A stretch of DNA of 64,000 bases from a virus (Duplodnaviria > Caudoviricetes): the IMG/VR virus record IMGVR_UViG_2775507244_000004. The stretch is one strand, 5' to 3'. Below the pieces are notes generated by a model. It saw only the letters and a program-made list of their open reading frames with translations. It searched no databases and had not been told where the DNA came from. Within the stretch, counting starts at the first letter, position 1; each line of letters starts with the position of its first letter. The translations under genes and the position numbers were made by a program. Positions 1 to 64,000 of the stretch are shown one piece after another.

Positions 1-111
1 GACCAGATCTTGAATCGTCCATTCGGAGAGCGAGACAACTGCGGCGGCGGTCGAGAGATCCAGCAGAATCGGCGTTAGCGCCACTTTCTTCCTTGCGTCG
101 GCTTTTGCCAT
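1..111 (-). CDS. Excisionase/AlpA-like HTH protein, N-terminal part (runs off window)
   Basis: ATG at 111 after AGGAG; MAKADARKKVALTPILLDLSTAAAVVSLSEWTIQDLV resembles xis-type HTH; distal end of the leftward operon. Confidence 0.55.
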   Translation of the reverse strand, partial: MAKADARKKVALTPILLDLSTAAAVVSLSEWTIQDLV

Positions 112-139
112 CTTCGGCTCCTGAAATGAAAACCGCCGG

Positions 140-268
140 TCATGCCGGCGGTTGGTGTTTCCTGTTACGTGTGCGGTGGCTCGCGATTGCATCAGCAACT
201 CGCTCGAGCCCCTTCCTGATGTTGTGCCCGATGATCAGAGCGGCAACGATGAGGCCGATCGTGCTCAT
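140..268 (-). CDS. 42-aa small protein with hydrophobic N-terminus
   Basis: MSTIGLIVAALIIGHNIRKG...; start overlaps the stop of the upstream gene (ATGA); GGAGG upstream. Confidence 0.5.
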   Translation of the reverse strand: MSTIGLIVAALIIGHNIRKGLERVADAIASHRTRNRKHQPPA

Positions 269-720
269 GCTGCCTCCTGTTCCGCTTTCCGTTGCACATG
301 TCGCACTGCCCTAAGTTGCCGATAGGCCTCCGCGAACAGGGCGCCACTGCGCCGATTCCAGTAATCCATGCTGACCTCTGCCAGCAACTCGAGCGCCTTC
401 AGCTCCTCACCGGTGGTGCCAATCTTTCCGCGTGACTCGTAGCGCTCGCGGATGTTCTGCATGGCCACCAGGGCGACCTCTGCGGCAGTCGAGGTGCTGG
501 GGTCGGCCTTCTGCCCCGGGTATAGCGCGATGCCGAGCTGCAGCAGGTCGAGCGTGTCCGCGAGGTCATTGAAGTGCGCGGATTGCGCCCAGCCGCCGCG
601 GAATGCTTCGACGGCCATGCGCAGGCGGGTCTCGTACTCCGGGCCCAGGTTCTGTGCAATCAGTCCGGGCGCGGCCTTGGCCTTGTGGCGGATGTTGGCG
701 CCGCGCTTACGCATAGTCAC
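265..720 (-). CDS. Hypothetical phage protein
   Basis: 151-aa ORF with AAGGAG RBS, co-oriented with the early-left operon. Confidence 0.7.
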   Translation of the reverse strand: MTMRKRGANIRHKAKAAPGLIAQNLGPEYETRLRMAVEAFRGGWAQSAHFNDLADTLDLLQLGIALYPGQKADPSTSTAAEVALVAMQNIRERYESRGKIGTTGEELKALELLAEVSMDYWNRRSGALFAEAYRQLRAVRHVQRKAEQEAA

Positions 721-772
721 TTCTCCTTCGGCGCAGAAAGCGCCGGCAGAATGTTCCTCTCATATGGGAGGC

Positions 773-1774
773 TCATCCCTTTGCCTCCTTCCACTCCGCA
801 CCACGCTTCGCTTGCCCGACCGGCACAAGCGCGAAGACCTCCGCGCGCGGTGCGCCGGCACGGATCGCTCCGAGTGCGGCTTCGCGTGCCTTGTCCTCGT
901 CGTGAAGCGTGCGCGGCTTGCGCTTTGTGGCGCGCACCAGGTAGCCGACTGGTTGATCTGCCGGCGGGCTATCGTTACGCAGCCTGATTTCGTCGCGCTC
1001 GGCGTAGGCCTCGGACAGCTGCATGCGCAGTGCCTCGTTATCACTGATCGCTCGCCCGAGCTTTGCGGCTGTATCGGCCATCGCAACGGCAACGGCTTCG
1101 GCGATCTCCTGCAGGCCCATGTCAGAGGTGTCGACGTCACCGAGCACGCACGGCGCAAGCGTCTCGCTGGCAGCAATGATCTGCGCATCCATGATCTCCC
1201 TGGCGCTGTCGCGCTCGAGGATCTGCTGGCGGAGGGTGTCGCAGTTCTCGCCGCGGATGCGGTTGTTGGCTTCCAGCTGCCTGATCGCCTCGACGACGTC
1301 GCCGATGCTGTCGGCGCCGATGGCGGTCATCATTGCCCGCTCCCATCTCATGCACTCCTCTCGGTGAGCTTCGCCGAGTTCGTAGATCTTGCCGATGTGC
1401 GCGGCAAGTTCGCCCAGCATGATCTTCCCGGTCTTGTCCCCGACCGCAGCGCGGATGTCGGCGATCACAGCGAGAGCACCGGGCTCATCCGCAGCAACCC
1501 CATGATTCTGCTCAACTAGGGGAATTCCCGCTGATTGCGACGGTGCGGATCCCAGGGCTCCAGTCCCCAGTCGTGCGATCAGGCCATAGCGGGACTTGAT
1601 CCCGCGCCCGCGGCCCGGAACATGCTCGAGGTTGCCGAGCCCTGCGATTCGCCTCAGTTCGGCGCGCACAGCCTTCTCATCGAGGCCGGTTGCCTGCTCG
1701 ATCTCTTCAGAAGTGAGCATTCCAGGGGCGGCGTCGAGCGCCTGCTCGACGGTGAGGTGTTCGCGTGCGTTCAT
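773..1774 (-). CDS. Phage protein with N-terminal winged-HTH-like segment and coiled coil
   Basis: LTSEEIEQATGLDEKAVRAELRRIAGLGNLEH is wHTH-like; heptad-rich middle. Confidence 0.7.
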   Translation of the reverse strand: MNAREHLTVEQALDAAPGMLTSEEIEQATGLDEKAVRAELRRIAGLGNLEHVPGRGRGIKSRYGLIARLGTGALGSAPSQSAGIPLVEQNHGVAADEPGALAVIADIRAAVGDKTGKIMLGELAAHIGKIYELGEAHREECMRWERAMMTAIGADSIGDVVEAIRQLEANNRIRGENCDTLRQQILERDSAREIMDAQIIAASETLAPCVLGDVDTSDMGLQEIAEAVAVAMADTAAKLGRAISDNEALRMQLSEAYAERDEIRLRNDSPPADQPVGYLVRATKRKPRTLHDEDKAREAALGAIRAGAPRAEVFALVPVGQAKRGAEWKEAKG

Positions 1775-1788
1775 TTCGTTCGTCCATG

Positions 1789-1813
1789 AAAAAGCCCGGC
1801 GCGGGGCCGGGCT
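1789..1813 (-). terminator. Intrinsic terminator
   Basis: GCCCGGC/GCCGGGC hairpin followed by T-run on minus strand. Confidence 0.6.
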
Positions 1814-1836
1814 CGGTGGTGTGGGTTAGGGGCTGA

Positions 1837-2064
1837 TCAGGCGTCGCGTTTGCGCAGGGCTTCGACAACCGCGGCGGACTGCTTCTCGGTGCCATAGGCG
1901 ATCGCCAGTAGTTTCTGCACCGTCTTCGGGATGTTCCGGCCGGATTCGTAGCGGCTGCCGCCGCTCTGCGTGATGCCGAGGGGCCACCAGAACTCCATCT
2001 GGTTCATACGGAGCTTTTTGCGGATCGCGAGCACTTCCTCGCCGGTGTAGTTGGGGGCCTTCAT
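1837..2064 (-). CDS. XRE-family HTH protein
   Basis: IRKKLRMNQMEFWWPLGITQSGGSRYESGRNIP HTH pattern. Confidence 0.85.
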   Translation of the reverse strand: MKAPNYTGEEVLAIRKKLRMNQMEFWWPLGITQSGGSRYESGRNIPKTVQKLLAIAYGTEKQSAAVVEALRKRDA

Positions 2065-2666
2065 GCTGCTTCCTTCATGTCGATGATGTTGAAATATACG
2101 TCCCTGCAGGCGAGTACGTCAGCCATTGCGCTGTGTGCGTTCTCGAGCTCGCGGCCGGTGAGGTGACGGTAGGCCTCGCTCAGGTTCGGCGTCTTGTGGT
2201 GGAAGCGCTTGGCGGCCTTCATTTTCTCGGTCGGCGGCAGGGCACAGATGGGCGTTGCCAACCGGGCGGTGCACTCCGCGCGACCTTCCTTCCACACGTC
2301 GAGTTCGCCACATTCGAAGCGGTGTTGGGCGATGCGGATGATTCTGGCGTCGAAGCTCTCGTTGTGCCCGACACGAAAATCGGCGGCGTGCCACAGGTCC
2401 ATGAAGAGCCCGAGCGCAATGCTCTCGGACACGCCGACGGTGATTGCGCGCTCGGTCGTGATGCCGTGCACCGCCGCGACATCGGCGGGAATCGTCCAGC
2501 CATCGGGGCGCACGATCACGTCCATGCTGGCGATGGACTCGCGCGTGTCGGGATCGACCAGAAGGGCAGCGAGTTGGACGATGTGGGGCTGGTCGGGGTG
2601 ATCGCTGGGTTGATTCCACAACGGAAGCGATTGCGTCTCCGAATCGTAGAACAGGATGGGTTTCAT
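2061..2666 (-). CDS. DEDDh 3'-5' exonuclease (DnaQ/epsilon-like)
   Basis: FYDSET (ExoI), VGHNESFD (ExoII), HSAMAD (ExoIII). Confidence 0.9.
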   Translation of the reverse strand: MKPILFYDSETQSLPLWNQPSDHPDQPHIVQLAALLVDPDTRESIASMDVIVRPDGWTIPADVAAVHGITTERAITVGVSESIALGLFMDLWHAADFRVGHNESFDARIIRIAQHRFECGELDVWKEGRAECTARLATPICALPPTEKMKAAKRFHHKTPNLSEAYRHLTGRELENAHSAMADVLACRDVYFNIIDMKEAA

Positions 2667-3271
2667 AGGTGTTGCTCCTTCTTCCTGGCCCAGTAGGCCA
2701 ATTTGGCAGCACGAATTCGTTCCTTCGCGCTATCGGACATGGGCCGCCCCTTGCCGGATGGCGGGACGGACTTCGGCAATGCGCCGGACGAAATTAGCGC
2801 TCGGCGAGTCGAAGACATGCGCGCCTTCGCCTCTTCGGTGTGCTTCCTGCCTGTCCAGTTGGGAGGCGGAGGAGGCGGGCGCACCCCTTCCGAGATGGCC
2901 CGCTTGAGGCCCGCACTGATGCGCTGCTTCGCTTCAGCGGTGTGCTTTGCACCTGTCTTGTGGTGGCGGTTGTGCTCGGCCGGCGTCAGCCGCTCAATGT
3001 TTCCGGCGGCATCGTTGCCGCGGTCCTCATCGTCGTGGTGGGCATGCTCTTCCTGCGTGAGGGCGCGCCCGAGCTTCGACGCCAAGATCACGCGATTGCG
3101 ACGCACGTAGCAGCCACCGTGAACCACCTTCACGCCATCGAAGAACGGGTGAGGCCGTATGCGCACGCGCCAGTACCTATTGGCGCCGCGCGGCGGGTAT
3201 TCGCCGATGACCTCGATGCCGTGCGGCAGAACGTAGAGCGGCGGCTTGGGCGGTCGGCCGGTCTTGCTCAT
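2663..3271 (-). CDS. HNH endonuclease with NUMOD3-like repeats
   Basis: HAHHDDEDRGND...NIERLTPAEHNRHH; repeated KHTAEAKQRIS/KHTEEAKARMS. Confidence 0.85.
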   Translation of the reverse strand: MSKTGRPPKPPLYVLPHGIEVIGEYPPRGANRYWRVRIRPHPFFDGVKVVHGGCYVRRNRVILASKLGRALTQEEHAHHDDEDRGNDAAGNIERLTPAEHNRHHKTGAKHTAEAKQRISAGLKRAISEGVRPPPPPPNWTGRKHTEEAKARMSSTRRALISSGALPKSVPPSGKGRPMSDSAKERIRAAKLAYWARKKEQHL

Positions 3272-5073
3272 GCTGCCTCCAGGGCTTGCTGGTTGGTGTG
3301 GGTGGCAATCAGGGTGCCGCGCTCGATCCAGTGACTTGCGATATGCGCCGGCAGTGCGGCGGCCGCCGGGGCGCTCTTGAGCGTCGCCAGCACGATGGCG
3401 GAGCCGATCTGCCCCGCCTCAGCCAGGTCAGAGAGCCAGAACAGCGCGTCCTCGCGGCCGGTGGCGTCCAGCACGTCCAGCCGATCCAGCACGACGAACC
3501 GCAGGCCTGAGAGCTGCGCAATCGTGAGCGCGATCAGCGCATCGGCACGCCAGCGCTCGCTTTCAGAGCACAGGCTGTAGGCCCGCCCCCCAACCGTGAT
3601 GAGCATGTCGGGACCGATGCGCGGTGGCTGCCACTGCGCGAGTGCTGCATGTTCGGCCAGCGTTGCGTTCAGCGGGTCCAGCGCTTCGGCGATCATCTCG
3701 GCCTGGATGCCGTCGGGCGATAGGGCGTCTGCGATGGCCAACCACTGCTGCACGTCGGCGTGGTGGCGGGCGGCGTCTTCGATCTGCTGGGCGCGGCGCT
3801 CGGCGTCTCCGGCTGCCTCACGGTACTTGCGCTCATCTGCGCGCCACTCGTCGCGCTTGGTGGTGAGTGCGCGCAGCTGCTCCTCGATGTCGCCGACGCT
3901 GGCCCGCGCTTCGAGCGGGGTCTTCTCGAGCTCGGAGAGTTCGGCGGCTGCAGCCTCTGCGGCGGCCAGGTCTCGGCGGGCGTTGGCGGCGCCGGACTCG
4001 GCCGTCTGTAGGCCTCGGCGGATCTCGTCGGCGCGGGCCGGGTCGCCGGGCTCCGTGTTCGGGTCACCGTGGAGCTTGCGGTACTCGGCGAGGTGGGCGT
4101 TTGCGCGGTTGGTGAGTTCGGGGTCAACGTCATCAGCAACTGCCACGAACTCCGCGGTTACGCTCGCCAGCCCACGCAGCAGGTACGAGCCGGGTGCGCG
4201 CGGGTCTTCGCCACCGCCGGCCGCCGCGAGCTGCGCGCGGCAGGCTTCGACGTTCTCCTCGGCGGTCTTGAGCCGGTCGCGGATGCGATCGGCCATCTTG
4301 GCCTGATCGCGCAGCCGTTCACGGCGGATCGCCTCGGCCTCGAATGCTTGGCGGGCGGCCCGCGCTGCGCCGATCTGCTGCTGCAGGCTGGCGATCAGCA
4401 CCTCGCACTCCCCAACTTGGGCGCGGGCATGGTCGGCCTTCTTCGCCGGGTCGCCGGATACATCAACCGCGGCCGGCTGCCAGCCTTCGGCCTTCTTGTC
4501 GCCGTAGGCTTCGCCGGTCACGGCCTTCCATGCACCGCGGGCCTGAGATGCCAGTTCCTTGGCGTGCTTCTCGCCCGCAGCGAAGCCAGCGCGCAGCACC
4601 GGCAGCACGGCGGAGATCTTCTGCTCGTCCAGGCCTTTGCGCGTCAGGCGCTCGCCAATGGCCTTGTGGCTGGAATCGATGCCCAGCAGGCTGAACAGGA
4701 AGGCGCGGCGCTCGGTATCGGTCAGACGTGCAAGCCGAGACGGGTCGAGGACGAAGGGGAGGGCTGCGTGTGGCTCGGTGCCGGCGGCGCCGTCGGTGAT
4801 CTTTCCGGCCTTGGAGATGGTGACTTCGAAGTCGCGCTCGTCGGTCTGCACGAACACCCGGGCGTTCGTCGCCCCTTCGCTGATGAGCGCCGCGGCTTCG
4901 CCCTTCTTCGAGATGCGGCACAGATCGGCGGTGAGCGCAAAGCTGATCGCGTCACGCAGCGACGACTTGCCGGTGCCGTTCATCCCGGACAAGATCGTCA
5001 CGGGCTGCATGAGCGGAAGGTCTATGGTTCGCGCGCCCAGAAAGTTCTGGACGGCAATGTGATGGATTTTCAT
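3268..5073 (-). CDS. SMC/Rad50/SbcC-like ABC ATPase
   Basis: Walker A GMNGTGKS, long coiled coil, signature-like LCSESE, Walker B-like VVLDRLD. Confidence 0.85.
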
Positions 5074-6326
5074 GCTGCAAGTACCTCTCGAGAGCCATCC
5101 GCACGCATGGCGGAGACAATGCCGTCACGCTCCATCTGCTCGATGAGGCGTGCAGCGCGGTTGTAGCCGATTCGCAGATGACGCTGGACCAGGGAGATTG
5201 AAGGTCGGCGTTGCTCGAGCACGATCCGCTTGGCGTCTGGATACAGCGGGTCGTGCTCGTTCCCCGCGCCAACGATGACCCGGCCGTCTCCGGTGCTGAA
5301 CGTCATGCTGCCGCCATCAGCTGCAACACCCTCGGCCAGCTTCTCGAACGCCGAACGCACTTCACGCCGTAGATCACCGGTGCTACGGCCAGGGTCTGCG
5401 CCCCCGTTGGCCATGTCGACGAGATCGGGATCACCCTTTTTCGCCAGGCCACCCAACTCGCCGACCAGCGCCTCCAGCGCGCCCTCAATCTCGGCGGCGA
5501 CCAGCGTGAAATCGGCGTCGAACTTCGCGACCGCGTCGTCTGCTTCGTCCTGACCCGCGGTCACGATGTCGAGCAACACGATCCGCTTGAGTTCGAGCCG
5601 GTTCGTCAGGATGAAGCTGATGCGGTCATCGAACGTGAGGCCGAGCAGGGTGGGCGCTCGACCAATGGAAAGCTGGTACTGCACGTCCTCGCCGGACAGA
5701 TCCCAGTTGGAGTAACGGACGATGCCCTCGTCCTCGGCGAAGGAGACGAGTTCGCAGTCGGAGTCGATCGTGAAGCGTGCTGGGGCCTCGTTGTCAGCGA
5801 GCCAGCCGAGCATCGCGCGGGCGGGGTTGATTTCGGTGCTCAGTAGCGCGACCGGCATCGTGTCGAGCGCGTGTCGCATGTCCTGGAGCACATCCTCCGC
5901 ACGCTTTGCACTTGTCGCGTCGATGATCAGCCAGCCGCGATCCCTGTTGATCCACGCGAGGGTGCGTCGCTTCTTGGTGAAGGCCTGCGGAAGCAGCTCG
6001 GCAATGACCTCCTCCTTGATGGTTTTCCGTTGGGATCGCCCAGGCTTGTAGCCTTGCTGTTGCTCGATCTCCTCGCACTTGATCTCGACGTACTCGGTGA
6101 CGACCGAGGCGGGAAGGATCTTCTCCTCGTGCTGATGGCAGAAGAGGTAGCGGCCGGCGATGGCCTCGCACAGTTCGGCGTCATCGCGTGGCGGCACGAA
6201 GCCGGTATGCACGGTGTCCAGCGGGCCGCATCCCTGAAACTTGCGGCGAGACAGCAGATCTGCCGTCTCATTCGCAAGATGCGGCCAGCCGTGCGGTAAG
6301 GGGTAGGCAACAATGTTGCGGATCAT
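5070..6326 (-). CDS. rdgC: Recombination-associated protein RdgC fused to C-terminal FtsK gamma domain
   Basis: [10 protein letters not shown]...[20 protein letters not shown] (RdgC); [11 protein letters not shown]...[30 protein letters not shown] (FtsK gamma). Confidence 0.92.
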
Positions 6327-6329
6327 GGG

Positions 6330-6530
6330 TCAGTCCTCGTCGTCGGCGATTCGCTCGAGCTGCGAGCGCTGGGCGGCGCTGATGAACATGCGCCGGCCGT
6401 ACTGCCGGTAGCGCTCCTTCATGTCAGCTACGAACTGCTCCTCCCAGTCGTTGCCGGCGTTTGCTTCGGCGTCATCGAGCAGTACTTCGAAGTCGCCCTC
6501 GATGTAGTGGTCCTGAACGGTTTCGCTCAT
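6330..6530 (-). CDS. Small phage protein (66 aa)
   Basis: MSETVQDHY... with GAGGA RBS. Confidence 0.65.
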   Translation of the reverse strand: MSETVQDHYIEGDFEVLLDDAEANAGNDWEEQFVADMKERYRQYGRRMFISAAQRSQLERIADDED

Positions 6531-6627
6531 GGCGTCCTCGGGTGTTGGGTGGGGCTGCGCTCGGCGACCGGGCGCTCCTGCGAACGCGTCTTGGCGAATG
6601 CTCGCCCTCCGCAGCCCCGGGGATCGG

Positions 6628-7809
6628 TCAGTCGAGGCCCAGCCCGCCCTGACCGCGCTGGCGGCCGCGGCCACGTGCAGGCGATTCGTCTTGCTGGCCG
6701 CCTTCCAGGTTGGCGATCGCCGTCTCGATCTGCTGGCGCTGGGCGTCGGGCAGCTTGCGGGCAATGTCGCGCGCGATGTCGAAGTCGCCAGCGCGCACCG
6801 CAGCGTGAGCGTCGGCGAAGCCTGGGGCGCCGTCGTCCTGTTGCTGAGTGGCGGCCGACTCGCGGATCTCGCCCGTCTCGGCGTCGACGTGTTCTGCCGC
6901 TCGGACGCGTGCCTGCATCGGGATGGCGTTCGACTGTTTCTGTTCGACCTGGCGGAGCTCGTCGTCCTGCGGATCGAAGCCCTCACTACCGATCGGCGCC
7001 TCGTCATCCGCGACGACCGAGAACTCTCCGTCGAAGGTGTCGAGCTGCTGATCGCGACCGGCCTCGGCCATGCCGTCGAGTGCGGCGGCGGTCTGAAACT
7101 CGATGGAGAGCGGCAGATACTTCGCGAGCCGGCGGATCACCGTCTTGCGGCCCATCTCCACGAAGTGATCCTTCCAAGGGCCGTACTTGCCCTTGCTCTG
7201 GGTGGCCGCCATGATTTCGCGCACCTGGTGCAGGCTCATGAACTCGAAGCAATGACCGCCGTCCTTGAGCTTGGCCACGGCGTAGAAGCCGATGATGTCG
7301 CCTCGCTCGCCGAGCGCGGGCTTGTGCTCGAGCTTCTCGTCCAGCCCGTAGACCATGTCGAAGTGGTCGGCCACGCAGACCTCGTGCGCAGCGATGCTGA
7401 CGATCTGACCACTGCGGCGGGCGAGGTCGATCAGCCCCTTGTAGCCAATGATGACTTGCACCGAATTGACCCAACGCTCATTCCCGTTGGCGTCCTTGCG
7501 CTTGGTGTTGAACGGCACCAGGTAAGCGTGACCGAGCACGGTGTTCGGCTCGAGGCCCATCTGCGCGCACTGACCGATCGCACCGATGAGGCTCGGGACG
7601 TCACACTTCGCCAGGGCCGGCGTCGTCGTGGCGGCGATCTGCGCGACTTTGAGCAGGCGCTCGGCGTTCAGGTGCTTGGGCAGCATCTTCTGGATCTCTG
7701 CTTGCCGGCTCTTGAGCAGGTAGGCGATCTGGTCCTTCGGCTTCATCTCCGCGAGATTGCGTTGCTGCTGGCCTTGCTTCAGTTCGGCGAGGTTGGCGTG
7801 GGTGCTCAC
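6628..7809 (-). CDS. recT: RecT-family single-strand annealing recombinase
   Basis: AQMGLEPNTVLGHAYLVPF, IIGYKGLIDLARRSG, PWKDHFVEMGRKTVIRRLAKYLP; GTG start overlaps upstream stop. Confidence 0.95.
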   Translation of the reverse strand: MSTHANLAELKQGQQQRNLAEMKPKDQIAYLLKSRQAEIQKMLPKHLNAERLLKVAQIAATTTPALAKCDVPSLIGAIGQCAQMGLEPNTVLGHAYLVPFNTKRKDANGNERWVNSVQVIIGYKGLIDLARRSGQIVSIAAHEVCVADHFDMVYGLDEKLEHKPALGERGDIIGFYAVAKLKDGGHCFEFMSLHQVREIMAATQSKGKYGPWKDHFVEMGRKTVIRRLAKYLPLSIEFQTAAALDGMAEAGRDQQLDTFDGEFSVVADDEAPIGSEGFDPQDDELRQVEQKQSNAIPMQARVRAAEHVDAETGEIRESAATQQQDDGAPGFADAHAAVRAGDFDIARDIARKLPDAQRQQIETAIANLEGGQQDESPARGRGRQRGQGGLGLD

Positions 7810-8231
7810 TTTGACTTCTCCTTTCTGGATCTCTGATAGGCGGCAGCGCATGCCTTGTGGTAGTGCTTGCCCTGGGTGTTCATCGTCATTGCTGCTGGTT
7901 CGTCATAGCGTCTGCAGTAAACGCAACGCCTGGCGTTCGCATTTCCTGTTGCCGTGAGCGCGTCCTGCCGCGTGTGGATCAGGCGGTGATAAGCGTCGGT
8001 GCAGATCAGCAGGTTCTCAGGCCGGTTGTCGGTACGGACGCCGCTGATGTGATGCACGACCTCACCGCGTTTCAACGGTCTGCCGAGCACTCTTTCTGCG
8101 GCTAGGCGGTGTTCCAGTTGAAACTTGCCTGCGCCGCGCACCCGGACGTATCCGTCCTTGTCGATCACGGTGCCGCCCTTGAAGGTTGCTGAGTTCTCGC
8201 CGCTCGGCATGCGTTTTGCGGACCTAGTCAT
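7806..8231 (-). CDS. HNH endonuclease
   Basis: EHRLAAERVLGRPLKRGEVVHHISGVRTDNRPENL; C-terminal CxxC/HxxC. Confidence 0.9.
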   Translation of the reverse strand: MTRSAKRMPSGENSATFKGGTVIDKDGYVRVRGAGKFQLEHRLAAERVLGRPLKRGEVVHHISGVRTDNRPENLLICTDAYHRLIHTRQDALTATGNANARRCVYCRRYDEPAAMTMNTQGKHYHKACAAAYQRSRKEKSK

Positions 8232-9045
8232 GGAAGCTGCACGTCGAGAAGCGTGGGCAGTACTTCTCGCTACAAAGAAGGCTGCGCGGATTCGGATAAA
8301 ACCGGCCGGTCTTGAACATCTCCGCTGCGAACTCGATGAGGCCCGGGTGTTCGTCGGTACCGACCATCACGCGTTTGCCGTTGCGGATCGTTCCTGTCGC
8401 GATCTCGGGCGTGCCCTTGGTCTTGAGTCCGATGATCTCAGCGTCGTCGGTGATGGGTTGGCCAGTCGTGTGCTCGTACAGGAGCTCATAGGTGCCGATC
8501 TGCGGGCCGTGGCCCTTGGTGACCGCGGCGCCCTTCTGGACAGCTGCGGATCCGCTCTTGAGGTCAGCGATCCCGACGCCTTTACCAAGGCGCCGAATCC
8601 GGGCGCGGTCCATGGTCCCGGTCAGGCGCACGACCACGCCGCCGCCGCAGTCGATATCGAGCGGCTTGGTCTCCATCTCGACGGCGATGAAGTCGTAGTT
8701 CGGCGAAACCTCGGTGCAGTACTTCGAGACAAGAGCGAGGCCTACGCGCTCGGCCTCGGACATGGTGATGTCGTCCCGAGCGGGGTCGAACTCGTTCTCC
8801 GGGTCGCGCAGCGTGTCCACCATGGCGCCGGCCGCGTCATCAGCGGTCAGCCCCGACCCATCAAGGCGCGACTGGTCGAACACCGCGGTACCCGCATGGA
8901 TGGCCGTGCCAAGCGCTGCCCGAAGCCCGACCACGTTTCGGAGCTTCAAGAGGTGGATGCCCTCCCACCGGTAGGCGCAGTCGAAGAGCCCTGCCCAGGA
9001 CGATGCGCGGACGGTGAGGGACGGGAGCGTCTCGGGGGGGGTCAT
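8224..9045 (-). CDS. PD-(D/E)XK RecB-like exonuclease, likely RecT partner
   Basis: LTGTMD...IADLKSG, QIGTY, Cys pattern C...CSEKYCPRFSTC. Confidence 0.85.
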   Translation of the reverse strand: MTPPETLPSLTVRASSWAGLFDCAYRWEGIHLLKLRNVVGLRAALGTAIHAGTAVFDQSRLDGSGLTADDAAGAMVDTLRDPENEFDPARDDITMSEAERVGLALVSKYCTEVSPNYDFIAVEMETKPLDIDCGGGVVVRLTGTMDRARIRRLGKGVGIADLKSGSAAVQKGAAVTKGHGPQIGTYELLYEHTTGQPITDDAEIIGLKTKGTPEIATGTIRNGKRVMVGTDEHPGLIEFAAEMFKTGRFYPNPRSLLCSEKYCPRFSTCSFHD

Positions 9046-9260
9046 GGTTGCGCCTCGGCGATGACAGCGTGCGGCTCTCCGCACTCGATCCCGTACTGAC
9101 GGGCTACCTGCGCAACTGCGATCGCTGCTTCCGCATCGGCCTTGGCGATCAGCATCTCGGTGTGCGCGTCGTGCGCCTCAAGCGCGCCATATCCAGCGAA
9201 GATCAGGGCGACTCCAAGCCAGGCAGGCCAACGCGGGGCGGGTTTCTTGTTGGGGTTCAT
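9042..9260 (-). CDS. Small membrane protein (start could be 9350)
   Basis: MNPNKK...WLGVALIFAGYGAL hydrophobic segment; stop overlaps next start. Confidence 0.55.
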   Translation of the reverse strand: MNPNKKPAPRWPAWLGVALIFAGYGALEAHDAHTEMLIAKADAEAAIAVAQVARQYGIECGEPHAVIAEAQP

Positions 9261-9349
9261 GTTCTCTTCCTGGGAACGGTTGATTCCTACACATCGCGCC
9301 ACCAGCAGCCCGGCGGCGAGCCACATCACTGCAAGTAGCGCGGCGCTCA

Positions 9350-9718
9350 TCACGCAGCCATCCGATCGGCGACGGCCTCAGCCTCAGCCAGGCGCTTGTC
9401 GCGCTCGAGTTGCTCGCGGGCCTTCTCTCGGCACCTGGCATCGAGGTAATCGCGTGCCTGACCCATGAGCAGCGTCCCGACGTGCGCGTCGCCGACGAAG
9501 GCGGCGCACATCAGCAGCTGCATGTCTTCGTGGTCGTAGGTCGCAAGCACCTCCGTCAGCGCCTCGGCAAGGGCAGCGCCGCGGATCGGGGTGCCGACCT
9601 CGCGATCCCAGATCTGGTCGGCGATGGCGTCGATCGCCTCGTCCTCGGCGATCGAGTCGTCCAGTTCGGCGTAGTGAGTGGCGAGCGCGCGCCGCTCGTA
9701 GGCTTCCTGAAGGCACAT
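9350..9718 (-). CDS. Hypothetical phage protein, first gene after the pL leader
   Basis: MCLQEAYERR... with GGAG RBS; acidic helical protein. Confidence 0.7.
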   Translation of the reverse strand: MCLQEAYERRALATHYAELDDSIAEDEAIDAIADQIWDREVGTPIRGAALAEALTEVLATYDHEDMQLLMCAAFVGDAHVGTLLMGQARDYLDARCREKAREQLERDKRLAEAEAVADRMAA

Positions 9719-9730
9719 GTCGTACTCCGG

Positions 9731-9760
9731 AAAAAAAAGAGGCCCGCACGAAGGCGGGCC
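9731..9760 (-). terminator. Intrinsic terminator at end of pL leader (tL1-like)
   Basis: GGCCCGC-N5-GCGGGCC followed by TCTTTTTTTT on minus strand. Confidence 0.8.
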
Positions 9761-10381
9761 AAAGGGGAGGTGATAGGGGCTTTGCTGGCCCGCCTCGCTG
9801 AACCGACGGGAGGAGGGCGCCGGGTGTAGATCAGACTGCCCACAAGGGGTGAAGCGAGCCAGGGAAGCCCCCGAGAGGGCTGGTACTGCATTTTGCCGGA
9901 TTACGCTTTTCCGGCGTTCGCTCCAAAGCACATCCCTTGCGGGCCTGTGGGCGACCGTGTGGGTGCCGCGCGCTCTACTAGCCTCGTGAGCGTATCGGTC
10001 CAGGCTGCACGCCCGGTGCGGAACTCCGTCGTGCTTTCGCATTCACCCACAAGAAAGAGGGAGCCTGACAGCGGCGGCACGCTACGTCCGCCCGTTCGTA
10101 CTGCTTGCGTGCCCTGTTCAGCTTTTTTCACGGGGCGCCCTCTTTCTTGTGCCGCCTCGTGAGAAGCGGCCAAGTTGCATCCGTTTGTTCTTTCCCATCG
10201 ACACGGTTTGCTTGTCGATGCCGCACTCGGGCGTTACCCCGACAGACTCCCCGGCTCGGATTGACCGGATCACAGTTCTGACCAGCTATCGCGCTGGCAG
10301 CGCGGAATCTTCTTGCTCGCCGGCATCACGCCGGGTCGGGTCGGTTCGCCCACCGATCGCAGCGCTGTGATGTGCTGCGAC
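9731..10381 (-). ncRNA. Candidate long structured leader RNA of pL
   Basis: No convincing ORF; many hairpins and a 17/18-bp long-range inverted repeat 10048-10065/10134-10151. Confidence 0.45.
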
Positions 10382-10387
10382 GGCTAA

Positions 10388-10429
10388 AGATTAGGCGCGC
10401 CTAACTTTATAGTCAATAGGTCTGCCTAA
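10388..10429 (-). promoter_or_regulatory. pL promoter with OL operators
   Basis: Minus strand TTGACT-17-TAATCT; palindromes TTAGGCGCGCCTAA (10391-10404) and TAGGTCTGCCTAA (10417-10429) match the OR sites. Confidence 0.85.
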
Positions 10430-10471
10430 GTTTTTATGCCATACTCCACCTGCGCCTCAACCGACGGGCGT

Positions 10472-10495
10472 AAAAAAGCCCGCGCGGGGCGGGCT
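10472..10495 (-). terminator. Intrinsic terminator after DUF4145 gene
   Basis: AGCCCGC/GCGGGCT hairpin plus T-run. Confidence 0.75.
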
Positions 10496-10516
10496 GGATG
10501 GGGATGCGCGGCGAAT

Positions 10517-11146
10517 TCATGTCACGCGCCGTCGCTCCTCAAGCATGGCGGGTAGCGTGAAGACATACATCAGGAACAGTTCTGTGAAGTCGCGCAAGCT
10601 AGTAGCTGACTCGGTCGTAACCGGCTCGGTGTCATGTACAGCAGCGTTACCGTCAAGGCGTATTGCATGGGCCCAATCGGCGAGGCTCCTGGTGATTTCA
10701 TGCTGCGTTGCAAGTAGGTCGATGCGGTGGGCGAGGGTGCCAGCCATGTCTGGCCATCGCGTCTTGAGTGCGACCTCGAGGGTCTTGCGGAAAACCATGG
10801 CGGCAGCGTCTGGCTTTGGCTTGTCGCCGAGGAGGGCGTCGGCCCCTTGGATGAACAGGTTCTCGACCTGTTCCGGCAGGCTTGCGGGCGCACGTGCAAT
10901 GGGAGGTTTGGGGATGATCTCGATGCTCAGTCCCGGCTCGGGACGAATGACTTTGGGCCAATCGCGCTGGTAGCCACGCCTCTTGGCGTCTTCGAAGACG
11001 ATGTGGGCGATCGATGCCCGATCGCAACTTGGACAGGCGCAGAACAGATCGAATTCGTTGGATGAGTCATTGATGGGACGCGTTGTCAGCACCGGGAATA
11101 CGACATCCTTGATGCAGTAAGGGCACAGCCCCAGGAGAGAAGGCAT
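10517..11146 (-). CDS. DUF4145 (HEPN-like) protein with N-terminal zinc ribbon
   Basis: CPYC...CPSC; AAAMVFRKTLEVAL; IRLDGNAAVH. Confidence 0.85.
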   Translation of the reverse strand: MPSLLGLCPYCIKDVVFPVLTTRPINDSSNEFDLFCACPSCDRASIAHIVFEDAKRRGYQRDWPKVIRPEPGLSIEIIPKPPIARAPASLPEQVENLFIQGADALLGDKPKPDAAAMVFRKTLEVALKTRWPDMAGTLAHRIDLLATQHEITRSLADWAHAIRLDGNAAVHDTEPVTTESATSLRDFTELFLMYVFTLPAMLEERRRVT

Positions 11147-11468
11147 GACAATTGGACCTCATTCCGAAACGATCAACCGCATTCTGGACCAAGGCACAGA
11201 CGGTGTCATGGATCTGTTGCTACAGGCATATCGAGCCTCGGCTAACAGGGACGCGTTTGTTGCGGCGCTAGCATTCGAGCTCGTGCTGCGCATTCGTGTC
11301 GGCGGCAAATCGAGATGACTTCGCGGCACGTAAAGGCGCGGTGATCCTTGATAAGGCAGCTGCCGCCCACCATCTGACATGCAGCGCTCATTCCGGAGTG
11401 CTGTTGGCATGAATCACGCTCGTCGCTATGCTTATGGTCTTGATGATCCCATGGCGAGAGAGTAATCC

Positions 11469-11786
11469 ATGCTCGAAAAGGCTTTGAATTTTCTGTTCTG
11501 GCTGACCGATCTGTTCGTTCGGAAGCGGCGCTCCAGTGACCCGATTCTGGATGAGAAGAGGGCGCGCGAGCGGCGGCTGGTGGTTTCTTTCGTTGCGTTC
11601 CTCGGATGTGTCCTCTTTGCCCTTTGGCTTGACGCCACGACGTTGTCGACGAGCCCCATGGGGCCGACTGACGTGAGATCCGCGGTATCGCTGGCCTTCG
11701 CCGCAGGCGGGGCGTTGGCGTTTGCGTGGTACATCATCGAGACGATCGGGTACTGGCGGTTCGTGCGGCGGGAAGGGGTGAGGTGA
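11469..11786 (+). CDS. Two-TM membrane protein
   Basis: Hydrophobic segments LVVSFVAFLGCVLFALWL and AVSLAFAAGGALAFAWYII. Confidence 0.6.
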   Translation: MLEKALNFLFWLTDLFVRKRRSSDPILDEKRARERRLVVSFVAFLGCVLFALWLDATTLSTSPMGPTDVRSAVSLAFAAGGALAFAWYIIETIGYWRFVRREGVR

Positions 11787-11894
11787 GGGCGCGAACTCGC
11801 CTTGGCGGATCGGGTTTGAACGGGGTGCGCCAAGAGGAACGCGTCGGGGTCGAGGCCCTGTTGGAACGGGCCGTGTGCTATCCTCCGCGCGACT

Positions 11895-12629
11895 ATGAAT
11901 GCACATGACTATCCCGGGATTCTGGTTGTCTTTGATGGCATCGACGGTGCCGGCAAGACGACACAAGTTCGTCGCCTCGAAGCCGCTTTAGCCTCGGTCG
12001 GCGAACGGGTCATCGTGTCCAAGGAGCCTACCGATGGACCGTGGGGAGCGAAGCTGCGTGCTTCTGCGACCAGCGGCAGGCTCCCGTTCGACGAGGAGCT
12101 GACAGCCTTTATCGAGGACAGACAAGAACACCTAGCAACGAAGGTAATTCCGGCTCTCGAGGCCGGTGCAGTGGTGATCTTGGATCGTTACTTCTACTCG
12201 ACGATTGCTTACCAAGGCCTCCGCGCTGGCGGCATCTCTCCGATCGAGGCTCGGATTCGGCGAAATGTCGTTGAGCCAGATGTCGCATACCTCCTTGATG
12301 TCCCGCCGACCCTGGCTACGGCGAGAATCCAAGCACGTGACGGGGCAGCAAACCACTTTGAGAAAATCGAAGACCTGATACAGATCGATCGGCTGTTTCG
12401 AGAGATCGCCCAGCGCGACGAGAGCATCGTGAGGATAGACGGATCCGTGTCCGAGCAAGCCGTCTTCGATTCATTGCTCAAGCATTTCGTTGAAGGCCCA
12501 TTCAAGCGGAAACGTTGTGCCAAGGACTACGGATGCGATGATCCGTTGCACTGCACCCCTAGGCTTACGAGCAACTGCACATGGTGGGAGCGGGCCAAAG
12601 CGCTTCTCGGGCGCCCCGAAACGATTTGA
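11895..12629 (+). CDS. tmk: Thymidylate (dTMP) kinase with Cys-rich C-terminal extension
   Basis: FDGIDGAGKTTQ P-loop, SKEPT, EDRQEH, ILDRYFYSTIAYQG. Confidence 0.92.
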   Translation: MNAHDYPGILVVFDGIDGAGKTTQVRRLEAALASVGERVIVSKEPTDGPWGAKLRASATSGRLPFDEELTAFIEDRQEHLATKVIPALEAGAVVILDRYFYSTIAYQGLRAGGISPIEARIRRNVVEPDVAYLLDVPPTLATARIQARDGAANHFEKIEDLIQIDRLFREIAQRDESIVRIDGSVSEQAVFDSLLKHFVEGPFKRKRCAKDYGCDDPLHCTPRLTSNCTWWERAKALLGRPETI

Positions 12630-12632
12630 ACG

Positions 12633-13568
12633 TCACTGCCTCGCGCGGTTTGCGACACCAAACGGTATGTGAACGGATGGCAGGATTTCTGTTGCCGGTT
12701 CGAGATGCTTTTTCTGATCGTCGAAGAAGATGTGCGGTGCAAGGACCTCGAGCACGCGCTTCTTCTCCACGCCGCCGAGGAAGAATGCGTCGTTCACGGT
12801 GATACCCCAACTTCGCATGGTGTTGATCACTCGTTCATGAGACGGGGCGTTTCTTGCAGTGACGATTGAGATCCTGAGCCGCGGTTTGTACGAGGGGTCC
12901 TCGGCAGCGCGTTGTTCCTCGAGCTTCTGGATAATTGATAGCTTCTCGACGAACACCTTAAGAGGACCCGGGCCGTGAGGGATGTCGATCTTGCTCTGTT
13001 CATGGGCGTGGAACTGTTCAATGTCCCCCGTTTCCTGAAAGATTGTTTCGGACTCGTCGTCGGCCAGTACTCCATCAAAGTCGAAGGCGACTCGGAGTTC
13101 TTGATCATCGAGCAAATCAACGTGCTTTGAAGCGAGAACCTGGCCGGCCGGGTACCCCGCGAGCGTTGCTTGGTTTACGTCCGCTTCGTTCGCAGACAAG
13201 AACAGACTCACCGATAGCGCAGGTATAAACCGGTGTGGGTTTCGACCCTGCAGGAATGCCGCGCGTGTCATGGCCAAGCCATGATGTCGGATCGAGTGCA
13301 TTACGCGCATGCCGGTATCCGGGTCATTGCGCGAGAGCAGAACCACCTCAACAGGGGGGTCATCAGGCCGAATCTCGTTCAGTGCCAGCAAGCGTCTGAT
13401 GAATGGGTATGCCACCCCTGGGGACAGCGGCACCCTCTCGTGCTTTCTCTGGAATTCACGATAGGCTAGCTCACCTTGTTCTCTGAATACTTGATCAGGT
13501 TCGGATAAGTCGAACAGCGCACTTGAGGCGAGTCCGATCACTAGGCGGTTTTCAAGGTCGTACGGCAA
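12633..13568 (-). CDS. 5'-nucleotidase (HAD-type, cN-I-like family)
   Basis: LVIGLASSALFDL, LRVAFDFDGVL, IVTARNAPSHERV, PHIFFDDQ; TTG start after GGAG. Confidence 0.9.
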   Translation of the reverse strand: MPYDLENRLVIGLASSALFDLSEPDQVFREQGELAYREFQRKHERVPLSPGVAYPFIRRLLALNEIRPDDPPVEVVLLSRNDPDTGMRVMHSIRHHGLAMTRAAFLQGRNPHRFIPALSVSLFLSANEADVNQATLAGYPAGQVLASKHVDLLDDQELRVAFDFDGVLADDESETIFQETGDIEQFHAHEQSKIDIPHGPGPLKVFVEKLSIIQKLEEQRAAEDPSYKPRLRISIVTARNAPSHERVINTMRSWGITVNDAFFLGGVEKKRVLEVLAPHIFFDDQKKHLEPATEILPSVHIPFGVANRARQ

Positions 13569-13584
13569 TGCGCTCTCCGAGTAA

Positions 13585-13773
13585 TCAATGGCAATGGACG
13601 GTCCCAGTGCTGTTATCCATATGGCAGCACTTGCCAGGGGGAGAGCTCTTTCGGCAACCGCCACCGTGCTCGAGGATCACCTGTTCAGAGGCCGAGCGCG
13701 GCTGAGTGCCGGCCATCGACGGTGCTGCGAGAAAGCTGGAAATTGCTGCGGCGAAAACCACGAGTGCGCGCAT
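13585..13773 (-). CDS. Exported YHYH-like peptide
   Basis: Signal peptide then HGGGC...CCHMDNSTGTVHCH; strong GGAGGAG RBS. Confidence 0.75.
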   Translation of the reverse strand: MRALVVFAAAISSFLAAPSMAGTQPRSASEQVILEHGGGCRKSSPPGKCCHMDNSTGTVHCH

Positions 13774-13858
13774 AGTTACTCCTCCCCCTTAAGAGCTCTC
13801 ATCTTCTGTGCGCCCAGCACAAGCTCCAAGGCGCTGTGTCGTGCTACTGCAGTTCGAA

Positions 13859-14659
13859 TCAGAAATCCGTTCCGCACCAAACCCTGATGACCTTTCCGAG
13901 CACCTCGAAGTCCATGTCTCGCGTGATGTCGAAGGGATCGTAGTCGGGGTTCGCCGACTTCGCGCGGTAGATCACGCCGTTTGCGGTGGGGATCTTCTGG
14001 AGTTGCTTGATGAACCCTTCAGCTCCAATGCGGAAGAAGTAGATCCCGTCCGCCTGGACCGAGGTGACGCCGCGATCGACGAGCAGGGGGTCGCCCGGGT
14101 TGAACATCGGCCTCATGCTCGGGCCGAAGCCGGTGACGATGCACAGGTTCCGCGCCGCGGTGTAGCCGCGCGCGTTTTTGTCCAGCCACTCTGCGTTGAC
14201 CGTCCAGCGCTCGATCACGCCAGGCTGCTCGGGCAGCACGAGGCCGTGCCCCATTGCCCCGCCGGCATCGTACTGCGGGATGACGATGTGGTCTCTCGAT
14301 GTGAGCGGAACAACTTGAGCTGACGGCATATGACCTCCTCCTATTCTGGAGGATTGTGCTTCGCCGTCGTTCGCCTTGCTATTAGACGAAGGTAATAGAG
14401 CGACGTCGCTCTTGTCATGAGCGTGATAAGCGTCACGGGAGTCTGAGCGCTTCGGCCCGCGGCCTTCAGCCAGCCACGCCTGATTGACGCCCAGAAAGTC
14501 GGCTGCTCGCAGTGCGGTTGATGCCTTAAGACTCTTGGTCTCTCCGGACAGCCAGTTGCTCACGGAAGCAGCGGTGATCTTGCACGCGCGCGCGACGTCA
14601 GCAGGCTTAACGCCGGCGTCGTCGATGGCTTCTTTCATTCGTTGGGCAAGCGTAGTCAT
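13859..14659 (-). CDS. cI: CI-type repressor (HTH + S24 autopeptidase)
   Basis: PADVARACKITAASVSNWLSG HTH; GPSMRP...GDPLLVD, FIKQL S24 motifs; AG site DAGGAMG. Confidence 0.93.
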   Translation of the reverse strand: MTTLAQRMKEAIDDAGVKPADVARACKITAASVSNWLSGETKSLKASTALRAADFLGVNQAWLAEGRGPKRSDSRDAYHAHDKSDVALLPSSNSKANDGEAQSSRIGGGHMPSAQVVPLTSRDHIVIPQYDAGGAMGHGLVLPEQPGVIERWTVNAEWLDKNARGYTAARNLCIVTGFGPSMRPMFNPGDPLLVDRGVTSVQADGIYFFRIGAEGFIKQLQKIPTANGVIYRAKSANPDYDPFDITRDMDFEVLGKVIRVWCGTDF

Positions 14660-14660
14660 G

Positions 14661-14724
14661 TAGGGAAGCCTAACAACAGGAAAGATAGGCATACTTGACC
14701 TTCGACGTTAGGTGCGCCTAACAT
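14661..14724. promoter_or_regulatory. OR operators and pR
   Basis: TAGGGAAGCCTAA 14661-14673, TAGGCATACTTGA 14686-14698, TTAGGTGCGCCTAA 14708-14721; TTGACC-18-TAACAT. Confidence 0.85.
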
Positions 14725-14729
14725 TGCGC

Positions 14730-14951
14730 ATGGACACAAATCTCACCGCATCGGAAGTGATCGACAAACTGGGCGGCACAACTGCCGTTGCAGGCCTTTT
14801 CGATATCAAGCCTCCGTCAGTTTCTGAGTGGAGGCGAAACGGAATTCCGCGCGCGAGGCTTCAATACCTCCAGCTTGCTCGCCCTGAAGTGTTCTCCGCG
14901 AACACCCGGAGTGCGCCGCCAGCCGCCCAGGCCAGCCCGGAGGCGGCGTGA
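14730..14951 (+). CDS. cro: Cro-like repressor
   Basis: IDKLGGTTAVAGLFDIKPPSVSEWRRNGIP; divergent from cI. Confidence 0.9.
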   Translation: MDTNLTASEVIDKLGGTTAVAGLFDIKPPSVSEWRRNGIPRARLQYLQLARPEVFSANTRSAPPAAQASPEAA

Positions 14952-15077
14952 TGTCGAGCGACCGATCCGCAGTGGAGCAGCGACTGCAAGACGCTATCGA
15001 CGCCGGCCGGCTCGGATCTGTGATCGGCGCCGCGATGTACGAGCAGTTGGAGCTCGGCACCCGCCAGTATGTGACTG

Positions 15078-15326
15078 CTACGAGTCGTTCCGCGCCGCAG
15101 ACAGAAGACCTCGCAGCGCATCTTTCGTGGCGGCAATGGTTCGATCTGACACGGGCCATGTGTCTGCGCCGATTTCGACGCGGAGTGACGCCTCCGTCAG
15201 GGCAGCAACAAGCGCCTCTCTCGGCTGACTGTGCATACGGAGAAGAGCTTGGAGCGTTGCCTCCACCGCGTTCAGGCGGCCGTGAATGAGGTCGACGTTC
15301 GCCTTCATCGCTTCGATTTCGTTCAT
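15078..15326 (-). CDS. Small helical protein antisense to early-right operon
   Basis: AAAGGGGA RBS, TAGAAT -10 at 15366-15371. Confidence 0.55.
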   Translation of the reverse strand: MNEIEAMKANVDLIHGRLNAVEATLQALLRMHSQPREALVAALTEASLRVEIGADTWPVSDRTIAATKDALRGLLSAARNDS

Positions 15327-15416
15327 GGCTTCCCCTTTGCGAATGACGGTTGCGTGAGAACTCCCATTCTATATGCATCGGGGAAGCCGCCCATAAACCC
15401 CCTGGAGCACCGCTAG

Positions 15417-15727
15417 TGTCTCTGCTCAATCCTTTCACCTGGTTCGCCCGAGAGCCGGCCGGCGAGGCCGCTGCCGGAGACGATCCGCAGTTCTCGCGCC
15501 GCGCGGCCGACTCGTCAGGCGTCGCGATGGACGATGGTTTCTCGCTCCGAATGCCCGCAGAGCTCAAGACGCTCGGTCTGCGCCGTGCGCGGGCATTGGG
15601 CTTCTCAACGATGGGCGAGTACGCACGGTTCCTGATCACGGTCGACTGCATGGATGAGGACGATGTCGACATCCTGCCGTCGCGGCTTCGTGATTTGGTA
15701 ATACAAAAGGGTAGGGGGCGGGAATGA
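15417..15727 (+). CDS. CII-position regulator, ribbon-helix-helix-like
   Basis: FSLRMPAELKTLGLRRARALGFSTMGEYARFLI; start uncertain. Confidence 0.6.
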
Positions 15728-15823
15728 GGCGCCATGTGGCGGGCGACGGCATGATTCGCCACGTCGTAAGCGTCTCGCGCGAAGTGGGGGACGATGCGGC
15801 TTGCGGTGCCCCTCAGGTGACGG

Positions 15824-16042
15824 TCAGTTCTGCTCTGTCCATCCAACGAAGTCGTCGTTGGAGTCGTTCTCGAACGTCCAGCGTTGCCCGCACGCTCGAC
15901 AGACGTACTTCTCAATGTTCGCGGCCCGCTGTCCGGCGGGGGCGTACGAGCCCGCATAGCCAACGCTTGCGAGGCTTCGGTGTGGCGGTGCGCGGCGCCC
16001 CTTGGGTAGCTTCAAGCAGTCGTCGCACTTGTTCATTGGCAT
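15824..16042 (-). CDS. Small putative zinc-binding protein
   Basis: CDDC...H...CRAC; GAGGT RBS. Confidence 0.6.
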   Translation of the reverse strand: MPMNKCDDCLKLPKGRRAPPHRSLASVGYAGSYAPAGQRAANIEKYVCRACGQRWTFENDSNDDFVGWTEQN

Positions 16043-16136
16043 ACCTCACCGCGTTCTTCTCATGGGGGGATGATTGTCTCACTCCATGCCGCTCAGGTCT
16101 GTTGAAGGCGGTGCTGGCGAATGTGCGGGTGGGCAG

Positions 16137-16964
16137 ATGAACTACTACGAGCACCACCTGGGCGACTACGCCAAGGACACGGGGCATCTCTCGATGCTTG
16201 AGCACGGGGCGTATCGCATCCTGCTCGACCGCTATTACTCCACGGAGGCAGGCATCCCCGCGGCGCAGGCTTATCGCCTTGCTAGGGCTCGCTCAGACGA
16301 GGAGCGCCAGGCCGTTGATGTCGTGCTGGAGGAGTTCTTCGAACTGGTCGATGGGGTGTGGCACAACGGGCGTGCCGACGAGGAAATCGAGCGAGCGCGT
16401 CAGCGCATCGTTACGGCACAGCAGAACGGCAAGAAGGGTGGGCGTCCTCGCAAAAACCCAACCGGTTCTGATTCGGAAACCCAGCAGAAACCCGATGGGT
16501 TTTCGTCGGGTTCCGATTCCGAAACCCAGCAGAAAGCTCACCAAGCACCAGGCACCAGACACCAGACACCAGGTGAACCAAAAGCGAGCGAATCACTGAA
16601 CCGCAGTAGCACGCACGAGGATCCGGGCGCGCTCGCCTCTGCCGAGCCTTCCCCCGAAGTCGAGCCCACCGAGGCCGGCACGATCTGCCGACGGATGCGG
16701 GAATCGGGCATCCAGGGCGTGAATCCAGGCCACCCGAAACTGCTCGCCCTGCTGCAAGCCGGCATCACCGCCGACGAGCTGTGCGGCATTGCTGCCGAAC
16801 CGAACGCGGCCGGCAAGGGCATGGCTTGGGTGCTGGCCACCGCTGAAGGCCGGCGCCGCGATGCGGCCAAGGTGCGACCGCTGCCGAGAGCATCCCCGAC
16901 GTTGGCAGACCGCAATCGACAAGCGGCCGATGAGGCCAAGCGACTGATCTTCGGCGAGGGTTGA
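16137..16964 (+). CDS. Replication initiator, YdaU/DUF1376 family
   Basis: MNYYEHHLGDYAKDTGHLSMLEHGAYRILLDRYY; NGKKGGRP; internal iterons. Confidence 0.9.
   Translation: MNYYEHHLGDYAKDTGHLSMLEHGAYRILLDRYYSTEAGIPAAQAYRLARARSDEERQAVDVVLEEFFELVDGVWHNGRADEEIERARQRIVTAQQNGKKGGRPRKNPTGSDSETQQKPDGFSSGSDSETQQKAHQAPGTRHQTPGEPKASESLNRSSTHEDPGALASAEPSPEVEPTEAGTICRRMRESGIQGVNPGHPKLLALLQAGITADELCGIAAEPNAAGKGMAWVLATAEGRRRDAAKVRPLPRASPTLADRNRQAADEAKRLIFGEG
16452..16573. repeat. Iteron-like repeats (probable phage origin)
   Basis: GGTTCYGATTCSGAAACCCAGCAGAAA at 16464 and 16509, further AAACCC units, tandem CACCAGA-type heptamers 16539-16573. Confidence 0.7.
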
Positions 16965-16968
16965 ACCC

Positions 16969-17628
16969 ATGCAGCAACACGAATTCGACGCGTTCTCCGA
17001 CATGCTCCAGGCGGTGGCCGAATACTGCGGCAAGCCGCTCTCGCCGGGCGTGATCGCGATCTACTGGCAGGGGCTGAAAGACCTTGACCTGCCGGCCGTG
17101 CGCCACGCGCTGAACGCCCACGTGCAGAACCCCGACACCGGACAGTTCATGCCGAAGATTGCCGACGTGCGCCGCATGCTCGGCGGCACAACGCAGGACT
17201 CCGCACTGCGCGCCTGGGCAAAGATCGACAAGGCCGTGCGCCACGTCGGCCCCTACGCCAGCGTGGCGTTCGACGATGCCCTGATCCACCGCGTGCTCCA
17301 CGACATGGGCGGATGGGTTGGTCTGAGCTCGAAGAGCGAGGACGAGTGGCCGTTCGTTGCCAAGGAGTTCGAGAACCGCTATCGCGGCTACGCCATGCGC
17401 AACGAGAGACCCGAGTATCCGCCGGTCCTGACTGGTATCGCCGAGGCGGAAAACGTACGTCGCGGCCTGCGTTCCGATCCGCCGCGACTGATCGGCGACG
17501 CGACCAAGGCTGAAGCGGTGATGCAGGGCGGAACGAGACGACCGCTGATCGGCTTCGCGACTGCGTCGGCCGCTGCGATTGAGGCCTCGCAGCCGCTGCG
17601 CGTGATCGACGGCAGGAGCGCGGCATGA
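16969..17628 (+). CDS. Replication accessory protein (DUF6475-like, helicase loader position)
   Basis: GQFMPKIADV...SVAFDDALIHRVLHDMGGW...KEFENRY. Confidence 0.8.
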   Translation: MQQHEFDAFSDMLQAVAEYCGKPLSPGVIAIYWQGLKDLDLPAVRHALNAHVQNPDTGQFMPKIADVRRMLGGTTQDSALRAWAKIDKAVRHVGPYASVAFDDALIHRVLHDMGGWVGLSSKSEDEWPFVAKEFENRYRGYAMRNERPEYPPVLTGIAEAENVRRGLRSDPPRLIGDATKAEAVMQGGTRRPLIGFATASAAAIEASQPLRVIDGRSAA

Positions 17629-17712
17629 GCGCGGAGCAACAGGTCAGTGCATGGGCTGCAGCAGGCTATGACGCTATTGCTGCCTGAACGCGAACGAGGT
17701 GAGTCATGGGGC

Positions 17713-17883
17713 ATGAAACACAAGCATCGCTGTTTGGTGCGCCAGTTGCTGCGGTTTCGGGCGCAGGGGAATCGGGCTGCAGTCGAGGCGATGAAGCGAA
17801 GCAGCGGGTACTCGGTACTGCTTCCGGATGCGAACGCACAGTGGGCAAAGGGCAATCGCGGGGAGAGGGGGGATTGGCGGTGA
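17713..17883 (+). CDS. Small phage protein
   Basis: MKHKHRCLVRQLL...QWAKGNRGERGDWR; stop overlaps rusA start; start uncertain. Confidence 0.55.
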   Translation: MKHKHRCLVRQLLRFRAQGNRAAVEAMKRSSGYSVLLPDANAQWAKGNRGERGDWR

Positions 17884-18305
17884 TCGAGTTCGTCGTGCCG
17901 GGTGAGCCGGTAGGGAAGGGGCGCCCAAGAGCGTTCAGGATGGGCGACGGCGTGCGGATGCACACGCCGGAGAAGACTGCGCGCTACGAGAACCTGGTGG
18001 CGATGGCGGCACAAGAGGCCATGGCTGGACGTGCGCCAATGGAGGGCGCGGTGGCCGTCGGTATGGTCCTCGTGACGGTGCCGCCGGCATCCTGGTCGAT
18101 GAAGAAGCGCAACCAGGCGCTCGATGGGCAGATCCGCCCGACCACGAAGCCCGACTGCGACAACGTGCTCAAGGCGATCGCCGATGCGTGCAACGGCATC
18201 GTGTGGCGCGACGACAAGCAGATCACCGACGTCGCGATTCGCAAGCGTTACGGCATGCGTCCGATGGCGCAGGTGATTGTTCAGCCGGCGGAGGTGTTCG
18301 AGTGA
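17880..18305 (+). CDS. rusA: RusA Holliday junction resolvase
   Basis: VPGEPVGKGRPR; KPDCDNVLKAIADACNGIVWRDDKQI. Confidence 0.93.
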   Translation: MIEFVVPGEPVGKGRPRAFRMGDGVRMHTPEKTARYENLVAMAAQEAMAGRAPMEGAVAVGMVLVTVPPASWSMKKRNQALDGQIRPTTKPDCDNVLKAIADACNGIVWRDDKQITDVAIRKRYGMRPMAQVIVQPAEVFE

Positions 18306-18805
18306 AGGAGCAGGGCTGCGCGAAGAAGTCGACAGCGGAGATCGTGCTCGAGGCAGTGCAGGACATCCACGCCCGTGAGCAGATCGTGACCCGGGAGACG
18401 CTGGCCGAACTCACCGGCCTGAAGCTGACGACGATCGACGACCGCCTTGGTTACCTGCTGGATAACGGCAAGATTCGCCGGGTGCAGCGCGGGGTCTTCG
18501 TTCCGATGGAGCAGCACAAGCCGGCCAGGCTCATCACCCGGACGCTTCTGCCCGACGGGACGACGGTGCTCGAGATCGGGGACACAGTGATGCAGCTGAC
18601 GCCGCGCGAATCTCGCGTGCTCGGTGAGCTCATGGCCGGCTCAGGGCAGCAGTACGCGGCCATTCAGATTGGTCACGAGGCGGAGTTCATGGCAGCAACG
18701 CTCAGCGCGAAGGTGCGGAGGCTCGAGCGGCTCGTGCAGGAGCTGACCTCAGCGCATGCCGAAGAGCAGATGGCGCTGCCGCTGCTGGCATCGAACAAGG
18801 CCTAA
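18302..18805 (+). CDS. Winged-HTH protein, candidate late transcription regulator
   Basis: VTRETLAELTGLKLTTIDDRLGYLLDNGKIRRVQRGVF; last early gene. Confidence 0.7.
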   Translation: MKEQGCAKKSTAEIVLEAVQDIHAREQIVTRETLAELTGLKLTTIDDRLGYLLDNGKIRRVQRGVFVPMEQHKPARLITRTLLPDGTTVLEIGDTVMQLTPRESRVLGELMAGSGQQYAAIQIGHEAEFMAATLSAKVRRLERLVQELTSAHAEEQMALPLLASNKA

Positions 18806-18806
18806 A

Positions 18807-18847
18807 CCCCTGTAGGGCTGGATTGACGCGTGGCTGCTGGCGAGCAT
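18807..18847 (+). promoter_or_regulatory. Late promoter motif copy 1
   Basis: CCCCTGTAGGGCTGGA-19nt-GAGCAT before terS. Confidence 0.75.
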
Positions 18848-18854
18848 GCCGCGC

Positions 18855-19487
18855 ATGACTCGTAAGACCGCCACGTCCACCGATCCGAAGAAGCCGGCCG
18901 CGAGGAAGCGAGTCGCCGGCACCGCTGCGCGCAAGGCTGCAGCAAAAGCACCGGCCAACCCGTTCAAGATCAACAGCAAGGAATGGAACCGCGAGAAAGT
19001 CATGGATGCGGTGTGCAATGCGATCGCATCAAGCTCGAAGAGCATCACCACCATTCTGGCCGCCGGGCACCAAGGCCACCCGCTTCCCGATTATGCAACT
19101 GTCGCACGCTGGCTGAATGAGAAAGACGAGAACGGCGCCAACCCGATCTGCGACCAGTACGCGCGCGCGAAGGAGGCCCAGGCTGAGTTCATGGCCGAAG
19201 AGCTGGCCGAACTTCACAACAAGGCGTGGGTGCCTGTCCTCGATCCAGATACCGGGATGCCCATCGTGGTCGACGGCAGGCCGCTGATGACCGTCGATAA
19301 GGCGTCGGCAGCGATCGTGCGCTTGGAGGCCGACAACAAGAAGTGGCTTATGGGCAAACTCAAGCCCCGCCGCTTTGGCGACAAGGTCACGCAGGAGCAC
19401 GTCGGCGAGGGAGGAGGGCCGATCAAGGCCCGCATTGCCGTTGAGTTCGTGCGCCCGCCCGCTCGAAGCGAGGATGACGAGTCGTGA
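18855..19487 (+). CDS. terS: Terminase small subunit
   Basis: PDYATVARWL...QYARAKEAQAEFMAEEL...RLEADNKKWLMGKLKPRRFGDK. Confidence 0.9.
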   Translation: MTRKTATSTDPKKPAARKRVAGTAARKAAAKAPANPFKINSKEWNREKVMDAVCNAIASSSKSITTILAAGHQGHPLPDYATVARWLNEKDENGANPICDQYARAKEAQAEFMAEELAELHNKAWVPVLDPDTGMPIVVDGRPLMTVDKASAAIVRLEADNKKWLMGKLKPRRFGDKVTQEHVGEGGGPIKARIAVEFVRPPARSEDDES

Positions 19488-20761
19488 TGCTCGCCGAGCC
19501 GCCAATAGCAAAGCTGCAGATCACCGAGAAGCTGGAAGGGCTTTTCACGCCACGCCGCTACAAGGTGATGCACGGCGGCCGTGGTGGCGGGAAATCGTGG
19601 GCTGTCGCTGCCGCGCTGCTGGTGCTTGCCGCAGACAGGCCGCTTCGCATCCTGTGTGCGCGCGAGGTTCAGAAGTCGATGCGCGACTCGGTGCATCGCC
19701 TGCTGAAGGACACGATCGTGCGCCTTGGTCTTCAGGACTTCTACGAGGTGCTCGATACCGAGATCCGCGGCGCCAACGGCTCGATGTTCCTGTTCTCCGG
19801 CCTGCAGTCGCACACCGTCGATTCGATCAAGTCATTCGAGGGCGTGGACGTTGTGTGGGTCGAGGAGGCCCACGGCGTCAGCAAGAAGTCATGGGACGTG
19901 CTCATCCCGACCATCCGCAAGGACGGATCGGAGATATGGCTGACGCTCAACCCGGACATGGACACCGACGAGACGTACCAGCGATTCATCGCAACGCCGT
20001 CGCCCGACACCTGGGTTTGCGAGATCAACTGGCGCGACAATCCGTGGTTCCCGGAAGTGCTGAACCAGGAGCGGTTGAAGGCCAAGCGCTCGATGCTGCT
20101 GGAGGATTACGAGCACATCTGGGAAGGCAAACCGCGCACCGTAGCCGAAGGTGCGATCTATCGCCACGAGATCCAAGCGCTCTACGCCGAGAACCGCGTC
20201 GCGCGCGTGCCCTACGACCCGCTGCTGCCGGTGCACACCGTGTGGGACTTGGGGTGGAACGACGCCATGACCATCGGCTTCGTGCAGCGCTCGCCAATGG
20301 ACGTCCGGATCATCGACTACATCGAGGACTCGCACCGCACGCTCGACTGGTATGTGGCGCAGATCGAGCGCCGCCCGTATCGCTGGGGTCACGACTATCT
20401 GCCGCACGATGGCCGCACGCGCAATTTCCAGACGGGAAAGAGCACCGAGGATCTTCTGCGAGAAATGGGGCGTAAGCCGATCGTTCTGGCACAGACAAGC
20501 GTCGAGGAAGGCATCAAGGTCGCCCGCATGCTGTTCCCACGGTGCTATTTCGACCAAGACAAGACCAGCCGGCTGCTGGAGTGCCTGAAGCGCTACCGCC
20601 GCGCGCTGCACACGCAGACTGGCGAACCCATGGGGCCGCTGCACGACGAGTTCAGCCACGGCAGCGACATGTTCCGCTACATCGGCCAAGCCGTTCCGGT
20701 GATGCCGGCCTCGATGGAACAGAACTACGAAGAACCCCCGCCGCCCGACTGGCGCACCTGA
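19484..20761 (+). CDS. terL: Terminase large subunit (PBSX type)
   Basis: HGGRGGGKSW, CAREVQKS, VWVEEA, WDLGWND, SHGSDMFRY. Confidence 0.95.
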   Translation: MMLAEPPIAKLQITEKLEGLFTPRRYKVMHGGRGGGKSWAVAAALLVLAADRPLRILCAREVQKSMRDSVHRLLKDTIVRLGLQDFYEVLDTEIRGANGSMFLFSGLQSHTVDSIKSFEGVDVVWVEEAHGVSKKSWDVLIPTIRKDGSEIWLTLNPDMDTDETYQRFIATPSPDTWVCEINWRDNPWFPEVLNQERLKAKRSMLLEDYEHIWEGKPRTVAEGAIYRHEIQALYAENRVARVPYDPLLPVHTVWDLGWNDAMTIGFVQRSPMDVRIIDYIEDSHRTLDWYVAQIERRPYRWGHDYLPHDGRTRNFQTGKSTEDLLREMGRKPIVLAQTSVEEGIKVARMLFPRCYFDQDKTSRLLECLKRYRRALHTQTGEPMGPLHDEFSHGSDMFRYIGQAVPVMPASMEQNYEEPPPPDWRT

Positions 20762-20779
20762 CCCACACCGGAGCGAACG

Positions 20780-23023
20780 ATGCTCGCAGAACAGACCCAC
20801 ACCACCGACGAAACGGAACTGCAACCGGCCGACGCGCCGATCACCGTCGACGAGTTCGCCCAGTTCGTGCGTGAGGCGATCAACCAGCAACCCTGGCGCG
20901 CGAACGCGGACAAGGAAGCAGACTACGCCGACGGCAATCAGCTGGATAGCGAACTGCTGCAGCGGCAGAAGATGCTCGGCATTCCGCCGGCCAAGGAGAA
21001 CATCATCGGCCCGGCCATTCGCGCGGTGTGCGGCTACGAGGCCAAGACGCGCACGGACTGGCGCGTGACGCCCGACGGCGACCCGCAAGGGCAGGACGTC
21101 GCCGACGCGCTGAACTACCGGCTCAACCAAGCCGAACGGCACAGTCGCGCCGATCGCGCGCTGTCCGATGCTTTCCGATCTGCCGCGACCGTCGGAATCG
21201 GCTGGGTGGAGGTCACGCGCGCCTCGAACGCGCTCCAGTTCCCGTACAAGTGCCGCGCAGTCCACCGGAACGAAATCTGGTGGGACATGCAGAGCGTCGA
21301 GCCGGATCTGGAAGACGCCCGCTGGCTGTTCCGCCGTCGCTGGGTGGATAGGCAGCGCGCTGCGCGCATGTTCCCCGAGCACGCCACGATCATCATGCAC
21401 TCCGCGGACAAGTGGATTGCGGATCTGGCCGGCGAAATGCTCGAAGGCGGGCAGTCAACCGGGCTCGCCCAGGCCATCGACGCAGAGCGCGCATGGACCG
21501 TGCAGGAAGACAACTGGTACAACGACGAGAACCAGCAGGTTTGCCTGACCGAGCTCTGGTATCGCCGCTGGGCCGAGGTCACAATCCTGCGAGCGCACAC
21601 CGGCCGCGCTGTCGAGTACGACCCGAGCAACCCGGCCCACGATGCGATGCTGCATGCTGGGCGTGGCGTGCTGGAGCGCCAGATCATCCCGAAGATGCGC
21701 CGCGCCTACTTCATGGGGCCGCACTGCCTGCATGACGGCCCGACGCCGCACCCGCACCAGCACTTCCCCTACGTGCCCGTGTGGGGGAACCGCGAGGACA
21801 TGACCGGGATTCCCTACGGGCTCGTGCGCGACATGCTGTTCCCGCAGGACAACCTCAACGCCTCGATCAGCAAGCTGCGCTGGGGCATGTCGGCGACGCG
21901 CATCGAGCGCACAAAGGGCGCGGTCGCCATGACGGATGAGGTGTTCCGGCGCATGGCTGCCCGCGTCGACGCCGACATCACCCTAGATGCGGACCATATG
22001 GCCCGGCCCGGCGCGCGTTTCGAGGTCAAGCGCGACTTCCAACTGAATGCGCAGCAGTTCGATCTGATGAACGACTCGCGCCGCGCAATGGAGCGCGTCA
22101 GCGGGATCACGGCAGCCTTCCAGGGCCAGAAGGGCACCGCAGCATCGGGTATTCAGGAGCAGACGCAGCTTGAGCAGTCCCAGGTCGCCGTCGCCGATCT
22201 GATGGACAACTTCAAGGAAGCGCGGCGCATGGTGGGCGAATTGCTGATGTCGCTCATCATCACCGACATGGGCAAGGCCGAGCAGACCATCGTGATCGAG
22301 GGCGACACGCTCAATCCGCCGCGGACCGTCGTGCTGAATCACCCCGAGATCGATCCCGACACCGGCATCCAGTACCTGAGCAACGACGTGCAGCGCACCC
22401 GCCTGATGGTCGCCCTCGAGGATGTGCCCAGTTCCAGCAGCTTCCGCGCACAGCAACTGGCCGCACTGTCTGAGTCGGTGAAGTCACTGCCGCAAAAGCT
22501 TCAGACGGTCGTGATGCCGTTCATGATCGACCTCATGGATCTGCCGCGTAAGGATCAGATCGTGCAGGCCATTCGACAGGCGACGGCGCAGGCGGACCCC
22601 GAGCAGTTGCGCGAGCAGATCAAGCGCGAACTGATGTTCGAGCTCAAGGAGCGCGAGCTCGCTATCAAGGAATCCGAGAGCGAGGCCAAGATCAAGAAGC
22701 TGATGGCCGAAGCGGTGCAGACCGGCGTGCAGGCGGCATTCAGCGCGATGCAGGCCGGCGCGCAAGTCGCACACATGCCGCAGATCGCTCCGATCGCCGA
22801 CGTCGTGATGCAGGGAGCAGGCTACAAGCGCCCGAATCCGATGGGCGACGACCCCAACTTCCCGCAGCCGACCGCGCCCGCCGTCGCAGAACAGGCCCAG
22901 GCTGCGCCCGAGGTGCGGCAGAATACCAGCCCGACGTTCCCCCCGGTGCCGGACGAGGGCGCTTCGCCCATGGCAGGGATTGAGACGCCGGAGACGCGTG
23001 ACAATCTCACGGAACCATCGTAG
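20780..23023 (+). CDS. Portal protein (P22/podovirus-like)
   Basis: DYADGNQ, FPYVPVW...PYGLVRDMLFPQDNLN, ASGI; follows terL. Confidence 0.88.
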   Translation: MLAEQTHTTDETELQPADAPITVDEFAQFVREAINQQPWRANADKEADYADGNQLDSELLQRQKMLGIPPAKENIIGPAIRAVCGYEAKTRTDWRVTPDGDPQGQDVADALNYRLNQAERHSRADRALSDAFRSAATVGIGWVEVTRASNALQFPYKCRAVHRNEIWWDMQSVEPDLEDARWLFRRRWVDRQRAARMFPEHATIIMHSADKWIADLAGEMLEGGQSTGLAQAIDAERAWTVQEDNWYNDENQQVCLTELWYRRWAEVTILRAHTGRAVEYDPSNPAHDAMLHAGRGVLERQIIPKMRRAYFMGPHCLHDGPTPHPHQHFPYVPVWGNREDMTGIPYGLVRDMLFPQDNLNASISKLRWGMSATRIERTKGAVAMTDEVFRRMAARVDADITLDADHMARPGARFEVKRDFQLNAQQFDLMNDSRRAMERVSGITAAFQGQKGTAASGIQEQTQLEQSQVAVADLMDNFKEARRMVGELLMSLIITDMGKAEQTIVIEGDTLNPPRTVVLNHPEIDPDTGIQYLSNDVQRTRLMVALEDVPSSSSFRAQQLAALSESVKSLPQKLQTVVMPFMIDLMDLPRKDQIVQAIRQATAQADPEQLREQIKRELMFELKERELAIKESESEAKIKKLMAEAVQTGVQAAFSAMQAGAQVAHMPQIAPIADVVMQGAGYKRPNPMGDDPNFPQPTAPAVAEQAQAAPEVRQNTSPTFPPVPDEGASPMAGIETPETRDNLTEPS

Positions 23024-23028
23024 ACACC

Positions 23029-23058
23029 GAACAGCCCGTCAAGAGCGGGCTGTTCTTC
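23029..23058. terminator. Terminator after portal
   Basis: GAACAGCCCG...CGGGCTGTTC hairpin then TTC. Confidence 0.7.
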
Positions 23059-23241
23059 GATTAAGGCGCCACCTTCAGGTCAGTCGCCGGGGCCGCATTC
23101 GAAGCGGACATGCAACTCTTCGTTCTGTTTGGGGCGGTGAGAAGTGTCCCTGAACGGAAATTCAGCACTATATTTTGTATGGCAGAACGATTGATACACG
23201 AGGATTTTTGCAACCCTCTGTTTTTAAACTAATTTATTTTT

Positions 23242-23270
23242 TTGCGCTAGCGGCGAGTTAGCGCTATTCT
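23242..23270 (+). promoter_or_regulatory. Moron sense promoter P1 with palindrome
   Basis: TTGCGC-17-TATTCT after AT-rich UP-like tract; GCGCTA-N9-TAGCGC overlaps. Confidence 0.6.
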
Positions 23271-23281
23271 TCTGCTCGTTC

Positions 23282-23405
23282 AAAAAGCAAAACCCGAGCC
23301 AGCTTTTCATAGCAGACTCGGGTCTGAATTGGGTGTGCTGAGTTGCAGGTAGCGGTCTTCATGGTCATGAAGAGTTACCTGCGCTTTAAATATTTTCTCA
23401 ACAAC
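23282..23405 (-). ncRNA. Antisense sRNA 1
   Basis: Minus promoter TTGACG-18-TATAAT (23441-23412); internal stem 23345-23382; terminator hairpin 23292-23323 plus TTTTGCTTTTT. Confidence 0.7.
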
Positions 23406-23625
23406 CAAAGAATTATAGGGGGGTCATCGCTGTTTCGTCAAGGGTTTTCAGAGCGCACACCTAAGGGCGATCGCCTGCCCATTCTTCAATGGTAAGGACA
23501 GGTTATCCATAAGGCGTGCTTCCATCTGGCGGCAATCTGGTTTGTGCGGCTCGCTTCGTGCTCGAGGTGAATATGGCAGGCCGGGCGCAGCTAGTGTGAA
23601 TGGGATACGTGAGAGCGTCCGTAGG

Positions 23626-23654
23626 TTGACTGGTGTTATCTAAATGGATAAGAT
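23626..23654 (+). promoter_or_regulatory. Promoter of XRE/ImmA operon with palindromic operator
   Basis: TTGACT-17-TAAGAT; TTATC-N6-GATAA at 23636-23651. Confidence 0.7.
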
Positions 23655-23728
23655 CGTTGCCGTATGGAAAACATTGTGTGCTAAAAGGTTTTCCGAGAGC
23701 GCATGGTGTATGGCGAAAGGAGCCTGGC

Positions 23729-24106
23729 ATGAAACTCACACCGTTTGGAGAGTTGGCGCGCCAACTTAGGATGAAAAACGGCTTGACCTTGAAATCGATG
23801 GCCGAAGCAATGGGTATCAGTTCTGCGCACCTCAGTTCGATTGAGTTCGGGGAGAAGAAGCTGAACGACAAACATACCCAGTCGGCGCTGGACTATTTCT
23901 CCGTCTTGTGTAGCCCGGAGCAGCTAGGGGCGCTGCGGACCGCTGCAGATATGTCCAAGGATTTCGTGAGCACTGAGGCTCTGAATGGAGATGCGAAACA
24001 CTTGGTGGCAGCGTTCGCCCGCAGGCTTCAAGAAGGGGCCACCCCTTCTGACGAATTTACCCGGTGGCTATCGGAGCTGGATAAAACGGGAGACTCAAGA
24101 AAATGA
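23729..24106 (+). CDS. XRE-family HTH regulator
   Basis: FGELARQLRMKNGLTLKSMAEAMGISSAHLSSIEFGEK; AAGGAG RBS. Confidence 0.9.
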   Translation: MKLTPFGELARQLRMKNGLTLKSMAEAMGISSAHLSSIEFGEKKLNDKHTQSALDYFSVLCSPEQLGALRTAADMSKDFVSTEALNGDAKHLVAAFARRLQEGATPSDEFTRWLSELDKTGDSRK

Positions 24107-24696
24107 CAACGATTTGCGTCGGGGGGCGACTGAGATCCCCCACTGGCTACAAGGTTGCGCCGCAAAGTTATGCAAAGCTTGAGGCGATAGCGGACGAACT
24201 GAGGGGGGTGCTCCCCACTACACCCGGTAGTTCGATCCGCTTGGATTGTGTGCGGATTCTTGAAGAGCTGTTACCACACGCTGGCTACAAGTTGAAGGTC
24301 GAGGAGGTGGACAAAGTGCATGACTGCGCCGCCTTTGCGGTGCCACAGAAACAGTTGATCGTCTTCCGGGCGGATATCTACGATTTGGTCCATGAGGATC
24401 ATGTCTTTGGGCGCAGCACGGTTGTTCATGAGATGTCGCACATCGTACTGAACCACGCGCTCACACTCCAGCGAGGCGCTGGAGCTGAATCGCACCGGTT
24501 TTTCGAGGACTCCGAATGGCAGGCAAAGGCTCTCACCGCTGCGATCATGATGCCCATCGAGGCATGTAACTCGATTGCATCGGTCGCTGACCTCGCTGAG
24601 GCATGTGGAACGAGTGTTGAGAGTGCAAGTTATCGTCTAGCGCGGCTTGCGAAAGACGGCATTCTCAGGCGCCTGCCACACGGCCTAGGAGTGTGA
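24103..24696 (+). CDS. ImmA/IrrE-family zinc metallopeptidase
   Basis: RSTVVHEMSHIVLNH (HExxH), SEWQAKALTAAIMMP, C-terminal HTH-like LAEACGTSVESASYRL. Confidence 0.9.
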   Translation: MTTICVGGRLRSPTGYKVAPQSYAKLEAIADELRGVLPTTPGSSIRLDCVRILEELLPHAGYKLKVEEVDKVHDCAAFAVPQKQLIVFRADIYDLVHEDHVFGRSTVVHEMSHIVLNHALTLQRGAGAESHRFFEDSEWQAKALTAAIMMPIEACNSIASVADLAEACGTSVESASYRLARLAKDGILRRLPHGLGV

Positions 24697-24714
24697 GAGT
24701 GACCTTAACACTCC

Positions 24715-24825
24715 AAAAGAAAAGAGCCCAGAAGTGTTCCACCACTTCCAGGCTCCTTGGTAAGGCGAAAAAGGGTCTGCCTTACCTCTCTGACCGCACT
24801 TTGTCAAGAGTTGTCTTGGGGAAGA
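24715..24825 (-). ncRNA. Antisense sRNA 2
   Basis: Minus promoter TTGCCC-18-TACACT (24861-24832); stem GGTAAGGC/GCCTTACC 24759-24786; terminator hairpin 24724-24755 plus TTTTCTTTT. Confidence 0.65.
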
Positions 24826-24898
24826 CACTGAAGTGTAGTACTGACGAAGGCGCCAGGGCAAGTCAAAACCCTCTAACGTTCTATCGGAGGTGCCTATC

Positions 24899-25018
24899 AT
24901 GGCGTACCCCTTTGTTAAGGACGTCTTCGTGCGCGCATACCGCCGGTTCCGTTTCGGAAGGTGGGAAACGGTGGTTCAGCACTGGCGTTCGTCTCCTGGT
25001 CAACTCAGTCTCTTCTGA
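24899..25018 (+). CDS. 39-aa basic micro-protein ending in QLSLF
   Basis: GGAGGT RBS; MAYPFVKDVFVRAYRRFRFGRWETVVQHWRSSPGQLSLF. Confidence 0.75.
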   Translation: MAYPFVKDVFVRAYRRFRFGRWETVVQHWRSSPGQLSLF

Positions 25019-25045
25019 TTGATCCGGACGGCGAATAGCCGGCTC

Positions 25046-25144
25046 AAAGGAAAGGGCGCCCAAGCTGCAACTTGGGCGCCCCGAGGTAAAAGGGTACTGA
25101 ACCGACGGCCCAGTATCCCTCTCACGAATGCTTTGGCAAAAGCG
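25046..25144 (-). ncRNA. Antisense sRNA 3
   Basis: Minus promoter TTGCGA-18-TAGCAT (25180-25151); stem 25091-25120; perfect 11-bp terminator hairpin 25054-25081 plus TTTCCTTT. Confidence 0.65.
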
Positions 25145-25219
25145 AGCACTATGCTACGCCGTATTCGGCAGGTCTCGCAAGGTCGTGAGTGTTGATAGCG
25201 CCTGACCTGTGAGGTTTAT

Positions 25220-25366
25220 ATGGTACAGAGCGACCTTTTCGATCCCTCGGCTGAACAAGGCGATGTCATCTTCAGGATGACAATCCGCCTCAAGAACGGC
25301 AAGGTGATTCGTCGCGCAAACGGACGTCCGTTCAGGATCGTTGTCCGCCGCAAGCGCAACGACTGA
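25220..25366 (+). CDS. 48-aa basic micro-protein with N-terminal QSDLF
   Basis: GAGGT RBS; MVQSDLFDPSAEQGDVIFRMTIRLKNGKVIRRANGRPFRIVVRRKRND. Confidence 0.75.
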   Translation: MVQSDLFDPSAEQGDVIFRMTIRLKNGKVIRRANGRPFRIVVRRKRND

Positions 25367-25413
25367 TGGCCTGCAACACACGCCGAACTTGTTCGGAGCC
25401 TCAATGAGGCCAA

Positions 25414-25437
25414 GCCCGCCCCGTGCGGGCATTTTTT
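25414..25437 (+). terminator. Terminator closing the moron
   Basis: GCCCGC-N5-GCGGGC then ATTTTTT. Confidence 0.75.
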
Positions 25438-25504
25438 CGTGCCTAGATCTCACGACAGGCTGTTGAAAGCAAGAATGCGCGTAGCGCGACTACTCATTCC
25501 GACC

Positions 25505-25546
25505 CCCCTGTAGGGCTGGAGCTTCACGTGTTCGCCCAATGACACT
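25505..25546 (+). promoter_or_regulatory. Late promoter motif copy 2
   Basis: CCCCTGTAGGGCTGGA-20nt-GACACT before scaffold gene. Confidence 0.75.
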
Positions 25547-25586
25547 GCCTGCGCATTGTTGCAAGCAGCTTTGGAGAAGCGCGCAC

Positions 25587-26555
25587 ATGAGCATGACCGC
25601 CGCCGAACTTCTGGAGTCCGCCCTGGATGGGACGCTTCAGGAAGATGACGCACACACCGAGCAGTCGCACGCCGCCGTCACTGACGACGCGCCCGCTGCC
25701 GTCTCTACCGAAGGCCAAGACCAGCCGCAGGCCGGCGCCACCGAGACGGAAGTCGAGGGCGCACCGATCCTGAGCAAGTCCGGCGCCTACACGATCCCCT
25801 ACGAGAAGCTGGCCGAGGCCCGTAACGAGCGCAACGCATTGCGCGAGCGCGTCGAGCAGCTTGAGCAGCACATCGCAGGGCTGTCCTCGCAGCAACAGCA
25901 GAACATCGCAACCGCCCAGGCCGATGCACAAGACCGCGCAGCCGCCGGTCAAGGGCAGACCGCAGCCGATGCGAACCTCGCTGCCGCTACGCAGGCCATG
26001 GCCGAAGGTGTCGACGTGTCGATCTTCGGCGATTTCTCGGAAGAGGATCTTGCGAAGGGGGTGGCCGAGTTGAATCGCCGCGCAATGGCCCAGGTCGAGT
26101 CTCGACTGATGGCCGCGCTGGACGATCGCCTCGCCCCTCTTCGTGCCCAGGAAGCCAAGACCGCGACGAGCGCCCACTACGACGCCATCTACGCCGCCCA
26201 CAAGGACGCGGACGAGATCGTCGAGTCGGCCGAGTTCGCGTCGTGGCGCGACAGTCTGCCCGCATTCGCCAAGTCCGGCGTCGAGCACGCGCTGACCAAG
26301 GGCTCCGCGCAAGAGGTGATCGAGGTCTTCAACGCATTCCGCGCAACCAAGCCGCAGCAGCCCAGTACCGCACGCACCGCGCCGGAGGCGCCCGCCCTTC
26401 GCGTGCCCAACTCCCTGTCCGATGTGCCTGGAGCGGCGCCGATGGACGAAACGCAGCAGACCCTCGCCGCAGCCGGGAATGCAGCCGCATTGCTCGAACG
26501 CATGGGCTCCATGTCCTCGGACCGCATCGACGACCTGCTGGACAACCTCATCTGA
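25587..26555 (+). CDS. Capsid scaffolding protein
   Basis: Acidic N-terminus, TIPYEKLAEAR coiled coil; precedes capsid gene. Confidence 0.75.
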   Translation: MSMTAAELLESALDGTLQEDDAHTEQSHAAVTDDAPAAVSTEGQDQPQAGATETEVEGAPILSKSGAYTIPYEKLAEARNERNALRERVEQLEQHIAGLSSQQQQNIATAQADAQDRAAAGQGQTAADANLAAATQAMAEGVDVSIFGDFSEEDLAKGVAELNRRAMAQVESRLMAALDDRLAPLRAQEAKTATSAHYDAIYAAHKDADEIVESAEFASWRDSLPAFAKSGVEHALTKGSAQEVIEVFNAFRATKPQQPSTARTAPEAPALRVPNSLSDVPGAAPMDETQQTLAAAGNAAALLERMGSMSSDRIDDLLDNLI

Positions 26556-26575
26556 ACGCATAGGAGTCATTGAAC

Positions 26576-27871
26576 ATGACCACCAAGACCAACGTCCCGG
26601 CAACCGCCGCGGATAAGCAGCGCGTTCTCGCCGCGGGCCTCTTCGCCCAGTCGATGCAACGCAACTCCACGTTGGGCCGCCTGTCCGGTCCCATGCCCAA
26701 GGGCGAGGCGCGTGCCGGCGAGGTCGTGCGCAAGCAGACCTCCACCGACCTGCCGATCGTCAAGACCGTCGATCTGTCCCGCGGCAAGGGCGACGAGGTC
26801 GAGTTCCAGTTCCTGCAGCCGGTTGGCGCCTACCCGATCATGGGTAGCCGCACCGCGGAAGGGAAGGGCACCGGCCTCTCCTACGACACGTCGCGGGTTC
26901 GCGTGAATCAAGCCCGCTTCCCGGTAGATCTCGGCGACACCATGACCAGCCTGCGCTCGCCGGTGGACTTCCGCCGCATGGGCCGTCCGGTTGCGCAGTC
27001 GCTGATGGACAGCTACATGGACCAGTCTCTGCTGGTGCACATGGCTGGCGCGCGTGGCTTCCACGACAACATCGAGTGGCGCGTGCCGGTCGCATCGCAC
27101 CCCGAGTTCGCCGAGATCGCCATCAATGCAGTGCGCGCCCCGACGAAGAATCGCCACTTCATCGCCGACGGCACCAACGGCATCGCAGAGTTCTCGCAGA
27201 CGGGTGGCGTCGTGGATCTGGCGACGACTGACGGCCTGAGCATGGACGTGGTCGATTCCATTCGCACCGTGATGGAGTCGATCGCCCTGCCGCCGCCGGC
27301 AGTCAAGATCCCCGGCGACGTCGTGGCCGAAGACTCGCCGCTGCGCGTTCTCCTGGTTTCCCCTGCGCAGTATCACGCCTTCTCGCAAGATCCGAGCTTC
27401 CGCCAGTTCCAGGCCAATGCCCTGGCGCGCGCGGCCAAGGCCAAGAATCACCCGCTGTTCCTTGGCGAGTGCGGCCTGTGGAACGGCATCCTGCTGATGA
27501 AGATGCCCAAGCCGATCCGCTTCTACGCGGGCGACGCCCTGAACTACTGCGACAGCTTCACCAGCGAGACGGAATCGACCGCCACGGTCAACGCCAGCTT
27601 CGGCACGACCCATGCGGTCGACCGCGCAATCCTGCTGGGCGGCCAAGCGATCGCTCAGGCGTTTGCCGCATCCGGCCACGGTGGCATGCCCTTCTTTTGG
27701 AAGGAGAAGGAGTTTGACCACGACGACAAGATGGAGCTGTTGATCGGCGCTATCCAGGGCATCAGCAAGGTTCGCTGGCTGGTCGATCAGGGCAACGGCG
27801 AAAAGCACTTCACCGACCACGGCGTCGTCGCCATCGACACCGCCGTTTCCATCATCGGCGCTCGCAAGTAA
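26576..27871 (+). CDS. Major capsid protein (N4-gp56/DUF4043-like)
   Basis: DLSRGKGDEVEF, LLVSPAQY, NHPLFLGECGLWNGIL, RAILLGGQA, DHGVVAIDTA. Confidence 0.88.
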   Translation: MTTKTNVPATAADKQRVLAAGLFAQSMQRNSTLGRLSGPMPKGEARAGEVVRKQTSTDLPIVKTVDLSRGKGDEVEFQFLQPVGAYPIMGSRTAEGKGTGLSYDTSRVRVNQARFPVDLGDTMTSLRSPVDFRRMGRPVAQSLMDSYMDQSLLVHMAGARGFHDNIEWRVPVASHPEFAEIAINAVRAPTKNRHFIADGTNGIAEFSQTGGVVDLATTDGLSMDVVDSIRTVMESIALPPPAVKIPGDVVAEDSPLRVLLVSPAQYHAFSQDPSFRQFQANALARAAKAKNHPLFLGECGLWNGILLMKMPKPIRFYAGDALNYCDSFTSETESTATVNASFGTTHAVDRAILLGGQAIAQAFAASGHGGMPFFWKEKEFDHDDKMELLIGAIQGISKVRWLVDQGNGEKHFTDHGVVAIDTAVSIIGARK

Positions 27872-27933
27872 CGCCAGCCCTGAGTAATCGGCGGCCATCC
27901 GAAAGGGTGGCCGCCACCAAGGAGACTTGAACC

Positions 27934-28416
27934 ATGGCAACCATCACCAAGCTGGGATTGCAGAATCCGAGCAACCGCCTCGGTGCCGCCCCCTATGGGA
28001 ACCTCACCGCGTTCCGCTACCTGCTGAAGACCAACGCCTCCGGCGCCGTGGTCGACGGTGACTTGGCCGCGGCCGTTGCATCGGGCGACACCGTCAAGGT
28101 TGGCATCCTGCCGCCCGGCTTCAGCTTCGTCGACAGCGAGATCGTCATCAAGACCGCCATGAGCGCGTCCGTCACCGCCAAGGTGGGCTTCGCCTACGCC
28201 GATGGCGTGGATAGCGTCGCCGTGCCGCAGGACGACGACTACTTCGGTGCCGCGCTCGTAATGTCGTCGGCCGCTCGCCTGCGCAATGCCACCGCGAACA
28301 CCAGCGTCACCCTGCCGAAAGAGGCGTGGCTGACGCTGACGACCGGCGGCGCTGCCAACGCGAAGGCGTCGGAGATCGAGATCATCGTCTTCGCCATCAA
28401 CGAAGGCGTGGCCTAA
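27934..28416 (+). CDS. Capsid decoration/cement-like protein
   Basis: Small beta-rich protein directly after capsid gene. Confidence 0.6.
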   Translation: MATITKLGLQNPSNRLGAAPYGNLTAFRYLLKTNASGAVVDGDLAAAVASGDTVKVGILPPGFSFVDSEIVIKTAMSASVTAKVGFAYADGVDSVAVPQDDDYFGAALVMSSAARLRNATANTSVTLPKEAWLTLTTGGAANAKASEIEIIVFAINEGVA

Positions 28417-28428
28417 GCGGCACGAAAC

Positions 28429-28461
28429 AGGCCGGCTGGGTTCGCCCTGGCCGGCCTTTTT
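28429..28461 (+). terminator. Terminator after head genes
   Basis: AGGCCGGCTGGG-TTCG-CCCTGGCCGGCCT then TTTT. Confidence 0.8.
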
Positions 28462-28475
28462 CACATGAGGACACC

Positions 28476-28862
28476 ATGAAACTGACCGTTGTGAAGTATG
28501 AAGGCCAGAAGTTCTACCGTGACCGCACTGCGCTGCGGAACGAGTGGAACCCGGGTGACGTGAAGCGCGTACCCGAGCGGGAAGCCAAGATCCTGCTGCG
28601 CTTTGCCGAGTTCAAGCGCGGCGATGAATCCGAGGCGACCGACCAGGGCGGAGACGTCGAGGCCGTTGTCGCGGCGCATGCCCAGCGCGAGCAGGACGAG
28701 CGCAACGAAACCGAGGGCATGCTGATGCTCATTGACACGATGGACAAGGACGCACTCGAAGCCTACGCGATGAAGTACGAGACGAACCTCGACAAGCGTA
28801 AGAGCGTGAAGGTGTTGCGCGAGCAAGTCATCAGTCTGATTGAGCAGTTCGGAGCGCGCTGA
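28476..28862 (+). CDS. Hypothetical virion-associated protein
   Basis: MKLTVVKYEG... GAGGA RBS; C-terminal HeH-like MDKDALEAYA. Confidence 0.7.
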   Translation: MKLTVVKYEGQKFYRDRTALRNEWNPGDVKRVPEREAKILLRFAEFKRGDESEATDQGGDVEAVVAAHAQREQDERNETEGMLMLIDTMDKDALEAYAMKYETNLDKRKSVKVLREQVISLIEQFGAR

Positions 28863-28863
28863 C

Positions 28864-29529
28864 ATGAAGCGCGAAGCCCTCCGGCGTCGCGTCCGTCTGC
28901 TGGCCCAAGATACGGCCCGCCCGTATCTGTGGCAGGACGAGGACATCGACGACTGGCTCAATGAGGCACAGCAGGAGGCGGCAGTCCGAGCTCGCCTTCT
29001 GCGCGCTGTCCCTGCAGCCAATCCGGATCTGTGCGAGCACGGACTGTCCGCTGGAGAGGCAGTTGTCACGATTCCGACCAGCCTGTTCGAGATCAGCAGC
29101 CAGTCGTGGAGGCAGGGCGATCGAACGACGAGACTGCACCTTGTCTCGCGCGAGTGGATGGACACGACACGGCCTGGATGGCGCGATGAGTCCGCGGGCG
29201 AGCCGGCCTATCTCGTGCAGGACGCCAACGTGCTTCAGATCGTTCCCGCGCCGAGCGTAGCCGGCACGCTGTTGCTCGAAGGCTACCGACTCCCGAAGGC
29301 GATCGAGAGCGACGAGGACGAACCGGAGATCCCGGCATTTCATCACGTCCACCTCGTGCAGTGGGCGCTGCACATCGGCTACTCGCTACCCGACGCCGAA
29401 ACCTTCAACCCCGACAAGTCGCGCATCGCCGAGGCCGAGTTCTCGCGCTTCTTCGGCTCCAGGCCCGACGCCGACTTGCGCGCGAGCACACGGCATGACG
29501 AGACGCACCGGATCGTCGCTTGGCTATAG
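28864..29529 (+). CDS. Head-tail adaptor-like protein
   Basis: YLWQDEDIDDWLNEAQ...EPEIPAFHHVHLVQWAL. Confidence 0.7.
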   Translation: MKREALRRRVRLLAQDTARPYLWQDEDIDDWLNEAQQEAAVRARLLRAVPAANPDLCEHGLSAGEAVVTIPTSLFEISSQSWRQGDRTTRLHLVSREWMDTTRPGWRDESAGEPAYLVQDANVLQIVPAPSVAGTLLLEGYRLPKAIESDEDEPEIPAFHHVHLVQWALHIGYSLPDAETFNPDKSRIAEAEFSRFFGSRPDADLRASTRHDETHRIVAWL

Positions 29530-29534
29530 GGCTC

Positions 29535-29575
29535 CCCCTGTAGGGCTGGAGCAGGCGGCCGTTCGGATCAATCCT
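29535..29575 (+). promoter_or_regulatory. Late promoter motif copy 3
   Basis: CCCCTGTAGGGCTGGA-19nt-AATCCT before lysis genes. Confidence 0.75.
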
Positions 29576-29605
29576 TGACTGCGAAACGAACCCAACGAGC
29601 CCGGA

Positions 29606-29941
29606 ATGCCTGACCAGAACACAGAAGTCATCGTCGCACGCCTTGCAATCCTGTCCGATGACATAGGCGAAGTCCGGTCGGTGATGAAGGAGCTTGCGCA
29701 GTCCGTCGCAAAGCTGGCGCTCATCGAAGAACGGCAGACCCAGGCCAACGAAGCACTGAGCCGGGCCTTCAAGTCCATCGACAAGATCGACATGAAGCTG
29801 TCCGCGATCGAGAGCCGTGTCGCAACGATCGAGCGGGATATCCCGTTGCACAAGCAGTCAAGCACCTGGGTTTTCTCTGCTTTGTGGGCTGCAGCCGGTG
29901 CGGCCGTCCTGATGATCGTCAAGAAGGTTGGAGTGATCTGA
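29606..29941 (+). CDS. Holin-like protein (coiled coil + C-terminal TM)
   Basis: Single TM WVFSALWAAAGAAVLMIV; directly upstream of lysin. Confidence 0.6.
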   Translation: MPDQNTEVIVARLAILSDDIGEVRSVMKELAQSVAKLALIEERQTQANEALSRAFKSIDKIDMKLSAIESRVATIERDIPLHKQSSTWVFSALWAAAGAAVLMIVKKVGVI

Positions 29942-30648
29942 TGACCAAGAAACTTCCCCGTGGCATCCGCAACAACAACCCCGGCAACGTCGAGCGCGGC
30001 AGGGACCGCTGGCTCGGCATGAGCGCGGACCAGTCCGCTGACAGCCGCTTCCTCGTCTTCGACACCCCGGAGGCCGGCATCCGCGCGCTGATGCGCATCC
30101 TCATCAACTACCAGGAGCGCTACGGCATCAAGACGATGCGCGAGGCGATCAACCGCTGGGCGCCGCCGGCCGAGAACAACAGTAGCGCCTATGTGCAGCA
30201 CGTCTCCCGCCTGACCGGCTTCGACCCCGACGAGTCGCTGGACTTCCTTGACCGCGAGATCAACGTCGCCCTGGCCCGCGCCATCGTGCGCCACGAGAAC
30301 GGTGAGCCCACGGTTTATGGCCGTAAGGAGTGGTACGGCGAAGACGTCTTCGAGCGCGCTGCAGTCATGGCCGGCTTTGAGCCGACCGTGAAACCGCTCG
30401 TGAAGTCGCGCACGGTGGCCGGCGCAGTGATCGCCGCCGCGGGCGCTGCGGTTGGCGTTGCCACTGGGGCGCCGGAGGCTGTCACCGGTATCCCGATCAC
30501 CCCGGAAGACGTGACGGTAGTGGCTGGCGCCGTGGCGCCGTTCCTCGGCGCATCGGCACTTCAGTACCTGTCCCCGATCGCAACGATCTTCGGCGTTGCG
30601 CTGACGATCTACGCACGCTGGGATGACGCACGGAGGAAGCTGCGGTGA
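29941..30648 (+). CDS. Putative endolysin (RGIRNNNPGN lysozyme-like family) with C-terminal hydrophobic tail
   Basis: RGIRNNNPGN...INRWAPPAENNSSAY...IVRHENG; two hydrophobic C-terminal segments. Confidence 0.75.
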   Translation: MTKKLPRGIRNNNPGNVERGRDRWLGMSADQSADSRFLVFDTPEAGIRALMRILINYQERYGIKTMREAINRWAPPAENNSSAYVQHVSRLTGFDPDESLDFLDREINVALARAIVRHENGEPTVYGRKEWYGEDVFERAAVMAGFEPTVKPLVKSRTVAGAVIAAAGAAVGVATGAPEAVTGIPITPEDVTVVAGAVAPFLGASALQYLSPIATIFGVALTIYARWDDARRKLR

Positions 30649-30824
30649 ATGCCTCTGTGACGAAACTCGCCGACTGGAAGGTCGCCCACTCGCGGCCGGT
30701 GGTGAGCGATTACTGCCGCTGGTCGGAGGCCGTCGAGACGACGATGCGGGCCAACCTGGGCATGGCATTCACGCTGTGGTTCGTGTGGCCGCGCGTCCTC
30801 CTGCGCACGGCGTTGGGGGTCTGA
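30645..30824 (+). CDS. 59-aa small protein with hydrophobic C-terminus
   Basis: GTG overlaps upstream stop, GGAGG RBS, fills gap to next gene. Confidence 0.5.
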   Translation: MNASVTKLADWKVAHSRPVVSDYCRWSEAVETTMRANLGMAFTLWFVWPRVLLRTALGV

Positions 30825-30825
30825 C

Positions 30826-31434
30826 GTGAGAAAGCTCGACCTCACGATTCGCCAGGGCTCGACGTGGATTCTCCCTGTCATGTGGGAGACGAACGTCCTC
30901 GTCTACAAGCCGATCACCGCCATTGCGCAGTCGGCCCCGGTGCGAATCACCGCCACGGCGCACGGCCTGCCGGATGGTTGGAACGCCGCAGTGATGGGCG
31001 CGCTTGGCATGACGGACCTGAATGCGGAAAACAACCCGCCGAAGGACGCCGAGTTTCGCCCCGCGACGGTCGTCTCTGCCGACGACGTCGAGTTCAACCC
31101 GATCAATGCGGCCCGGTTCAAGGCGTACCAGTCCGGCGGCCACCTCGTCTATTACGCGCCAGGCGAACTTGGCGGGGCAGTAGCGCGCATGCAGATCAAG
31201 GACAAGGTCGGTGGCAATGTCCTGCACACGCTGCGCAGCGACGGCGCCAGCCCGAACATCTCCTTCGACCTTGCCAAGAGCCGCATCGTGCTGCGCATCG
31301 AGGCCGCGGAGTCCGCCGCGTTCGCCTGGAAGGCTGGGGTCTATGACCTCGAGATCGAAGACGCGACCGGCGTCGTAACCCCGCTGCTGTACGGCGCCGT
31401 GGCCGTGACGCGCGAAGTCACCACCATCACGTAA
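30826..31434 (+). CDS. Tail-associated protein
   Basis: LDLTIRQGST...ARMQIK...GVYDLEI pattern typical of phage tail adaptor domains. Confidence 0.7.
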   Translation: MRKLDLTIRQGSTWILPVMWETNVLVYKPITAIAQSAPVRITATAHGLPDGWNAAVMGALGMTDLNAENNPPKDAEFRPATVVSADDVEFNPINAARFKAYQSGGHLVYYAPGELGGAVARMQIKDKVGGNVLHTLRSDGASPNISFDLAKSRIVLRIEAAESAAFAWKAGVYDLEIEDATGVVTPLLYGAVAVTREVTTIT

Positions 31435-31443
31435 GGAACCATC

Positions 31444-31878
31444 ATGGCATCTGCAAACTTCGGGAAATTCGCGCTCAACCTCGCCTCCGGCGCGATCAAC
31501 TTCAACACTGACTCGTTCAAATGCCTGCTGGTGACGGCAGCGCCGAACGAGGCCGCGCTCGACACCTGGAACGACCGCGCGGACGTGACCGGCGAGCACG
31601 CTGCGACCGGCGGCTATCCGGCGGGTGGGTTCGAAGTGACGGTCGCGTCCGTCGTGGAGGATGCGGCAAACAACCGCGTGGCCATCACGTTCTCTGCGCC
31701 GGACCCGACGCTGACAGGGGTAACGCTGGCCGGCGTCGTCGGCGCGATCCTCTACAAAAGCACGGGCGTCGCCGCCAACGACCCGCTGCTGTCGTTCGTC
31801 GACTACGGCTCGGCTAAGGGCGTGACCTCGGGCAGCTTCACGCACGCATTCACCACGCCGCTCTACATCAACCGCTGA
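31444..31878 (+). CDS. Tail-associated structural protein (paralog of 36021-36425)
   Basis: INFNTDSFKCLLV...ILYKSTGVAANDPLL. Confidence 0.7.
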   Translation: MASANFGKFALNLASGAINFNTDSFKCLLVTAAPNEAALDTWNDRADVTGEHAATGGYPAGGFEVTVASVVEDAANNRVAITFSAPDPTLTGVTLAGVVGAILYKSTGVAANDPLLSFVDYGSAKGVTSGSFTHAFTTPLYINR

Positions 31879-31883
31879 TCGCG

Positions 31884-32198
31884 ATGAACTGCATCGACGC
31901 GGCGTGCCGCCAAGCTACGGAGGAAGCCGGGTACGTTTTGCTGCGTCGAGCAGCAGTGCCCGGCCGCTGGTGGCCGCACGTGCTGTTTGTCGGTGCGGGA
32001 GGACTACAGCACTACGCCCCCGGAGCGCCACTCGATCACCCAGCGCAGGCTGCTTGGGGCTACGAAGGGGTGACTTGGGACCGCGAGACGACTGACCCGC
32101 AACCATGGGGCGAGAACGAGTTTGTCCGGGCCGTCTGGGTGTTCGCTCTGGGCGTGCTGGCGTGGCGCATCAAGCGGCTGTGGAGGAAGCCGAGATGA
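31884..32198 (+). CDS. Hypothetical protein
   Basis: 104-aa ORF coupled to neighbours. Confidence 0.6.
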   Translation: MNCIDAACRQATEEAGYVLLRRAAVPGRWWPHVLFVGAGGLQHYAPGAPLDHPAQAAWGYEGVTWDRETTDPQPWGENEFVRAVWVFALGVLAWRIKRLWRKPR

Positions 32199-32635
32199 GG
32201 CTCGCGCTCTACAAGGGGAAGGGCCGGATCGGTAACGCCGCCATTCGGTGGTGGACGCGTAGCCCATACGGCCACTGCGAGCTTGTAATCGACGGGGTCG
32301 CGTACTCCTCCAGCATCATGGACAGCGGGGTGCGCGCCAAGCGCATCGAGTTCGACCCCGAGCACTGGGATTTCGTCGACCTGCCGTGGGCCAGCGCAGC
32401 GCTCGTCAAATCGACGTTCGCATCGACGCAAGGCGACCCCTATGGCTGGGGCGACTTGTTCTGGCGGCAGGTATTCAACCGCCCCGGCGATGCGCGCGGG
32501 CAGTTCTGCAGCGAGTGGTGCGCGAGAGCGCTCGGGCTGCCGAACCCCCAGCAATACAGCCCGGCAACGCTGGGCGACTACTGCACATACAGGACAAGGA
32601 CATGCCGTACTACTTCGACAACTGGGGCTGGCTGA
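32195..32635 (+). CDS. Permuted papain-like amidase/peptidase
   Basis: IRWWTRSPYGHCELV...YGW...FCSEWCA (His before Cys). Confidence 0.75.
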   Translation: MRLALYKGKGRIGNAAIRWWTRSPYGHCELVIDGVAYSSSIMDSGVRAKRIEFDPEHWDFVDLPWASAALVKSTFASTQGDPYGWGDLFWRQVFNRPGDARGQFCSEWCARALGLPNPQQYSPATLGDYCTYRTRTCRTTSTTGAG

Positions 32636-33003
32636 CCGAAGAAGTGCTGCCGGGGCGCAGCACGGAGGTCGTGCCGCCTGATCCTGCAACGATCCCCGAG
32701 GGCAAGCGGGCCAACTTCACCGGGCACAAGTGGGTGGTGCTCCAGTACGTGCCCCCCGTTGAGGTGCGCCCGGTCGCCCAGTCCGTGACGCGCCAGCAAA
32801 TGAAACGCGCCCTGCACCGCCTCGGCTTGCTGCCGGCAATCACGAGTTACGTCGGTACTTCTGGCGACCCGGAGCTGGAAATCTGGTTCAACGACTCGCA
32901 GGCGTTCGAGCGTGGCAACACGACACTGAACGAGCACTTGCCTGTGCTGGGGATTACCTCTGAGCAGGCGGACGACATCTTCAACTTCGCGGCGAGCCTG
33001 TAA
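32602..33003 (+). CDS. Tail fibre assembly-like protein
   Basis: VTRQQMKRALHRLGLL...FER...LGITSEQADDIF; AAGGA RBS. Confidence 0.65.
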   Translation: MPYYFDNWGWLTEEVLPGRSTEVVPPDPATIPEGKRANFTGHKWVVLQYVPPVEVRPVAQSVTRQQMKRALHRLGLLPAITSYVGTSGDPELEIWFNDSQAFERGNTTLNEHLPVLGITSEQADDIFNFAASL

Positions 33004-33005
33004 CT

Positions 33006-35978
33006 ATGGCGTGGGTACTGCGCTCCAAGAACCTACCGACATACACCTCGACGTCGGGGAATCTTGGCGCGCAGTCCCCGCAGACGGCCCCGATCGGCAC
33101 CGCCCAGCTGACGTGGGCGCCGCACCTCAACAAATACTTCATCGTCGCGGCTGGCCAAGCGTACGCGTCTGGCGACCTCGCGGTTTGGGACTTCGCGTTC
33201 TACACGTACCTCGACGCGCTGGCGTACCTGCCGAGCGAGTCTTTGCTCGTGTATGGGTCGGGCACGACGCTCGGCACGAGCCCGGACGGTGAAGTCGAGA
33301 CGGCGCGAGCGACGACGGCCGCCGCGATCACGCGGCTCACCTATCTGCCTGCGACTGGGCAGATGTTCTGCCTCACCGCGTCCAGCACGATCTACTACAC
33401 CAGCGACGGCATCACTTGGGCGTCTGCCGACTGCGGGATCACCCCGAACGCTATTTGCTACGCCAACGGCCTGTACATCGTCGGGGGTGCTGCGGGCGCG
33501 CTGCAGACGAGCCCGGACCTCACGACGTGGACGGCGAGGACGCCGCCGAGCACTTCGTATGCGGTCCGCGATTTCGCGGTCAACGCGACTGGCACGATCA
33601 TTGCCGCCGCAGACGTGGTTACGTTCAGGAGTACCGACGGCGTCACGTGGGTAAACGGAGGCGCGAGCGGGGCGTTCGTAGGGTACAGCGCCGCGGAAGA
33701 CCTGTTCCTCACGGTGAGGGCGAACGACGCGCGGTTCCACATCGTGTACACCAGTCCGGACGGGGCCACGTGGACGTACCGCGACCCGTGGATTGGCGGG
33801 CAGGGGAGCCCGACAGGGGTGGCGTATCTCCCCGCGCTGGGGGCGCTCGCGATCACGTCGAATGCGGGGATTGCGACCACTGTCGACGGTACGGCATACA
33901 AGAACCCGGCGCTAGTGAACGGGCTGCTGGTTTTCACTATCGGGTTCCGCGGCAATGCTGCGTTTACGGTGCCGTCGGGGTGGACGCTCGCCCAGCAACA
34001 GAGTGGCGGAAACACGAGCACGACCACCAGTTCGTCCATCGGCTCCGGTCTTGTCGCTTTCTACACCACGGCGGACGGGACGCTTCCGACGTATACCAAC
34101 GCGCAGTTCGCGCGTACCGGGGGCGACATTGCGATTGGGGCGCTCACTGCGTATGCGAATGGGGCGCTGGCGGCGCTCGATGCCAGCGTATCGGCGACGC
34201 TCGCCGCGAACTCGACGGCGGTCACGTGCGCGGGGGTTACAACCACAGAGGAAGGGTGCCTGCTTGTAGGTGTGGCTGCCCTCGCGGACAACACCACCGC
34301 CAGCAACATGCGGGCGACGAGCGAGAACACCTCGTACATCAACATCACTTCGTACAACGACCCTTCATCGGTTTGGCAGCGCCGGGTAGCGCTGAACACT
34401 GCGCTCGGGTCGGACACCGGCTTGTATGTGTGGGACTGCGTCAAGCCCAGCGCCGGCGCGACGGGCACAGTGCAGTACACCGCGGGGAACTCGTCCAAAC
34501 ACGTCATTCTCGTGGCCGCGTTCAAGGCCGTTGCGGCATCGTCCGGCGTTACCGCCGATGGCCCCCTGTCTTCGGTCACGCTCAACCCGACCGCAGCTGA
34601 AGCGACCCCCTTGACCTCTGGTGCGGCTTCGCTGCCCAACACCACACTTACTGCCCCCGCGGCGGCAGTCACAACGACAACAGCGGTGCTTGCGAGCGGT
34701 GCGTTCGACAACATCGCCCTTTCTTCGCCCGCCGGCAGCGCCGCACCTGCGGGTGCCTGGGTAGGCTCGCTCCAAGATGTGTGGCTTCTCCCTCCGTCCG
34801 GCGCGCACGCAGCCTCCGCCGCCGCCGTCGCGGCTGTGGCTGGCGTCTCACTTTCCGCGGTTCAGGCGACCCTCGACACGCGGACCTCCGGCGCGGCCGG
34901 GTGCAGCAGCGTAACGCTTGTCGCGCCATCGGGTGCGGGGGGTGTGCTCAACATTGGCGAGGCAGCCGGCGCACTGGCGCCAATGATGCTCTCGCCCACC
35001 GCCGGTGGCGGGCAAGGCATGGGCGGTGGGCAAGGCAGCCTCACCACGACTTCTCTGCTTACACCGAGAGCGAGTGCGACTGCGCGCACGGAGGCCGCAG
35101 GCACAATCTCGAGTGTGATGGTTCAGCCGCCCACTGGCGCGGGAGGCACGCAGGCCGAAGCATTCGGCTCTGGAGAGCTCCGGCAGATCGGCGTCACCCG
35201 GCCGGGGGCTCTGTCGATACCGGCGGGCTACGCGCTGGGGGCATTCCAGACGGCCGACCTTACCCCGCCTAACGCAGCGCAGGCTGTGCTCGTGTGCGGT
35301 GCCGGTGGTGTAGCTGCTGTAGCGATCACGCCGCCCGAGACGAACGCTACCGCCGTGTCAGAAGCGCGCGCTGCGGCGCCGTTGCCTGGGCTGTCTGCCA
35401 CCCCAGCGCAAGGCACTGTCGTGGCGGATGTCGCGGCCGGCGCGGCAGTGGTGCCCCTCAGCCTCACACCGGTTACGGCCTCGGCAGTCGCACAAGCGAT
35501 TGCCGTAGGTGAGGGCGGACTCGCGCCGAGTTCCATTACAGCGCCCGCAGCCAGCGCAGCCCAGGAGCTGACGGCGTACGCAGCAATCGAACCCCTGCTA
35601 CTCGTAGCCGCTGCCAGTGACGGCGACTTTGTAGCGGTGGCCGACGCCCCTCTGCCTGCTTGGACCCTGCTTGCGCCAAACGGGGCGCCCGGAGTCGATG
35701 TGGCCGGGCAGGGGGCAATGGGCGGAGTCACGATCGCGGCACCAACGGCGCGCGGCGGCAGTTCACAGATCGTTGCGCTGGTATCGGCTGCTGAGCGCGT
35801 GCGCAAGACCGTGCTCGTTGCGCTGGCGCACACCAAAGACGTGAGCGCTGTTCAAGCTCGGACAAGCACGGGGGCCTTCGCCGCGAGAACACAGCAGCAC
35901 GAGTCGATCGTTCGCACGCAAACAGACGGCGCGGTTGTCCGCACACCAGCCTCGCGCGTACTGGCCCGAGTGCAGTAG
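33006..35978 (+). CDS. Large tail fibre/receptor-binding protein
   Basis: N-terminal BNR-like SxDGxTW repeats, central beta domain, Ala/Gly/Pro-rich repeated C-terminal half. Confidence 0.7.
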   Translation: MAWVLRSKNLPTYTSTSGNLGAQSPQTAPIGTAQLTWAPHLNKYFIVAAGQAYASGDLAVWDFAFYTYLDALAYLPSESLLVYGSGTTLGTSPDGEVETARATTAAAITRLTYLPATGQMFCLTASSTIYYTSDGITWASADCGITPNAICYANGLYIVGGAAGALQTSPDLTTWTARTPPSTSYAVRDFAVNATGTIIAAADVVTFRSTDGVTWVNGGASGAFVGYSAAEDLFLTVRANDARFHIVYTSPDGATWTYRDPWIGGQGSPTGVAYLPALGALAITSNAGIATTVDGTAYKNPALVNGLLVFTIGFRGNAAFTVPSGWTLAQQQSGGNTSTTTSSSIGSGLVAFYTTADGTLPTYTNAQFARTGGDIAIGALTAYANGALAALDASVSATLAANSTAVTCAGVTTTEEGCLLVGVAALADNTTASNMRATSENTSYINITSYNDPSSVWQRRVALNTALGSDTGLYVWDCVKPSAGATGTVQYTAGNSSKHVILVAAFKAVAASSGVTADGPLSSVTLNPTAAEATPLTSGAASLPNTTLTAPAAAVTTTTAVLASGAFDNIALSSPAGSAAPAGAWVGSLQDVWLLPPSGAHAASAAAVAAVAGVSLSAVQATLDTRTSGAAGCSSVTLVAPSGAGGVLNIGEAAGALAPMMLSPTAGGGQGMGGGQGSLTTTSLLTPRASATARTEAAGTISSVMVQPPTGAGGTQAEAFGSGELRQIGVTRPGALSIPAGYALGAFQTADLTPPNAAQAVLVCGAGGVAAVAITPPETNATAVSEARAAAPLPGLSATPAQGTVVADVAAGAAVVPLSLTPVTASAVAQAIAVGEGGLAPSSITAPAASAAQELTAYAAIEPLLLVAAASDGDFVAVADAPLPAWTLLAPNGAPGVDVAGQGAMGGVTIAAPTARGGSSQIVALVSAAERVRKTVLVALAHTKDVSAVQARTSTGAFAARTQQHESIVRTQTDGAVVRTPASRVLARVQ

Positions 35979-36020
35979 GTGTGAACTTCATAAAACTGCT
36001 GGAAATAAAGGAGAAACAAC

Positions 36021-36425
36021 ATGGCGCGATTCATCTACACCAAGGCCAAAGAGAAGGCCATGACCGGTCAGTTCAATCTGATCAGTGATTCGATCAAGGC
36101 CGCCCTTGTGGCGAATACCTACACGCCGAACGCCACGACCGATGAGTTCTACAGCACGATCGCAGCGCATGTGCTGGATGAAGACATCACCCTGACTTCG
36201 AAGTCGGTCGCAGGCGGTGCGTTCGATGCCGCGGATGTGACCTGGAGCGCCGTTGCAGCGGGCGACATCGCCCTGGGCGTCGTGACCTACGTGGACACCG
36301 GGAATCCGGCGACATCGATCCTGCTGCACTTCAACGGCGACGTGTCGGGCTTCCCCTTCACGACGAACGGCTCCGACGTGACCGTGAACTGGGACAACGG
36401 CGCGTTCAAGATCTTCGCGTTCTGA
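36021..36425 (+). CDS. Tail-associated structural protein (paralog of 31444-31878)
   Basis: FNLISDSIKAALV...YVDTGNPATSILL...NGSDVTVNWDNG. Confidence 0.75.
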   Translation: MARFIYTKAKEKAMTGQFNLISDSIKAALVANTYTPNATTDEFYSTIAAHVLDEDITLTSKSVAGGAFDAADVTWSAVAAGDIALGVVTYVDTGNPATSILLHFNGDVSGFPFTTNGSDVTVNWDNGAFKIFAF

Positions 36426-36434
36426 GGCGCAATC

Positions 36435-37610
36435 GTGTCTCTGCTTTTTGTCCCGGTTACGGGCGCCGCGAATCCGCCCCTGGCCGCCTATGTCGGACTG
36501 ACGCGGTGCTTGGATTCCGCAAAGTTCACCGCGGCAGTGCCAACGAACGGGCGTGCGGTATCGGTGAGTCCAGACGGGACGAAGATCGCCTATGTCTGCA
36601 CGAGCAGTCCGTACCTCGTCGTCTACGACGCAGCCTCCTTCAGCCCGATCACGATCTCGGGCGGGAACCCTGCGGGGACCGGCGTCTGCTGCAAGTTCAG
36701 CCCTGACGGCGCGTATCTCGCAGTCGGCCACAACACGGCGCCGTTCCTGACGATCTACGAGACGATTGGATGGACGAAAGTCACCGGGCTCAGTGCAAAC
36801 CCTTCCGGGGCAGTGAACGCCATCGCATTCACGCCCGACGGGAGCAAGCTCTTCGTCGCCTGCCAGAGCTCGCCGGGGTTCTACGGGTACAACACGAGCG
36901 ACTGGACGCAGATGTCGGGCACTCCGTCGCTCGGTGGCAACGGGACCGGGTGTGCTGTGCATCCTGACGGCACGAAGGTGGCGATCACCGGCACCGCTGC
37001 GCTGCCCTACGTGTGGGTGTACAACATCGCGGATTGGACCGCCGTGTCCTCGACGCCTGGCGGCGGCCCAGTGGCGGCGGCGCAGTGCTGTGCATACAGC
37101 CCGGACGGAAATAGGTTCTACGTCGGCTCCTCTGGATCGCAGGCGATCTACGCCTACGACCTCGTCGGTTCGACGCGCACGCTGCTGATCGCTGGCGGGA
37201 CCGGCCTCGTCTACAGCATCGTGCCAAGCGCAGACGGCACGAAGTTGTGGGCGTGCAATCAGGGCGGGTATCTGAACGAGTATCAGGTCGGGTCGTGGAC
37301 GCGCACCTGGGTGCAGCCTGTGACGGTTGCGCTGTACATCATGGACGAGGCGCCGGCAAGCCTGTCTGAGAAGTACATTGGAACCACTGCGGCGGACCCC
37401 GTCACGGACCAGAACAACAACCCGATCGTGACCGACGTTCGGGCGTACCTGCGGCGAACAGGCGAGCTTCTTGGGGCGACAACGACAGCTGCTGACGGCA
37501 GTTTCTCGCTTGGGCCGTTTGCCAGCCAGCAGGAAGTGCAGGTCACGTACCTGTACCCGTCGGGGTCTCCGCTTCGCAATGACCTGATCCACAGGGTCAT
37601 CCCAGCATGA
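36435..37610 (+). CDS. WD40/YVTN beta-propeller protein, probable receptor-binding
   Basis: Repeated SPDG/TPDG/HPDG blades; C-terminal TTTAADGSF domain. Confidence 0.75.
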   Translation: MSLLFVPVTGAANPPLAAYVGLTRCLDSAKFTAAVPTNGRAVSVSPDGTKIAYVCTSSPYLVVYDAASFSPITISGGNPAGTGVCCKFSPDGAYLAVGHNTAPFLTIYETIGWTKVTGLSANPSGAVNAIAFTPDGSKLFVACQSSPGFYGYNTSDWTQMSGTPSLGGNGTGCAVHPDGTKVAITGTAALPYVWVYNIADWTAVSSTPGGGPVAAAQCCAYSPDGNRFYVGSSGSQAIYAYDLVGSTRTLLIAGGTGLVYSIVPSADGTKLWACNQGGYLNEYQVGSWTRTWVQPVTVALYIMDEAPASLSEKYIGTTAADPVTDQNNNPIVTDVRAYLRRTGELLGATTTAADGSFSLGPFASQQEVQVTYLYPSGSPLRNDLIHRVIPA

Positions 37611-38503
37611 GCTATGTTCGCCCTTCCGCTTCGGCCGCATCGGCTTCGTGGTTCAACGAAGCAGCGTACTCGCGGTTGTCAGGCGAGGCAGCAGGGGCGA
37701 CATGGTACGACGCGGGCGGCACCGTTCCACGCGATGCTCCCGGCGTCGCGCCAACAGGCGGTGTCGGTATAGGCACACGAGCAACCATCGAGGTTGCACC
37801 AAGCGTTGCTCCAGAGGGCGGGGTCGGGCTGGGCGATGTGCGCTACTACTTCAGGGCGCTTGGCGTCCGAAGCGGCGGGGTCGGCCTCGGGGATCGCTCG
37901 CGCCCGATCGTTGGCGAGGCGCCTGGAGTCAGCGAGTCGCGCGTCGGCCTTGCGTACTCGGTCCGATCCCTGCTTGGTCTGCGCAACCTCTTCGCCTACG
38001 CGCCAGGGATCAAGACAGGCGGCGTCGGCATTCCGACTGCTGACCTTCCGCTGACGGGTGTCGCGCAAGGCGTCGCGCCGACTGGTGGAGTTGGCACTGC
38101 GTCGGCTCGTGCAACGCACTTCGCTGTCGGCGTGGGCTCGATCGCTTCGGTCGGACTCGGGCAGGCGCGACTCGCCTCAAGGTTCTCCGCGCCAGCCGTT
38201 GAGCCGACGACCGGCGTCGGTGTGCCGCGCGCAGGGCTTCACTTCATGGCCCCAGGCGTTCATCGACCGACGCGCTTCGGGACTGCGTATCTCACGCTCG
38301 GGTGGGCATTCGTGGCGCCGTCCGTCGTGATGACGGGCCGTGTGGGGGCAGGATCGGCACGGTTCAACGTCCGCGCCGTTCCAGGCGTCGAGCCGACGAG
38401 CGGGGTCGGCGTTCCAGTCTTCTCACAAGGCCACCGGGCGCCGCACATTCCGCCCGAGACGATGGTAGGTCGCGGTCAACTCTCAAGGACGCCTTCATGC
38501 TGA
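37607..38503 (+). CDS. Gly/Val-rich repeat tail protein
   Basis: Repeats APGVAPTGGVG. Confidence 0.65.
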   Translation: MSYVRPSASAASASWFNEAAYSRLSGEAAGATWYDAGGTVPRDAPGVAPTGGVGIGTRATIEVAPSVAPEGGVGLGDVRYYFRALGVRSGGVGLGDRSRPIVGEAPGVSESRVGLAYSVRSLLGLRNLFAYAPGIKTGGVGIPTADLPLTGVAQGVAPTGGVGTASARATHFAVGVGSIASVGLGQARLASRFSAPAVEPTTGVGVPRAGLHFMAPGVHRPTRFGTAYLTLGWAFVAPSVVMTGRVGAGSARFNVRAVPGVEPTSGVGVPVFSQGHRAPHIPPETMVGRGQLSRTPSC

Positions 38504-39663
38504 CATTCGAGAAATTCACCGGCATCAACAACGTGCTCCCGTCTGACCGGCTCGGTCCGTCAGAACTCGCGCGGGCGACCAACGTCGATGCGGGACTGAC
38601 AGGCGAACTTCGGCGCCGCGCCGGCTACGCCATCGTGCAAGAGGGCTGCCACAAGAACCTGTTTGACGCCGGCGCTTTCATGCTCGCCACATGCGAAGGC
38701 GATCTGGTCGCCATCCACGGCGAGACGCGCACGACGATCTACATGGGCCTCGGCTCCGATCGCGTCTGGTACTGCGCGCTGCCTGATGGTCGTGTCGCAT
38801 TCAGCAACGGGCTCATCTGTGGCCTGACCGATGGTGTCACCTGGTGCACCTGGGGCGTACCAACGCCGCCGAGCGTTGGCGCCTTGACCGAAGTCGCGGG
38901 CGACCTCTTCCCCGGCGAGTACCGGTGGCAGATCACCTACGTGCGCGCAAGTGACGGGCGTGAGGGGGCTCCGGCGTTCAGCCTGCCGGTGACGCTCTCT
39001 GAGGGCGGCATCTTCCTTTCTGGCCTGCCGGCCGAAGCCGGGTACAAGATCAACGTTTATCTCTCGTTGCACAACGGCGGCGAAGCCTACCTGCTGGGCT
39101 CGACCGAAAGCGGACTGTTCAGCTTCACCGGCAAGAACGACGAACTCGTGCAGCCGTGCCGCACGGCCTTCATGTCGCCCGCACCCGCAGGACGATGCCT
39201 GACGGTGTGGCGCAACCGTGTCTTGGTGGCGCACGACAACGTGCTCTACGCCTCGCTGCCCAACAATGTGGAGGTGTTCGACGAGCGGCGCGACTTCAAG
39301 CAGTTCATCGACCCGATCACGCTGGTGGTCCCGGTGGACGACGGAATCTACGTGGGCACGACGAAGGATCTCGCATTCCTGTCGGGCAGCCAGTTCGACA
39401 GCCTTGTCTATCGCAAGGTGCTGGATGGCCCGGTGGTGCTCGGCTCCGGGGTGCCCGTGCGCGGCGAGCTGGTGAAGCAGGGCGATGGGGCGGGCCAAGG
39501 CTCGGCGATGATCTGCATCGCGGACGGGATCTTGTTGGCCGGGTTCAACGGCGGCGGCGTGCTCCGCATGACCGAAGGTCGATACCGCGCCACTGCGTCT
39601 GAGGTGCACGCGCACTTCCGCATGCGCGACGGCACCCCTCAGTACGTGGCGATTCCGCAATGA
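38497..39663 (+). CDS. Tail protein (podovirus nozzle/stabilisation-like)
   Basis: FTGINN...ATNVD...LRRRAGY N-terminus; beta-rich. Confidence 0.7.
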   Translation: MLTFEKFTGINNVLPSDRLGPSELARATNVDAGLTGELRRRAGYAIVQEGCHKNLFDAGAFMLATCEGDLVAIHGETRTTIYMGLGSDRVWYCALPDGRVAFSNGLICGLTDGVTWCTWGVPTPPSVGALTEVAGDLFPGEYRWQITYVRASDGREGAPAFSLPVTLSEGGIFLSGLPAEAGYKINVYLSLHNGGEAYLLGSTESGLFSFTGKNDELVQPCRTAFMSPAPAGRCLTVWRNRVLVAHDNVLYASLPNNVEVFDERRDFKQFIDPITLVVPVDDGIYVGTTKDLAFLSGSQFDSLVYRKVLDGPVVLGSGVPVRGELVKQGDGAGQGSAMICIADGILLAGFNGGGVLRMTEGRYRATASEVHAHFRMRDGTPQYVAIPQ

Positions 39664-41321
39664 GCCGCCTTCAGAACCACAACTGGATCGGCTTCAACGG
39701 CGAGCCCATCACCGGCCGGGTGCCTCCGCGTCTCATCGTTTACGGTCCCGATCTGACTGGGCAACAACGCGGCGAGGTGTTCCACGCCTACAAGCTCTTC
39801 ACCGAGGCGTGCGGCGTCGCCATTGGCGACTACCACATCCGAAATCGGGTGCTTTCAGACGGATCACGTGTTCGCTGCGCGTCGTTCATGGGCCAGGACG
39901 TGGTCGAGGTCTGGACGAGAGGCGTCGGCGAAGAAAAGATGCTCGGCGGCTTCATCTGCCGCCCGACCAGTGGCGTAGGCGATGGCGGCGCATGGCAATA
40001 CGAAGGCCCGGCCCGGTGGTGGGGTAAGCCATTCACGCCGGAGAATCGGCCGCTCGGAACGCTCTACGGCGGGAGCCCGCATGTTGCATTGCGACCGCAC
40101 TGGAAAGAGGGCAAACCGCAGTCGAGGTACAGGGTCGAGAAAGGTGTTGATCTGCTCTACGGCACGGTCGACTGGCAGGGGCGCAACCCGGAGACGGATG
40201 TGCTCTCGTGGGACGCCAAGACCTACAACTACACGTACTTCTATGTCCTTTCTGGAACCATCGAGTTCTTCTTCGATCGCTGGTTCCAGTTTGGGACGTC
40301 GGGCATGTTCGGAGAGAACTTCACCGACACGACGAAGAGCGCGGGGTTCGTGCGCCGATCGCTGAACCGAGGCAGTGGGGTGAACGTCTATAACAACGGC
40401 AGCATTTTGGCGACGATCTCCGGCGGGAACGTCGACGGAGTAGCTTTTGCCCGCGTCGGGGACAAGAAGCTCTTGGTGGGGGCACAGCGGTCCGCTGCTT
40501 TCACCTCCACAGGTGGGCAGTTCAACTTCTTCGCGTACGACCTCGACTCCGGCGTGAAGACGACAATCGGCGCCTTTAGGCCGGCAGAGACTTGGGCCAA
40601 CTTCCACGGCTGGTATTTCAATCTGGACGGAAGGAAGGCGCGCAGCATTTGCTACGAGGTGTCCTACGAACCGCGCATCACCGCCAGAATTGCTGCATAC
40701 GAAGTCGAGATTTTGGGCGACGCGGTCGACGACTTGACCGTCGCCGTGCGCGAGATTTCGCCGCCCATCCCTAGCGTTCTGATCGCCGCCGATTTCCGCA
40801 GGAGCGACAGCCTCGGAGCTGACGAGGGGGTGTTGGCGGTGCGGCCGTCCGACAGCAACCAGCACCACATAAAGGTCGTCAACGATGTTGGAGAAGTCCG
40901 CTTCTCCATCCCGAAGCCATTTTCCATCGGATTTCGGGATGAGGTCTCCGGACCGACCGTCGTCACAAGCAACACGTACTACCCAGGCACGCCAAGCTAT
41001 GTCGCCGAACTTGCGCAGCCGAGAACCGGGGGGTTTACCGGCGGCTGGGTCGCAGACTTCGATGCTCGGTACGACGCGTGTTGCTTGTACGAAGATGTGT
41101 GCCCGGAGCGCGTCCAGACCGCGCGAGAAGAGGGGACGCTGTCCGCAGGTAACTACTCCGTGGCCGTCAACGATACGACGGATGCGAGCCTGCACACGAA
41201 CATGGTAACAATCGGGCGGTGTGGCGCGGCTATTACAGCGACTGCCCCGTGGGATTACGGCGATCCAATCACCCGCTTTTTAACGCTGACACCGGAAGAG
41301 GTTGTCGCTCGATATGGATGA
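39660..41321 (+). CDS. Tail/structural protein
   Basis: 553-aa beta-rich ORF coupled to upstream gene. Confidence 0.65.
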   Translation: MSRLQNHNWIGFNGEPITGRVPPRLIVYGPDLTGQQRGEVFHAYKLFTEACGVAIGDYHIRNRVLSDGSRVRCASFMGQDVVEVWTRGVGEEKMLGGFICRPTSGVGDGGAWQYEGPARWWGKPFTPENRPLGTLYGGSPHVALRPHWKEGKPQSRYRVEKGVDLLYGTVDWQGRNPETDVLSWDAKTYNYTYFYVLSGTIEFFFDRWFQFGTSGMFGENFTDTTKSAGFVRRSLNRGSGVNVYNNGSILATISGGNVDGVAFARVGDKKLLVGAQRSAAFTSTGGQFNFFAYDLDSGVKTTIGAFRPAETWANFHGWYFNLDGRKARSICYEVSYEPRITARIAAYEVEILGDAVDDLTVAVREISPPIPSVLIAADFRRSDSLGADEGVLAVRPSDSNQHHIKVVNDVGEVRFSIPKPFSIGFRDEVSGPTVVTSNTYYPGTPSYVAELAQPRTGGFTGGWVADFDARYDACCLYEDVCPERVQTAREEGTLSAGNYSVAVNDTTDASLHTNMVTIGRCGAAITATAPWDYGDPITRFLTLTPEEVVARYG

Positions 41322-41516
41322 TTTGACCCTAGATCGAGGTGCTGAGGGGTGCGTACGGACCTACTACGGCGCCGTCCTTTCGCAGCACAACGTGTCCCGC
41401 CGCGACGTTCACGCGACCGCCGCGCACCTCATCGGCGTCGGCGACCAAGATGCCCACGAGATCCTTCATATCAATGAACAGCCGTACCCATGGCTATTCA
41501 ATATCGGAGTGTTTTA

Positions 41517-41960
41517 ATGGATGCGATCGTAATGAACACCCTGACCGGCGCGATCACTGAATACGACAACTACGGCTTTCACGCGGCGACACCAACGCAC
41601 GCCGGTAACGCAACCGGCCTCTACGCTTTCGGCGGAGACCTCGACGTGGCGCAGCCGATCGTCGCGGAAGCCGTGACCGGAGAGACGCTGTGGGGTGACT
41701 CGCGCAAGAAGTTTCTCGACATGGTCTATTTCTCGATCCCTGACGGAGAAGGTCGCGGCGAGCTAATCGTCCAGGGCGCCGGCGAAGCTGAATACCGCTA
41801 TCCGTTCCCGTTCCGTCCGTCCGGGCAGTCGCGCGCAAAGCCCGGAAAGGGCATCCGAGAGAACTATCTGGCGTTCGGATTCAGCAACCCGGACGGCGAC
41901 GATTTCACACTTGATCGGGTTGAAGTGCTGGTCGCTCAATCCAGAACGCGGAGGGTTTGA
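41517..41960 (+). CDS. Structural protein
   Basis: MDAIVMNTLTGAITEYDNYGF...RAKPGKG...RRV. Confidence 0.7.
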   Translation: MDAIVMNTLTGAITEYDNYGFHAATPTHAGNATGLYAFGGDLDVAQPIVAEAVTGETLWGDSRKKFLDMVYFSIPDGEGRGELIVQGAGEAEYRYPFPFRPSGQSRAKPGKGIRENYLAFGFSNPDGDDFTLDRVEVLVAQSRTRRV

Positions 41961-41962
41961 CC

Positions 41963-43801
41963 ATGTCCGGTCCCTACACTGAAGTCTCTGAAGCATTCGA
42001 CCGCGCGTACAGCTACGCCGAATCATCGCGCTCGGCTATGTCGAGCTTCACTGCCGCACTGAATGCGAGCATCTACAGCCCGCCGACGATCTCGATGACA
42101 TGGAACAGCATTGCGGCGCCCGATCTGCCGGCAATGCCCGTGGCGCCGTCGATGCCGACGATCAGCTTCGCCGTCCCGTCTGGACAGCCGACTGAGTTGT
42201 CGATCGAGATGCCCGGCGTGGTCATCGACGACTTCACCGAAGTCGCGCCGACATTGACGCTTCCGACCGCGCCGACTCTGAGCTACGGCGCCGCGCCGAC
42301 AGTGCCGACGGCGGGTGACGTCGAGATCCCGACAGCCCCGGTCGTCTCCTTTCCTTCCGCGCCGACCTACCTCACGCTGAACTCTGTCTCCTTCTCCGGC
42401 GTTGATCTTCACGAAGACTGGCTTGCGCGCCTGGAGGACGTGCCGACGCTCACGCTCGTGAGCCCGACGCCGTTCTCGTACGCCCGAGGGCCGGAATACG
42501 CCTCTGCGCTTCTCGAGGACCTGAAGGCGATCCTTCGTGCCCGGCTGGCGGGCGGCACAGGGCTTCCCGAGGCGGTGGAGCAGGCGATCTGGGATCGGGC
42601 GCGAAGCCGGGAGACGAAGATCGCACTGGCGAACGAAGCCGAGATTCAGCGCGCATCCGAGGCGATGGGCTTCGCCCTGCCGTCTGGCACGCTCGCGGCG
42701 CAACTATCGGAAGCCCGCCAGAACTACTACGACAAGCTGTCCGAGTTCTCGCGCGACGTGGCGATCAAACAGGCCGAGCTTGAGCAGGCAAACCTGAAGG
42801 ACACGATCGCTGCCGGCATGCAGCTTGAGGCGCAGCTTATCGACTACTCGTTCAAGCTGGAGCAGCTTTCGTTCGAGGCCGCGAAGGCGTACGCCGAAAA
42901 TGCCATCCAGAGCCATGCCGCCGCCGTCGATCAGTACAAGGCGCTGCTGGCGGGCTACCAGACCTACGCCCAAGCCTACGACACGCTCATCAAGGCTGAA
43001 CTCGCCAAGGTCGAAATCTACAAGGCGCAGCTTCAGGGCGAGCAAACCAAGGCGGACATCAACAACGCCCTGGTGCAGCAGTACAAGGCGCAGATCGAGG
43101 CCGGCATGTCCCAGGTCGAGATCTATCGCGCGCAAGTTGGCGCGGCGCAGACGCTGGTGCAGTTGGAGCAGACGAAGATCAGCGCGGCCGGCGAGCAGGT
43201 GCGGGCCTACATCGCCCAGGTGAATGCGGAAACTGCGAAGGTCGAGGCATTCAAGGCCAGCGTCCAGGCGCAGAGCACGCTGGTCGACATGTACAAGACC
43301 AAAGCCGACGCCTTCTCGGCGAAGGTCAGCGCGCAGGCCGAGAAGGCGAAAGCCGAACTCGCCCGCTACAACGCGCTCGTGCAGGCCAAGACCGCCGAGT
43401 GGGACGGCTACAAGGCCAAGGTGCAGACCGAAGGCGAACGCATCCGTGCGCTGGGCGTGCAGAGCGGGGCGCTGCTGGATGCGTTTAAGGCGGAGGCGGC
43501 AGCCGTCGAGTCCGAAGCGAAAATGCACACCATGCGCTGGGAGACGCAGATCAAGGACTACGAGGCCAGCCAGCAGTTGCTTCTGCAGACGGCCAAGATC
43601 AACGCTGACGTTGCTATCCAGGCCAACAACGCGCGGCTCGATGCGGCCAAGGTCGGCGCCCAGGTCTATGCGCAACTCACCTCCAGCGCCTACGGCATGG
43701 TCAACGCCAGCGCCAGTATCAGCGGCTCGGCCAGCAACAGCGTCAGCTACAGCTATGGCGGCGATGTGAGCGGCGAGGTGACGCCGAAGACGGCCGCGTA
43801 G
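41963..43801 (+). CDS. Pro-rich/coiled-coil virion protein
   Basis: Pro-rich N-terminus, long Ala/Gln helical repeats. Confidence 0.75.
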   Translation: MSGPYTEVSEAFDRAYSYAESSRSAMSSFTAALNASIYSPPTISMTWNSIAAPDLPAMPVAPSMPTISFAVPSGQPTELSIEMPGVVIDDFTEVAPTLTLPTAPTLSYGAAPTVPTAGDVEIPTAPVVSFPSAPTYLTLNSVSFSGVDLHEDWLARLEDVPTLTLVSPTPFSYARGPEYASALLEDLKAILRARLAGGTGLPEAVEQAIWDRARSRETKIALANEAEIQRASEAMGFALPSGTLAAQLSEARQNYYDKLSEFSRDVAIKQAELEQANLKDTIAAGMQLEAQLIDYSFKLEQLSFEAAKAYAENAIQSHAAAVDQYKALLAGYQTYAQAYDTLIKAELAKVEIYKAQLQGEQTKADINNALVQQYKAQIEAGMSQVEIYRAQVGAAQTLVQLEQTKISAAGEQVRAYIAQVNAETAKVEAFKASVQAQSTLVDMYKTKADAFSAKVSAQAEKAKAELARYNALVQAKTAEWDGYKAKVQTEGERIRALGVQSGALLDAFKAEAAAVESEAKMHTMRWETQIKDYEASQQLLLQTAKINADVAIQANNARLDAAKVGAQVYAQLTSSAYGMVNASASISGSASNSVSYSYGGDVSGEVTPKTAA

Positions 43802-43807
43802 CGCATC

Positions 43808-43848
43808 CCCCTGTAGGGCTGGCCCGATGACGGCTCGAACCGGAGCAT
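43808..43848 (+). promoter_or_regulatory. Late promoter motif copy 4
   Basis: CCCCTGTAGGGCTGGC-19nt-GAGCAT. Confidence 0.7.
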
Positions 43849-43874
43849 CAGACCGGTTCGAGCCGTTTTTCTTT
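43831..43874 (+). terminator. Intrinsic terminator overlapping promoter copy 4
   Basis: CGGCTCGAACCGG-N9-CCGGTTCGAGCCG then TTTTTCTTT. Confidence 0.8.
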
Positions 43875-43885
43875 AGGGGCCACCC

Positions 43886-46504
43886 ATGTACGGATTCAAG
43901 GCGGGCGCCGCGCCCAAGGACAAGCCCAAGGGCGGAAAGATCAAAGGCCCAGGCACCGGCACGTCCGACAGCATCAAGACCGAAGTTCTGAGCGGTAGCT
44001 ACATCATGCCCGCGGACTCGACTGCGAAGATAGGCGAGAAGGCGCTGGGCCAGCTTGGAAAGCCTGTTCCGGTCAATGTGAGCAACGGCGAATACCAGTT
44101 GCCGCCCGAGCAGGTGCATGCCGTCGGCGCGCAGGTGCTCGACCAGATGAAGGACGCAACGCACACGCCGGTTGCCGCCATGGGCTTCAAGCCGCAGGAG
44201 GGCGAGCTCTACTTTGCAGACGGCGGCGCAGTGGAAAGCACCGACGACCTGATCGCTCGGATCTCGGCCAAGTACGGCACAAGCAGCGCACCCGCGCCGC
44301 GCGCGCAGCCAGCGCCAGCCCCGCAACAGCCTGCCCAGCGCTCGGCTGCGCCGTCGATCGGCTCTGCGGCTGATGCGCTCAGAAACCGCAAGCGCCAGAT
44401 TGACGCAGCGGCCGGCTTTGCCGATGGCGGCCTCGTGGATGACGAAATGCCGATGGGCGGCAATGAGGCGGCGATCGCCCAAGGCTTTGACCAGTCGCGC
44501 CAGATCGAGGAAGAGGTGCTCGATCGGCAGGCGAAGATGCAGCGGCAGAGCCGGTCTGAGGCGCTATCCCGCAATGCGGAGATGGGCGCGCAGCTTCGTG
44601 GGCAGATCGATCAGCAAAGCGCGATGAGTCGCCGATCGTTGATCGAAGAGCCGATAGGGTTTGCCGATGGCGGGCTTGTCGATGATGAGCGCCGCCGCCC
44701 GCCGGCCAGCCCTGCTGGAATTGGCTTCGTCGACATGCGCAGCCCGAACATCCAGCGCACAGGCGAGCCGCGCCAGATGCCGCAGGGCTCGATGATGCAG
44801 ATGCCGCAGATGCCGACTGGAACGCAGAGCCAGCCTGTCGCAGCGCAGCCGCAGACGCAGGCCGGGTCGTTTTCGTCGATGCAGCGTGATCCAGGCATCC
44901 CGCGATCTGGCGCTCCAAGGCAAATGCCACAGGGCGAGCCGCTGGGAGTGAAAGACTTGCCGCAAGCCGCCAACCGTCCGAATCCGATCATGCAGCGCCC
45001 CGCTGAACCCGGGTCGTTCGACTCGGTGCAGCGCGCGCCGATCGTTACGACCAGCGGAGCGCTCCGTCAGATGCCGCAGGGCGACCCGCTTCGTCCGTCT
45101 GATCTCGCGCAGGGCTTTGTTGCCGGCGGAAATGCCGCAACGCAGCGTATTGCGGGCGGCGCAAGCGCGGCAGCACGTGACTTCATGGCTGGCGGCCAGG
45201 CGGCAACGGAGCAGATCGCCGGCTTTGGTCGGAAGATTGCGTCTGCACTCGCCCCCCAGCAGGAAGGAAGCTACTCGCCGGAGGCGCTTGGACAGCCCGC
45301 GCCGAATCCGAACGCTGGCGCCGCCTGGGGGGCAGTGAAGGATGCGCTTCTCTACAGCTCGGATGCCGCAGCGATCAGGGCGCGCAATCAGCAGCCGACG
45401 ACCACGACCACGCAGGCCGGCGCATCGCAATCTGCACCCGCTGCGCCGCAGCCTGCGATTTCCGCCGCAGCGCCGCAGCGCCAGGGCGCCGCACCCGCAC
45501 GCGCGTCCGCGGCGCCGAGCGCTCAAGGCTTCAACCCGTCCGCTCTGACCGATCAGCAGCGCAACGATGCCGGCGACGCCTACCGTTCCGCATGGCAGCG
45601 CGAGGCGTCCAACGGGATGCGTGGTGCGAACGATCAGGCGCTGGGCTTCTACAACGCCGAGCAGCTGGTTCGAGGCTCGAACGTCACCGCGCGCCGCGGC
45701 GCAAACGGCGTGATGGAGTTCTCCGGCAATGGCGAAGGGGCGCTCCCGCAGAACTACACGCGCGGCTTCGATCTGAACGCGGCCAACGAGCGCATGGCGG
45801 CGGCCAATGCCATCCGCCAGGGCTATCTGGACGCCCAGGCCGGATCAGACGGCGGCCCGCGCGGGGGTGTCATTGGAAACTCCGCCGTCGACGAGACGAA
45901 TGCCCGGTTCCGCGAGTCCGCGCTGCAAGAGTCCATGAAGGGCATGGGGCGCACGCGCCTGAACGCTACGGTTTCGATGCGCAATGCAGACGTGGCGAAC
46001 CAACGCGCCGCGGCAGAGCTTGCAATGCGTGAGCGAGAAGGGGCTGCAAACCGCGGACTTGCGGCCCAGGCCGAAGCCAATCGGACAGCGATTGACCGTG
46101 GGCGACTTGGCATTGACCAGCAGCGCGCAGACACGGAGGCAAACGTGCGCGGGTTCGAGGCGCGCGGCCTGGAGCGCGTGGAGAAGCTGTATACGGCATA
46201 CGAAAATGCAAAGACGCCGGAAGAGCGTGCCGCGGTTGCCGAGCAGATCAGGGCTATGAACGGGAAGGACGCGCCCAACCGCTACACGGTCGTGCCGGGC
46301 GGCCAGGAGGTGACGCCGCAGGGGATGCTGCGTACTGTGCCGAGCAGGGTGCTCAACAATCAGACCGGGCAGTTTGTCGAGCAGCCGCCGGCGCAGGCCG
46401 CATCAATCACGATGGATCGAGTGCGCGAGACCGCAAAGGCGCGAGGAATGACCGAGCAGCAGGTGATCGAGCTTCTGCGGCAGAACGGCCATCAGGTTGG
46501 CTAA
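43886..46504 (+). CDS. Putative internal virion/ejection protein
   Basis: GPGTGTSDSI...SNGEY domain, three FADGG motifs, low-complexity Q/A/P regions. Confidence 0.7.
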   Translation: MYGFKAGAAPKDKPKGGKIKGPGTGTSDSIKTEVLSGSYIMPADSTAKIGEKALGQLGKPVPVNVSNGEYQLPPEQVHAVGAQVLDQMKDATHTPVAAMGFKPQEGELYFADGGAVESTDDLIARISAKYGTSSAPAPRAQPAPAPQQPAQRSAAPSIGSAADALRNRKRQIDAAAGFADGGLVDDEMPMGGNEAAIAQGFDQSRQIEEEVLDRQAKMQRQSRSEALSRNAEMGAQLRGQIDQQSAMSRRSLIEEPIGFADGGLVDDERRRPPASPAGIGFVDMRSPNIQRTGEPRQMPQGSMMQMPQMPTGTQSQPVAAQPQTQAGSFSSMQRDPGIPRSGAPRQMPQGEPLGVKDLPQAANRPNPIMQRPAEPGSFDSVQRAPIVTTSGALRQMPQGDPLRPSDLAQGFVAGGNAATQRIAGGASAAARDFMAGGQAATEQIAGFGRKIASALAPQQEGSYSPEALGQPAPNPNAGAAWGAVKDALLYSSDAAAIRARNQQPTTTTTQAGASQSAPAAPQPAISAAAPQRQGAAPARASAAPSAQGFNPSALTDQQRNDAGDAYRSAWQREASNGMRGANDQALGFYNAEQLVRGSNVTARRGANGVMEFSGNGEGALPQNYTRGFDLNAANERMAAANAIRQGYLDAQAGSDGGPRGGVIGNSAVDETNARFRESALQESMKGMGRTRLNATVSMRNADVANQRAAAELAMREREGAANRGLAAQAEANRTAIDRGRLGIDQQRADTEANVRGFEARGLERVEKLYTAYENAKTPEERAAVAEQIRAMNGKDAPNRYTVVPGGQEVTPQGMLRTVPSRVLNNQTGQFVEQPPAQAASITMDRVRETAKARGMTEQQVIELLRQNGHQVG

Positions 46505-46860
46505 CGACGCGGCGTCTCGTTTGGGTCGATTCCGAGTTCGTCGAACAGGTCTTGCGTCGCATCGTACAGCTTCCGACAACTCGCCGAGATCATGGCGGCG
46601 CCGCTTTGGCTACGGGTGTCGCCAGCCTTTTTGAGCGTGCACTCGGCGCCTGAGTCGTAGGCGAAGAAGCCGCGCCCTGAGCCTTGCTTGACGGCCTGGA
46701 TGCCGCCAGGGAACTTCGACAGGCACACCTGATGGGCGGCGTAGGCCGCGGGGTCATTCTGGACCCCCGGCACCACATCGAGGATGCACTCGGCGTAGTT
46801 GCCAGCCAACGCTAGGGAGGGAAACGTGGCGAGCACGACGAGAGCGGTCGCGGGCTTCAT
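46501..46860 (-). CDS. Exported four-cysteine protein (VF_A0006-like)
   Basis: Signal peptide ending ALA; NYAECIL...VCL...AECTL...SCRKLY. Confidence 0.75.
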   Translation of the reverse strand: MKPATALVVLATFPSLALAGNYAECILDVVPGVQNDPAAYAAHQVCLSKFPGGIQAVKQGSGRGFFAYDSGAECTLKKAGDTRSQSGAAMISASCRKLYDATQDLFDELGIDPNETPRR

Positions 46861-47363
46861 GGTTTCTGCTTGCGCTTGACGTGCTTTCGCAACGTCGTCC
46901 TCTTGAGCAGTGCGCGCGGACGAACACGCGGGGCTCTGCGCTGGCGCTCTTCAGCGTCCTCGATCAAGTGACGAATGAGCGCCAGTGGATCCGATCGGTA
47001 AGGGGTGCCCGAAGGAAGTTCGCGCCTGATGATCTTGATTGTCCTCTCGGCATCGGCTGCCGCCTTGGTGAGGCGTCCTTGCGTCTGCCGAAGGTCGTCG
47101 ATGATCTCGGCAAGCGGGAGCGCGAGCTTCTCGGCAGGTGTTGCGGCCAGCTTGGCCGCGATCTCGTCAATGATGCTCGGAGCGTCGCCAATCTTCCCCA
47201 TCATCTTCACCGACGAAAAGCCGGGCTGCTCAAGGCTTGCCGCGAGGCGAGCGATGATCTCGGCGTTCAGGCTTTTGCTGGTCGAATCAGCTTCTGCTGC
47301 CAGGGCAGCATGCAAGTCCTTGGGGATGCGCAGCGTAATGCGCGTGTACCGATCATCTTCCAT
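46857..47363 (-). CDS. Arc/Mnt-family ribbon-helix-helix regulator
   Basis: TRITLRIPKDLHAALAAEADSTSKSLNAEIIARL. Confidence 0.85.
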   Translation of the reverse strand: MEDDRYTRITLRIPKDLHAALAAEADSTSKSLNAEIIARLAASLEQPGFSSVKMMGKIGDAPSIIDEIAAKLAATPAEKLALPLAEIIDDLRQTQGRLTKAAADAERTIKIIRRELPSGTPYRSDPLALIRHLIEDAEERQRRAPRVRPRALLKRTTLRKHVKRKQKP

Positions 47364-47370
47364 GGTGCGA

Positions 47371-47451
47371 TTACACCATTTTCGTGTCAGGAAGTCTTGA
47401 CACCAAAACAGTGCGACCTATACTGAAGACGTGACACAGAAACAGTGTCAC
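47371..47451. promoter_or_regulatory. Pant-like promoter with three TGACAC-N7-GTGTCA-type operators
   Basis: TTGACA-16-TATACT (47397-47424); sites at 47371, 47398, 47432. Confidence 0.7.
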
Positions 47452-47479
47452 TAATCTAATGGTGATATAGGGGCGTGAA

Positions 47480-47638
47480 ATGGAAGAGAAACAAAACATG
47501 GCATCGATGATGCTGCGCTTGCCGGCTCCGCTGAAGGAGTGGGTCAAGAGTCGCGCCGAGAAGGCTGATCGCAGTATGAACTGGATGGTCGTCAAGCTCT
47601 TGGAGCAGGCAAGGAAAGAAGAGGAGGCGCGGCAATGA
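47480..47638 (+). CDS. Arc-like repressor (52 aa, absent from ORF track)
   Basis: MMLRLPAPLKEWVKSRAEKADRSMNWMVVKLLE; stop overlaps antirepressor start. Confidence 0.8.
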   Translation: MEEKQNMASMMLRLPAPLKEWVKSRAEKADRSMNWMVVKLLEQARKEEEARQ

Positions 47639-48369
47639 ACATCACCCCCTTCAACTTCAATGGAGCACCCATCCGCGTTATCACGGACGACAACGGAGAG
47701 CCGTGGTTCATTGCAATGGAAGTGGCAGATATCCTCGACTACTCGGACGCCCACAAGATGTGCGTGCGGCTGGATGATGATGAAAAGCAAAACCGCCAAA
47801 TCGGCGGTTTCGGAAATCGAGGCGTGACCATCATCAACGAGTCCGGCCTTTACTCCGCCATCCTCGGCAGCAGCAAGCAGGAAGCGAAGCCGTTCAAGCG
47901 CTGGGTCACGCACGAAGTCTTGCCCGCCATCCGCAAGACGGGTAGCTATACCGCGATGAATCCACCGCCTTCTTCTGGCCTCCCGCAGTACCGCAAGGCG
48001 CGCGCCTTGGACATGGCATCGAAGGTGGCCGAGCGGATCTGCGCCCAGTTTCCGAGCCTGAGCGAACCATCCCGTCAAGTGATTTTCGCCAAGCTCATCA
48101 ACCCTGTGGCCGGCGACGAAGTAATCACCCTTCCTGTACTGGCCGAACGGCACTACACCGCTAGCGAAGTCGGCGAGCGCCTCGGCATCTCCGCCAATGC
48201 GGTCGGGCGGTTGGCGAATCAGCATGGAGTTAAGACCACGGAGCACGGGGAGTTCCGCCTGGACAAATCACCGTACTCCTCGAAACAGGTCGAGAGCTTT
48301 CATTACAACGAGCGCGGCGTTGCGAGGCTGACCGAGTTGCTCAATCCCCCGAGCGGAGGTGCGCAATGA
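47635..48369 (+). CDS. BRO-N domain antirepressor
   Basis: GEPWFIAMEVADILDY...INESGLYSAILGSSKQEAKPFKRWVTHEVLPAIRKTGSY. Confidence 0.92.
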   Translation: MNITPFNFNGAPIRVITDDNGEPWFIAMEVADILDYSDAHKMCVRLDDDEKQNRQIGGFGNRGVTIINESGLYSAILGSSKQEAKPFKRWVTHEVLPAIRKTGSYTAMNPPPSSGLPQYRKARALDMASKVAERICAQFPSLSEPSRQVIFAKLINPVAGDEVITLPVLAERHYTASEVGERLGISANAVGRLANQHGVKTTEHGEFRLDKSPYSSKQVESFHYNERGVARLTELLNPPSGGAQ

Positions 48370-48650
48370 GCAACCTGTACGACTTTGCGGGCGCGCCGCT
48401 GATCCGCCGAACGGTGAAAGGACTCAAGCTCGACGCTGCTGCACTTCCGGCAGATGTGAAGGATCGGCTGGTATGGGCAGCCATAGAGGTTGCGATTGCC
48501 TATGGCAGCTGCGACATCGAGGCATCGCACGAGTACGCAGGCGAGGCGCTTGAGCGGCTGTCCGACGCGATGAAAGGGGCCGAGTGCTATGGCGTCCCTT
48601 GCGAAACTGAGGACTTCTTCCCGATGAGGGATGGAGACCCGGACGCATGA
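48366..48650 (+). CDS. Hypothetical protein
   Basis: GGAGG RBS, ATGA coupling to antirepressor. Confidence 0.65.
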   Translation: MSNLYDFAGAPLIRRTVKGLKLDAAALPADVKDRLVWAAIEVAIAYGSCDIEASHEYAGEALERLSDAMKGAECYGVPCETEDFFPMRDGDPDA

Positions 48651-48818
48651 GCGCTATCACATCGTGCGCTATCTGCAAGCCCCAAAAAGTTGCTTTCGGC
48701 CCTCTTGCACTGTCGGAGACTTGTGAGAATCTGAGTTCGGCAGCACAAAAAGGAAGCGCCCCAGCGACTGCCATCGCTGAGGCGCGGATTGCGAAACCCT
48801 CTGAACAAAGGAATTCAC

Positions 48819-49166
48819 ATGGATACGTATAGCGCAGAAGGCCCCATTGCGCAACAGATCGAGATCACCATGCCGGCTGGCGTCCGAGCGGTGTTGGTGT
48901 CCCTGAATGACGACAGCAGCTTCCGGCAGACACCGGTGCAGTACGGGAAGTCAGTTCTGAACATCCGCGAAGACCTGATGGACCACCTGAACGCGAGTCC
49001 GTATTCGGACGAGTGGCTCACCAGCCTGCGCGACTTCTTGAACGCGAAGCTCGAGGCGCGTGGCGTTGCGAGAAGGGTCGGTGGCCTCAGCATCCCGCAC
49101 CCTGACGGGCGCGGCTTTGCGGTGACGACGGATTACAAGCTGATGCAGGACGTAGTCGTCCTCTGA
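48819..49166 (+). CDS. Hypothetical protein
   Basis: AAGGA RBS, followed by terminator. Confidence 0.65.
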   Translation: MDTYSAEGPIAQQIEITMPAGVRAVLVSLNDDSSFRQTPVQYGKSVLNIREDLMDHLNASPYSDEWLTSLRDFLNAKLEARGVARRVGGLSIPHPDGRGFAVTTDYKLMQDVVVL

Positions 49167-49179
49167 TTCGAGAAATAGT

Positions 49180-49201
49180 AACGCCCCGTAAGGGGCGTTT
49201 T
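49180..49201. terminator. Terminator between convergent genes
   Basis: AACGCCCC-GTAA-GGGGCGTT then TT. Confidence 0.75.
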
Positions 49202-49244
49202 GCACCTTCAGCCACCTAGCTGATCTCTGCAAACGGCGGAGCCA

Positions 49245-49490
49245 TTAACGAGAGATCCGAATGCCGCCGCCTCTCGAAGTGGAAGAAATTGCCTTAATGT
49301 TGCTTGCATTAATCTGCAAGGGGAGTGCATCCCGACTTCCGAACACATTCACTGGCGGTATGTCGTAGACTCGGCGGTGAATAGCGCCAGATGCAACTAG
49401 GTCTTCAAACTGCTTTAGCATATCAATAGGAATGTTCATATGGGGCTCTTGTTCTTTGAGCATCGCTTCAATTTGCTCAACAACCGACAT
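49245..49490 (-). CDS. Small AT-rich partner protein of SDH protease
   Basis: GGAGG RBS, starts 13 nt after protease stop. Confidence 0.6.
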   Translation of the reverse strand: MSVVEQIEAMLKEQEPHMNIPIDMLKQFEDLVASGAIHRRVYDIPPVNVFGSRDALPLQINASNIKAISSTSRGGGIRISR

Positions 49491-49503
49491 AACTGACCTC
49501 CAT

Positions 49504-50373
49504 TTAGTTAATCCCGCGCCCATCTACGAATAGCGCCCAGTTTTGCCGTTGAACGTAATCTGCAATCACATCATGGTAGCTGTTCACAATTTCACGAAGA
49601 TTGCGGTCGTCAGTGAAGTCTTCGATCTCAAGACGTAGTTTGGTTTGAAGGGTTTCTATCCCAATCATGCGTCCGTGTGAATGCCAAATTCCGTTGTCGC
49701 CTAGTTGTCTAGCGATTTCTTCCGCCCGCTCTTGCTTCTCCTCATGAGTTACCTCCTGCCCCATTCTATTGACGCACGTCCGATGATGAGTCCAACTCTT
49801 GAACTTGTACTGAACTAACCATTGCTTTAATAGTGAAACTGACAAATCTCTCGACTGTTCATAGCGCCTCAACAAGGCCAAGTCTTGGTTTTGAGCAATT
49901 GCAAACTCAACTGAAGAAAGCTCGTTGCGTTTTGATTTGTCGACAAATTCTGAGAACTTATCTAAATATCCAAGAGCTGGAACCCAGGTTCCATCTTTCG
50001 ATTGAACCTGCGGGTCGATTGGTCCAAGTGCAGACGAGTAATCCATAAAAATCTTCTCGCCTGACATGCAAAAAATAGTTCCTGCAGACATAGCCATGTT
50101 TGGGACCAGAAAGTACACCTCTTGGTAGTACCTTCTGATCATCTCAACCATTCGCTCGACAGCTTCGACATGGCCACCTGGTGTGTTTAGAACAACAACC
50201 AAGCGATTCGTTCTGCGTTTGTCTGCAACCGTTTCGAGCTTGGCCCGAAACCAAGGCAGCCAACCTACTGCAATCTCACCGTAGTACGCGAAAATGTCGC
50301 CTTCGAAATGGCGCTCCAATTTCTCACGACGTTCGCGTAGAACGAGATTGATCGCGTCATCTAAGTGGCTCAT
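49504..50373 (-). CDS. SDH-family ClpP-fold serine protease
   Basis: LNTPGG, AMSAGTIF, SALGPIDPQ, WHSHGRMI. Confidence 0.88.
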   Translation of the reverse strand: MSHLDDAINLVLRERREKLERHFEGDIFAYYGEIAVGWLPWFRAKLETVADKRRTNRLVVVLNTPGGHVEAVERMVEMIRRYYQEVYFLVPNMAMSAGTIFCMSGEKIFMDYSSALGPIDPQVQSKDGTWVPALGYLDKFSEFVDKSKRNELSSVEFAIAQNQDLALLRRYEQSRDLSVSLLKQWLVQYKFKSWTHHRTCVNRMGQEVTHEEKQERAEEIARQLGDNGIWHSHGRMIGIETLQTKLRLEIEDFTDDRNLREIVNSYHDVIADYVQRQNWALFVDGRGIN

Positions 50374-50584
50374 CGCTTCTCTAAAGTTATCAACAGGATA
50401 TCAACAGTTTTATACACAGAGGTCATGAACAGTTTAGCTTACTATTGACAGGCAAGAAAACATCTCTTTCGAACTTGCCGCGGGCGTCGTCCGGCTCAGG
50501 CTCACCCTTTCCCTGCAACTGCAAACCGCCATGGGCTACAAGGCACCTTGACAAGCCTTCGGGCCGTTTCTGCGGCCCCTTCGC

Positions 50585-50625
50585 CCCTTGTAGGGCTGGA
50601 GCCCCCTCGAAGGCACGCCGACACT
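50585..50625 (+). promoter_or_regulatory. Late promoter motif copy 5
   Basis: CCCTTGTAGGGCTGGA-19nt-GACACT before giant gene. Confidence 0.75.
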
Positions 50626-52346
50626 CCGGGCACATAGTGCTTGGAGTGCGAGATGGCGGATCTTTTCGACGAACTGCAGATCGACTCGGCTGGCAGTGAT
50701 GGCCCGAGGCAGGCAAACGCAGATCTGTTCGATGAACTCGGTATCCAACCGCCAAAGAACAAGGGCATCTCCGGTCACGCTCGAGACCTTGGCCTTTCCG
50801 CTCTGAAGGGCGCAATCGCCGTTCCCGAGGCGATCGTCGGCCTTGCCGATATTCCCACTGGCGGCCGCGTCGGAAAGTTCCTGGAGAACGAAGGTGGCTC
50901 TTTCGGCTTCCGCCCGAAGGAGGCCAAGGAGATCCTTTCCGACCTCCACACCGACCAGTTCAAGGAGCAGCAGCGCCAGTTCCAAGAGGCTGACGGCGTG
51001 CTGGACAAGACGTCCGTTGCCCTCCAGAACCCGTCGTTGATCGCCAGCGCCGTTACCGAGTCCATCGCTCCGATGCTTGCCGGCGGCGTCGCTGCGCGTG
51101 GGGTGATGGGCGCGACGAGGCTGGGCCAGATGGGCGCCAAGGGCGCCGCGGCTGCTGGTGCAATCGGGGAAGGAACGATGATGGCCGGCTCACAGGCCGA
51201 GGCCATCCGGCAGGAAACAGACGACGGTCTGCTGACGCCGACGCAGGCCGGCGCCGCCGTGGCTACCGGCGCGCTCGGTACGCTGTTCGGCTACCTCGGG
51301 GGCCGTGTTGCACAGCGCTTTGGCCTGGGCGACGTCGACACCATGATCGCCCAAGGCGCCAAGCCGCAGGCAGTTGCCGGCGAGATTGCCAAGCTGCCGG
51401 CCAAGAGCATCCCGCGTCAGGTGGTGGAGGGCGCAATCTCCGAGGGCTTCCTCGAAGAACTGCCGCAGTCGATCTCCGAGCAGATCATCCAGAACCTGGC
51501 GCTCGACAAGCCGTGGAGCGAAGGCGTCGAAGATGCGGCCGTGATGGGCACGCTCGCGGGAATGGCGATGGGCGGTGGTGCGTCGCTCTACAGCGGCATG
51601 ACGCGCCCAGCGCAGCAGGCAGATGGGGCGCCGCCGGCAGCCGGCAACGAGCCGCCCGCTTCGCCGCAAGGCTTCACTCCGACCGCCGAGCGTCCGGTCA
51701 TCGACGAAGCCGCGCTTGGCCGTGCCGGCGTATTCCCGCCTGCACCCGCGCCGATCATCAACGAGCGCGCGCTGGAGACTGTCACCCCGTCGCAACAGAT
51801 GGGCCTCGACCCGGCTGCCGGCCCCATGTCAGCCGCCGCTGCGCTGGCCGTCGATACCGGCGCTTCCGCGACCATGCAGCAAGCGGCGCAGGCCGTTGAT
51901 CCAGAAACCGGCGAGATCCTTCGGGCCGGCGCGAAGGTGGCCGAGCAGAAGCAGGCGATCGACACGCCGGAGCAGATGCGCGAGCGCCTTGCCTTCATCG
52001 AGCAGCAAGCCCGCACCAATGGCGGATGGGATCGCCGCGCGATCGAAGAGCGCGATCGGCTTCAGGCAGAGCTTGCAAAGGTTGAGCCGGTCGCCGATCA
52101 AAACACGATCAAGAGCGATCCCCTTGCTGCCGCTGGCGTAGAGCCGGCCGCGCAGGCTTCGGATCAAAACCAGACAGCCGCAGACGAGACCCCGTCCGCA
52201 GAGCAGTTCGACGTTTCCGGCCGTACGTCGGAGCAGTTGCAATACCTCTCGGCAAGCGGTCAGCCTGGATGGAAAGAAGCCGCGACGGCCGAGATCCAGC
52301 GTCGAGACGCGCAGCAACCGGCCGCAACCCCGGCTCCTTCCGCTGA

Positions 52347-53983
52347 GAAGGCGTGAATAAATTGCCGACGCTCGCGGCGAGCGCAATGCGAAGAGCGCGT
52401 AGGCCGAGGACCGCTTTGTCGGCGTAAGCCGCCGACGGGCCGAAGCTACCGGCGGTGCGGCCGTTTGATCAGATGGGAGCCGGCGGTGCTGCGTGGCGCA
52501 GAGCCTTTTTGGGCGGCGCCGTCGGCGTTGTTTAGTGGGCTGCTGCGGCCTCCAGGGCCGCCACCCGCATCAGGTTATGGGCAAGCGCATGCCAGAGCAG
52601 GATGGCGCGTGCCTTGACGGTGCCGCAGACATTGAACCGGTGCAGCCCGCGACGGCGCAACTGGGCATTGGCACATTCGACGCTGGCCGCGCGCGCCTTG
52701 TAGATTTCGGCAGCGTCCGCGGTGCCCATGCGGGCCCGCCACCGGGCGACGGCCGCGCTGTCACCGTCCTTGGGCAGGTGCGGGTCGATGGTTGGGTTGC
52801 GGCTGGCGGGCACCGGCACGTAGGGCTCGGTGCCCGCGGCGCTGAGCGCCGTGATGTGCTCGAGCTTGGCGAAGCCGCCGTCGGCCAGCCACTGGGCGGG
52901 CGTGCGGCCATAGCGGTTGCGCAGTTGGGTGTGCATCGGCGCCATCTGCTGCATGTCGGTACCGGCATTGGTCAGCTCGAGCGCGGCGATGATCTGGGTA
53001 TCGGCATCGACGGCGAGTTGCGCATTGAAGGCGGGGCGAAAGCCGCCGTCGGCCATCTTCATCACCCGCGCCTGGCTGTCGGTGGTGCTCACGCGCGGCG
53101 CGCTGCCCGGCGGCTCGTCGTCGGGCGGCGGTGCGGCCTTGCGTTTGTCAGTCCGTCCCTTCTTCGTCTGGACCTTGTCGAGCTCGTCCAGGGTCGCCAA
53201 TGCCCGGGCCAGGCGCTGCTCGCGCTCGCGCGCGGCCCGTTCCCGGGCGGCCTGCTGGCGGCGGCTGCTCGCCGCCGGATCGTCATGCAGTTCCTGCTTG
53301 AGCCGCTCGACCTGCGCACGCGCCTCTGCCAGCAGGCGGGCGAGCCGGTCGCGGCGGCGGAAGCTGGCCGCTTTGGCATGGGCGCGCACCCGCATGCCGT
53401 CCTGGGCGACGCGGTTGAGCTGAACCAACCCCCGATCGAGTAAGGCCGCTACGCTGCGCGTGAGCTGTGCGTCGAGCCAGGCGGCGTGCTCGGTGCGAAA
53501 GTCGGCCAGACTGTGATAATTGACCCCGACGCCCCCGCACAGCCAGCGGTAGGCATCGTCGCGCTCGCACAGCCGGTTCAGTTCGCGCGCCGAACCCACA
53601 CCATCGATCGTCGCGTACAGCCACAGCCCCACCAGGATTGCCGGATCGATCGCCGCCCGGCCCGCGCGGCCTTCCACGGCCTTGATGCGCGCATACAGCG
53701 GCGCCAGGTCGAGCGATTGCACGAAGGCCCACACGGTGCGCGCGGCATGCCCGGGGGCAAGCAATGCATCCAGGTCGCAGGCGCGCAACTCGATCTGGTT
53801 GCGCTGCGCCGTCTGCACGCGCGGGCGTCCCTGGGGCGCATCGGCAGGTGCCGCCGCGCCTTCAGCCGGGACCGGCAAGTCGTCAAACAACGCAGCGCTA
53901 CGCTGCCCCTCGGTCGGCGAATTCGGCTCGGGCTTCATGGCCTGAACGATATCCGATCTCAGCCGAGATTGATTCACACGTTC
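52347..53983 (-). mobile_element. IS1182-family insertion sequence
   Basis: Imperfect terminal IR GAAGGCGTGAATAAA / GAACGTGTGAATCAA; flanking duplication within CTGAGA; exact ends uncertain by 1-2 nt. Confidence 0.85.
52532..53977 (-). CDS. IS1182-family DDE transposase (start may be 53938)
   Basis: GRAAIDPAILVGLWLYA...SARELNRLCERDDAYRWLCGG...DFR; QDG, STTDSQARVM, LADGGF, YKARAASVE. Confidence 0.9.
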   Translation of the reverse strand: MNQSRLRSDIVQAMKPEPNSPTEGQRSAALFDDLPVPAEGAAAPADAPQGRPRVQTAQRNQIELRACDLDALLAPGHAARTVWAFVQSLDLAPLYARIKAVEGRAGRAAIDPAILVGLWLYATIDGVGSARELNRLCERDDAYRWLCGGVGVNYHSLADFRTEHAAWLDAQLTRSVAALLDRGLVQLNRVAQDGMRVRAHAKAASFRRRDRLARLLAEARAQVERLKQELHDDPAASSRRQQAARERAAREREQRLARALATLDELDKVQTKKGRTDKRKAAPPPDDEPPGSAPRVSTTDSQARVMKMADGGFRPAFNAQLAVDADTQIIAALELTNAGTDMQQMAPMHTQLRNRYGRTPAQWLADGGFAKLEHITALSAAGTEPYVPVPASRNPTIDPHLPKDGDSAAVARWRARMGTADAAEIYKARAASVECANAQLRRRGLHRFNVCGTVKARAILLWHALAHNLMRVAALEAAAAH

Positions 53984-56900
53984 TGAGACTGCGCAGCCGG
54001 TCCTTGTCGAGCAGCCGACGCCGGCCGTCGCACAGCAAGCCGAAGCCTCCGCTCCGACTGCCGCCCCCGTCGCAGACGACCTCCGCCGTCAGTTGCAGGA
54101 AGTAGAGAGCAAGATCCTCGCTGCCGCGCCTGACGCCATGGGCGCAGGAGGTGGCGACATCCAAACGGCAATGAAGAGCCGCAAGGTTCCGGTGACGCTG
54201 AAGGCACAGCGCAAGCGCATCAAGGAGCAGCTGCAGCAGGCCAATGTGGCATTTGCCCAAGGGGTACAGTCCGTCGATGCGCCCGAACGTTTCGAAGTGG
54301 CTGCGCGAGCGCAAGAAGCGAGCGGACAGGAAGGCGAAAGGAGATTCGCCCCCGAAACCGGAACGCTCGGAATCCCCCGGGCAGAAATGCCGCAAGTGCC
54401 ATCCAAGTCCCATGGCGGACTGGTCAAGCACCTGAACGCCCAAGGCATCGCGCACGAAACGACGAGCGTCGATGCGGCATCGCTCAAACCGACGCAGGCC
54501 GAGTACTCGCCGGAGAAGGTCGAGGCCGCGAAGACTGCCGCAGGCGACAGGGCTGTGATCGTCTCCAGCGACGGCCATATCGTCGACGGGCACCATCAAG
54601 CCCTGGCCGCCGCCGAACAGGGGAAGCAGGTCAAGGCCATCGTGCTTGACGCGCCGATAGACCAGGCGCTGGAGGCGGTGAAGAACTCGCCGAGCGCTCA
54701 GGCTGCAACGCCCGCAACTAGCCCGCGTAGCGAATCGGCCCAGCCCGGTGCCGAGCAGCCCGAAGTTCTTGAGTTCACGACGCTCAAGGACCGCGACGGC
54801 AACACCGTCACGGTGCGCACCGCCGACCTGTCGAGCGCCCGCGAACGCATGCCGATGTTCACGAAAGACGGCAAGCGCAAGGCGACGCATATCCACCGCG
54901 ACAACCTTGATCCCACCGGCGAGAAGCAAGCCGAGGGCGCGAAGGAGATCGCCGCCAATCCGCTTTTCAACGTCATCACCGCGAAGGACGGCAAGGCGTT
55001 TGCCATCAAGGCCGCAGCCTCGCGCGAACTCAACGCGCGCGGACTGGCTGAGACGCACGAGGTTGTGCCGGCTGGAGCCGTGCAGGCCGGGATGAAGGGC
55101 TACGTGGTGCGCAAGAAGGCCGACGTTTCGAGAACTGCCGATGCAGCGCAGGGCCCGAGCGCAGCGCTTCCGGACTTCAGTGTCTTCTACAACGACGAGA
55201 ACGGCGTCAGGTGGGGCATCCCGTATGCCATGCGCCAAGGCCAGCAGCCGAAGGACATCAAGCCCGAGTTCAGAGGCGACTGGGTCCGCCTGAGCGGGGC
55301 AAAGTGGTCAGGAAACCGGGATCTGATGCCTGCTGAGCAGCAGGCAATGAGCGAACGTCTGCAGCCCGGCGAGTGGGTTGATGTTGCTCAGCCGGCCGCT
55401 GCGGTGACGGAGGGCGACACGCAGACGGCAGAGGGCGGGAATGGAGCAACAGGAGATCAGGACGCCCGTCAGCCCGAAGCGTTCGTTTCAGCTCCAGACG
55501 GCTCCATCGACTTCGGTGAGATCACGCCGGAGATGGCGCTGGCGATGCGCCGACAGGCGGGGAAGATTCGGCTTCAGCGAGGTGATGACAGCTTTGGCGA
55601 GCATCACATCGAGATCCGACATGGCGACGACATTCGACGCCTTGGATTCAACGATGTTGCCAGCTTTGTTGCTGACATCGCGCGCAACATCAATCAGTTG
55701 TGGCAGCCGGGGAAAACCGCTCAACTCGTCGCGATTCACGAGCTGGCAAACGATCGTGTGATGTTCGTTGAGTTGCGCGGAGCGCAGGACGAAGGCGGCG
55801 ACTATTACACCGTGCGGTCTGCCTTCCCTGCGCGGAAGGGCTTCATCAAGAACAAAGGGTGGAATCTGCTTTGGGAGGATGGCCGGGCCCAGCCATCAAC
55901 CAACGCCAGCTCGTCGGCCCCGTTTGCTGAACCGGCCCAGGATATTGCTGGGGGGCCGGCCACGATCCCATCGGGCCAAAGCAGTGATGAAACTGTAGCA
56001 CAACGGCCCGCTGCAGGAGACGTGCCTGATGTTCGCCGCTCGCCCGCCAGCCAGAACGCCCGCACTGCCGACGTCGAGTTCCCGCTGCAGGAGGCCCAAG
56101 CCAGCTACTCCGGCATCTCGCACAGCGGTACCAGTCGCGGCAAGGCTGACGCTGATGAATTCCATGCTTATATCGACGCGGCCCGCGACGCCGGCTTGGC
56201 TGTGGCCACCACTGCCGCGCAGAAGGCAGCCGTCGAGCAAGCAACCGCCGACCTCCGCGCCGAGTACCTGCGGCAGTACCGCCGCCTGATGAGCGTCCGC
56301 TCGGGCACCTACAGCGGCTATGTCGCGGGCCGCTCCGGCTTGAACAGCAAGCAGGCCGACAAACGCAACAGCGCCTATGACCGCGCTATCGACACCTTCG
56401 TCGCCTGGCAGAAGGCCAGCCAGGATAGCCCGCGTAAGGCCGCCATGGCTGCACGCACGCCAGAACAAATCCAGGCTGACCAGCAGGCCGCTGAATCGGC
56501 TCGCCAAGAGAAGGAGGGCCGCAAGGAGTCCCGCGATCGCAAGCTGATGGAGCGCATCCTGTCATGGAACAAGGGCGGCGAGCCGGTGGCCATCACCAAG
56601 ATCGCCAACCTGGCAGGCGTGAACTACGGGAAGGACGGATACCCGACCAGTATCAAGCTGGCGCCGACCGATGGCAGCACACTGACTGACGACAAGTTCG
56701 ACCTGGCCGCGCTGTTTCGCGAAAAGGGCATGAGCGTGCCTGACTCGAAGCGCCGAGTGCGCGAACTGGTGGATGCGGTGAGAGCCGAGTCTGCCGCCGA
56801 CGGCGAAGCCAGCCTTTCCGCTCAGCACGAGGCGCTGATGGCGTCCGTGCGCACCGGCAAGGCCACGCCCGAGGCGTTCAAGGCATCGTTCGACCAGGTT

Positions 56901-59900
56901 GTCTCCAACGAGGCCGCCATCAAGGCCGAACTGAGCGCAAAGACCAAGGCCGAACTGCTGCGCGATGGCGGGCCGTACCTGCAAATGCGCTACGCCAACG
57001 AGAAGAAAGACGGCGTGGTCGACGCCGTCTATCGACAGATGATCGGCGAGTACGCACTTGGCGAGACCGTGAGCTACGGCATTGCGCGCGATAGCTACCA
57101 GAAAGCGGTGCGCCGCATGGTCGAGGCGACCGACGCCGACAAGCTGGCGCAGTACGTCCGTGACCGCGAGGCGGCCATTCGAGAGGCTGAGGTCCGCCGC
57201 ACGGCGCGCGCTGAGGCAATGGCGAACCCGCAGACGCTCAACGACTACCGCAGCCTGATGAGCGAGCACATCCGGGAAGGCAAGACGCGGCATGAGGCGT
57301 TTCTGATGCTGACCCCGGAGCAGCGCATCCGCTACGACGAGCTCGAAGCAGAAGGAACGCGCGAGGCCCGCGAGGCGCGCAAGCGTGCTGCGCAAAATGA
57401 GGTTCGCGCAGCCGGCCAGACAACGGGCGGGCAGATAATCGCAACAAAGCACACGCGCGACGGGCATGACCTTTTCGTCGTGCAACTGGCCGACCGCCTG
57501 AGCAGGGAGGATTACAACACCGTGTTGGCTGGCGCAAAGCGGCTGGGCGGGCGGTATTCAACGTTCCGTGGCAACGGCGCCGTGCCCGGCTTCCAGTTCA
57601 GGACGCGCGAGGATGCAGAGGCATTCCTGAAGCTGGCGGGCGGCGACGTTGAGGCAGCGAAGGATCAGGTCGAGCAGCGCCGTGACGCATTCGCCGACGA
57701 TAAGAGTCAGACCGCAGCCGAGCGCTTGGTCGAGATGGCTGACCGCATGGAGCAGGAAGCCAACGCCGAAGAGAGCCGCGATCGCAAGGCCAACACCGCG
57801 CGCCGCGCCCGCTTTGCCTCGGCGGCGCTCAACGCGGCGGCGGCACAGAAGGCAACGGCCCGGACGATGCGCAACATCGCGCAAGCGATCCAGGGCGGCA
57901 AGGCGAAGTTCCTCGATGCCGTGCGCACGCGCACGCAGGTCGATGCGCTGCTGGGCTACGTGCGCACCGCCAAGGACAATGAACTGCGCGCGAAGTACCC
58001 GAGCTACGCTGAACAGGAAAAGCGCAGGGGCGAGCCGGCGACCGCCGAGACGGCAGGCTTTGCCGAGTTCCCGAGCTACACCGCGTTCCGCTCCGATCTT
58101 GCGATGCTCGGCCGCCAGATGCTAGAGATCGACGGCACGAAGAAGCTCGGCCAGAAGCTGATGAGCGTGGCCGATGACGTGACTGACGCCTATCTTGAGT
58201 TCGCCCGAAATAACATCCGTGCGGTGTCGCAGTTCGGGCGCGGTGACGCGCTGGCCGAGTTCGCCAGCCGCGATGACGCCGAGCGCGCCATCCGCAGGAG
58301 TGGATTGGTCGGCAAGGCCATCGTGCTGCCGGTCAAGCGCGGCCAGAACCGCGTCATCCTGAGTCCGTCCGAAGCGATGAGCCGAAAGGTGTGGGCGGGC
58401 GATGGTGACAAGCGCATCACCTTGTCGGGCGAGTTCGGCAAGGAGCTGGTGGAAGCCATCGGGCGCCGCGGCAACAAGGCCAACGGCCTTTCCGTGCCGT
58501 GGCAGTTCCAGAACGCCTACGACCGCCGCAAGCTTCTTTCCCGAATCGGCATCGAGACGCCGAGCGAGTTCCGTTCGGCGCTGCGGGAGGTGATCGGACT
58601 GCAAGAAACCGCCGTGGCCAACAAGGTCCGCGAGATGGAGCTCGCGATGGTCGGGCGCCGCGCGGACGGGCTGGACTTCTTCCCGACGCCGGCTGAGATC
58701 GCCGACCAAATGGTCGAGGCGGCGGACATCACGCCCGACATGGCAGTGCTTGAGCCAAGCGCCGGCATGGGGCACATCGCCGACCGCATCCGGGAGGCGG
58801 GTGCAGAGCCGGACGTGGTGGAGATTTCCGCCGATCGCCGCGAACTACTGGAGGAAAAGGGCTACCACGTCGCCGAAGTGAACGACTTCATGAACATGGA
58901 GCCGCGCAGCTTCTTCACCTACGGCGACATCTTCCGCGCGCCTGATGGCAAGCAAGGCGTCTTGCGTGGCCTAGGGGGCATGGGCAGCCAGCGCGTTCGA
59001 CTCGAAGACGAACAGGGCAATCGTCTTGGGCTGTACAACCGTGACGAGGTTGTAGGGGTGGCGCATCGCGGATCGTGGAGCGGCTACGACCGCATCATCA
59101 TGAACCCGCCTTTCAGCGACCGCCGCGACGCCGAGCATGTGCAGCACGCATTCACGCTGCTGCGCCCTGGCGGCCGGATCGTGGCGATCATGGGCGAAGG
59201 GGTCTTCTTCGGTCAGGACAAGCGTGCACAAGACTTCCGCGACTGGCTCGAATCCGTTGGCGGCACGTCGGAGAAGCTGCCCGAAGGCTCGTTCATGGAC
59301 CCCGCCCTTCCTGTGCAGACGGGCGTCAATGCGCGCATGGTGGTGATCGACCGCCCGGCCGTTGATGGCGGGGACCGGCAGCCGGGAGATGCTGACCCTG
59401 AAGTGGCCTTCTCGGCGACCTCCCTGCGCGATCGCAACGCACTGCTGACCGGTATCACCGAGAAGGGGCTCGTCCGGGCGATGCGCCTGCAGTTCGGCGA
59501 ACTGTCGGAGGTTACGCAGAAGATGCTGGAGCGTGGCCGTGCCGGCAAGCGTGGCGGCGCCGTCGTCATCAACACCGCGGACATGCGTGAAGTTGGCCGG
59601 ATCGTGGCCGAGAAGACCGGCCGCGACCTCGACTCGACGATGCGCAAGTTCTCTACGGCCGGTGTCGTCAACGGCTTCTACGATCCCAAGTCGGGCCTGA
59701 CCTTCCTTGTCGGCCCGAACCTGAATCCTGTCACCGCAACCGCAGTGCTGCTGCATGAGGTGATGCACGGCCAGCAGCGCCAGAAGATCGACCAGCGCGC
59801 GATGGAAATGGTGCGCGGCCGGCAGTCGCTGAAAGACCCGGCGATGCGCGCCTTCTTCGATCGCGTAGCGCGTCGCATGGCAATGGCCGGCGAATCGAAC

Positions 59901-62900
59901 AAGGCGTCTGAGGCATCCGCCTACATCGTCGAGCAGGCTGTGATCGAAGGCCGGAGCGCGGGCTACCAGTTCGCCGACAATGCCTTCGTGCAGTGGGCTG
60001 ACAAGACGCTCGGGAAGCGTATCGGCGACTTCCTGCGCTCGTTCCTTGGCATGGTCCGCACCTGGGCGCTGCGCAACGGCCTGGGGGCGAAGACCATGAC
60101 CGTCGACGACTTCGTCGGCTACGCAATGGCTGGGCTGGATAAAGCCGCCACTGGCGAGGTGCGTGGGCGCTCTGTGACGGTTTCTGCAAGCATGGCGCAA
60201 GACGAGCAGTCGCAGGACGTCCAGTTCAGCCGCGCCAGCATGAAAGGCGCCCAGGCTCTCGCCAAGAACATCGGCGACGGCCTGAAGTCAATCACCGTCC
60301 ACGACGTGAAGAGGGCCGGCAAGCACAAGCTGACCGACTGGTTGAAGCTGGGTCTGCAGTTCCTTGGCCGCCGGCAACTGGTCGACGTCTATGGCGACGT
60401 GCTGCCGCTGGCCGAGTACGACCGCCTCGCCGCGCAGATGGAGGCCGACAAGAACGATGTCGGTGCATCCGCCGATGATCTCGCGCGCCGCTGGGGCAAG
60501 CTGCCTGACGAGGGCAAGCTGGCCGAACTGATGCACGACGCGACTCTGGCGCAGATCGACGCGGATGAGGCAGTCGAGTACATGCCGGGCGACGATCTGC
60601 CCAAGACCCGCATGCTCAAGGCGCAATTTGCGCAACTCTCGCCGGAGGCGCAGAAGGTCTATCGGGAGGCTCGCGACCACTACCGCAAGCATCATGCGGA
60701 GGTGCGGCAGGCCATCACCGATCGGATCATGCGCAGCGAACTCCGAGAAGAGCGGCGTGCGGAGCTCCTGAAGCGCATGGATGACGACTTTTTCAAGTCG
60801 ATCAAGGGCGTGTACTTCCCGCTCGCCCGCTTCGGGCAGTACGTCGTGGTGACGAAGGACGAAAACGGCAAGGTTGCGAGCGTGTCGCGCGCCGAGACGA
60901 TGGCCGAGGCGGAAGCCATGCGTCAGGAGATGGTCAAGGCGTTCCCGGCGAAGGACGGGTATCAGGTCGGGCGCGTCATTCTGAGCAAGGAGTTCATCGC
61001 TGGACGAGACATGGTCGGGCGCGGCTTCATGTCCGAACTGTTCAACGCGCTCGATGAGCAGCAGCTTGATCCTCGCGTGATGGCTGAACTGGAAGACACG
61101 CTGGGCCAACTCTACTTGTCGTCGTTGCCCGATCTGTCGTGGGCGAAGCACGGCATCCACCGCAAGGGTACGCCCGGCTTCAGCCAGGATGCCCGCCGGG
61201 CCTTCGCGCAAAACACCTTCCACGGCGCGCGCTACCTTGCCAAGCTGCGGTACGGCGATCAGATGCAGGCCGAGCTCGAGCGCATGCAGAAGCACGTCGA
61301 CGAGATGAGCGCGCTTGAGGACTTCGACCAGCCTGCGGCGCAGCGTGTCGTTGATGAAATGAACAAGCGCCACGAAGCGATGATGAACCCGAAGAGCAAC
61401 CCGCTCTCGACGGCGCTGACCAGCTTCGGTTTCGTCTACTACTTGGGCATTTCGCCGGCCGCCGCGGTTGTGAACCTGTCGCAGACGCCGCTCGTCGCCT
61501 ACCCGGTGCTGGGTGCTAAGTGGGGATTCAGGAAGGCTGGCACCGCCCTGATGACGGCCTCGAAGGAAACGATGGAGGGCAAGAACGATCTTCGCTCGCG
61601 CCTGAAGAACGAGGATGAGATCGCCGCCTACGATGAGGCGGTGCGAACTGGGGTGATCGACGTGACCATGGCGCACGACCTCGCCGGCATCGCCCAGGGC
61701 GAGGACGCCAAGGTAATGTGGAAGATCCGCCCGGTAATGCGCGCCGCGAGCTTCCTGTTCCACCATGCAGAGCGCTTCAACCGGCAGGCTACATTCCTGG
61801 CTGCCTACCGTCTTGCGCGGGATGCCGGGGCGAAGCACGACACGGCCTACGCGCAGGCGGTGAAGGCGACCTACGACGGACACTTCGACTACTCGGCCGG
61901 CAACCGGCCGCGGGTTATGCAGGGCAACGTCGCCAAGGTTGTGCTGCTGTTCAAGCAATACGCGCAGAACATGATCTACACGATCGCGCGCAATGCCTAC
62001 CAATCGGTCAAGGGCGAGTCGCCCGAGGTGAGGCGCGAGGCGCGCAAGGTCTTTGCCTCGCTGATGACCATGCACGCGGCCGCGGCCGGCGTGCTGGGCC
62101 TGCCGATGGTTGGCACGCTTCTGGCGCTGGCCTCTGCGCTGGGTGGAAGCGACGATGAGCCGTGGGACGCCGAGGTTGCCTTGCGCAACATGCTGGCAGA
62201 CGCCTTTGGGCCGAAAGCCTCCGAGGTGATCGCCCGCGGCTTCTCGCGTCTGACGCCGTGGGACGTCTCCGGGCGCGTGGGTTTGGACAAGCTGCTGCTG
62301 CCGGACGTGAATGAGAGCCTGGAGGGTCAGCGCTGGGCCGAAGCCTTCGCCACGGCCATGCTTGGCCCGGTGATCGGCATGGGCGTGAATGCGGCCAAGG
62401 GCGCGCAAAAGATGTCAGACGGCGATTACGCCCGCGGCTTGGAGGACATGCTGCCGATCTTCGCGCGCAACCCGATCAAGGCATACCGCCAGTACAGCGA
62501 AGGTGAAGTCGACCGGACTGGCGTGGTCATCAAGGACGAGGTGAGCTTGGCCGGCGTGCTCGGGCAGGCGTCCGGCTTCTCGCCCTCCGAGATCCGCCTT
62601 GCCTTCGAGGGTCGTAGCGCGCTGATGAGCGCGGATCGACGGCTCAACGAGCGCCGCCAGGACTTGGTTACGCAGTTTGCGCGCGCCGCGATGGAGCAGG
62701 ACCAGGGCGGCATGGTCGAGGCACGTAGCGCGATCGCCGAATTCAACAAGGTCAATCCAGGCCGCCGTATCACTCCGCCGCAGTTGTGGCAGAGCGTGCG
62801 CAATCGAGAGCGCCGAATCATCGAGGCAGAGGAGGGGGTGTACCTGCCGCGCACGCGGCGCGACGTGCTCGATGTGGGCAGGTTTGCGGAAGCCCTGTGA

Positions 62901-62915
62901 AGTGAGCGACCTAGG

Positions 62916-63236
62916 CTAGGGAGACCAGTTCCAGCGCTTCAGTCCATCGTTGCCGATGACCTGATCAAGGGGCGTGACCTCCCACTCCTGCAGCACGGCG
63001 CAGCCGCGGTACTCCTCGAACCCACGGATGAGCATGCCGCCGACGCCCGCTTGAACGGCGACCACGCGAGCGTCGTGGAGCACGTATGTCGGGCCGGTGT
63101 TCGACAGCGGCTGATGGAGCTCAAAACTGCGGGCAGCCGATCGCAGATCACCTACGGCTTCGTGCTCGGGCAGATCCGCCTGGTGGTCCGGAATACGGCG
63201 GCCGCCTTGGCGAAGGCGGCGGATGCGAACGAACAT
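62916..63236 (-). CDS. Hypothetical protein, probably SOS-regulated
   Basis: 106-aa ORF starting 16 nt from SOS box. Confidence 0.65.
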   Translation of the reverse strand: MFVRIRRLRQGGRRIPDHQADLPEHEAVGDLRSAARSFELHQPLSNTGPTYVLHDARVVAVQAGVGGMLIRGFEEYRGCAVLQEWEVTPLDQVIGNDGLKRWNWSP

Positions 63237-63252
63237 GAGTCGTCTGTATGAA

Positions 63253-63268
63253 CTGTACGAAATTACAG
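63253..63268. promoter_or_regulatory. LexA SOS box
   Basis: CTGTACGAAATTACAG matches CTGT-N8-ACAG. Confidence 0.75.
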
Positions 63269-63331
63269 TTTATACGTGCCGGTTTGAGCGGTGTAGTGTG
63301 TCGCAGCACCGGATTACCTGAGGAGGATGCG

Positions 63332-64000
63332 ATGTGCGGTCGCTATGCCCTGTATGGCCCTCAGTCGCGCCTGCGAGGCCAGTTTGGCGTCGAGCCCGCT
63401 GACCTTGAGGAGCGCTTTAACATTGCGCCGTCGCAGGATGCGCCGATTGTGCGCTGTGGCGCCGATGGAGCGCGCGAATTGATAGCCGCACGCTGGGGCT
63501 TGCTGCCGTCCTGGGTGAAGGAGCCCGGCAAACTGGCTCAACCCATCAACGCGAAGGTCGAGACTGCGGGCGAGAAGCCGATGTTCAGACATGCGTTCAA
63601 GCGGTCGCGCGCTCTCGTACCGGCGTCAGGTTTCTATGAGTGGGTGCCGGTCGCCGGATACAAGCAGCCTTACTTCATCAGGCCCAGCGGCGGCGAGGCC
63701 CTGTTCGGCTTCGGAGGTCTTCTCGAGCACTGGGAAGGGCCAGAGGGATTTGTCCTCACCTTCGCGATTCTTACAACTGCTGCGAACGATCTGATGCGGC
63801 CGATCCATGATCGAATGCCGGTCATCATCCGGCCCAAGGACTACGCAGCCTGGCTGGATCCCGAGATCACGGACGCGAATCTGGTGCGGGAGTTGGCGAA
63901 CGAATATCCGTCAGCGGACATGGAGGTCTATCCGGTGGGGCGAGCGGTGGGAAATCCGCGGGCGCAGGGGCCGGAGTTAGTTCGACCCGTCCAAGCGTAG
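63332..64000 (+). CDS. SOS response-associated peptidase (SRAP/HMCES family)
   Basis: MCGRY N-terminus, FNIAPSQ, INAKVET, GFYEW, IHDRMPVI; GAGGAGG RBS. Confidence 0.95.
   Translation: MCGRYALYGPQSRLRGQFGVEPADLEERFNIAPSQDAPIVRCGADGARELIAARWGLLPSWVKEPGKLAQPINAKVETAGEKPMFRHAFKRSRALVPASGFYEWVPVAGYKQPYFIRPSGGEALFGFGGLLEHWEGPEGFVLTFAILTTAANDLMRPIHDRMPVIIRPKDYAAWLDPEITDANLVRELANEYPSADMEVYPVGRAVGNPRAQGPELVRPVQA

Follow-up and report, generated by a model that had tools for sequence, protein, structure and literature searches.

Described Systems Resembling the Locus

Type I toxin-antitoxin systems typically combine a small toxin gene of under 60 codons, a long folded 5' leader that hides the ribosome-binding site, and a cis-encoded antisense RNA of about 100 nt that has its own promoter and terminator and pairs with the leader upstream of the start codon (PMC8309996; PMC5416894). 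Examples include hok/sok, ldr/rdl and aapA1/IsoA1, as well as the SOS-controlled tisB/istR-1 and dinQ/agrB, in which a stress-responsive repressor acts on the toxin promoter. Tandem cassettes and a home on prophages are further features of such systems, and most known toxins of this type are hydrophobic, membrane-active peptides. A second group of regulators pairs an HTH repressor with an HExxH metallopeptidase, as in ImmR/ImmA of ICEBs1, DdrO/IrrE of Deinococcus, and CapH/CapP, which control CBASS and other defence operons, including ubiquitin-like cargo, from a divergent position upstream (Lau et al., 10.1101/2022.04.27.489752). In temperate phages, short antisense RNAs limit synthesis of small phage proteins from regulatory islands, inside the late region, as in P22 immI (sar RNA/ant) and P1 (c4 RNA/ant). 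Finally, ribonucleotide reductase (RNR) promoters are controlled by NrdR through two partially palindromic 16-bp boxes 15–16 bp apart, in which C4, A6, A8, T9, T11 and G13 are conserved (PMC13584703).

Here we examined a prophage island in which elements resembling all of these appear side by side: a repressor-protease pair followed by two tiny, widely conserved basic proteins, each apparently held in check by its own conserved antisense RNA. We did not find this toxin-antitoxin-like design described.

A Low-GC Island Between the Portal and Capsid Genes

We analyzed a 64,000-nt stretch of a Caudoviricetes genome (IMG/VR record IMGVR_UViG_2775507244_000004; hereafter the window), which derives from a P22-like prophage. 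GC content is 0.457–0.577 over about 23050–25450, against 0.60–0.69 on both flanks. This island lies between a P22-type portal gene (20780–23023, PF16510, E 1.5e-109) and a coiled-coil scaffold-like ORF plus a Phage_capsid_3 gene (26570–27871, E 3.3e-123). A terminator-like hairpin follows the portal stop codon (TAG, 23021–23023) at 23032–23059 on the plus strand (stem CAGCCCG/CGGGCTG, 23032–23052; tail TTCTTCG), although it was read by eye only and was not listed by our terminator scan. The island is closed by an intrinsic terminator at 25414–25440 (+), which the scan called at 25414–25430 plus a T-run (GCCCGCCCCGTGCGGGC followed by ATTTTTTCGT). The only Rfam match within 22500–26000 is a weak isrK-like hit (22.2 bits, gathering score 50), which we attribute to the terminator shape.

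Four genes lie within the island, all on the plus strand: an XRE-family gene (23729–24106), an HExxH peptidase gene (24103–24696), and two micro-ORFs, m1 (24899–25018, 39 aa) and m2 (25220–25366, 48 aa). The observation made in the first-pass annotation, that an island with its own terminator carries an XRE-peptidase pair and two micro-ORFs behind leaders with convergent promoters and terminators, is confirmed by our analysis.

In the window alone, convergent signals are only modestly above chance. The scan found 3 promoter-like sites against 1.2 +/- 0.9 in shuffles, and 8 terminator-like sites against 3.4 +/- 1.9. It called minus-strand terminators at 24758..24721 and 25082..25053, and minus-strand promoters at 23441..23412 (11/12) and 25139..25112 (9/12). 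The case is carried by comparative data, which show a minus-strand promoter and terminator conserved at fixed positions in relatives of both micro-ORF leaders. The scan missed both conserved promoters of the window, and the second of them replaces the 25139 site as the homologous promoter.

The Repressor-Peptidase Pair

The XRE-family protein (125 aa) matches HTH_31 (30.3 bits, cut-off 27, E 5.4e-7), HTH_3 (28.9 bits, cut-off 23, E 1.2e-6) and the PADLOC capH profile (E 7.2e-6), consistent with a CapH/ImmR-like repressor. Its relatives at 43–56% identity lie next to ImmA relatives. A promoter-like site precedes the gene at 23626–23654 (+) (TTGACT-N17-TAAGAT, 9/12), and a small palindrome in its spacer, TTATC..GATAA, was read from the sequence and is inferred to serve as an operator.

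The start of the putative peptidase gene overlaps the XRE stop codon (ATGA). The 197-aa product carries HEMSH at residues 109–113 and matches PADLOC capP (E 3.6e-8) and the phrog_87 metallo-protease family (E 3.2e-3), but its Peptidase_M78 score of 20.5 bits (E 4.3e-4) falls below the cut-off of 22, and no solved relative was found by sequence. The capP match covers only positions 19–156 of the 242-position profile, so that no counterpart of the C-terminal GAF-like sensor domain of CapP/IrrE was detected, and the C-terminal 40 residues give only weak winged-helix matches. The protein thus resembles the short ImmA form more closely. The nearest ImmA relatives (57–63% identity) stand before Multi_ubiq/E2 and JAB/ThiF operons, a class of cargo reported for CapH/CapP (Lau et al.). 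The capH and capP matches place the pair with the CapH/CapP-ImmR/ImmA kind of regulator. In contrast to the divergent CapH/CapP arrangement, the regulators here, and in the relatives L013–L019 among the loci fetched for comparison, point the same way as their cargo, which in the window consists of two micro-proteins with predicted antisense RNAs and not an enzyme system.

Two Conserved Micro-Protein Families

Both micro-ORFs belong to real protein families. Relatives of m1 were found in 120 of 135 fetched loci, giving 104 distinct sequences, nearly all with an ATG and a Shine-Dalgarno (SD) sequence. Differences among them are 0.337, 0.332 and 0.631 at codon positions 1, 2 and 3, respectively, as expected of a coding gene. 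m1 (core V.VR.Y.R.R.GRWE.V..HWRS.PGQ) matches phrog_21154 (E 1.5e-7). m2 (core VI[YF]RMTI..K.GKVIRR.NG.PF.I) matches phrog_4533 (E 1e-4) and has 28 representatives at E<=1e-3 among 1.84 billion, of which 27 are small proteins; relatives also occur in 16 viral loci and in Achromobacter phage CF418P1.

Neither protein is hydrophobic. Net charge is about +5 for m1 and about +7 for m2, and neither has a hydrophobic stretch. AF2 predicts a four-strand beta meander for m1 (core pLDDT ~95) and a beta fold for m2 (core pLDDT 92–95). Neither predicted structure has a fold match (best Foldseek E 3.9 and 2.1), and no match to Pfam or PADLOC was found for either family, so that toxicity is at present a guess.

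Structured Leaders and Predicted Antisense RNAs

The m1 gene of the window is preceded by a conserved, structured sense leader at 24721–24901 (+), comprising P1, P2, a closing stem, an GTCTTGGGGAAGAC hairpin and an anti-SD hairpin. An nhmmer search found this ~170-nt leader in 43 of 135 loci, always on the plus strand directly 5' of m1. A covariance model of the leader gave 33 plus-strand hits among 100 sources and scores 124.6 bits (E 1e-38) in the window, and no Rfam family matches. In the alignment used to assess covariation, 87.3% of cells are paired against 73.3% in shuffles (0 of 500 shuffles reach it), 39 of 46 pairs change on both sides, and slid controls reach at most 47.4% paired; however, this alignment was fitted to the model's structure, which inflates its pair counts. 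G.U pairs and folding energy place the middle helices on the plus strand (27 of 32) and hairpin P1 on the minus strand, where it is more stable in 28 of 32. Helix 10 pairs CCUCU-like bases with the GGAGG of the SD, with covariation and G.U pairs, and is also seen in the window's own fold, suggesting that the m1 leader keeps its ribosome-binding site closed.

On the opposite strand, antisense RNA 1 is predicted at 24712..24861 (-), with a -35 TTGCCC at 24861..24856, an 18-nt spacer, a -10 TACACT at 24837..24832, a transcription start near 24825, a terminator stem at 24758..24721 and a U-run to ~24712, giving about 111 nt (fold z -3.93). The -10 TAnnnT occupies the same alignment columns in 32 of 32 unique leaders, and a -35 TTG.. 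hexamer (TTGCC) lies at 16–18 nt in 26 of 32. Five of the six leaders with a poor -35 carry a compensating TGn extended -10, the exception being locus L027. Predicted RNAs are 90–111 nt, and independent scans of loci L024, L106 and L175 call the same signals. The conserved TA...T columns lie in or next to a sense-strand hairpin loop, so part of their conservation could serve the sense RNA.

Antisense RNA 2 is predicted at 25043..25180 (-), with a -35 TTGCGA at 25180..25175, an 18-nt spacer, a -10 TAGCAT at 25156..25151, a start near 25144, a terminator stem at 25082..25053 and a tail to ~25043 (about 100 nt; fold z -7.06). The same design occurs at the homologous position in 14 of 16 unique m2 leaders, always with an 18-nt spacer and with the -35 lying 38–55 nt upstream of the ATG. 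Both RNAs are predicted from conserved signals alone: the only transcriptome run holding any of the island is a metatranscriptome kept as contigs, which cannot show strand, ends or level.

The first-pass annotation also proposed a third such leader upstream of XRE. This unit (23280..23441, -) has a strong consensus promoter (TTGACG-N18-TATAAT, 23441..23412, 11/12), a predicted RNA of ~125 nt, a hairpin at ~23325..23292 followed by a U-run (23292..23282), and a stable fold (-44.2 kcal/mol, z -5.04, 0 of 200 shuffles as stable). However, it is not conserved in any fetched locus, and its candidate sense ORF (23361–23495) has no homologue and no Pfam match. It is specific to the window and rests on consensus matches and a fold only. 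The three leaders are not one repeated unit, as only the m1 leader of the window matches the m1 leader model.

A Copy of the Host Ribonucleotide Reductase Promoter

A feature absent from the first-pass annotation is that the island opens with a copy of the host RNR promoter. About 100 nt are 73–83% identical to the region upstream of the RNR large-subunit gene in nine genus relatives and in the host's own chromosome (locus L185), where the ORF matches Ribonuc_red_lgC (E 3.9e-87). We read the sense promoter as a -35 TTGCGC (23242–23247), a 17-nt spacer and a -10 TATTCT (23265–23270), with an A/T-rich tract upstream; this hexamer assignment is our own reading. An NrdR-box-like pair lies at 23165–23211 (+). 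Box 1 (23165–23180, GCACTATATTTTGTAT) has all six key positions (PMC13584703), while box 2 (23196–23211), 15 nt away, is degenerate, with three of six; the host RNR promoter shows the same scores. NrdR is encoded in the genome. In other loci, six strong tandem box pairs lie 263–1371 nt upstream of m1, and in total there are 7 sites against 1.7 expected from shuffles.

Association of the Cassettes with the Switch

The layout of XRE plus HExxH peptidase followed by micro-ORFs behind such leaders is conserved and recurrent, and each family recurs independently behind XRE-ImmA pairs. An ImmA-family ORF lies upstream on the same strand in 33 of 120 m1 loci, six further loci have a fused XRE-peptidase, and XRE plus ImmA lies upstream in 7 of 16 m2 viral loci. 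The switch is not obligatory, as no ImmA-family ORF was detected upstream in 81 of 120 m1 loci. In addition, no sense promoter was found between the peptidase gene and m1 in the window, so co-transcription is assumed.

Interpretation

Given these results, we favor, with moderate confidence, the view that the island is a prophage moron built from three layers: a CapH/CapP- or ImmR/ImmA-type switch, two cassettes built like type I toxin-antitoxin loci, and an upstream sense promoter copied from the host RNR gene with an NrdR box. In this view, XRE and probably NrdR would keep sense transcription low in the quiet lysogen, while constitutive antisense RNAs would pair with any leaky sense leader and the folded leader would block translation. 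DNA damage, ssDNA or a fall in dNTP pools, as happens on phage attack or prophage induction, would lead the peptidase to cleave XRE and would raise sense transcription through XRE-ImmA into m1 and m2. This would titrate the antisense RNAs and release the micro-proteins as effectors, most likely growth-arresting ones. The interpretation offered in the first-pass annotation, that cleavage of XRE raises sense transcription, overrides antisense RNAs and releases small effectors, is partly supported. Computation establishes the genes and families, the conserved leader structure, the conserved antisense promoter and terminator signals, the recurrent synteny and the RNR-promoter copy. That the RNAs are made, that the micro-proteins are translated, that the peptidase cleaves XRE and on what trigger, that derepression overrides the antisense RNAs, that NrdR binds and controls the promoter, and that either protein is toxic are all inferences.

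Compared with described type I systems, the cassettes differ in encoding basic, predicted soluble beta proteins and not hydrophobic helices, and the stress input would be an XRE/ImmA pair and an NrdR-type promoter and not LexA. The P22 and P1 immunity regions have no sequence or family relation to the island, which has two cassettes, a protease-repressor pair and an NrdR-type promoter. In contrast to described NrdR-regulon promoters, the promoter copy precedes a prophage island and not an RNR gene.

A less likely alternative is that the micro-proteins are not toxins but small phage regulators or counter-defence factors, for example nucleic-acid-binding proteins needed early after induction, with the antisense RNAs and folded leader only keeping them silent during lysogeny, as P22 sar RNA limits antirepressor synthesis. 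Both proteins are strongly basic, predicted to be soluble and without a membrane segment; they lie inside the late region of a prophage and occur in many viral contigs, and m1 is often followed by further small ORFs of varied families. However, m1 also occurs behind regulators whose close relatives control defence operons, a triple lock of repressor, antisense RNA and hidden SD is the usual sign of a harmful product, and we found nothing linking either family to a known anti-defence or regulatory fold.

It is improbable that XRE and the HExxH protein form a type II-like toxin-antitoxin pair of their own, with the micro-ORF cassettes as independent hitch-hikers. Xre-COG2856 pairs have reportedly been listed among candidate type II systems (PMC2701414), m1 occurs with several other upstream gene families in loci without ImmA, and in L024 a sense promoter-like site lies between the fused regulator and the leader. 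Yet two unrelated micro-protein families each recur directly behind XRE-ImmA pairs, the antisense terminator abuts the ImmA stop codon, the gap is a constant ~150–200 nt even where ImmA identity is only 25–27%, and CapH/CapP have been shown to be switches rather than toxins (Lau et al.). Equally improbable is that P1 is only a bidirectional terminator insulating the upstream gene and the leader a purely sense-strand cis-regulatory RNA (attenuator, thermometer or protein- or ligand-binding element) that alone controls m1 translation: although the sense structure covaries strongly, with many plus-strand G.U pairs including the anti-SD helix, and the same A-run plus hairpin follows ImmA in L013–L016, which have a different cargo and no clear antisense promoter by eye, a sense-strand role does not predict the invariant TAnnnT with its spaced -35 or compensating TGn, the unrelated m2 leaders show the same minus-strand promoter, and P1 is systematically better on the minus strand, where a U-run follows it.

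A broader reading, which we consider possible but doubtful, is that the cassettes represent a widespread, undescribed class of type I toxin-antitoxin-like modules with soluble, basic beta-fold toxins, recurrently plugged as effectors into sensors of phage attack, namely XRE-ImmA/CapP-type ssDNA/DNA-damage switches and NrdR-type dNTP-pool sensing. This would make them the smallest known effector arm of a CapH/CapP-controlled abortive-infection or prophage-protection system.

If confirmed, these findings would add a new leader/antisense RNA family and two new micro-protein families. More than 364 m1 relatives were found in a single metagenome scan, a lower bound. Gene callers mostly miss these genes; a collection of 5.8 billion proteins returned only one m1 relative. 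The range of antisense-gated "toxins" would extend from membrane peptides to basic soluble micro-proteins, and CapH/CapP-type switches, and possibly NrdR, would be shown to drive very small effectors. The recurrent NrdR boxes upstream of m1 are an unexpected regulatory link in this respect. This would give a simple, testable model of how a prophage couples DNA-damage and nucleotide-pool signals to a protective or suicidal response.

Genomic Setting of the Island

The window is part of a prophage in a complete 4.17-Mb genome. Between a P22-type portal gene (20780-23023, PF16510 E 1.5e-109) and a scaffold-like ORF followed by a Phage_capsid_3 gene (26570-27871), GC content falls from 0.60-0.69 to 0.457-0.577 over about 23050-25450. 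Within this island we found an XRE protein (23729-24106; HTH_31 E 5.4e-7; PADLOC capH E 7.2e-6), an overlapping HExxH protein (24103-24696; motif HEMSH; PADLOC capP E 3.6e-8) whose Peptidase_M78 score of 20.5 bits lies just under the cut-off of 22, and two micro-ORFs, m1 (24899-25018) and m2 (25220-25366). A clean terminator at 25414-25430 closes the island. The island that the first-pass annotation had described, with its XRE, peptidase and two micro-ORFs, is therefore correctly described. A DNA search of the island against 50,697 phage records returned no match, and a search of the ImmA protein against viral contigs gave no confirmed relative.

Possible operators for XRE were also seen in the sequence. 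A direct repeat of a GGTTTTC(C)(A)GAGCGCA-like motif occurs at 23445-23463 and 23686-23704, with one copy just upstream of the XRE start, and the inverted repeat GGAAAAC-N15-GTTTTCC lies at about 23667-23695.

The Micro-ORFs Are Conserved Genes

Both micro-ORFs match PHROG families of unknown function (phrog_21154 E 1.5e-7 for m1; phrog_4533 E 1e-4 for m2). Relatives of m1 were recovered from 9 of 401 genomes of the same order at strong scores (18 at E<=0.01), from 43 viral contigs, and from at least 364 metagenome stretches, of which 80 were kept. By contrast, a search of a word-indexed protein collection returned a single relative (P0001). Of the 135 loci examined, our local model found m1 in 120, giving 104 distinct proteins, almost all with an ATG plus a Shine-Dalgarno sequence and the core V.VR.Y.R.R.GRWE.V..HWRS.PGQ. 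Across 96 sequences, differences per codon position were 0.337, 0.332 and 0.631, the pattern expected of a coding sequence under selection. A search for longer, fused forms of m1 found none, although this is weak evidence. In the m1 protein alignment (A8), most members have a conserved Cys before QHWRSHP and some (for example those of loci L043, L065 and L121) have extra Cys residues (C..C..C plus His), which hints at metal binding; the m1 of the window has Val at that position. Two m1 copies stand in tandem in one viral contig (L063:1883-2569).

For m2, we found 28 representatives at E<=1e-3 among 1.84 billion, of which 27 are proteins of 39-75 aa. The 28th (P0028), a 2376-aa cadherin/fn3 protein matching at E 2.3e-4, was discarded as spurious. 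Relatives of m2 also occur in 16 viral contigs and in Achromobacter phage CF418P1 (locus L020, 3402-3602), where the + strand homologue is not annotated in the record and a hypothetical CDS is annotated on the opposite strand over the same place (3435-3656).

AlphaFold models predict small beta meanders for both proteins, with core pLDDT above 90. Foldseek searches against the PDB gave nothing below E 1 for either micro-protein (best E 3.9 and 2.1), neither belongs to a Pfam or PADLOC family, and a search of the ESM Atlas with m1 returned only unnamed clusters.

A Conserved Structured Leader Precedes m1

The stretch between the upstream gene and m1 is more conserved than the neighboring proteins. 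The first seven examples show 71% mean column identity, although some of their ImmA proteins are only 25-52% identical to that of the window. Iterated nhmmer searches found this leader in 43 of the 135 loci, always on the + strand directly 5' of m1, and in the window only at 24722-24890. A covariance model built on the seven sequences found 33 + strand copies among 100 sources. It also gave six weak minus-strand hits (E 5.7e-4 to 3.4e-3), which overlap the palindromic first hairpin, P1, and were left out of the alignment used to assess covariation (A10).

RNAalifold on a plain MAFFT alignment (A6) recovered only 12 pairs because the arms were misaligned, so we used the 31-sequence, model-fitted alignment A10 with its controls. 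On A10, 87.3% of cells pair, against 73.3% in shuffles (0 of 500 shuffles reach it), and 39 of 46 pairs show changes on both sides, against 24.3 in shuffles. Sliding the partners drops pairing to 40-47%. As A10 was fitted to the model, these figures lean towards the structure, but the slid controls and the many compensatory types still argue for a real fold. Frequent G.U pairs on the + strand (for example 20 of 31 at one P2 pair) include the last helix, which pairs a CCUCU-like stretch with the GGAGG ribosome-binding site. This shows that the sense RNA uses the middle and 3' helices. By folding energy, the middle part is more stable on the + strand in 27 of 32 unique leaders, while P1 is more stable on the minus strand in 28 of 32. 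On that strand, the A-run that always precedes P1 becomes a U-tail.

Predicted Antisense RNAs of the m1 and m2 Leaders

Three invariant columns of the 32-sequence leader alignment (A123, T127 and A128 of the window row) read TAnnnT on the minus strand in 32 of 32 leaders. A TTG.. hexamer, mostly TTGCC[CT], lies 16-18 nt upstream in 26 of 32. Five of the six leaders with a poor -35 (those of loci L148, L150, L155, L157 and L017) carry a TGn extended -10, while L027 has neither a TTG.. -35 nor a TGn. A promoter predicts such compensation, whereas a sense-strand motif does not. A generic signal scan independently called the same minus-strand promoter and terminator in two of the m1 loci, L024 (10/12) and L106 (9/12). 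The predicted RNAs are 90-111 nt long. In the window, the -35 lies at 24861..24856, the -10 at 24837..24832, the predicted start near 24825, and the terminator at 24758..24721 with its U-run to about 24712; the predicted RNA folds with z -3.93. It would pair with the 5' two-thirds of the leader and not with the start codon, as is also the case in ldr/rdl, zor/orz and tisB/istR-1.

The m2 leader is not homologous to the m1 leader at the level that our models can see, but it has the same plan: an A-run, then a GC hairpin with a ..CCAAC loop, and a minus-strand promoter with a fixed 18-nt spacer whose -35 lies 38-55 nt upstream of the ATG. Of 16 unique leaders, 14 have this promoter at 8/12 or better, and 12 of them at 10/12 or better. 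In the window it reads TTGCGA(25180..25175)-N18-TAGCAT(25156..25151), with the predicted start near 25144, the terminator at 25082..25053, the predicted 3' end near 25043 and a fold z of -7.06. The only RNA dataset found to contain any of the island is a metatranscriptome kept as contigs (run X1), which holds two short pieces, 23200-23295 and 25219-25385. As these show neither strand, ends nor transcription, we do not use them as evidence, and the antisense RNAs are predicted from conserved signals alone.

Association With Repressor-Protease Pairs

An ImmA-family ORF lies upstream of m1 on the same strand in 33 of 120 loci, and six more loci carry a fused XRE-peptidase of 389-484 aa (Peptidase_M78 E 2.7e-6 in L024). 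Many contigs are cut short, so these counts are lower bounds. Other upstream neighbors recur as well, including an unannotated family of 270-285 aa (14 loci) and several smaller families. The pair is therefore frequent but not obligatory. Relatives of m2 stand directly behind XRE plus ImmA in 7 of 16 viral loci, and five loci hold XRE, ImmA, m1 and an m2-like ORF together; in Ralstonia phage YO034_1 and in locus L053 the order of the two micro-ORFs is reversed. Where ImmA is present, its stop codon lies within a few bases of the predicted antisense terminator. The gap to m1 is about 150-200 nt, or about 450-500 nt in loci where the gap is long enough for an extra small ORF. A third small-ORF family, of about 52 aa and rich in K, S and A, follows m1 in nine loci (L024:1697-1855, L105, L148-L150, L155, L156, L158 and L166). 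Tandem micro-ORFs after m1 are therefore a recurring theme, with interchangeable second members.

The closest relatives of the window's XRE-ImmA pair (ImmA identity 57-63%; loci L013-L016, for example L013:3814-6051) precede a Multi_ubiq/Prok-E2_E protein and a Prok-JAB/ThiF protein, which together form a ubiquitin-like putative defence operon. The ImmA stop codon there is also followed by an A-run plus hairpin. Lau et al. report this class of cargo for CapH/CapP and also show ssDNA-stimulated cleavage of CapH by CapP (10.1101/2022.04.27.489752). These relationships place the pair among stress-triggered derepression switches, although three defining features are lacking or uncertain: the orientation is co-directional rather than divergent, no GAF-like C-terminal part was detected, and the M78 score is sub-threshold.

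A Copy of the Ribonucleotide-Reductase Promoter Opens the Island

We also observed a feature absent from the first-pass annotation. Window 23160-23275 is a 73-83% identical copy of the promoter region that precedes the ribonucleotide-reductase (RNR) large-subunit gene in nine genus relatives (loci L004-L012) and in the host's own chromosome (locus L185, G000:C1:97000-99000; Ribonuc_red_lgC E 3.9e-87). This diverged copy carries a 16-bp NrdR-box-like palindrome at 23165-23180 with all six positions named as highly conserved in NrdR boxes (PMC13584703), and a weak second box (3 of 6) lies 15 bp away. The host promoter scores the same, and NrdR is encoded in the genome. We read the promoter as -35 TTGCGC (23242-23247) and -10 TATTCT (23265-23270).

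Across 540 kb of m1 loci, we found 7 strong tandem box pairs, against 1.7 in shuffles. Six of them (6/6 plus 5-6/6 key positions, 15-16 bp apart) lie 263-1371 nt upstream of m1 in other loci: L072:1076-1123, L090:2235-2281, L128:2024-2071, L132:970-1016, L140:1965-2012 and L151:2055-2101, of which L128 and L140 are near-duplicates. The seventh, at 21268 inside the portal gene, has low A+T and is taken as chance. In L151, a 57-aa ORF (L151:2130-2303; MATNGISGDD..GHWVKRDSNTGRFMDVK..) sits directly after the tandem boxes and before m1. Although NrdR binding is inferred from sequence alone, nucleotide-pool sensing may be a second, recurrent input to m1 cassettes.

Immediately downstream of the RNR-like promoter lie an A-run plus hairpin (about 23282-23325) and a minus-strand TTGACG-N18-TATAAT promoter (23441..23412, 11/12), next to one copy of the direct repeat described for the XRE region. 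Together they predict an RNA of ~125 nt from 23405 (z -5.04) antisense to the 5' end of the sense transcript. This unit was not conserved in any locus examined, and the overlapping 44-aa ORF at 23361-23495, considered as a third micro-ORF, has no homologue and no family. We therefore regard the unit, which the first-pass annotation had listed as a third leader of the same kind, as plausible but unsupported. The idea that the three leaders are copies of one unit was rejected, because only 24721-24901 matches the m1 leader model in the window.

Implications of the Arrangement

The interpretation offered in the first-pass annotation, in which protease cleavage of XRE raises sense transcription, overrides antisense RNAs and releases small effectors, is partly supported. 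Its architecture is well supported by our comparisons, whereas toxicity of the micro-proteins, cleavage of XRE and NrdR binding, like production of the antisense RNAs and translation of the micro-ORFs, are inferences, and the mechanism as a whole is plausible. Related sequences are not independent, so all counts across loci overstate the statistical weight. Literature searches for this layout or for the peptide motifs found nothing relevant in the paper library searched, supplementary tables excluded, including those of the CapH/CapP study, which could list similar cargo. Taken together, the results describe a real, conserved and apparently undescribed arrangement, in which a repressor-protease switch, and probably an NrdR-type promoter, sits in front of two cassettes built like type I toxin-antitoxin loci, with unusual micro-proteins that are basic and predicted to be soluble.

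Follow-up and report, generated by a model that had tools for sequence, protein, structure and literature searches.

A widespread 39-residue micro-protein with a C-terminal sliding-clamp-type motif, preceded by a structured leader and a predicted antisense RNA gene, in phages, plasmids and bacterial chromosomes

What is a 39-codon reading frame that ends in QLSLF, the type of motif by which proteins bind the DnaN sliding clamp, doing among the morphogenesis genes of a phage? The frame lies in a 64,000-nucleotide stretch of viral DNA (Duplodnaviria; Caudoviricetes; IMG/VR record IMGVR_UViG_2775507244_000004), from now on referred to as the window, which contains the morphogenesis block of a P22-like prophage. 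Portal and scaffold genes are separated there by a low-GC island, for which no DNA similarity to phage records was found. As a moron, the island includes the complete module analyzed here; all features are listed in Table 1.

Table 1 Features of the prophage window and of the micro-protein locus.
Feature	Coordinates	Strand	Details
Terminase large subunit gene	19484-20761		PF04466
Portal gene	20780-23023		PF16510, E 1.5e-109
Low-GC island, 2.5 kb	23024-25538		45-57% G+C versus ~65% around; between portal and scaffold/capsid genes
XRE-family helix-turn-helix gene	23633-24106	+	Pfam HTH_31 and HTH_3, E ~1e-6, cut-offs passed; PADLOC capH, E 1.5e-5
ImmA/IrrE-type (M78) metallopeptidase gene	24103-24696	+	197 aa, HEMSH; PF06114, E 4.3e-4; PADLOC capP, E 3.6e-8
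Predicted antisense small RNA	24711-24825	-	~115 nt; complementary to P2a, P2 5' strand and P1; start inferred from -10 box
Hairpin P0 then TCTTTTGG, predicted intrinsic terminator of antisense RNA	24721-24758	-	16 pairs; 24 nt past peptidase stop codon
Leader hairpin P1	24759-24786	+	GGTAAGGC / GCCTTACC; loop AAGGGT (24771-24776) complementary to anti-SD tract
Leader helix P2	24788-24858	+	24788-24806 pairs with 24843-24858; encloses P2a (24813-24826) and second hairpin region
Predicted sigma-70-type promoter	24832-24861	-	-35 TTGCCC (24861-24856), spacer 18 nt, -10 TACACT (24837-24832)
Pyrimidine tract ACCCTCT	24868-24874	+	Alternative partners: P1 loop (pseudoknot) or Shine-Dalgarno sequence
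Shine-Dalgarno (SD) sequence GGAGGT	24886-24891	+	7 nt before ATG; predicted partner is upstream tract 24868-24874
Micro-protein gene	24899-25018	+	Core V.VR.Y.R.RFG..E.V..H.RS.P, then C-terminal tail PGQLSLF
48-codon ORF with own terminator	25220-25366		In island
Scaffold-like gene	25539-26555		PHROG 479
Major capsid gene	26570-27871		PF13252

The frame runs from an ATG at 24899 to a stop codon ending at 25018 and encodes MAYPFVKDVFVRAYRRFRFGRWETVVQHWRSSPGQLSLF. A preliminary description of this DNA, made from its letters, had drawn attention to a 39-aa ORF ending in QLSLF, a GGAGGT ribosome-binding site and an Arg/aromatic core. All three are borne out by the sequence: the GGAGGT is located at 24886-24891, 7 nt 5' of the ATG, and the protein contains six arginines, one lysine, one aspartate and one glutamate, while nine of its 39 residues are aromatic. 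The ORF listing of the window opened the same frame at an upstream GTG (24890, 42 aa); the start kept in homologue alignments is the ATG at 24899. The product is laid out as a 25-residue basic and aromatic core, followed by Pro-Gly and a canonical β-clamp-binding motif at the extreme C-terminus. No hydrophobic run is found in the 39-aa protein, which therefore is not a hydrophobic membrane-spanning protein like the toxins of most, but not all, type I families. Among the 699 ORFs of at least 30 aa in the six frames of the window, it is the sole one with QL[SD]LF at any position. Shuffling the residues of all window ORFs over 200 rounds yielded no strict C-terminal motif (<0.005 per window), and loose ones (Q[LM]x[LF]F) came up at a rate of 0.035 per window. 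Chance origin of the motif is ruled out because it is conserved in homologues.

Homologues were found in large numbers, none of them with an assigned function. The micro-protein matches the profile of PHROG 21154 (function unknown) at E 1.5e-7, residues 6-33 aligning with profile positions 18-45 of 47, and the profile ends two positions past residue 33, before the tail. Searches of Pfam, NCBIfam and PADLOC gave no match to the micro-protein, PDB sequences gave nothing below E 0.8, and its matches in the ESM Atlas were confined to 'hypothetical' clusters. A phmmer search over 1.84 billion cluster representatives returned 42 proteins at E ≤ 1e-3, three of which, long low-complexity repeat proteins, were discarded as spurious. 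The remaining 39 representatives, referred to as the unbiased set, are small proteins sharing the core given in Table 1. With a profile, 322 proteins passed E ≤ 1e-3, all of them without Pfam domains; where a name is given, it is 'hypothetical protein'. Pattern scans of species genomes led to 209 confirmed places, the best 80 of which make up the genomic set and comprise 74 unique sequences. The hosts of these best 80 of 209 are mostly beta- and gammaproteobacteria (Pseudomonas, Variovorax, Rhodoferax, Xanthomonas, Bordetella, Thiocystis), and further copies are found in 61 viral contigs and 17 plasmid records. Among relatives the gene is patchy, being present in three of 41 genomes searched (its own genome, two of 24 from the genus and none of 16 from other genera of the order). 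A RefSeq plasmid has no feature at the gene and other records label it 'hypothetical'. Fused or longer forms, of which 13 passed among 7999 scored candidates, were rejected as over-long ORF calls or IS1/IS1595 junction chimeras, so the protein stands alone. It represents an unnamed and widespread family carried by phages, plasmids and chromosomes.

The homologous loci show how the frame has been maintained. In the 74 unique sequences from the 80 loci, codon position 1 has a variability of 0.128, position 2 of 0.104 and position 3 of 0.401, making third positions in these distinct loci about three times more variable than first and second ones. Differing codon pairs are synonymous in 65% of cases in frame versus 9% and 6% in the two shifted frames, and indels in the tail preserve the reading frame. 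Because third positions vary about threefold more and codon changes are mostly synonymous, the frame is under protein-level selection, and ORF 24899-25018 is a real gene.

A clamp-binding-type motif (QLxLF / QLxFxF) is found in 25 of the 39 unbiased representatives, ending 0-3 residues from the C-terminus and usually directly preceded by Pro-Gly. Eight of these carry Q[LMFY]x[LF]F and 17 a six-residue version (QLSFDF, QLAFDF and similar). Clamp motifs are generally known in a six-residue form as well, of the QLxLxL type or, more broadly, QLxΦxΦ; many tails of the present family read QLSFDF (also QLDFGF), in which Phe takes the place of the Leu of the textbook motif. The motif is further present in 118 of the best 120 profile hits and in all 80 recognised genomic copies (best 80 of 209; 71 five-residue, nine six-residue; ending 0-1 residues from the C-terminus), the latter set being biased by one search pattern that contained PGQ, with the residues after Q not imposed. 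In the nearest homologue (79% identity), SSPGQLSLF is kept and the N-terminus is divergent. Conservation of the motif among homologues, named in the preliminary description as a check on its proposal, was thus found in the unbiased, profile-based and biased genomic sets alike. Both features of a clamp-client sequence are present in the family, namely the motif itself, as QL[SD]LF or the six-residue variant, and its terminal position after Pro-Gly.

The other 14 of the 39 representatives are tail-less and stop 4-11 residues past the core without a motif. Ralstonia phages and E. coli plasmids of 4 kb carry such copies, and so do phages of enterobacteria, namely an Stx1 phage and phage Oslo, in which cI and N are the flanking genes. 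Since 14 of 39 representatives do without the motif, the core must have a clamp-independent role.

Precedents for terminal clamp motifs come from both toxins and phage proteins. The bacterial clamp-binding consensus is given as QL(S/D)LF at C-termini in a published account (PMC9690074), in agreement with the preliminary description, which had named QL[SD]LF as a DnaN-binding consensus that is often terminal. The same account describes the toxin SocB, which blocks replication elongation by occupying the clamp cleft via a clamp-binding motif (PMC9690074). QHDLF and QPDLF, both terminal, are the motifs by which MuC of phage Mu binds DnaN; the protein is lethal when over-produced because it disturbs Hda/clamp control of DnaA and, like Mor, uses its terminal clamp motifs for transcription activation (PMC12867686). 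No literature on prophage small proteins with a clamp-binding motif was found, and the one work found on the sliding clamp, QLSLF and phages concerns transposases. The dnaN gene of the window's own genome is located at L007:1498-2604 on the minus strand.

Upstream of the gene, 160 nt are conserved at the DNA level among loci with differing upstream genes, and this region contains an mRNA leader of about 140 nt with co-varying helices. Its pyrimidine tract has two mutually exclusive partners, the P1 loop or the SD sequence; the tract/SD pairing is predicted in the MFE structure of the window leader as well as in its centroid structure. In 47 diverse leaders, cognate strand pairs were compared with non-cognate ones by duplex energy, using 5000 permutations, a procedure that ignores the relatedness of the sequences, and cognate pairs were more stable in P1 (-8.88 versus -7.15 kcal/mol; 0/5000 permutations), in P2 (-11.61 versus -6.40 kcal/mol; 0/5000; 43 and 46 distinct strands) and between P1 loop and pyrimidine tract (-10.61 versus -8.10 kcal/mol; 0/5000), with a weak difference for tract and SD (-7.77 versus -7.36 kcal/mol; reached by 228/5000). 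A 22-sequence alignment scored against a hand-written structure gave 85.7% paired cells versus 37-53% when partners were slid by 1-3 columns, and a covariation score, from which phylogenetic relatedness was not removed, of 0.192 versus 0.124 in shuffles, reached by 0/500. In this alignment the P1 helix is 96.2% paired and the loop-tract helix 93.1%, three of the six pairs of the latter changing on both sides (e.g., AU in 13 and GC in 9 sequences).

RNAalifold found almost no consensus on MAFFT alignments because hairpins are out of register in them, and the plus-strand leader of the window by itself folds no better than shuffles (z -0.77). The predicted antisense RNA lacks the 3' strand of P2, so P2 cannot be part of it, which indicates that the plus-strand leader itself is structured. 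Within 420 nt no conserved plus-strand promoter was found (75 unique loci). Leader and tail travel together: among 42 phage/viral loci with a recognised ORF (of 66 examined), 14 have both, seven the tail only, 20 neither and one the leader without a tail. The leader therefore accompanies the tail.

The opposite strand of the leader region appears to encode a small RNA. In 45 of 47 leaders, TAnnnT is spelled on the minus strand by invariant positions of the alignment, and the two exceptions have, as judged by eye, TAGAAT three bases away. A -35 element beginning with TTG lies 15-19 nt upstream of the -10 box in 41 of the 47, and ten promoters have an extended TG -10, all with 16-nt spacers. Independently of any alignment, a scan for the promoter pattern found it on the minus strand of 60 of 74 unique leaders versus 13 of 74 on the plus strand. 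The terminator, too, points to the minus strand, with an A-rich left flank (≥5 of 9) in 45 of 68 loci versus a T-rich right flank in one of 71. The predicted antisense RNA folds at -49.7 kcal/mol (z -3.88; 0/200 shuffles as good) into the terminator and a stem-loop that complements P1, and it lies outside both the SD sequence and the ORF, without overlap. These features define a predicted antisense transcription unit with its own promoter and terminator that covers P1. Neither leader nor antisense RNA is matched by Rfam 15 in the window and six representative loci.

A cis-antisense RNA with its own promoter and terminator, as expected of type I toxin-antitoxin systems, is thus found at the level of sequence, presuming a transcribed leader; because P2 covaries, the leader is probably transcribed, and its mRNA would hence overlap with the antisense RNA. 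In one metatranscriptome run, of which a 0.09 share of words was sampled, a single contig covered 25219-25300 only, which decides nothing on ORF or leader. Leader RNA, antisense gene and the M78 link discussed below are absent from the preliminary description, which had proposed a nucleic-acid-binding hairpin tethered to the clamp and possibly a toxin. The arrangement of leader and predicted antisense RNA lends indirect support to the toxin idea.

The genes preceding the leader may form a regulatory pair of a known type. The XRE gene, whose true start is likely ATG 23729, overlaps the peptidase gene by 4 nt. The Pfam match of the peptidase to PF06114 (20.5 bits) is under the cut-off of 22. In 43 of the best 80 of 209 loci, window included, an M78 peptidase gene of the same orientation has its end 167-489 nt upstream. 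In 14 of the 43 it is a short peptidase gene as here, where it follows the XRE gene, and in 29 it is an HTH-M78 fusion of ~416 aa (PF06114, E 3.7e-6). In 27 loci the upstream genes include one for HigB (PF09907, E 3.9e-29). No M78 gene was found at the corresponding place in the other 37 of the best 80 loci, and the module is hence autonomous. Operator-like repeats common to the XRE promoter region and the leader were sought, and none was convincing. P0 has no U-tract on the plus strand; given also the lack of a conserved plus-strand promoter, the mRNA may plausibly arise by read-through from the operon upstream. The 48-aa ORF downstream was considered as a conserved partner and rejected, as it is found in none of the best 80 of 209 loci.

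Judged by its sequence, the locus appears to have the layout of a type I toxin-antitoxin module, its product being soluble and putatively directed at the clamp. We lean, by a modest degree, towards a translated mobile-element micro-protein that would dock on the clamp, be gated by RNA at the level of translation and act as a toxin-like competitor at DnaN. According to this model, the pseudoknot between P1 loop and tract would free the SD sequence, and the antisense RNA would bind P1 and block the activating pseudoknot, leaving the ribosome site shut. Once the mRNA exceeds the antisense RNA, protein would be made and may dock in the DnaN cleft. If abundant, it could compete with clamp clients like Pol III, Hda and repair polymerases, and host replication may be stalled or derailed as a result, comparable to the effects of SocB and over-expressed MuC. 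Read-through from the stress-responsive XRE/M78 operon may be what lifts the mRNA above the antisense threshold. Speaking against a toxin module are the tail-less 14 of 39 representatives, the missing hydrophobic stretch, the position of the antisense RNA off SD and ORF, and the presence of M78 in only 43 of 80 loci.

The same tail could also serve a clamp-tethered helper that is not a toxin. DnaN would then be a landing pad that brings the basic core, to the benefit of the element, onto DNA that is nicked or being replicated, for example by coupling the element's transcription, replication or partition to passing forks, and the RNA gate would set the dose only. MuC and Mor offer a model for this, as they use terminal clamp motifs for transcription activation, with lethality on over-production only (PMC12867686). 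The spread of the family over phages, plasmids and chromosomes fits as well, as do the tail-less members, which keep the core, so that it has a function of its own. We nonetheless consider a helper unlikely: a 25-residue core without a recognisable DNA-binding family is small for a regulator, it has no known target site, and tight gating by antisense RNA and SD sequestration is typical of harmful products. Rather improbable, too, is a tail that acts as a recognition tag for another partner, be it a degradation signal for a host protease or the M78 peptidase or a docking peptide, and not as a clamp motif. For a tag speak the shortness of the motif, the FxF ending of many variants (QLSFDF, QLDFGF) and the M78 peptidase gene adjoining in just over half of the loci; however, five-residue QLxLF and six-residue QLxΦxΦ both occur at the same place and always at a free C-terminus, and 37 of 80 loci have no M78 gene.

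Two further explanations concern the nature of the locus as a whole. The ORF could be incidental to a conserved RNA element consisting of leader and antisense RNA alone, and the RNA parts are indeed strongly conserved. This is very hard to reconcile with third-position variability three times that of positions 1 and 2, with 65% synonymous changes versus 6-9% in the other frames, with tail indels that keep the frame and with tail-less homologues that are conserved as proteins without the leader in 20 of 21 cases, and we regard it as highly improbable. The locus might instead belong to the XCV2162/ptaRNA1 family of plasmid-borne type I toxin-antitoxin systems of beta- and gammaproteobacteria, ptaRNA1 having reportedly been named in a 2010 Rfam paper. 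The likeness lies in a similarly erratic distribution and a cis-antisense arrangement (PMC5367252). XCV2162 is assigned to the Pfam family 'Plasmid_toxin' with a predicted membrane domain (PMC5367252), whereas the micro-protein has no Pfam match, and leader and antisense RNA gave no Rfam match in the window and six representative loci. Membership was rejected given the missing Plasmid_toxin and ptaRNA1 matches, and we assign it a negligible probability.

Returning to the favored reading of an RNA-gated competitor at DnaN, we tentatively propose, with somewhat less than even confidence, that these loci constitute a new class of antisense-gated modules of beta- and gammaproteobacterial mobile elements. 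Their product would be a soluble 39-residue plug of the clamp cleft, switched by a pseudoknot, often placed behind a damage- or infection-sensing XRE/M78 switch and used as a replication brake or abortive-infection device. If the tail does bind DnaN, the family would represent a natural, minimal and widespread clamp inhibitor on mobile elements, a compact tool and lead peptide for a validated antibacterial target, and a new route by which phages and plasmids seize or stop host replication. It would also be a type I-like module whose toxin acts off the membrane and, if true, the first type I-style toxin acting on the replisome; no type I-style toxin targeting the sliding clamp was found in the openly accessible literature covered. 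The leader would be a clean case of pseudoknot-controlled translation outside plasmid rep genes. As the gene is mostly unannotated and the RNAs are absent from Rfam, the locus represents an unseen regulatory unit in hundreds of genomes.

Comparison with known systems places the locus close to several of them. SocB of the Caulobacter SocAB system is neutralised via a protein partner and not via RNA. Here an antisense RNA is predicted in place of a protein antitoxin, and the likeness to SocB lies in the clamp-binding motif, SocB itself being a clamp-cleft toxin (PMC9690074). With clamp clients such as Pol II, Pol IV, Hda and Mu MuC/Mor, the family shares QL[SD]LF or the six-residue form at a free terminus, family-wide, and MuC likewise comes from a phage and, when over-produced, kills by way of the clamp (PMC12867686). 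In contrast to these clients, the micro-protein is only 39 residues long, is unrelated in sequence and has no enzymatic or known DNA-binding domain, and its clamp binding is putative.

The organization of the locus finds its closest parallels in RNA-controlled systems. Like Hok/Sok, Ldr/Rdl, SymE/SymR and Zor/Orz, it combines a small ORF with a long folded 5' leader that would hide the ribosome site and a predicted cis-antisense RNA with its own promoter and terminator, and it is carried on mobile elements. Most type I toxins are hydrophobic and membrane-spanning, SymE and RalR being non-membrane exceptions. The product encoded here is basic, soluble and without a membrane helix, its toxicity is putative, and the antisense RNA, unlike that of type I systems, covers the far leader only and not the SD sequence or ORF. 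Control of rep in IncI-alpha/IncB plasmids employs Inc RNA together with a pseudoknot that acts as activator. In both cases the loop of a leader hairpin matches a tract neighbouring the SD sequence; pairing of the two would open the SD and would be prevented by an antisense RNA complementary to the hairpin. However, the gene gated here does not encode a replication initiator, coupling to a leader peptide was not seen in the locus, and the activating direction of its pseudoknot is inferred. XRE and M78 switches (ImmR/ImmA, DdrO/IrrE, CapH/CapP) may have a counterpart in the window, where the HTH gene and the HExxH peptidase gene immediately before the micro-protein locus overlap. The known switches differ in that the controlled gene here would be a same-strand downstream micro-protein and not a divergent defence operon, and in that the pair is found in only 43 of 80 loci, 29 of which have HigB and an HTH-M78 fusion. 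The locus thus resembles type I modules and, as far as its protein is concerned, SocB and over-produced MuC, and belongs to none of these families.

Members of the micro-gene family that retain the basic/aromatic core and lack the C-terminal clamp-binding motif, from now on referred to as tail-less homologues, are found in several distinct genomic settings. A tail-less homologue is located in the interval between cI and N both in an Stx1 phage and in Salmonella phage Oslo. Further, tail-less homologues adjoin a gene annotated as 'ATP-binding protein' in 4-kb mobilizable E. coli plasmids and an ORF encoding a 742-aa AAA-type ATPase in Enterobacter phage ENT4. These gene neighbourhoods hint that the core by itself may have a role, either lysogen-expressed or linked to defence.

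Generally, the micro-gene family is largely without annotation. A Limnohabitans plasmid (L182) carries the micro-gene at 3501-3617 with no RefSeq feature over it; HigB and a 405-aa 'transcriptional regulator' do have RefSeq features on the same plasmid. Two metagenome proteins, P0170 and P0171, are chimeras that fuse half of the micro-protein to the reading frame of an IS1595- or IS1-type transposase, and such fusions indicate IS insertions into the micro-gene. A conserved Lys/Ser/Ala-rich 51-aa ORF (MSSKKPTNEHTSARVAS...) was also observed at L063:5197-5355 and in about 25 other loci, starting about 74 nt past the micro-gene. This ORF did not match any Pfam family, and the window lacks it.

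Features of the window and of the homologous loci.
Feature	Coordinates	Strand	Remarks
Tail-less homologue	L004:2968-3102		
Tail-less homologue	L005:2974-3099		
Tail-less homologue	L181:3249-3329		
Tail-less homologue	L002:3001-3096		
Terminator-like hairpin	23244-23264	+	after portal gene
Promoter-like site	23412-23441	-	near-consensus, TTGACG, 18 nt, TATAAT (11/12 matches); leftward, lowest-GC part of island
Terminator-like hairpin	25053-25082	-	13 pairs, then TTCCTTTG; directly 3' of micro-ORF
Promoter-like site	25112-25139	-	TTGCCA, 16 nt, GATACT; ~30 nt upstream of the 25053-25082 hairpin on the minus strand
48-aa ORF	25220-25366	+	PHROG 4533, E 1e-4
Terminator of 48-aa ORF	25414-25430	+	
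2935-aa ORF	54093-62900	+	LPD39 'large polyvalent protein' domain PF18858, E 7.7e-38; in or beside prophage

The low-GC island that carries the micro-gene contains additional signals. No ORF with a family match is present in the region of the leftward promoter-like site and the hairpin that follows the portal gene. The ribosome-site region of the XRE-type helix-turn-helix gene (23717-23727, AAGGAGCCTGG) forms an 11-nt perfect inverted match with the 3' arm of P0 (24748-24758), the terminator hairpin of the predicted antisense RNA; roughly estimated, chance alone would yield about one match of this kind in 2.5 kb. The minus-strand signals just 3' of the micro-ORF may specify a very short minus-strand RNA or act as a barrier to antisense read-through.

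A weak match to Rfam isrK (25369-25435, plus strand; 22.2 bits versus a gathering score of 50, E 0.062) overlaps the terminator of the 48-aa ORF and is probably due to chance. The 48-aa ORF itself was found at 0 of the best 80 of 209 related micro-gene loci, and two Bacteroidota homologues are devoid of an N-terminal clamp motif. The single close proteobacterial homologue begins with MVQKDLF and the window ORF with MVQSDLF, the latter matching the consensus Qx[DE][LM]F, which is described for the N-terminal clamp motifs of the phage Mu proteins Mor/MuC in PMC12867686. Based on this match and on the similar N-terminus of the close homologue, the locus may encode two adjacent clamp-motif micro-proteins of 39 and 48 aa, the second carrying its motif at the N-terminus in the manner of Mor/MuC.
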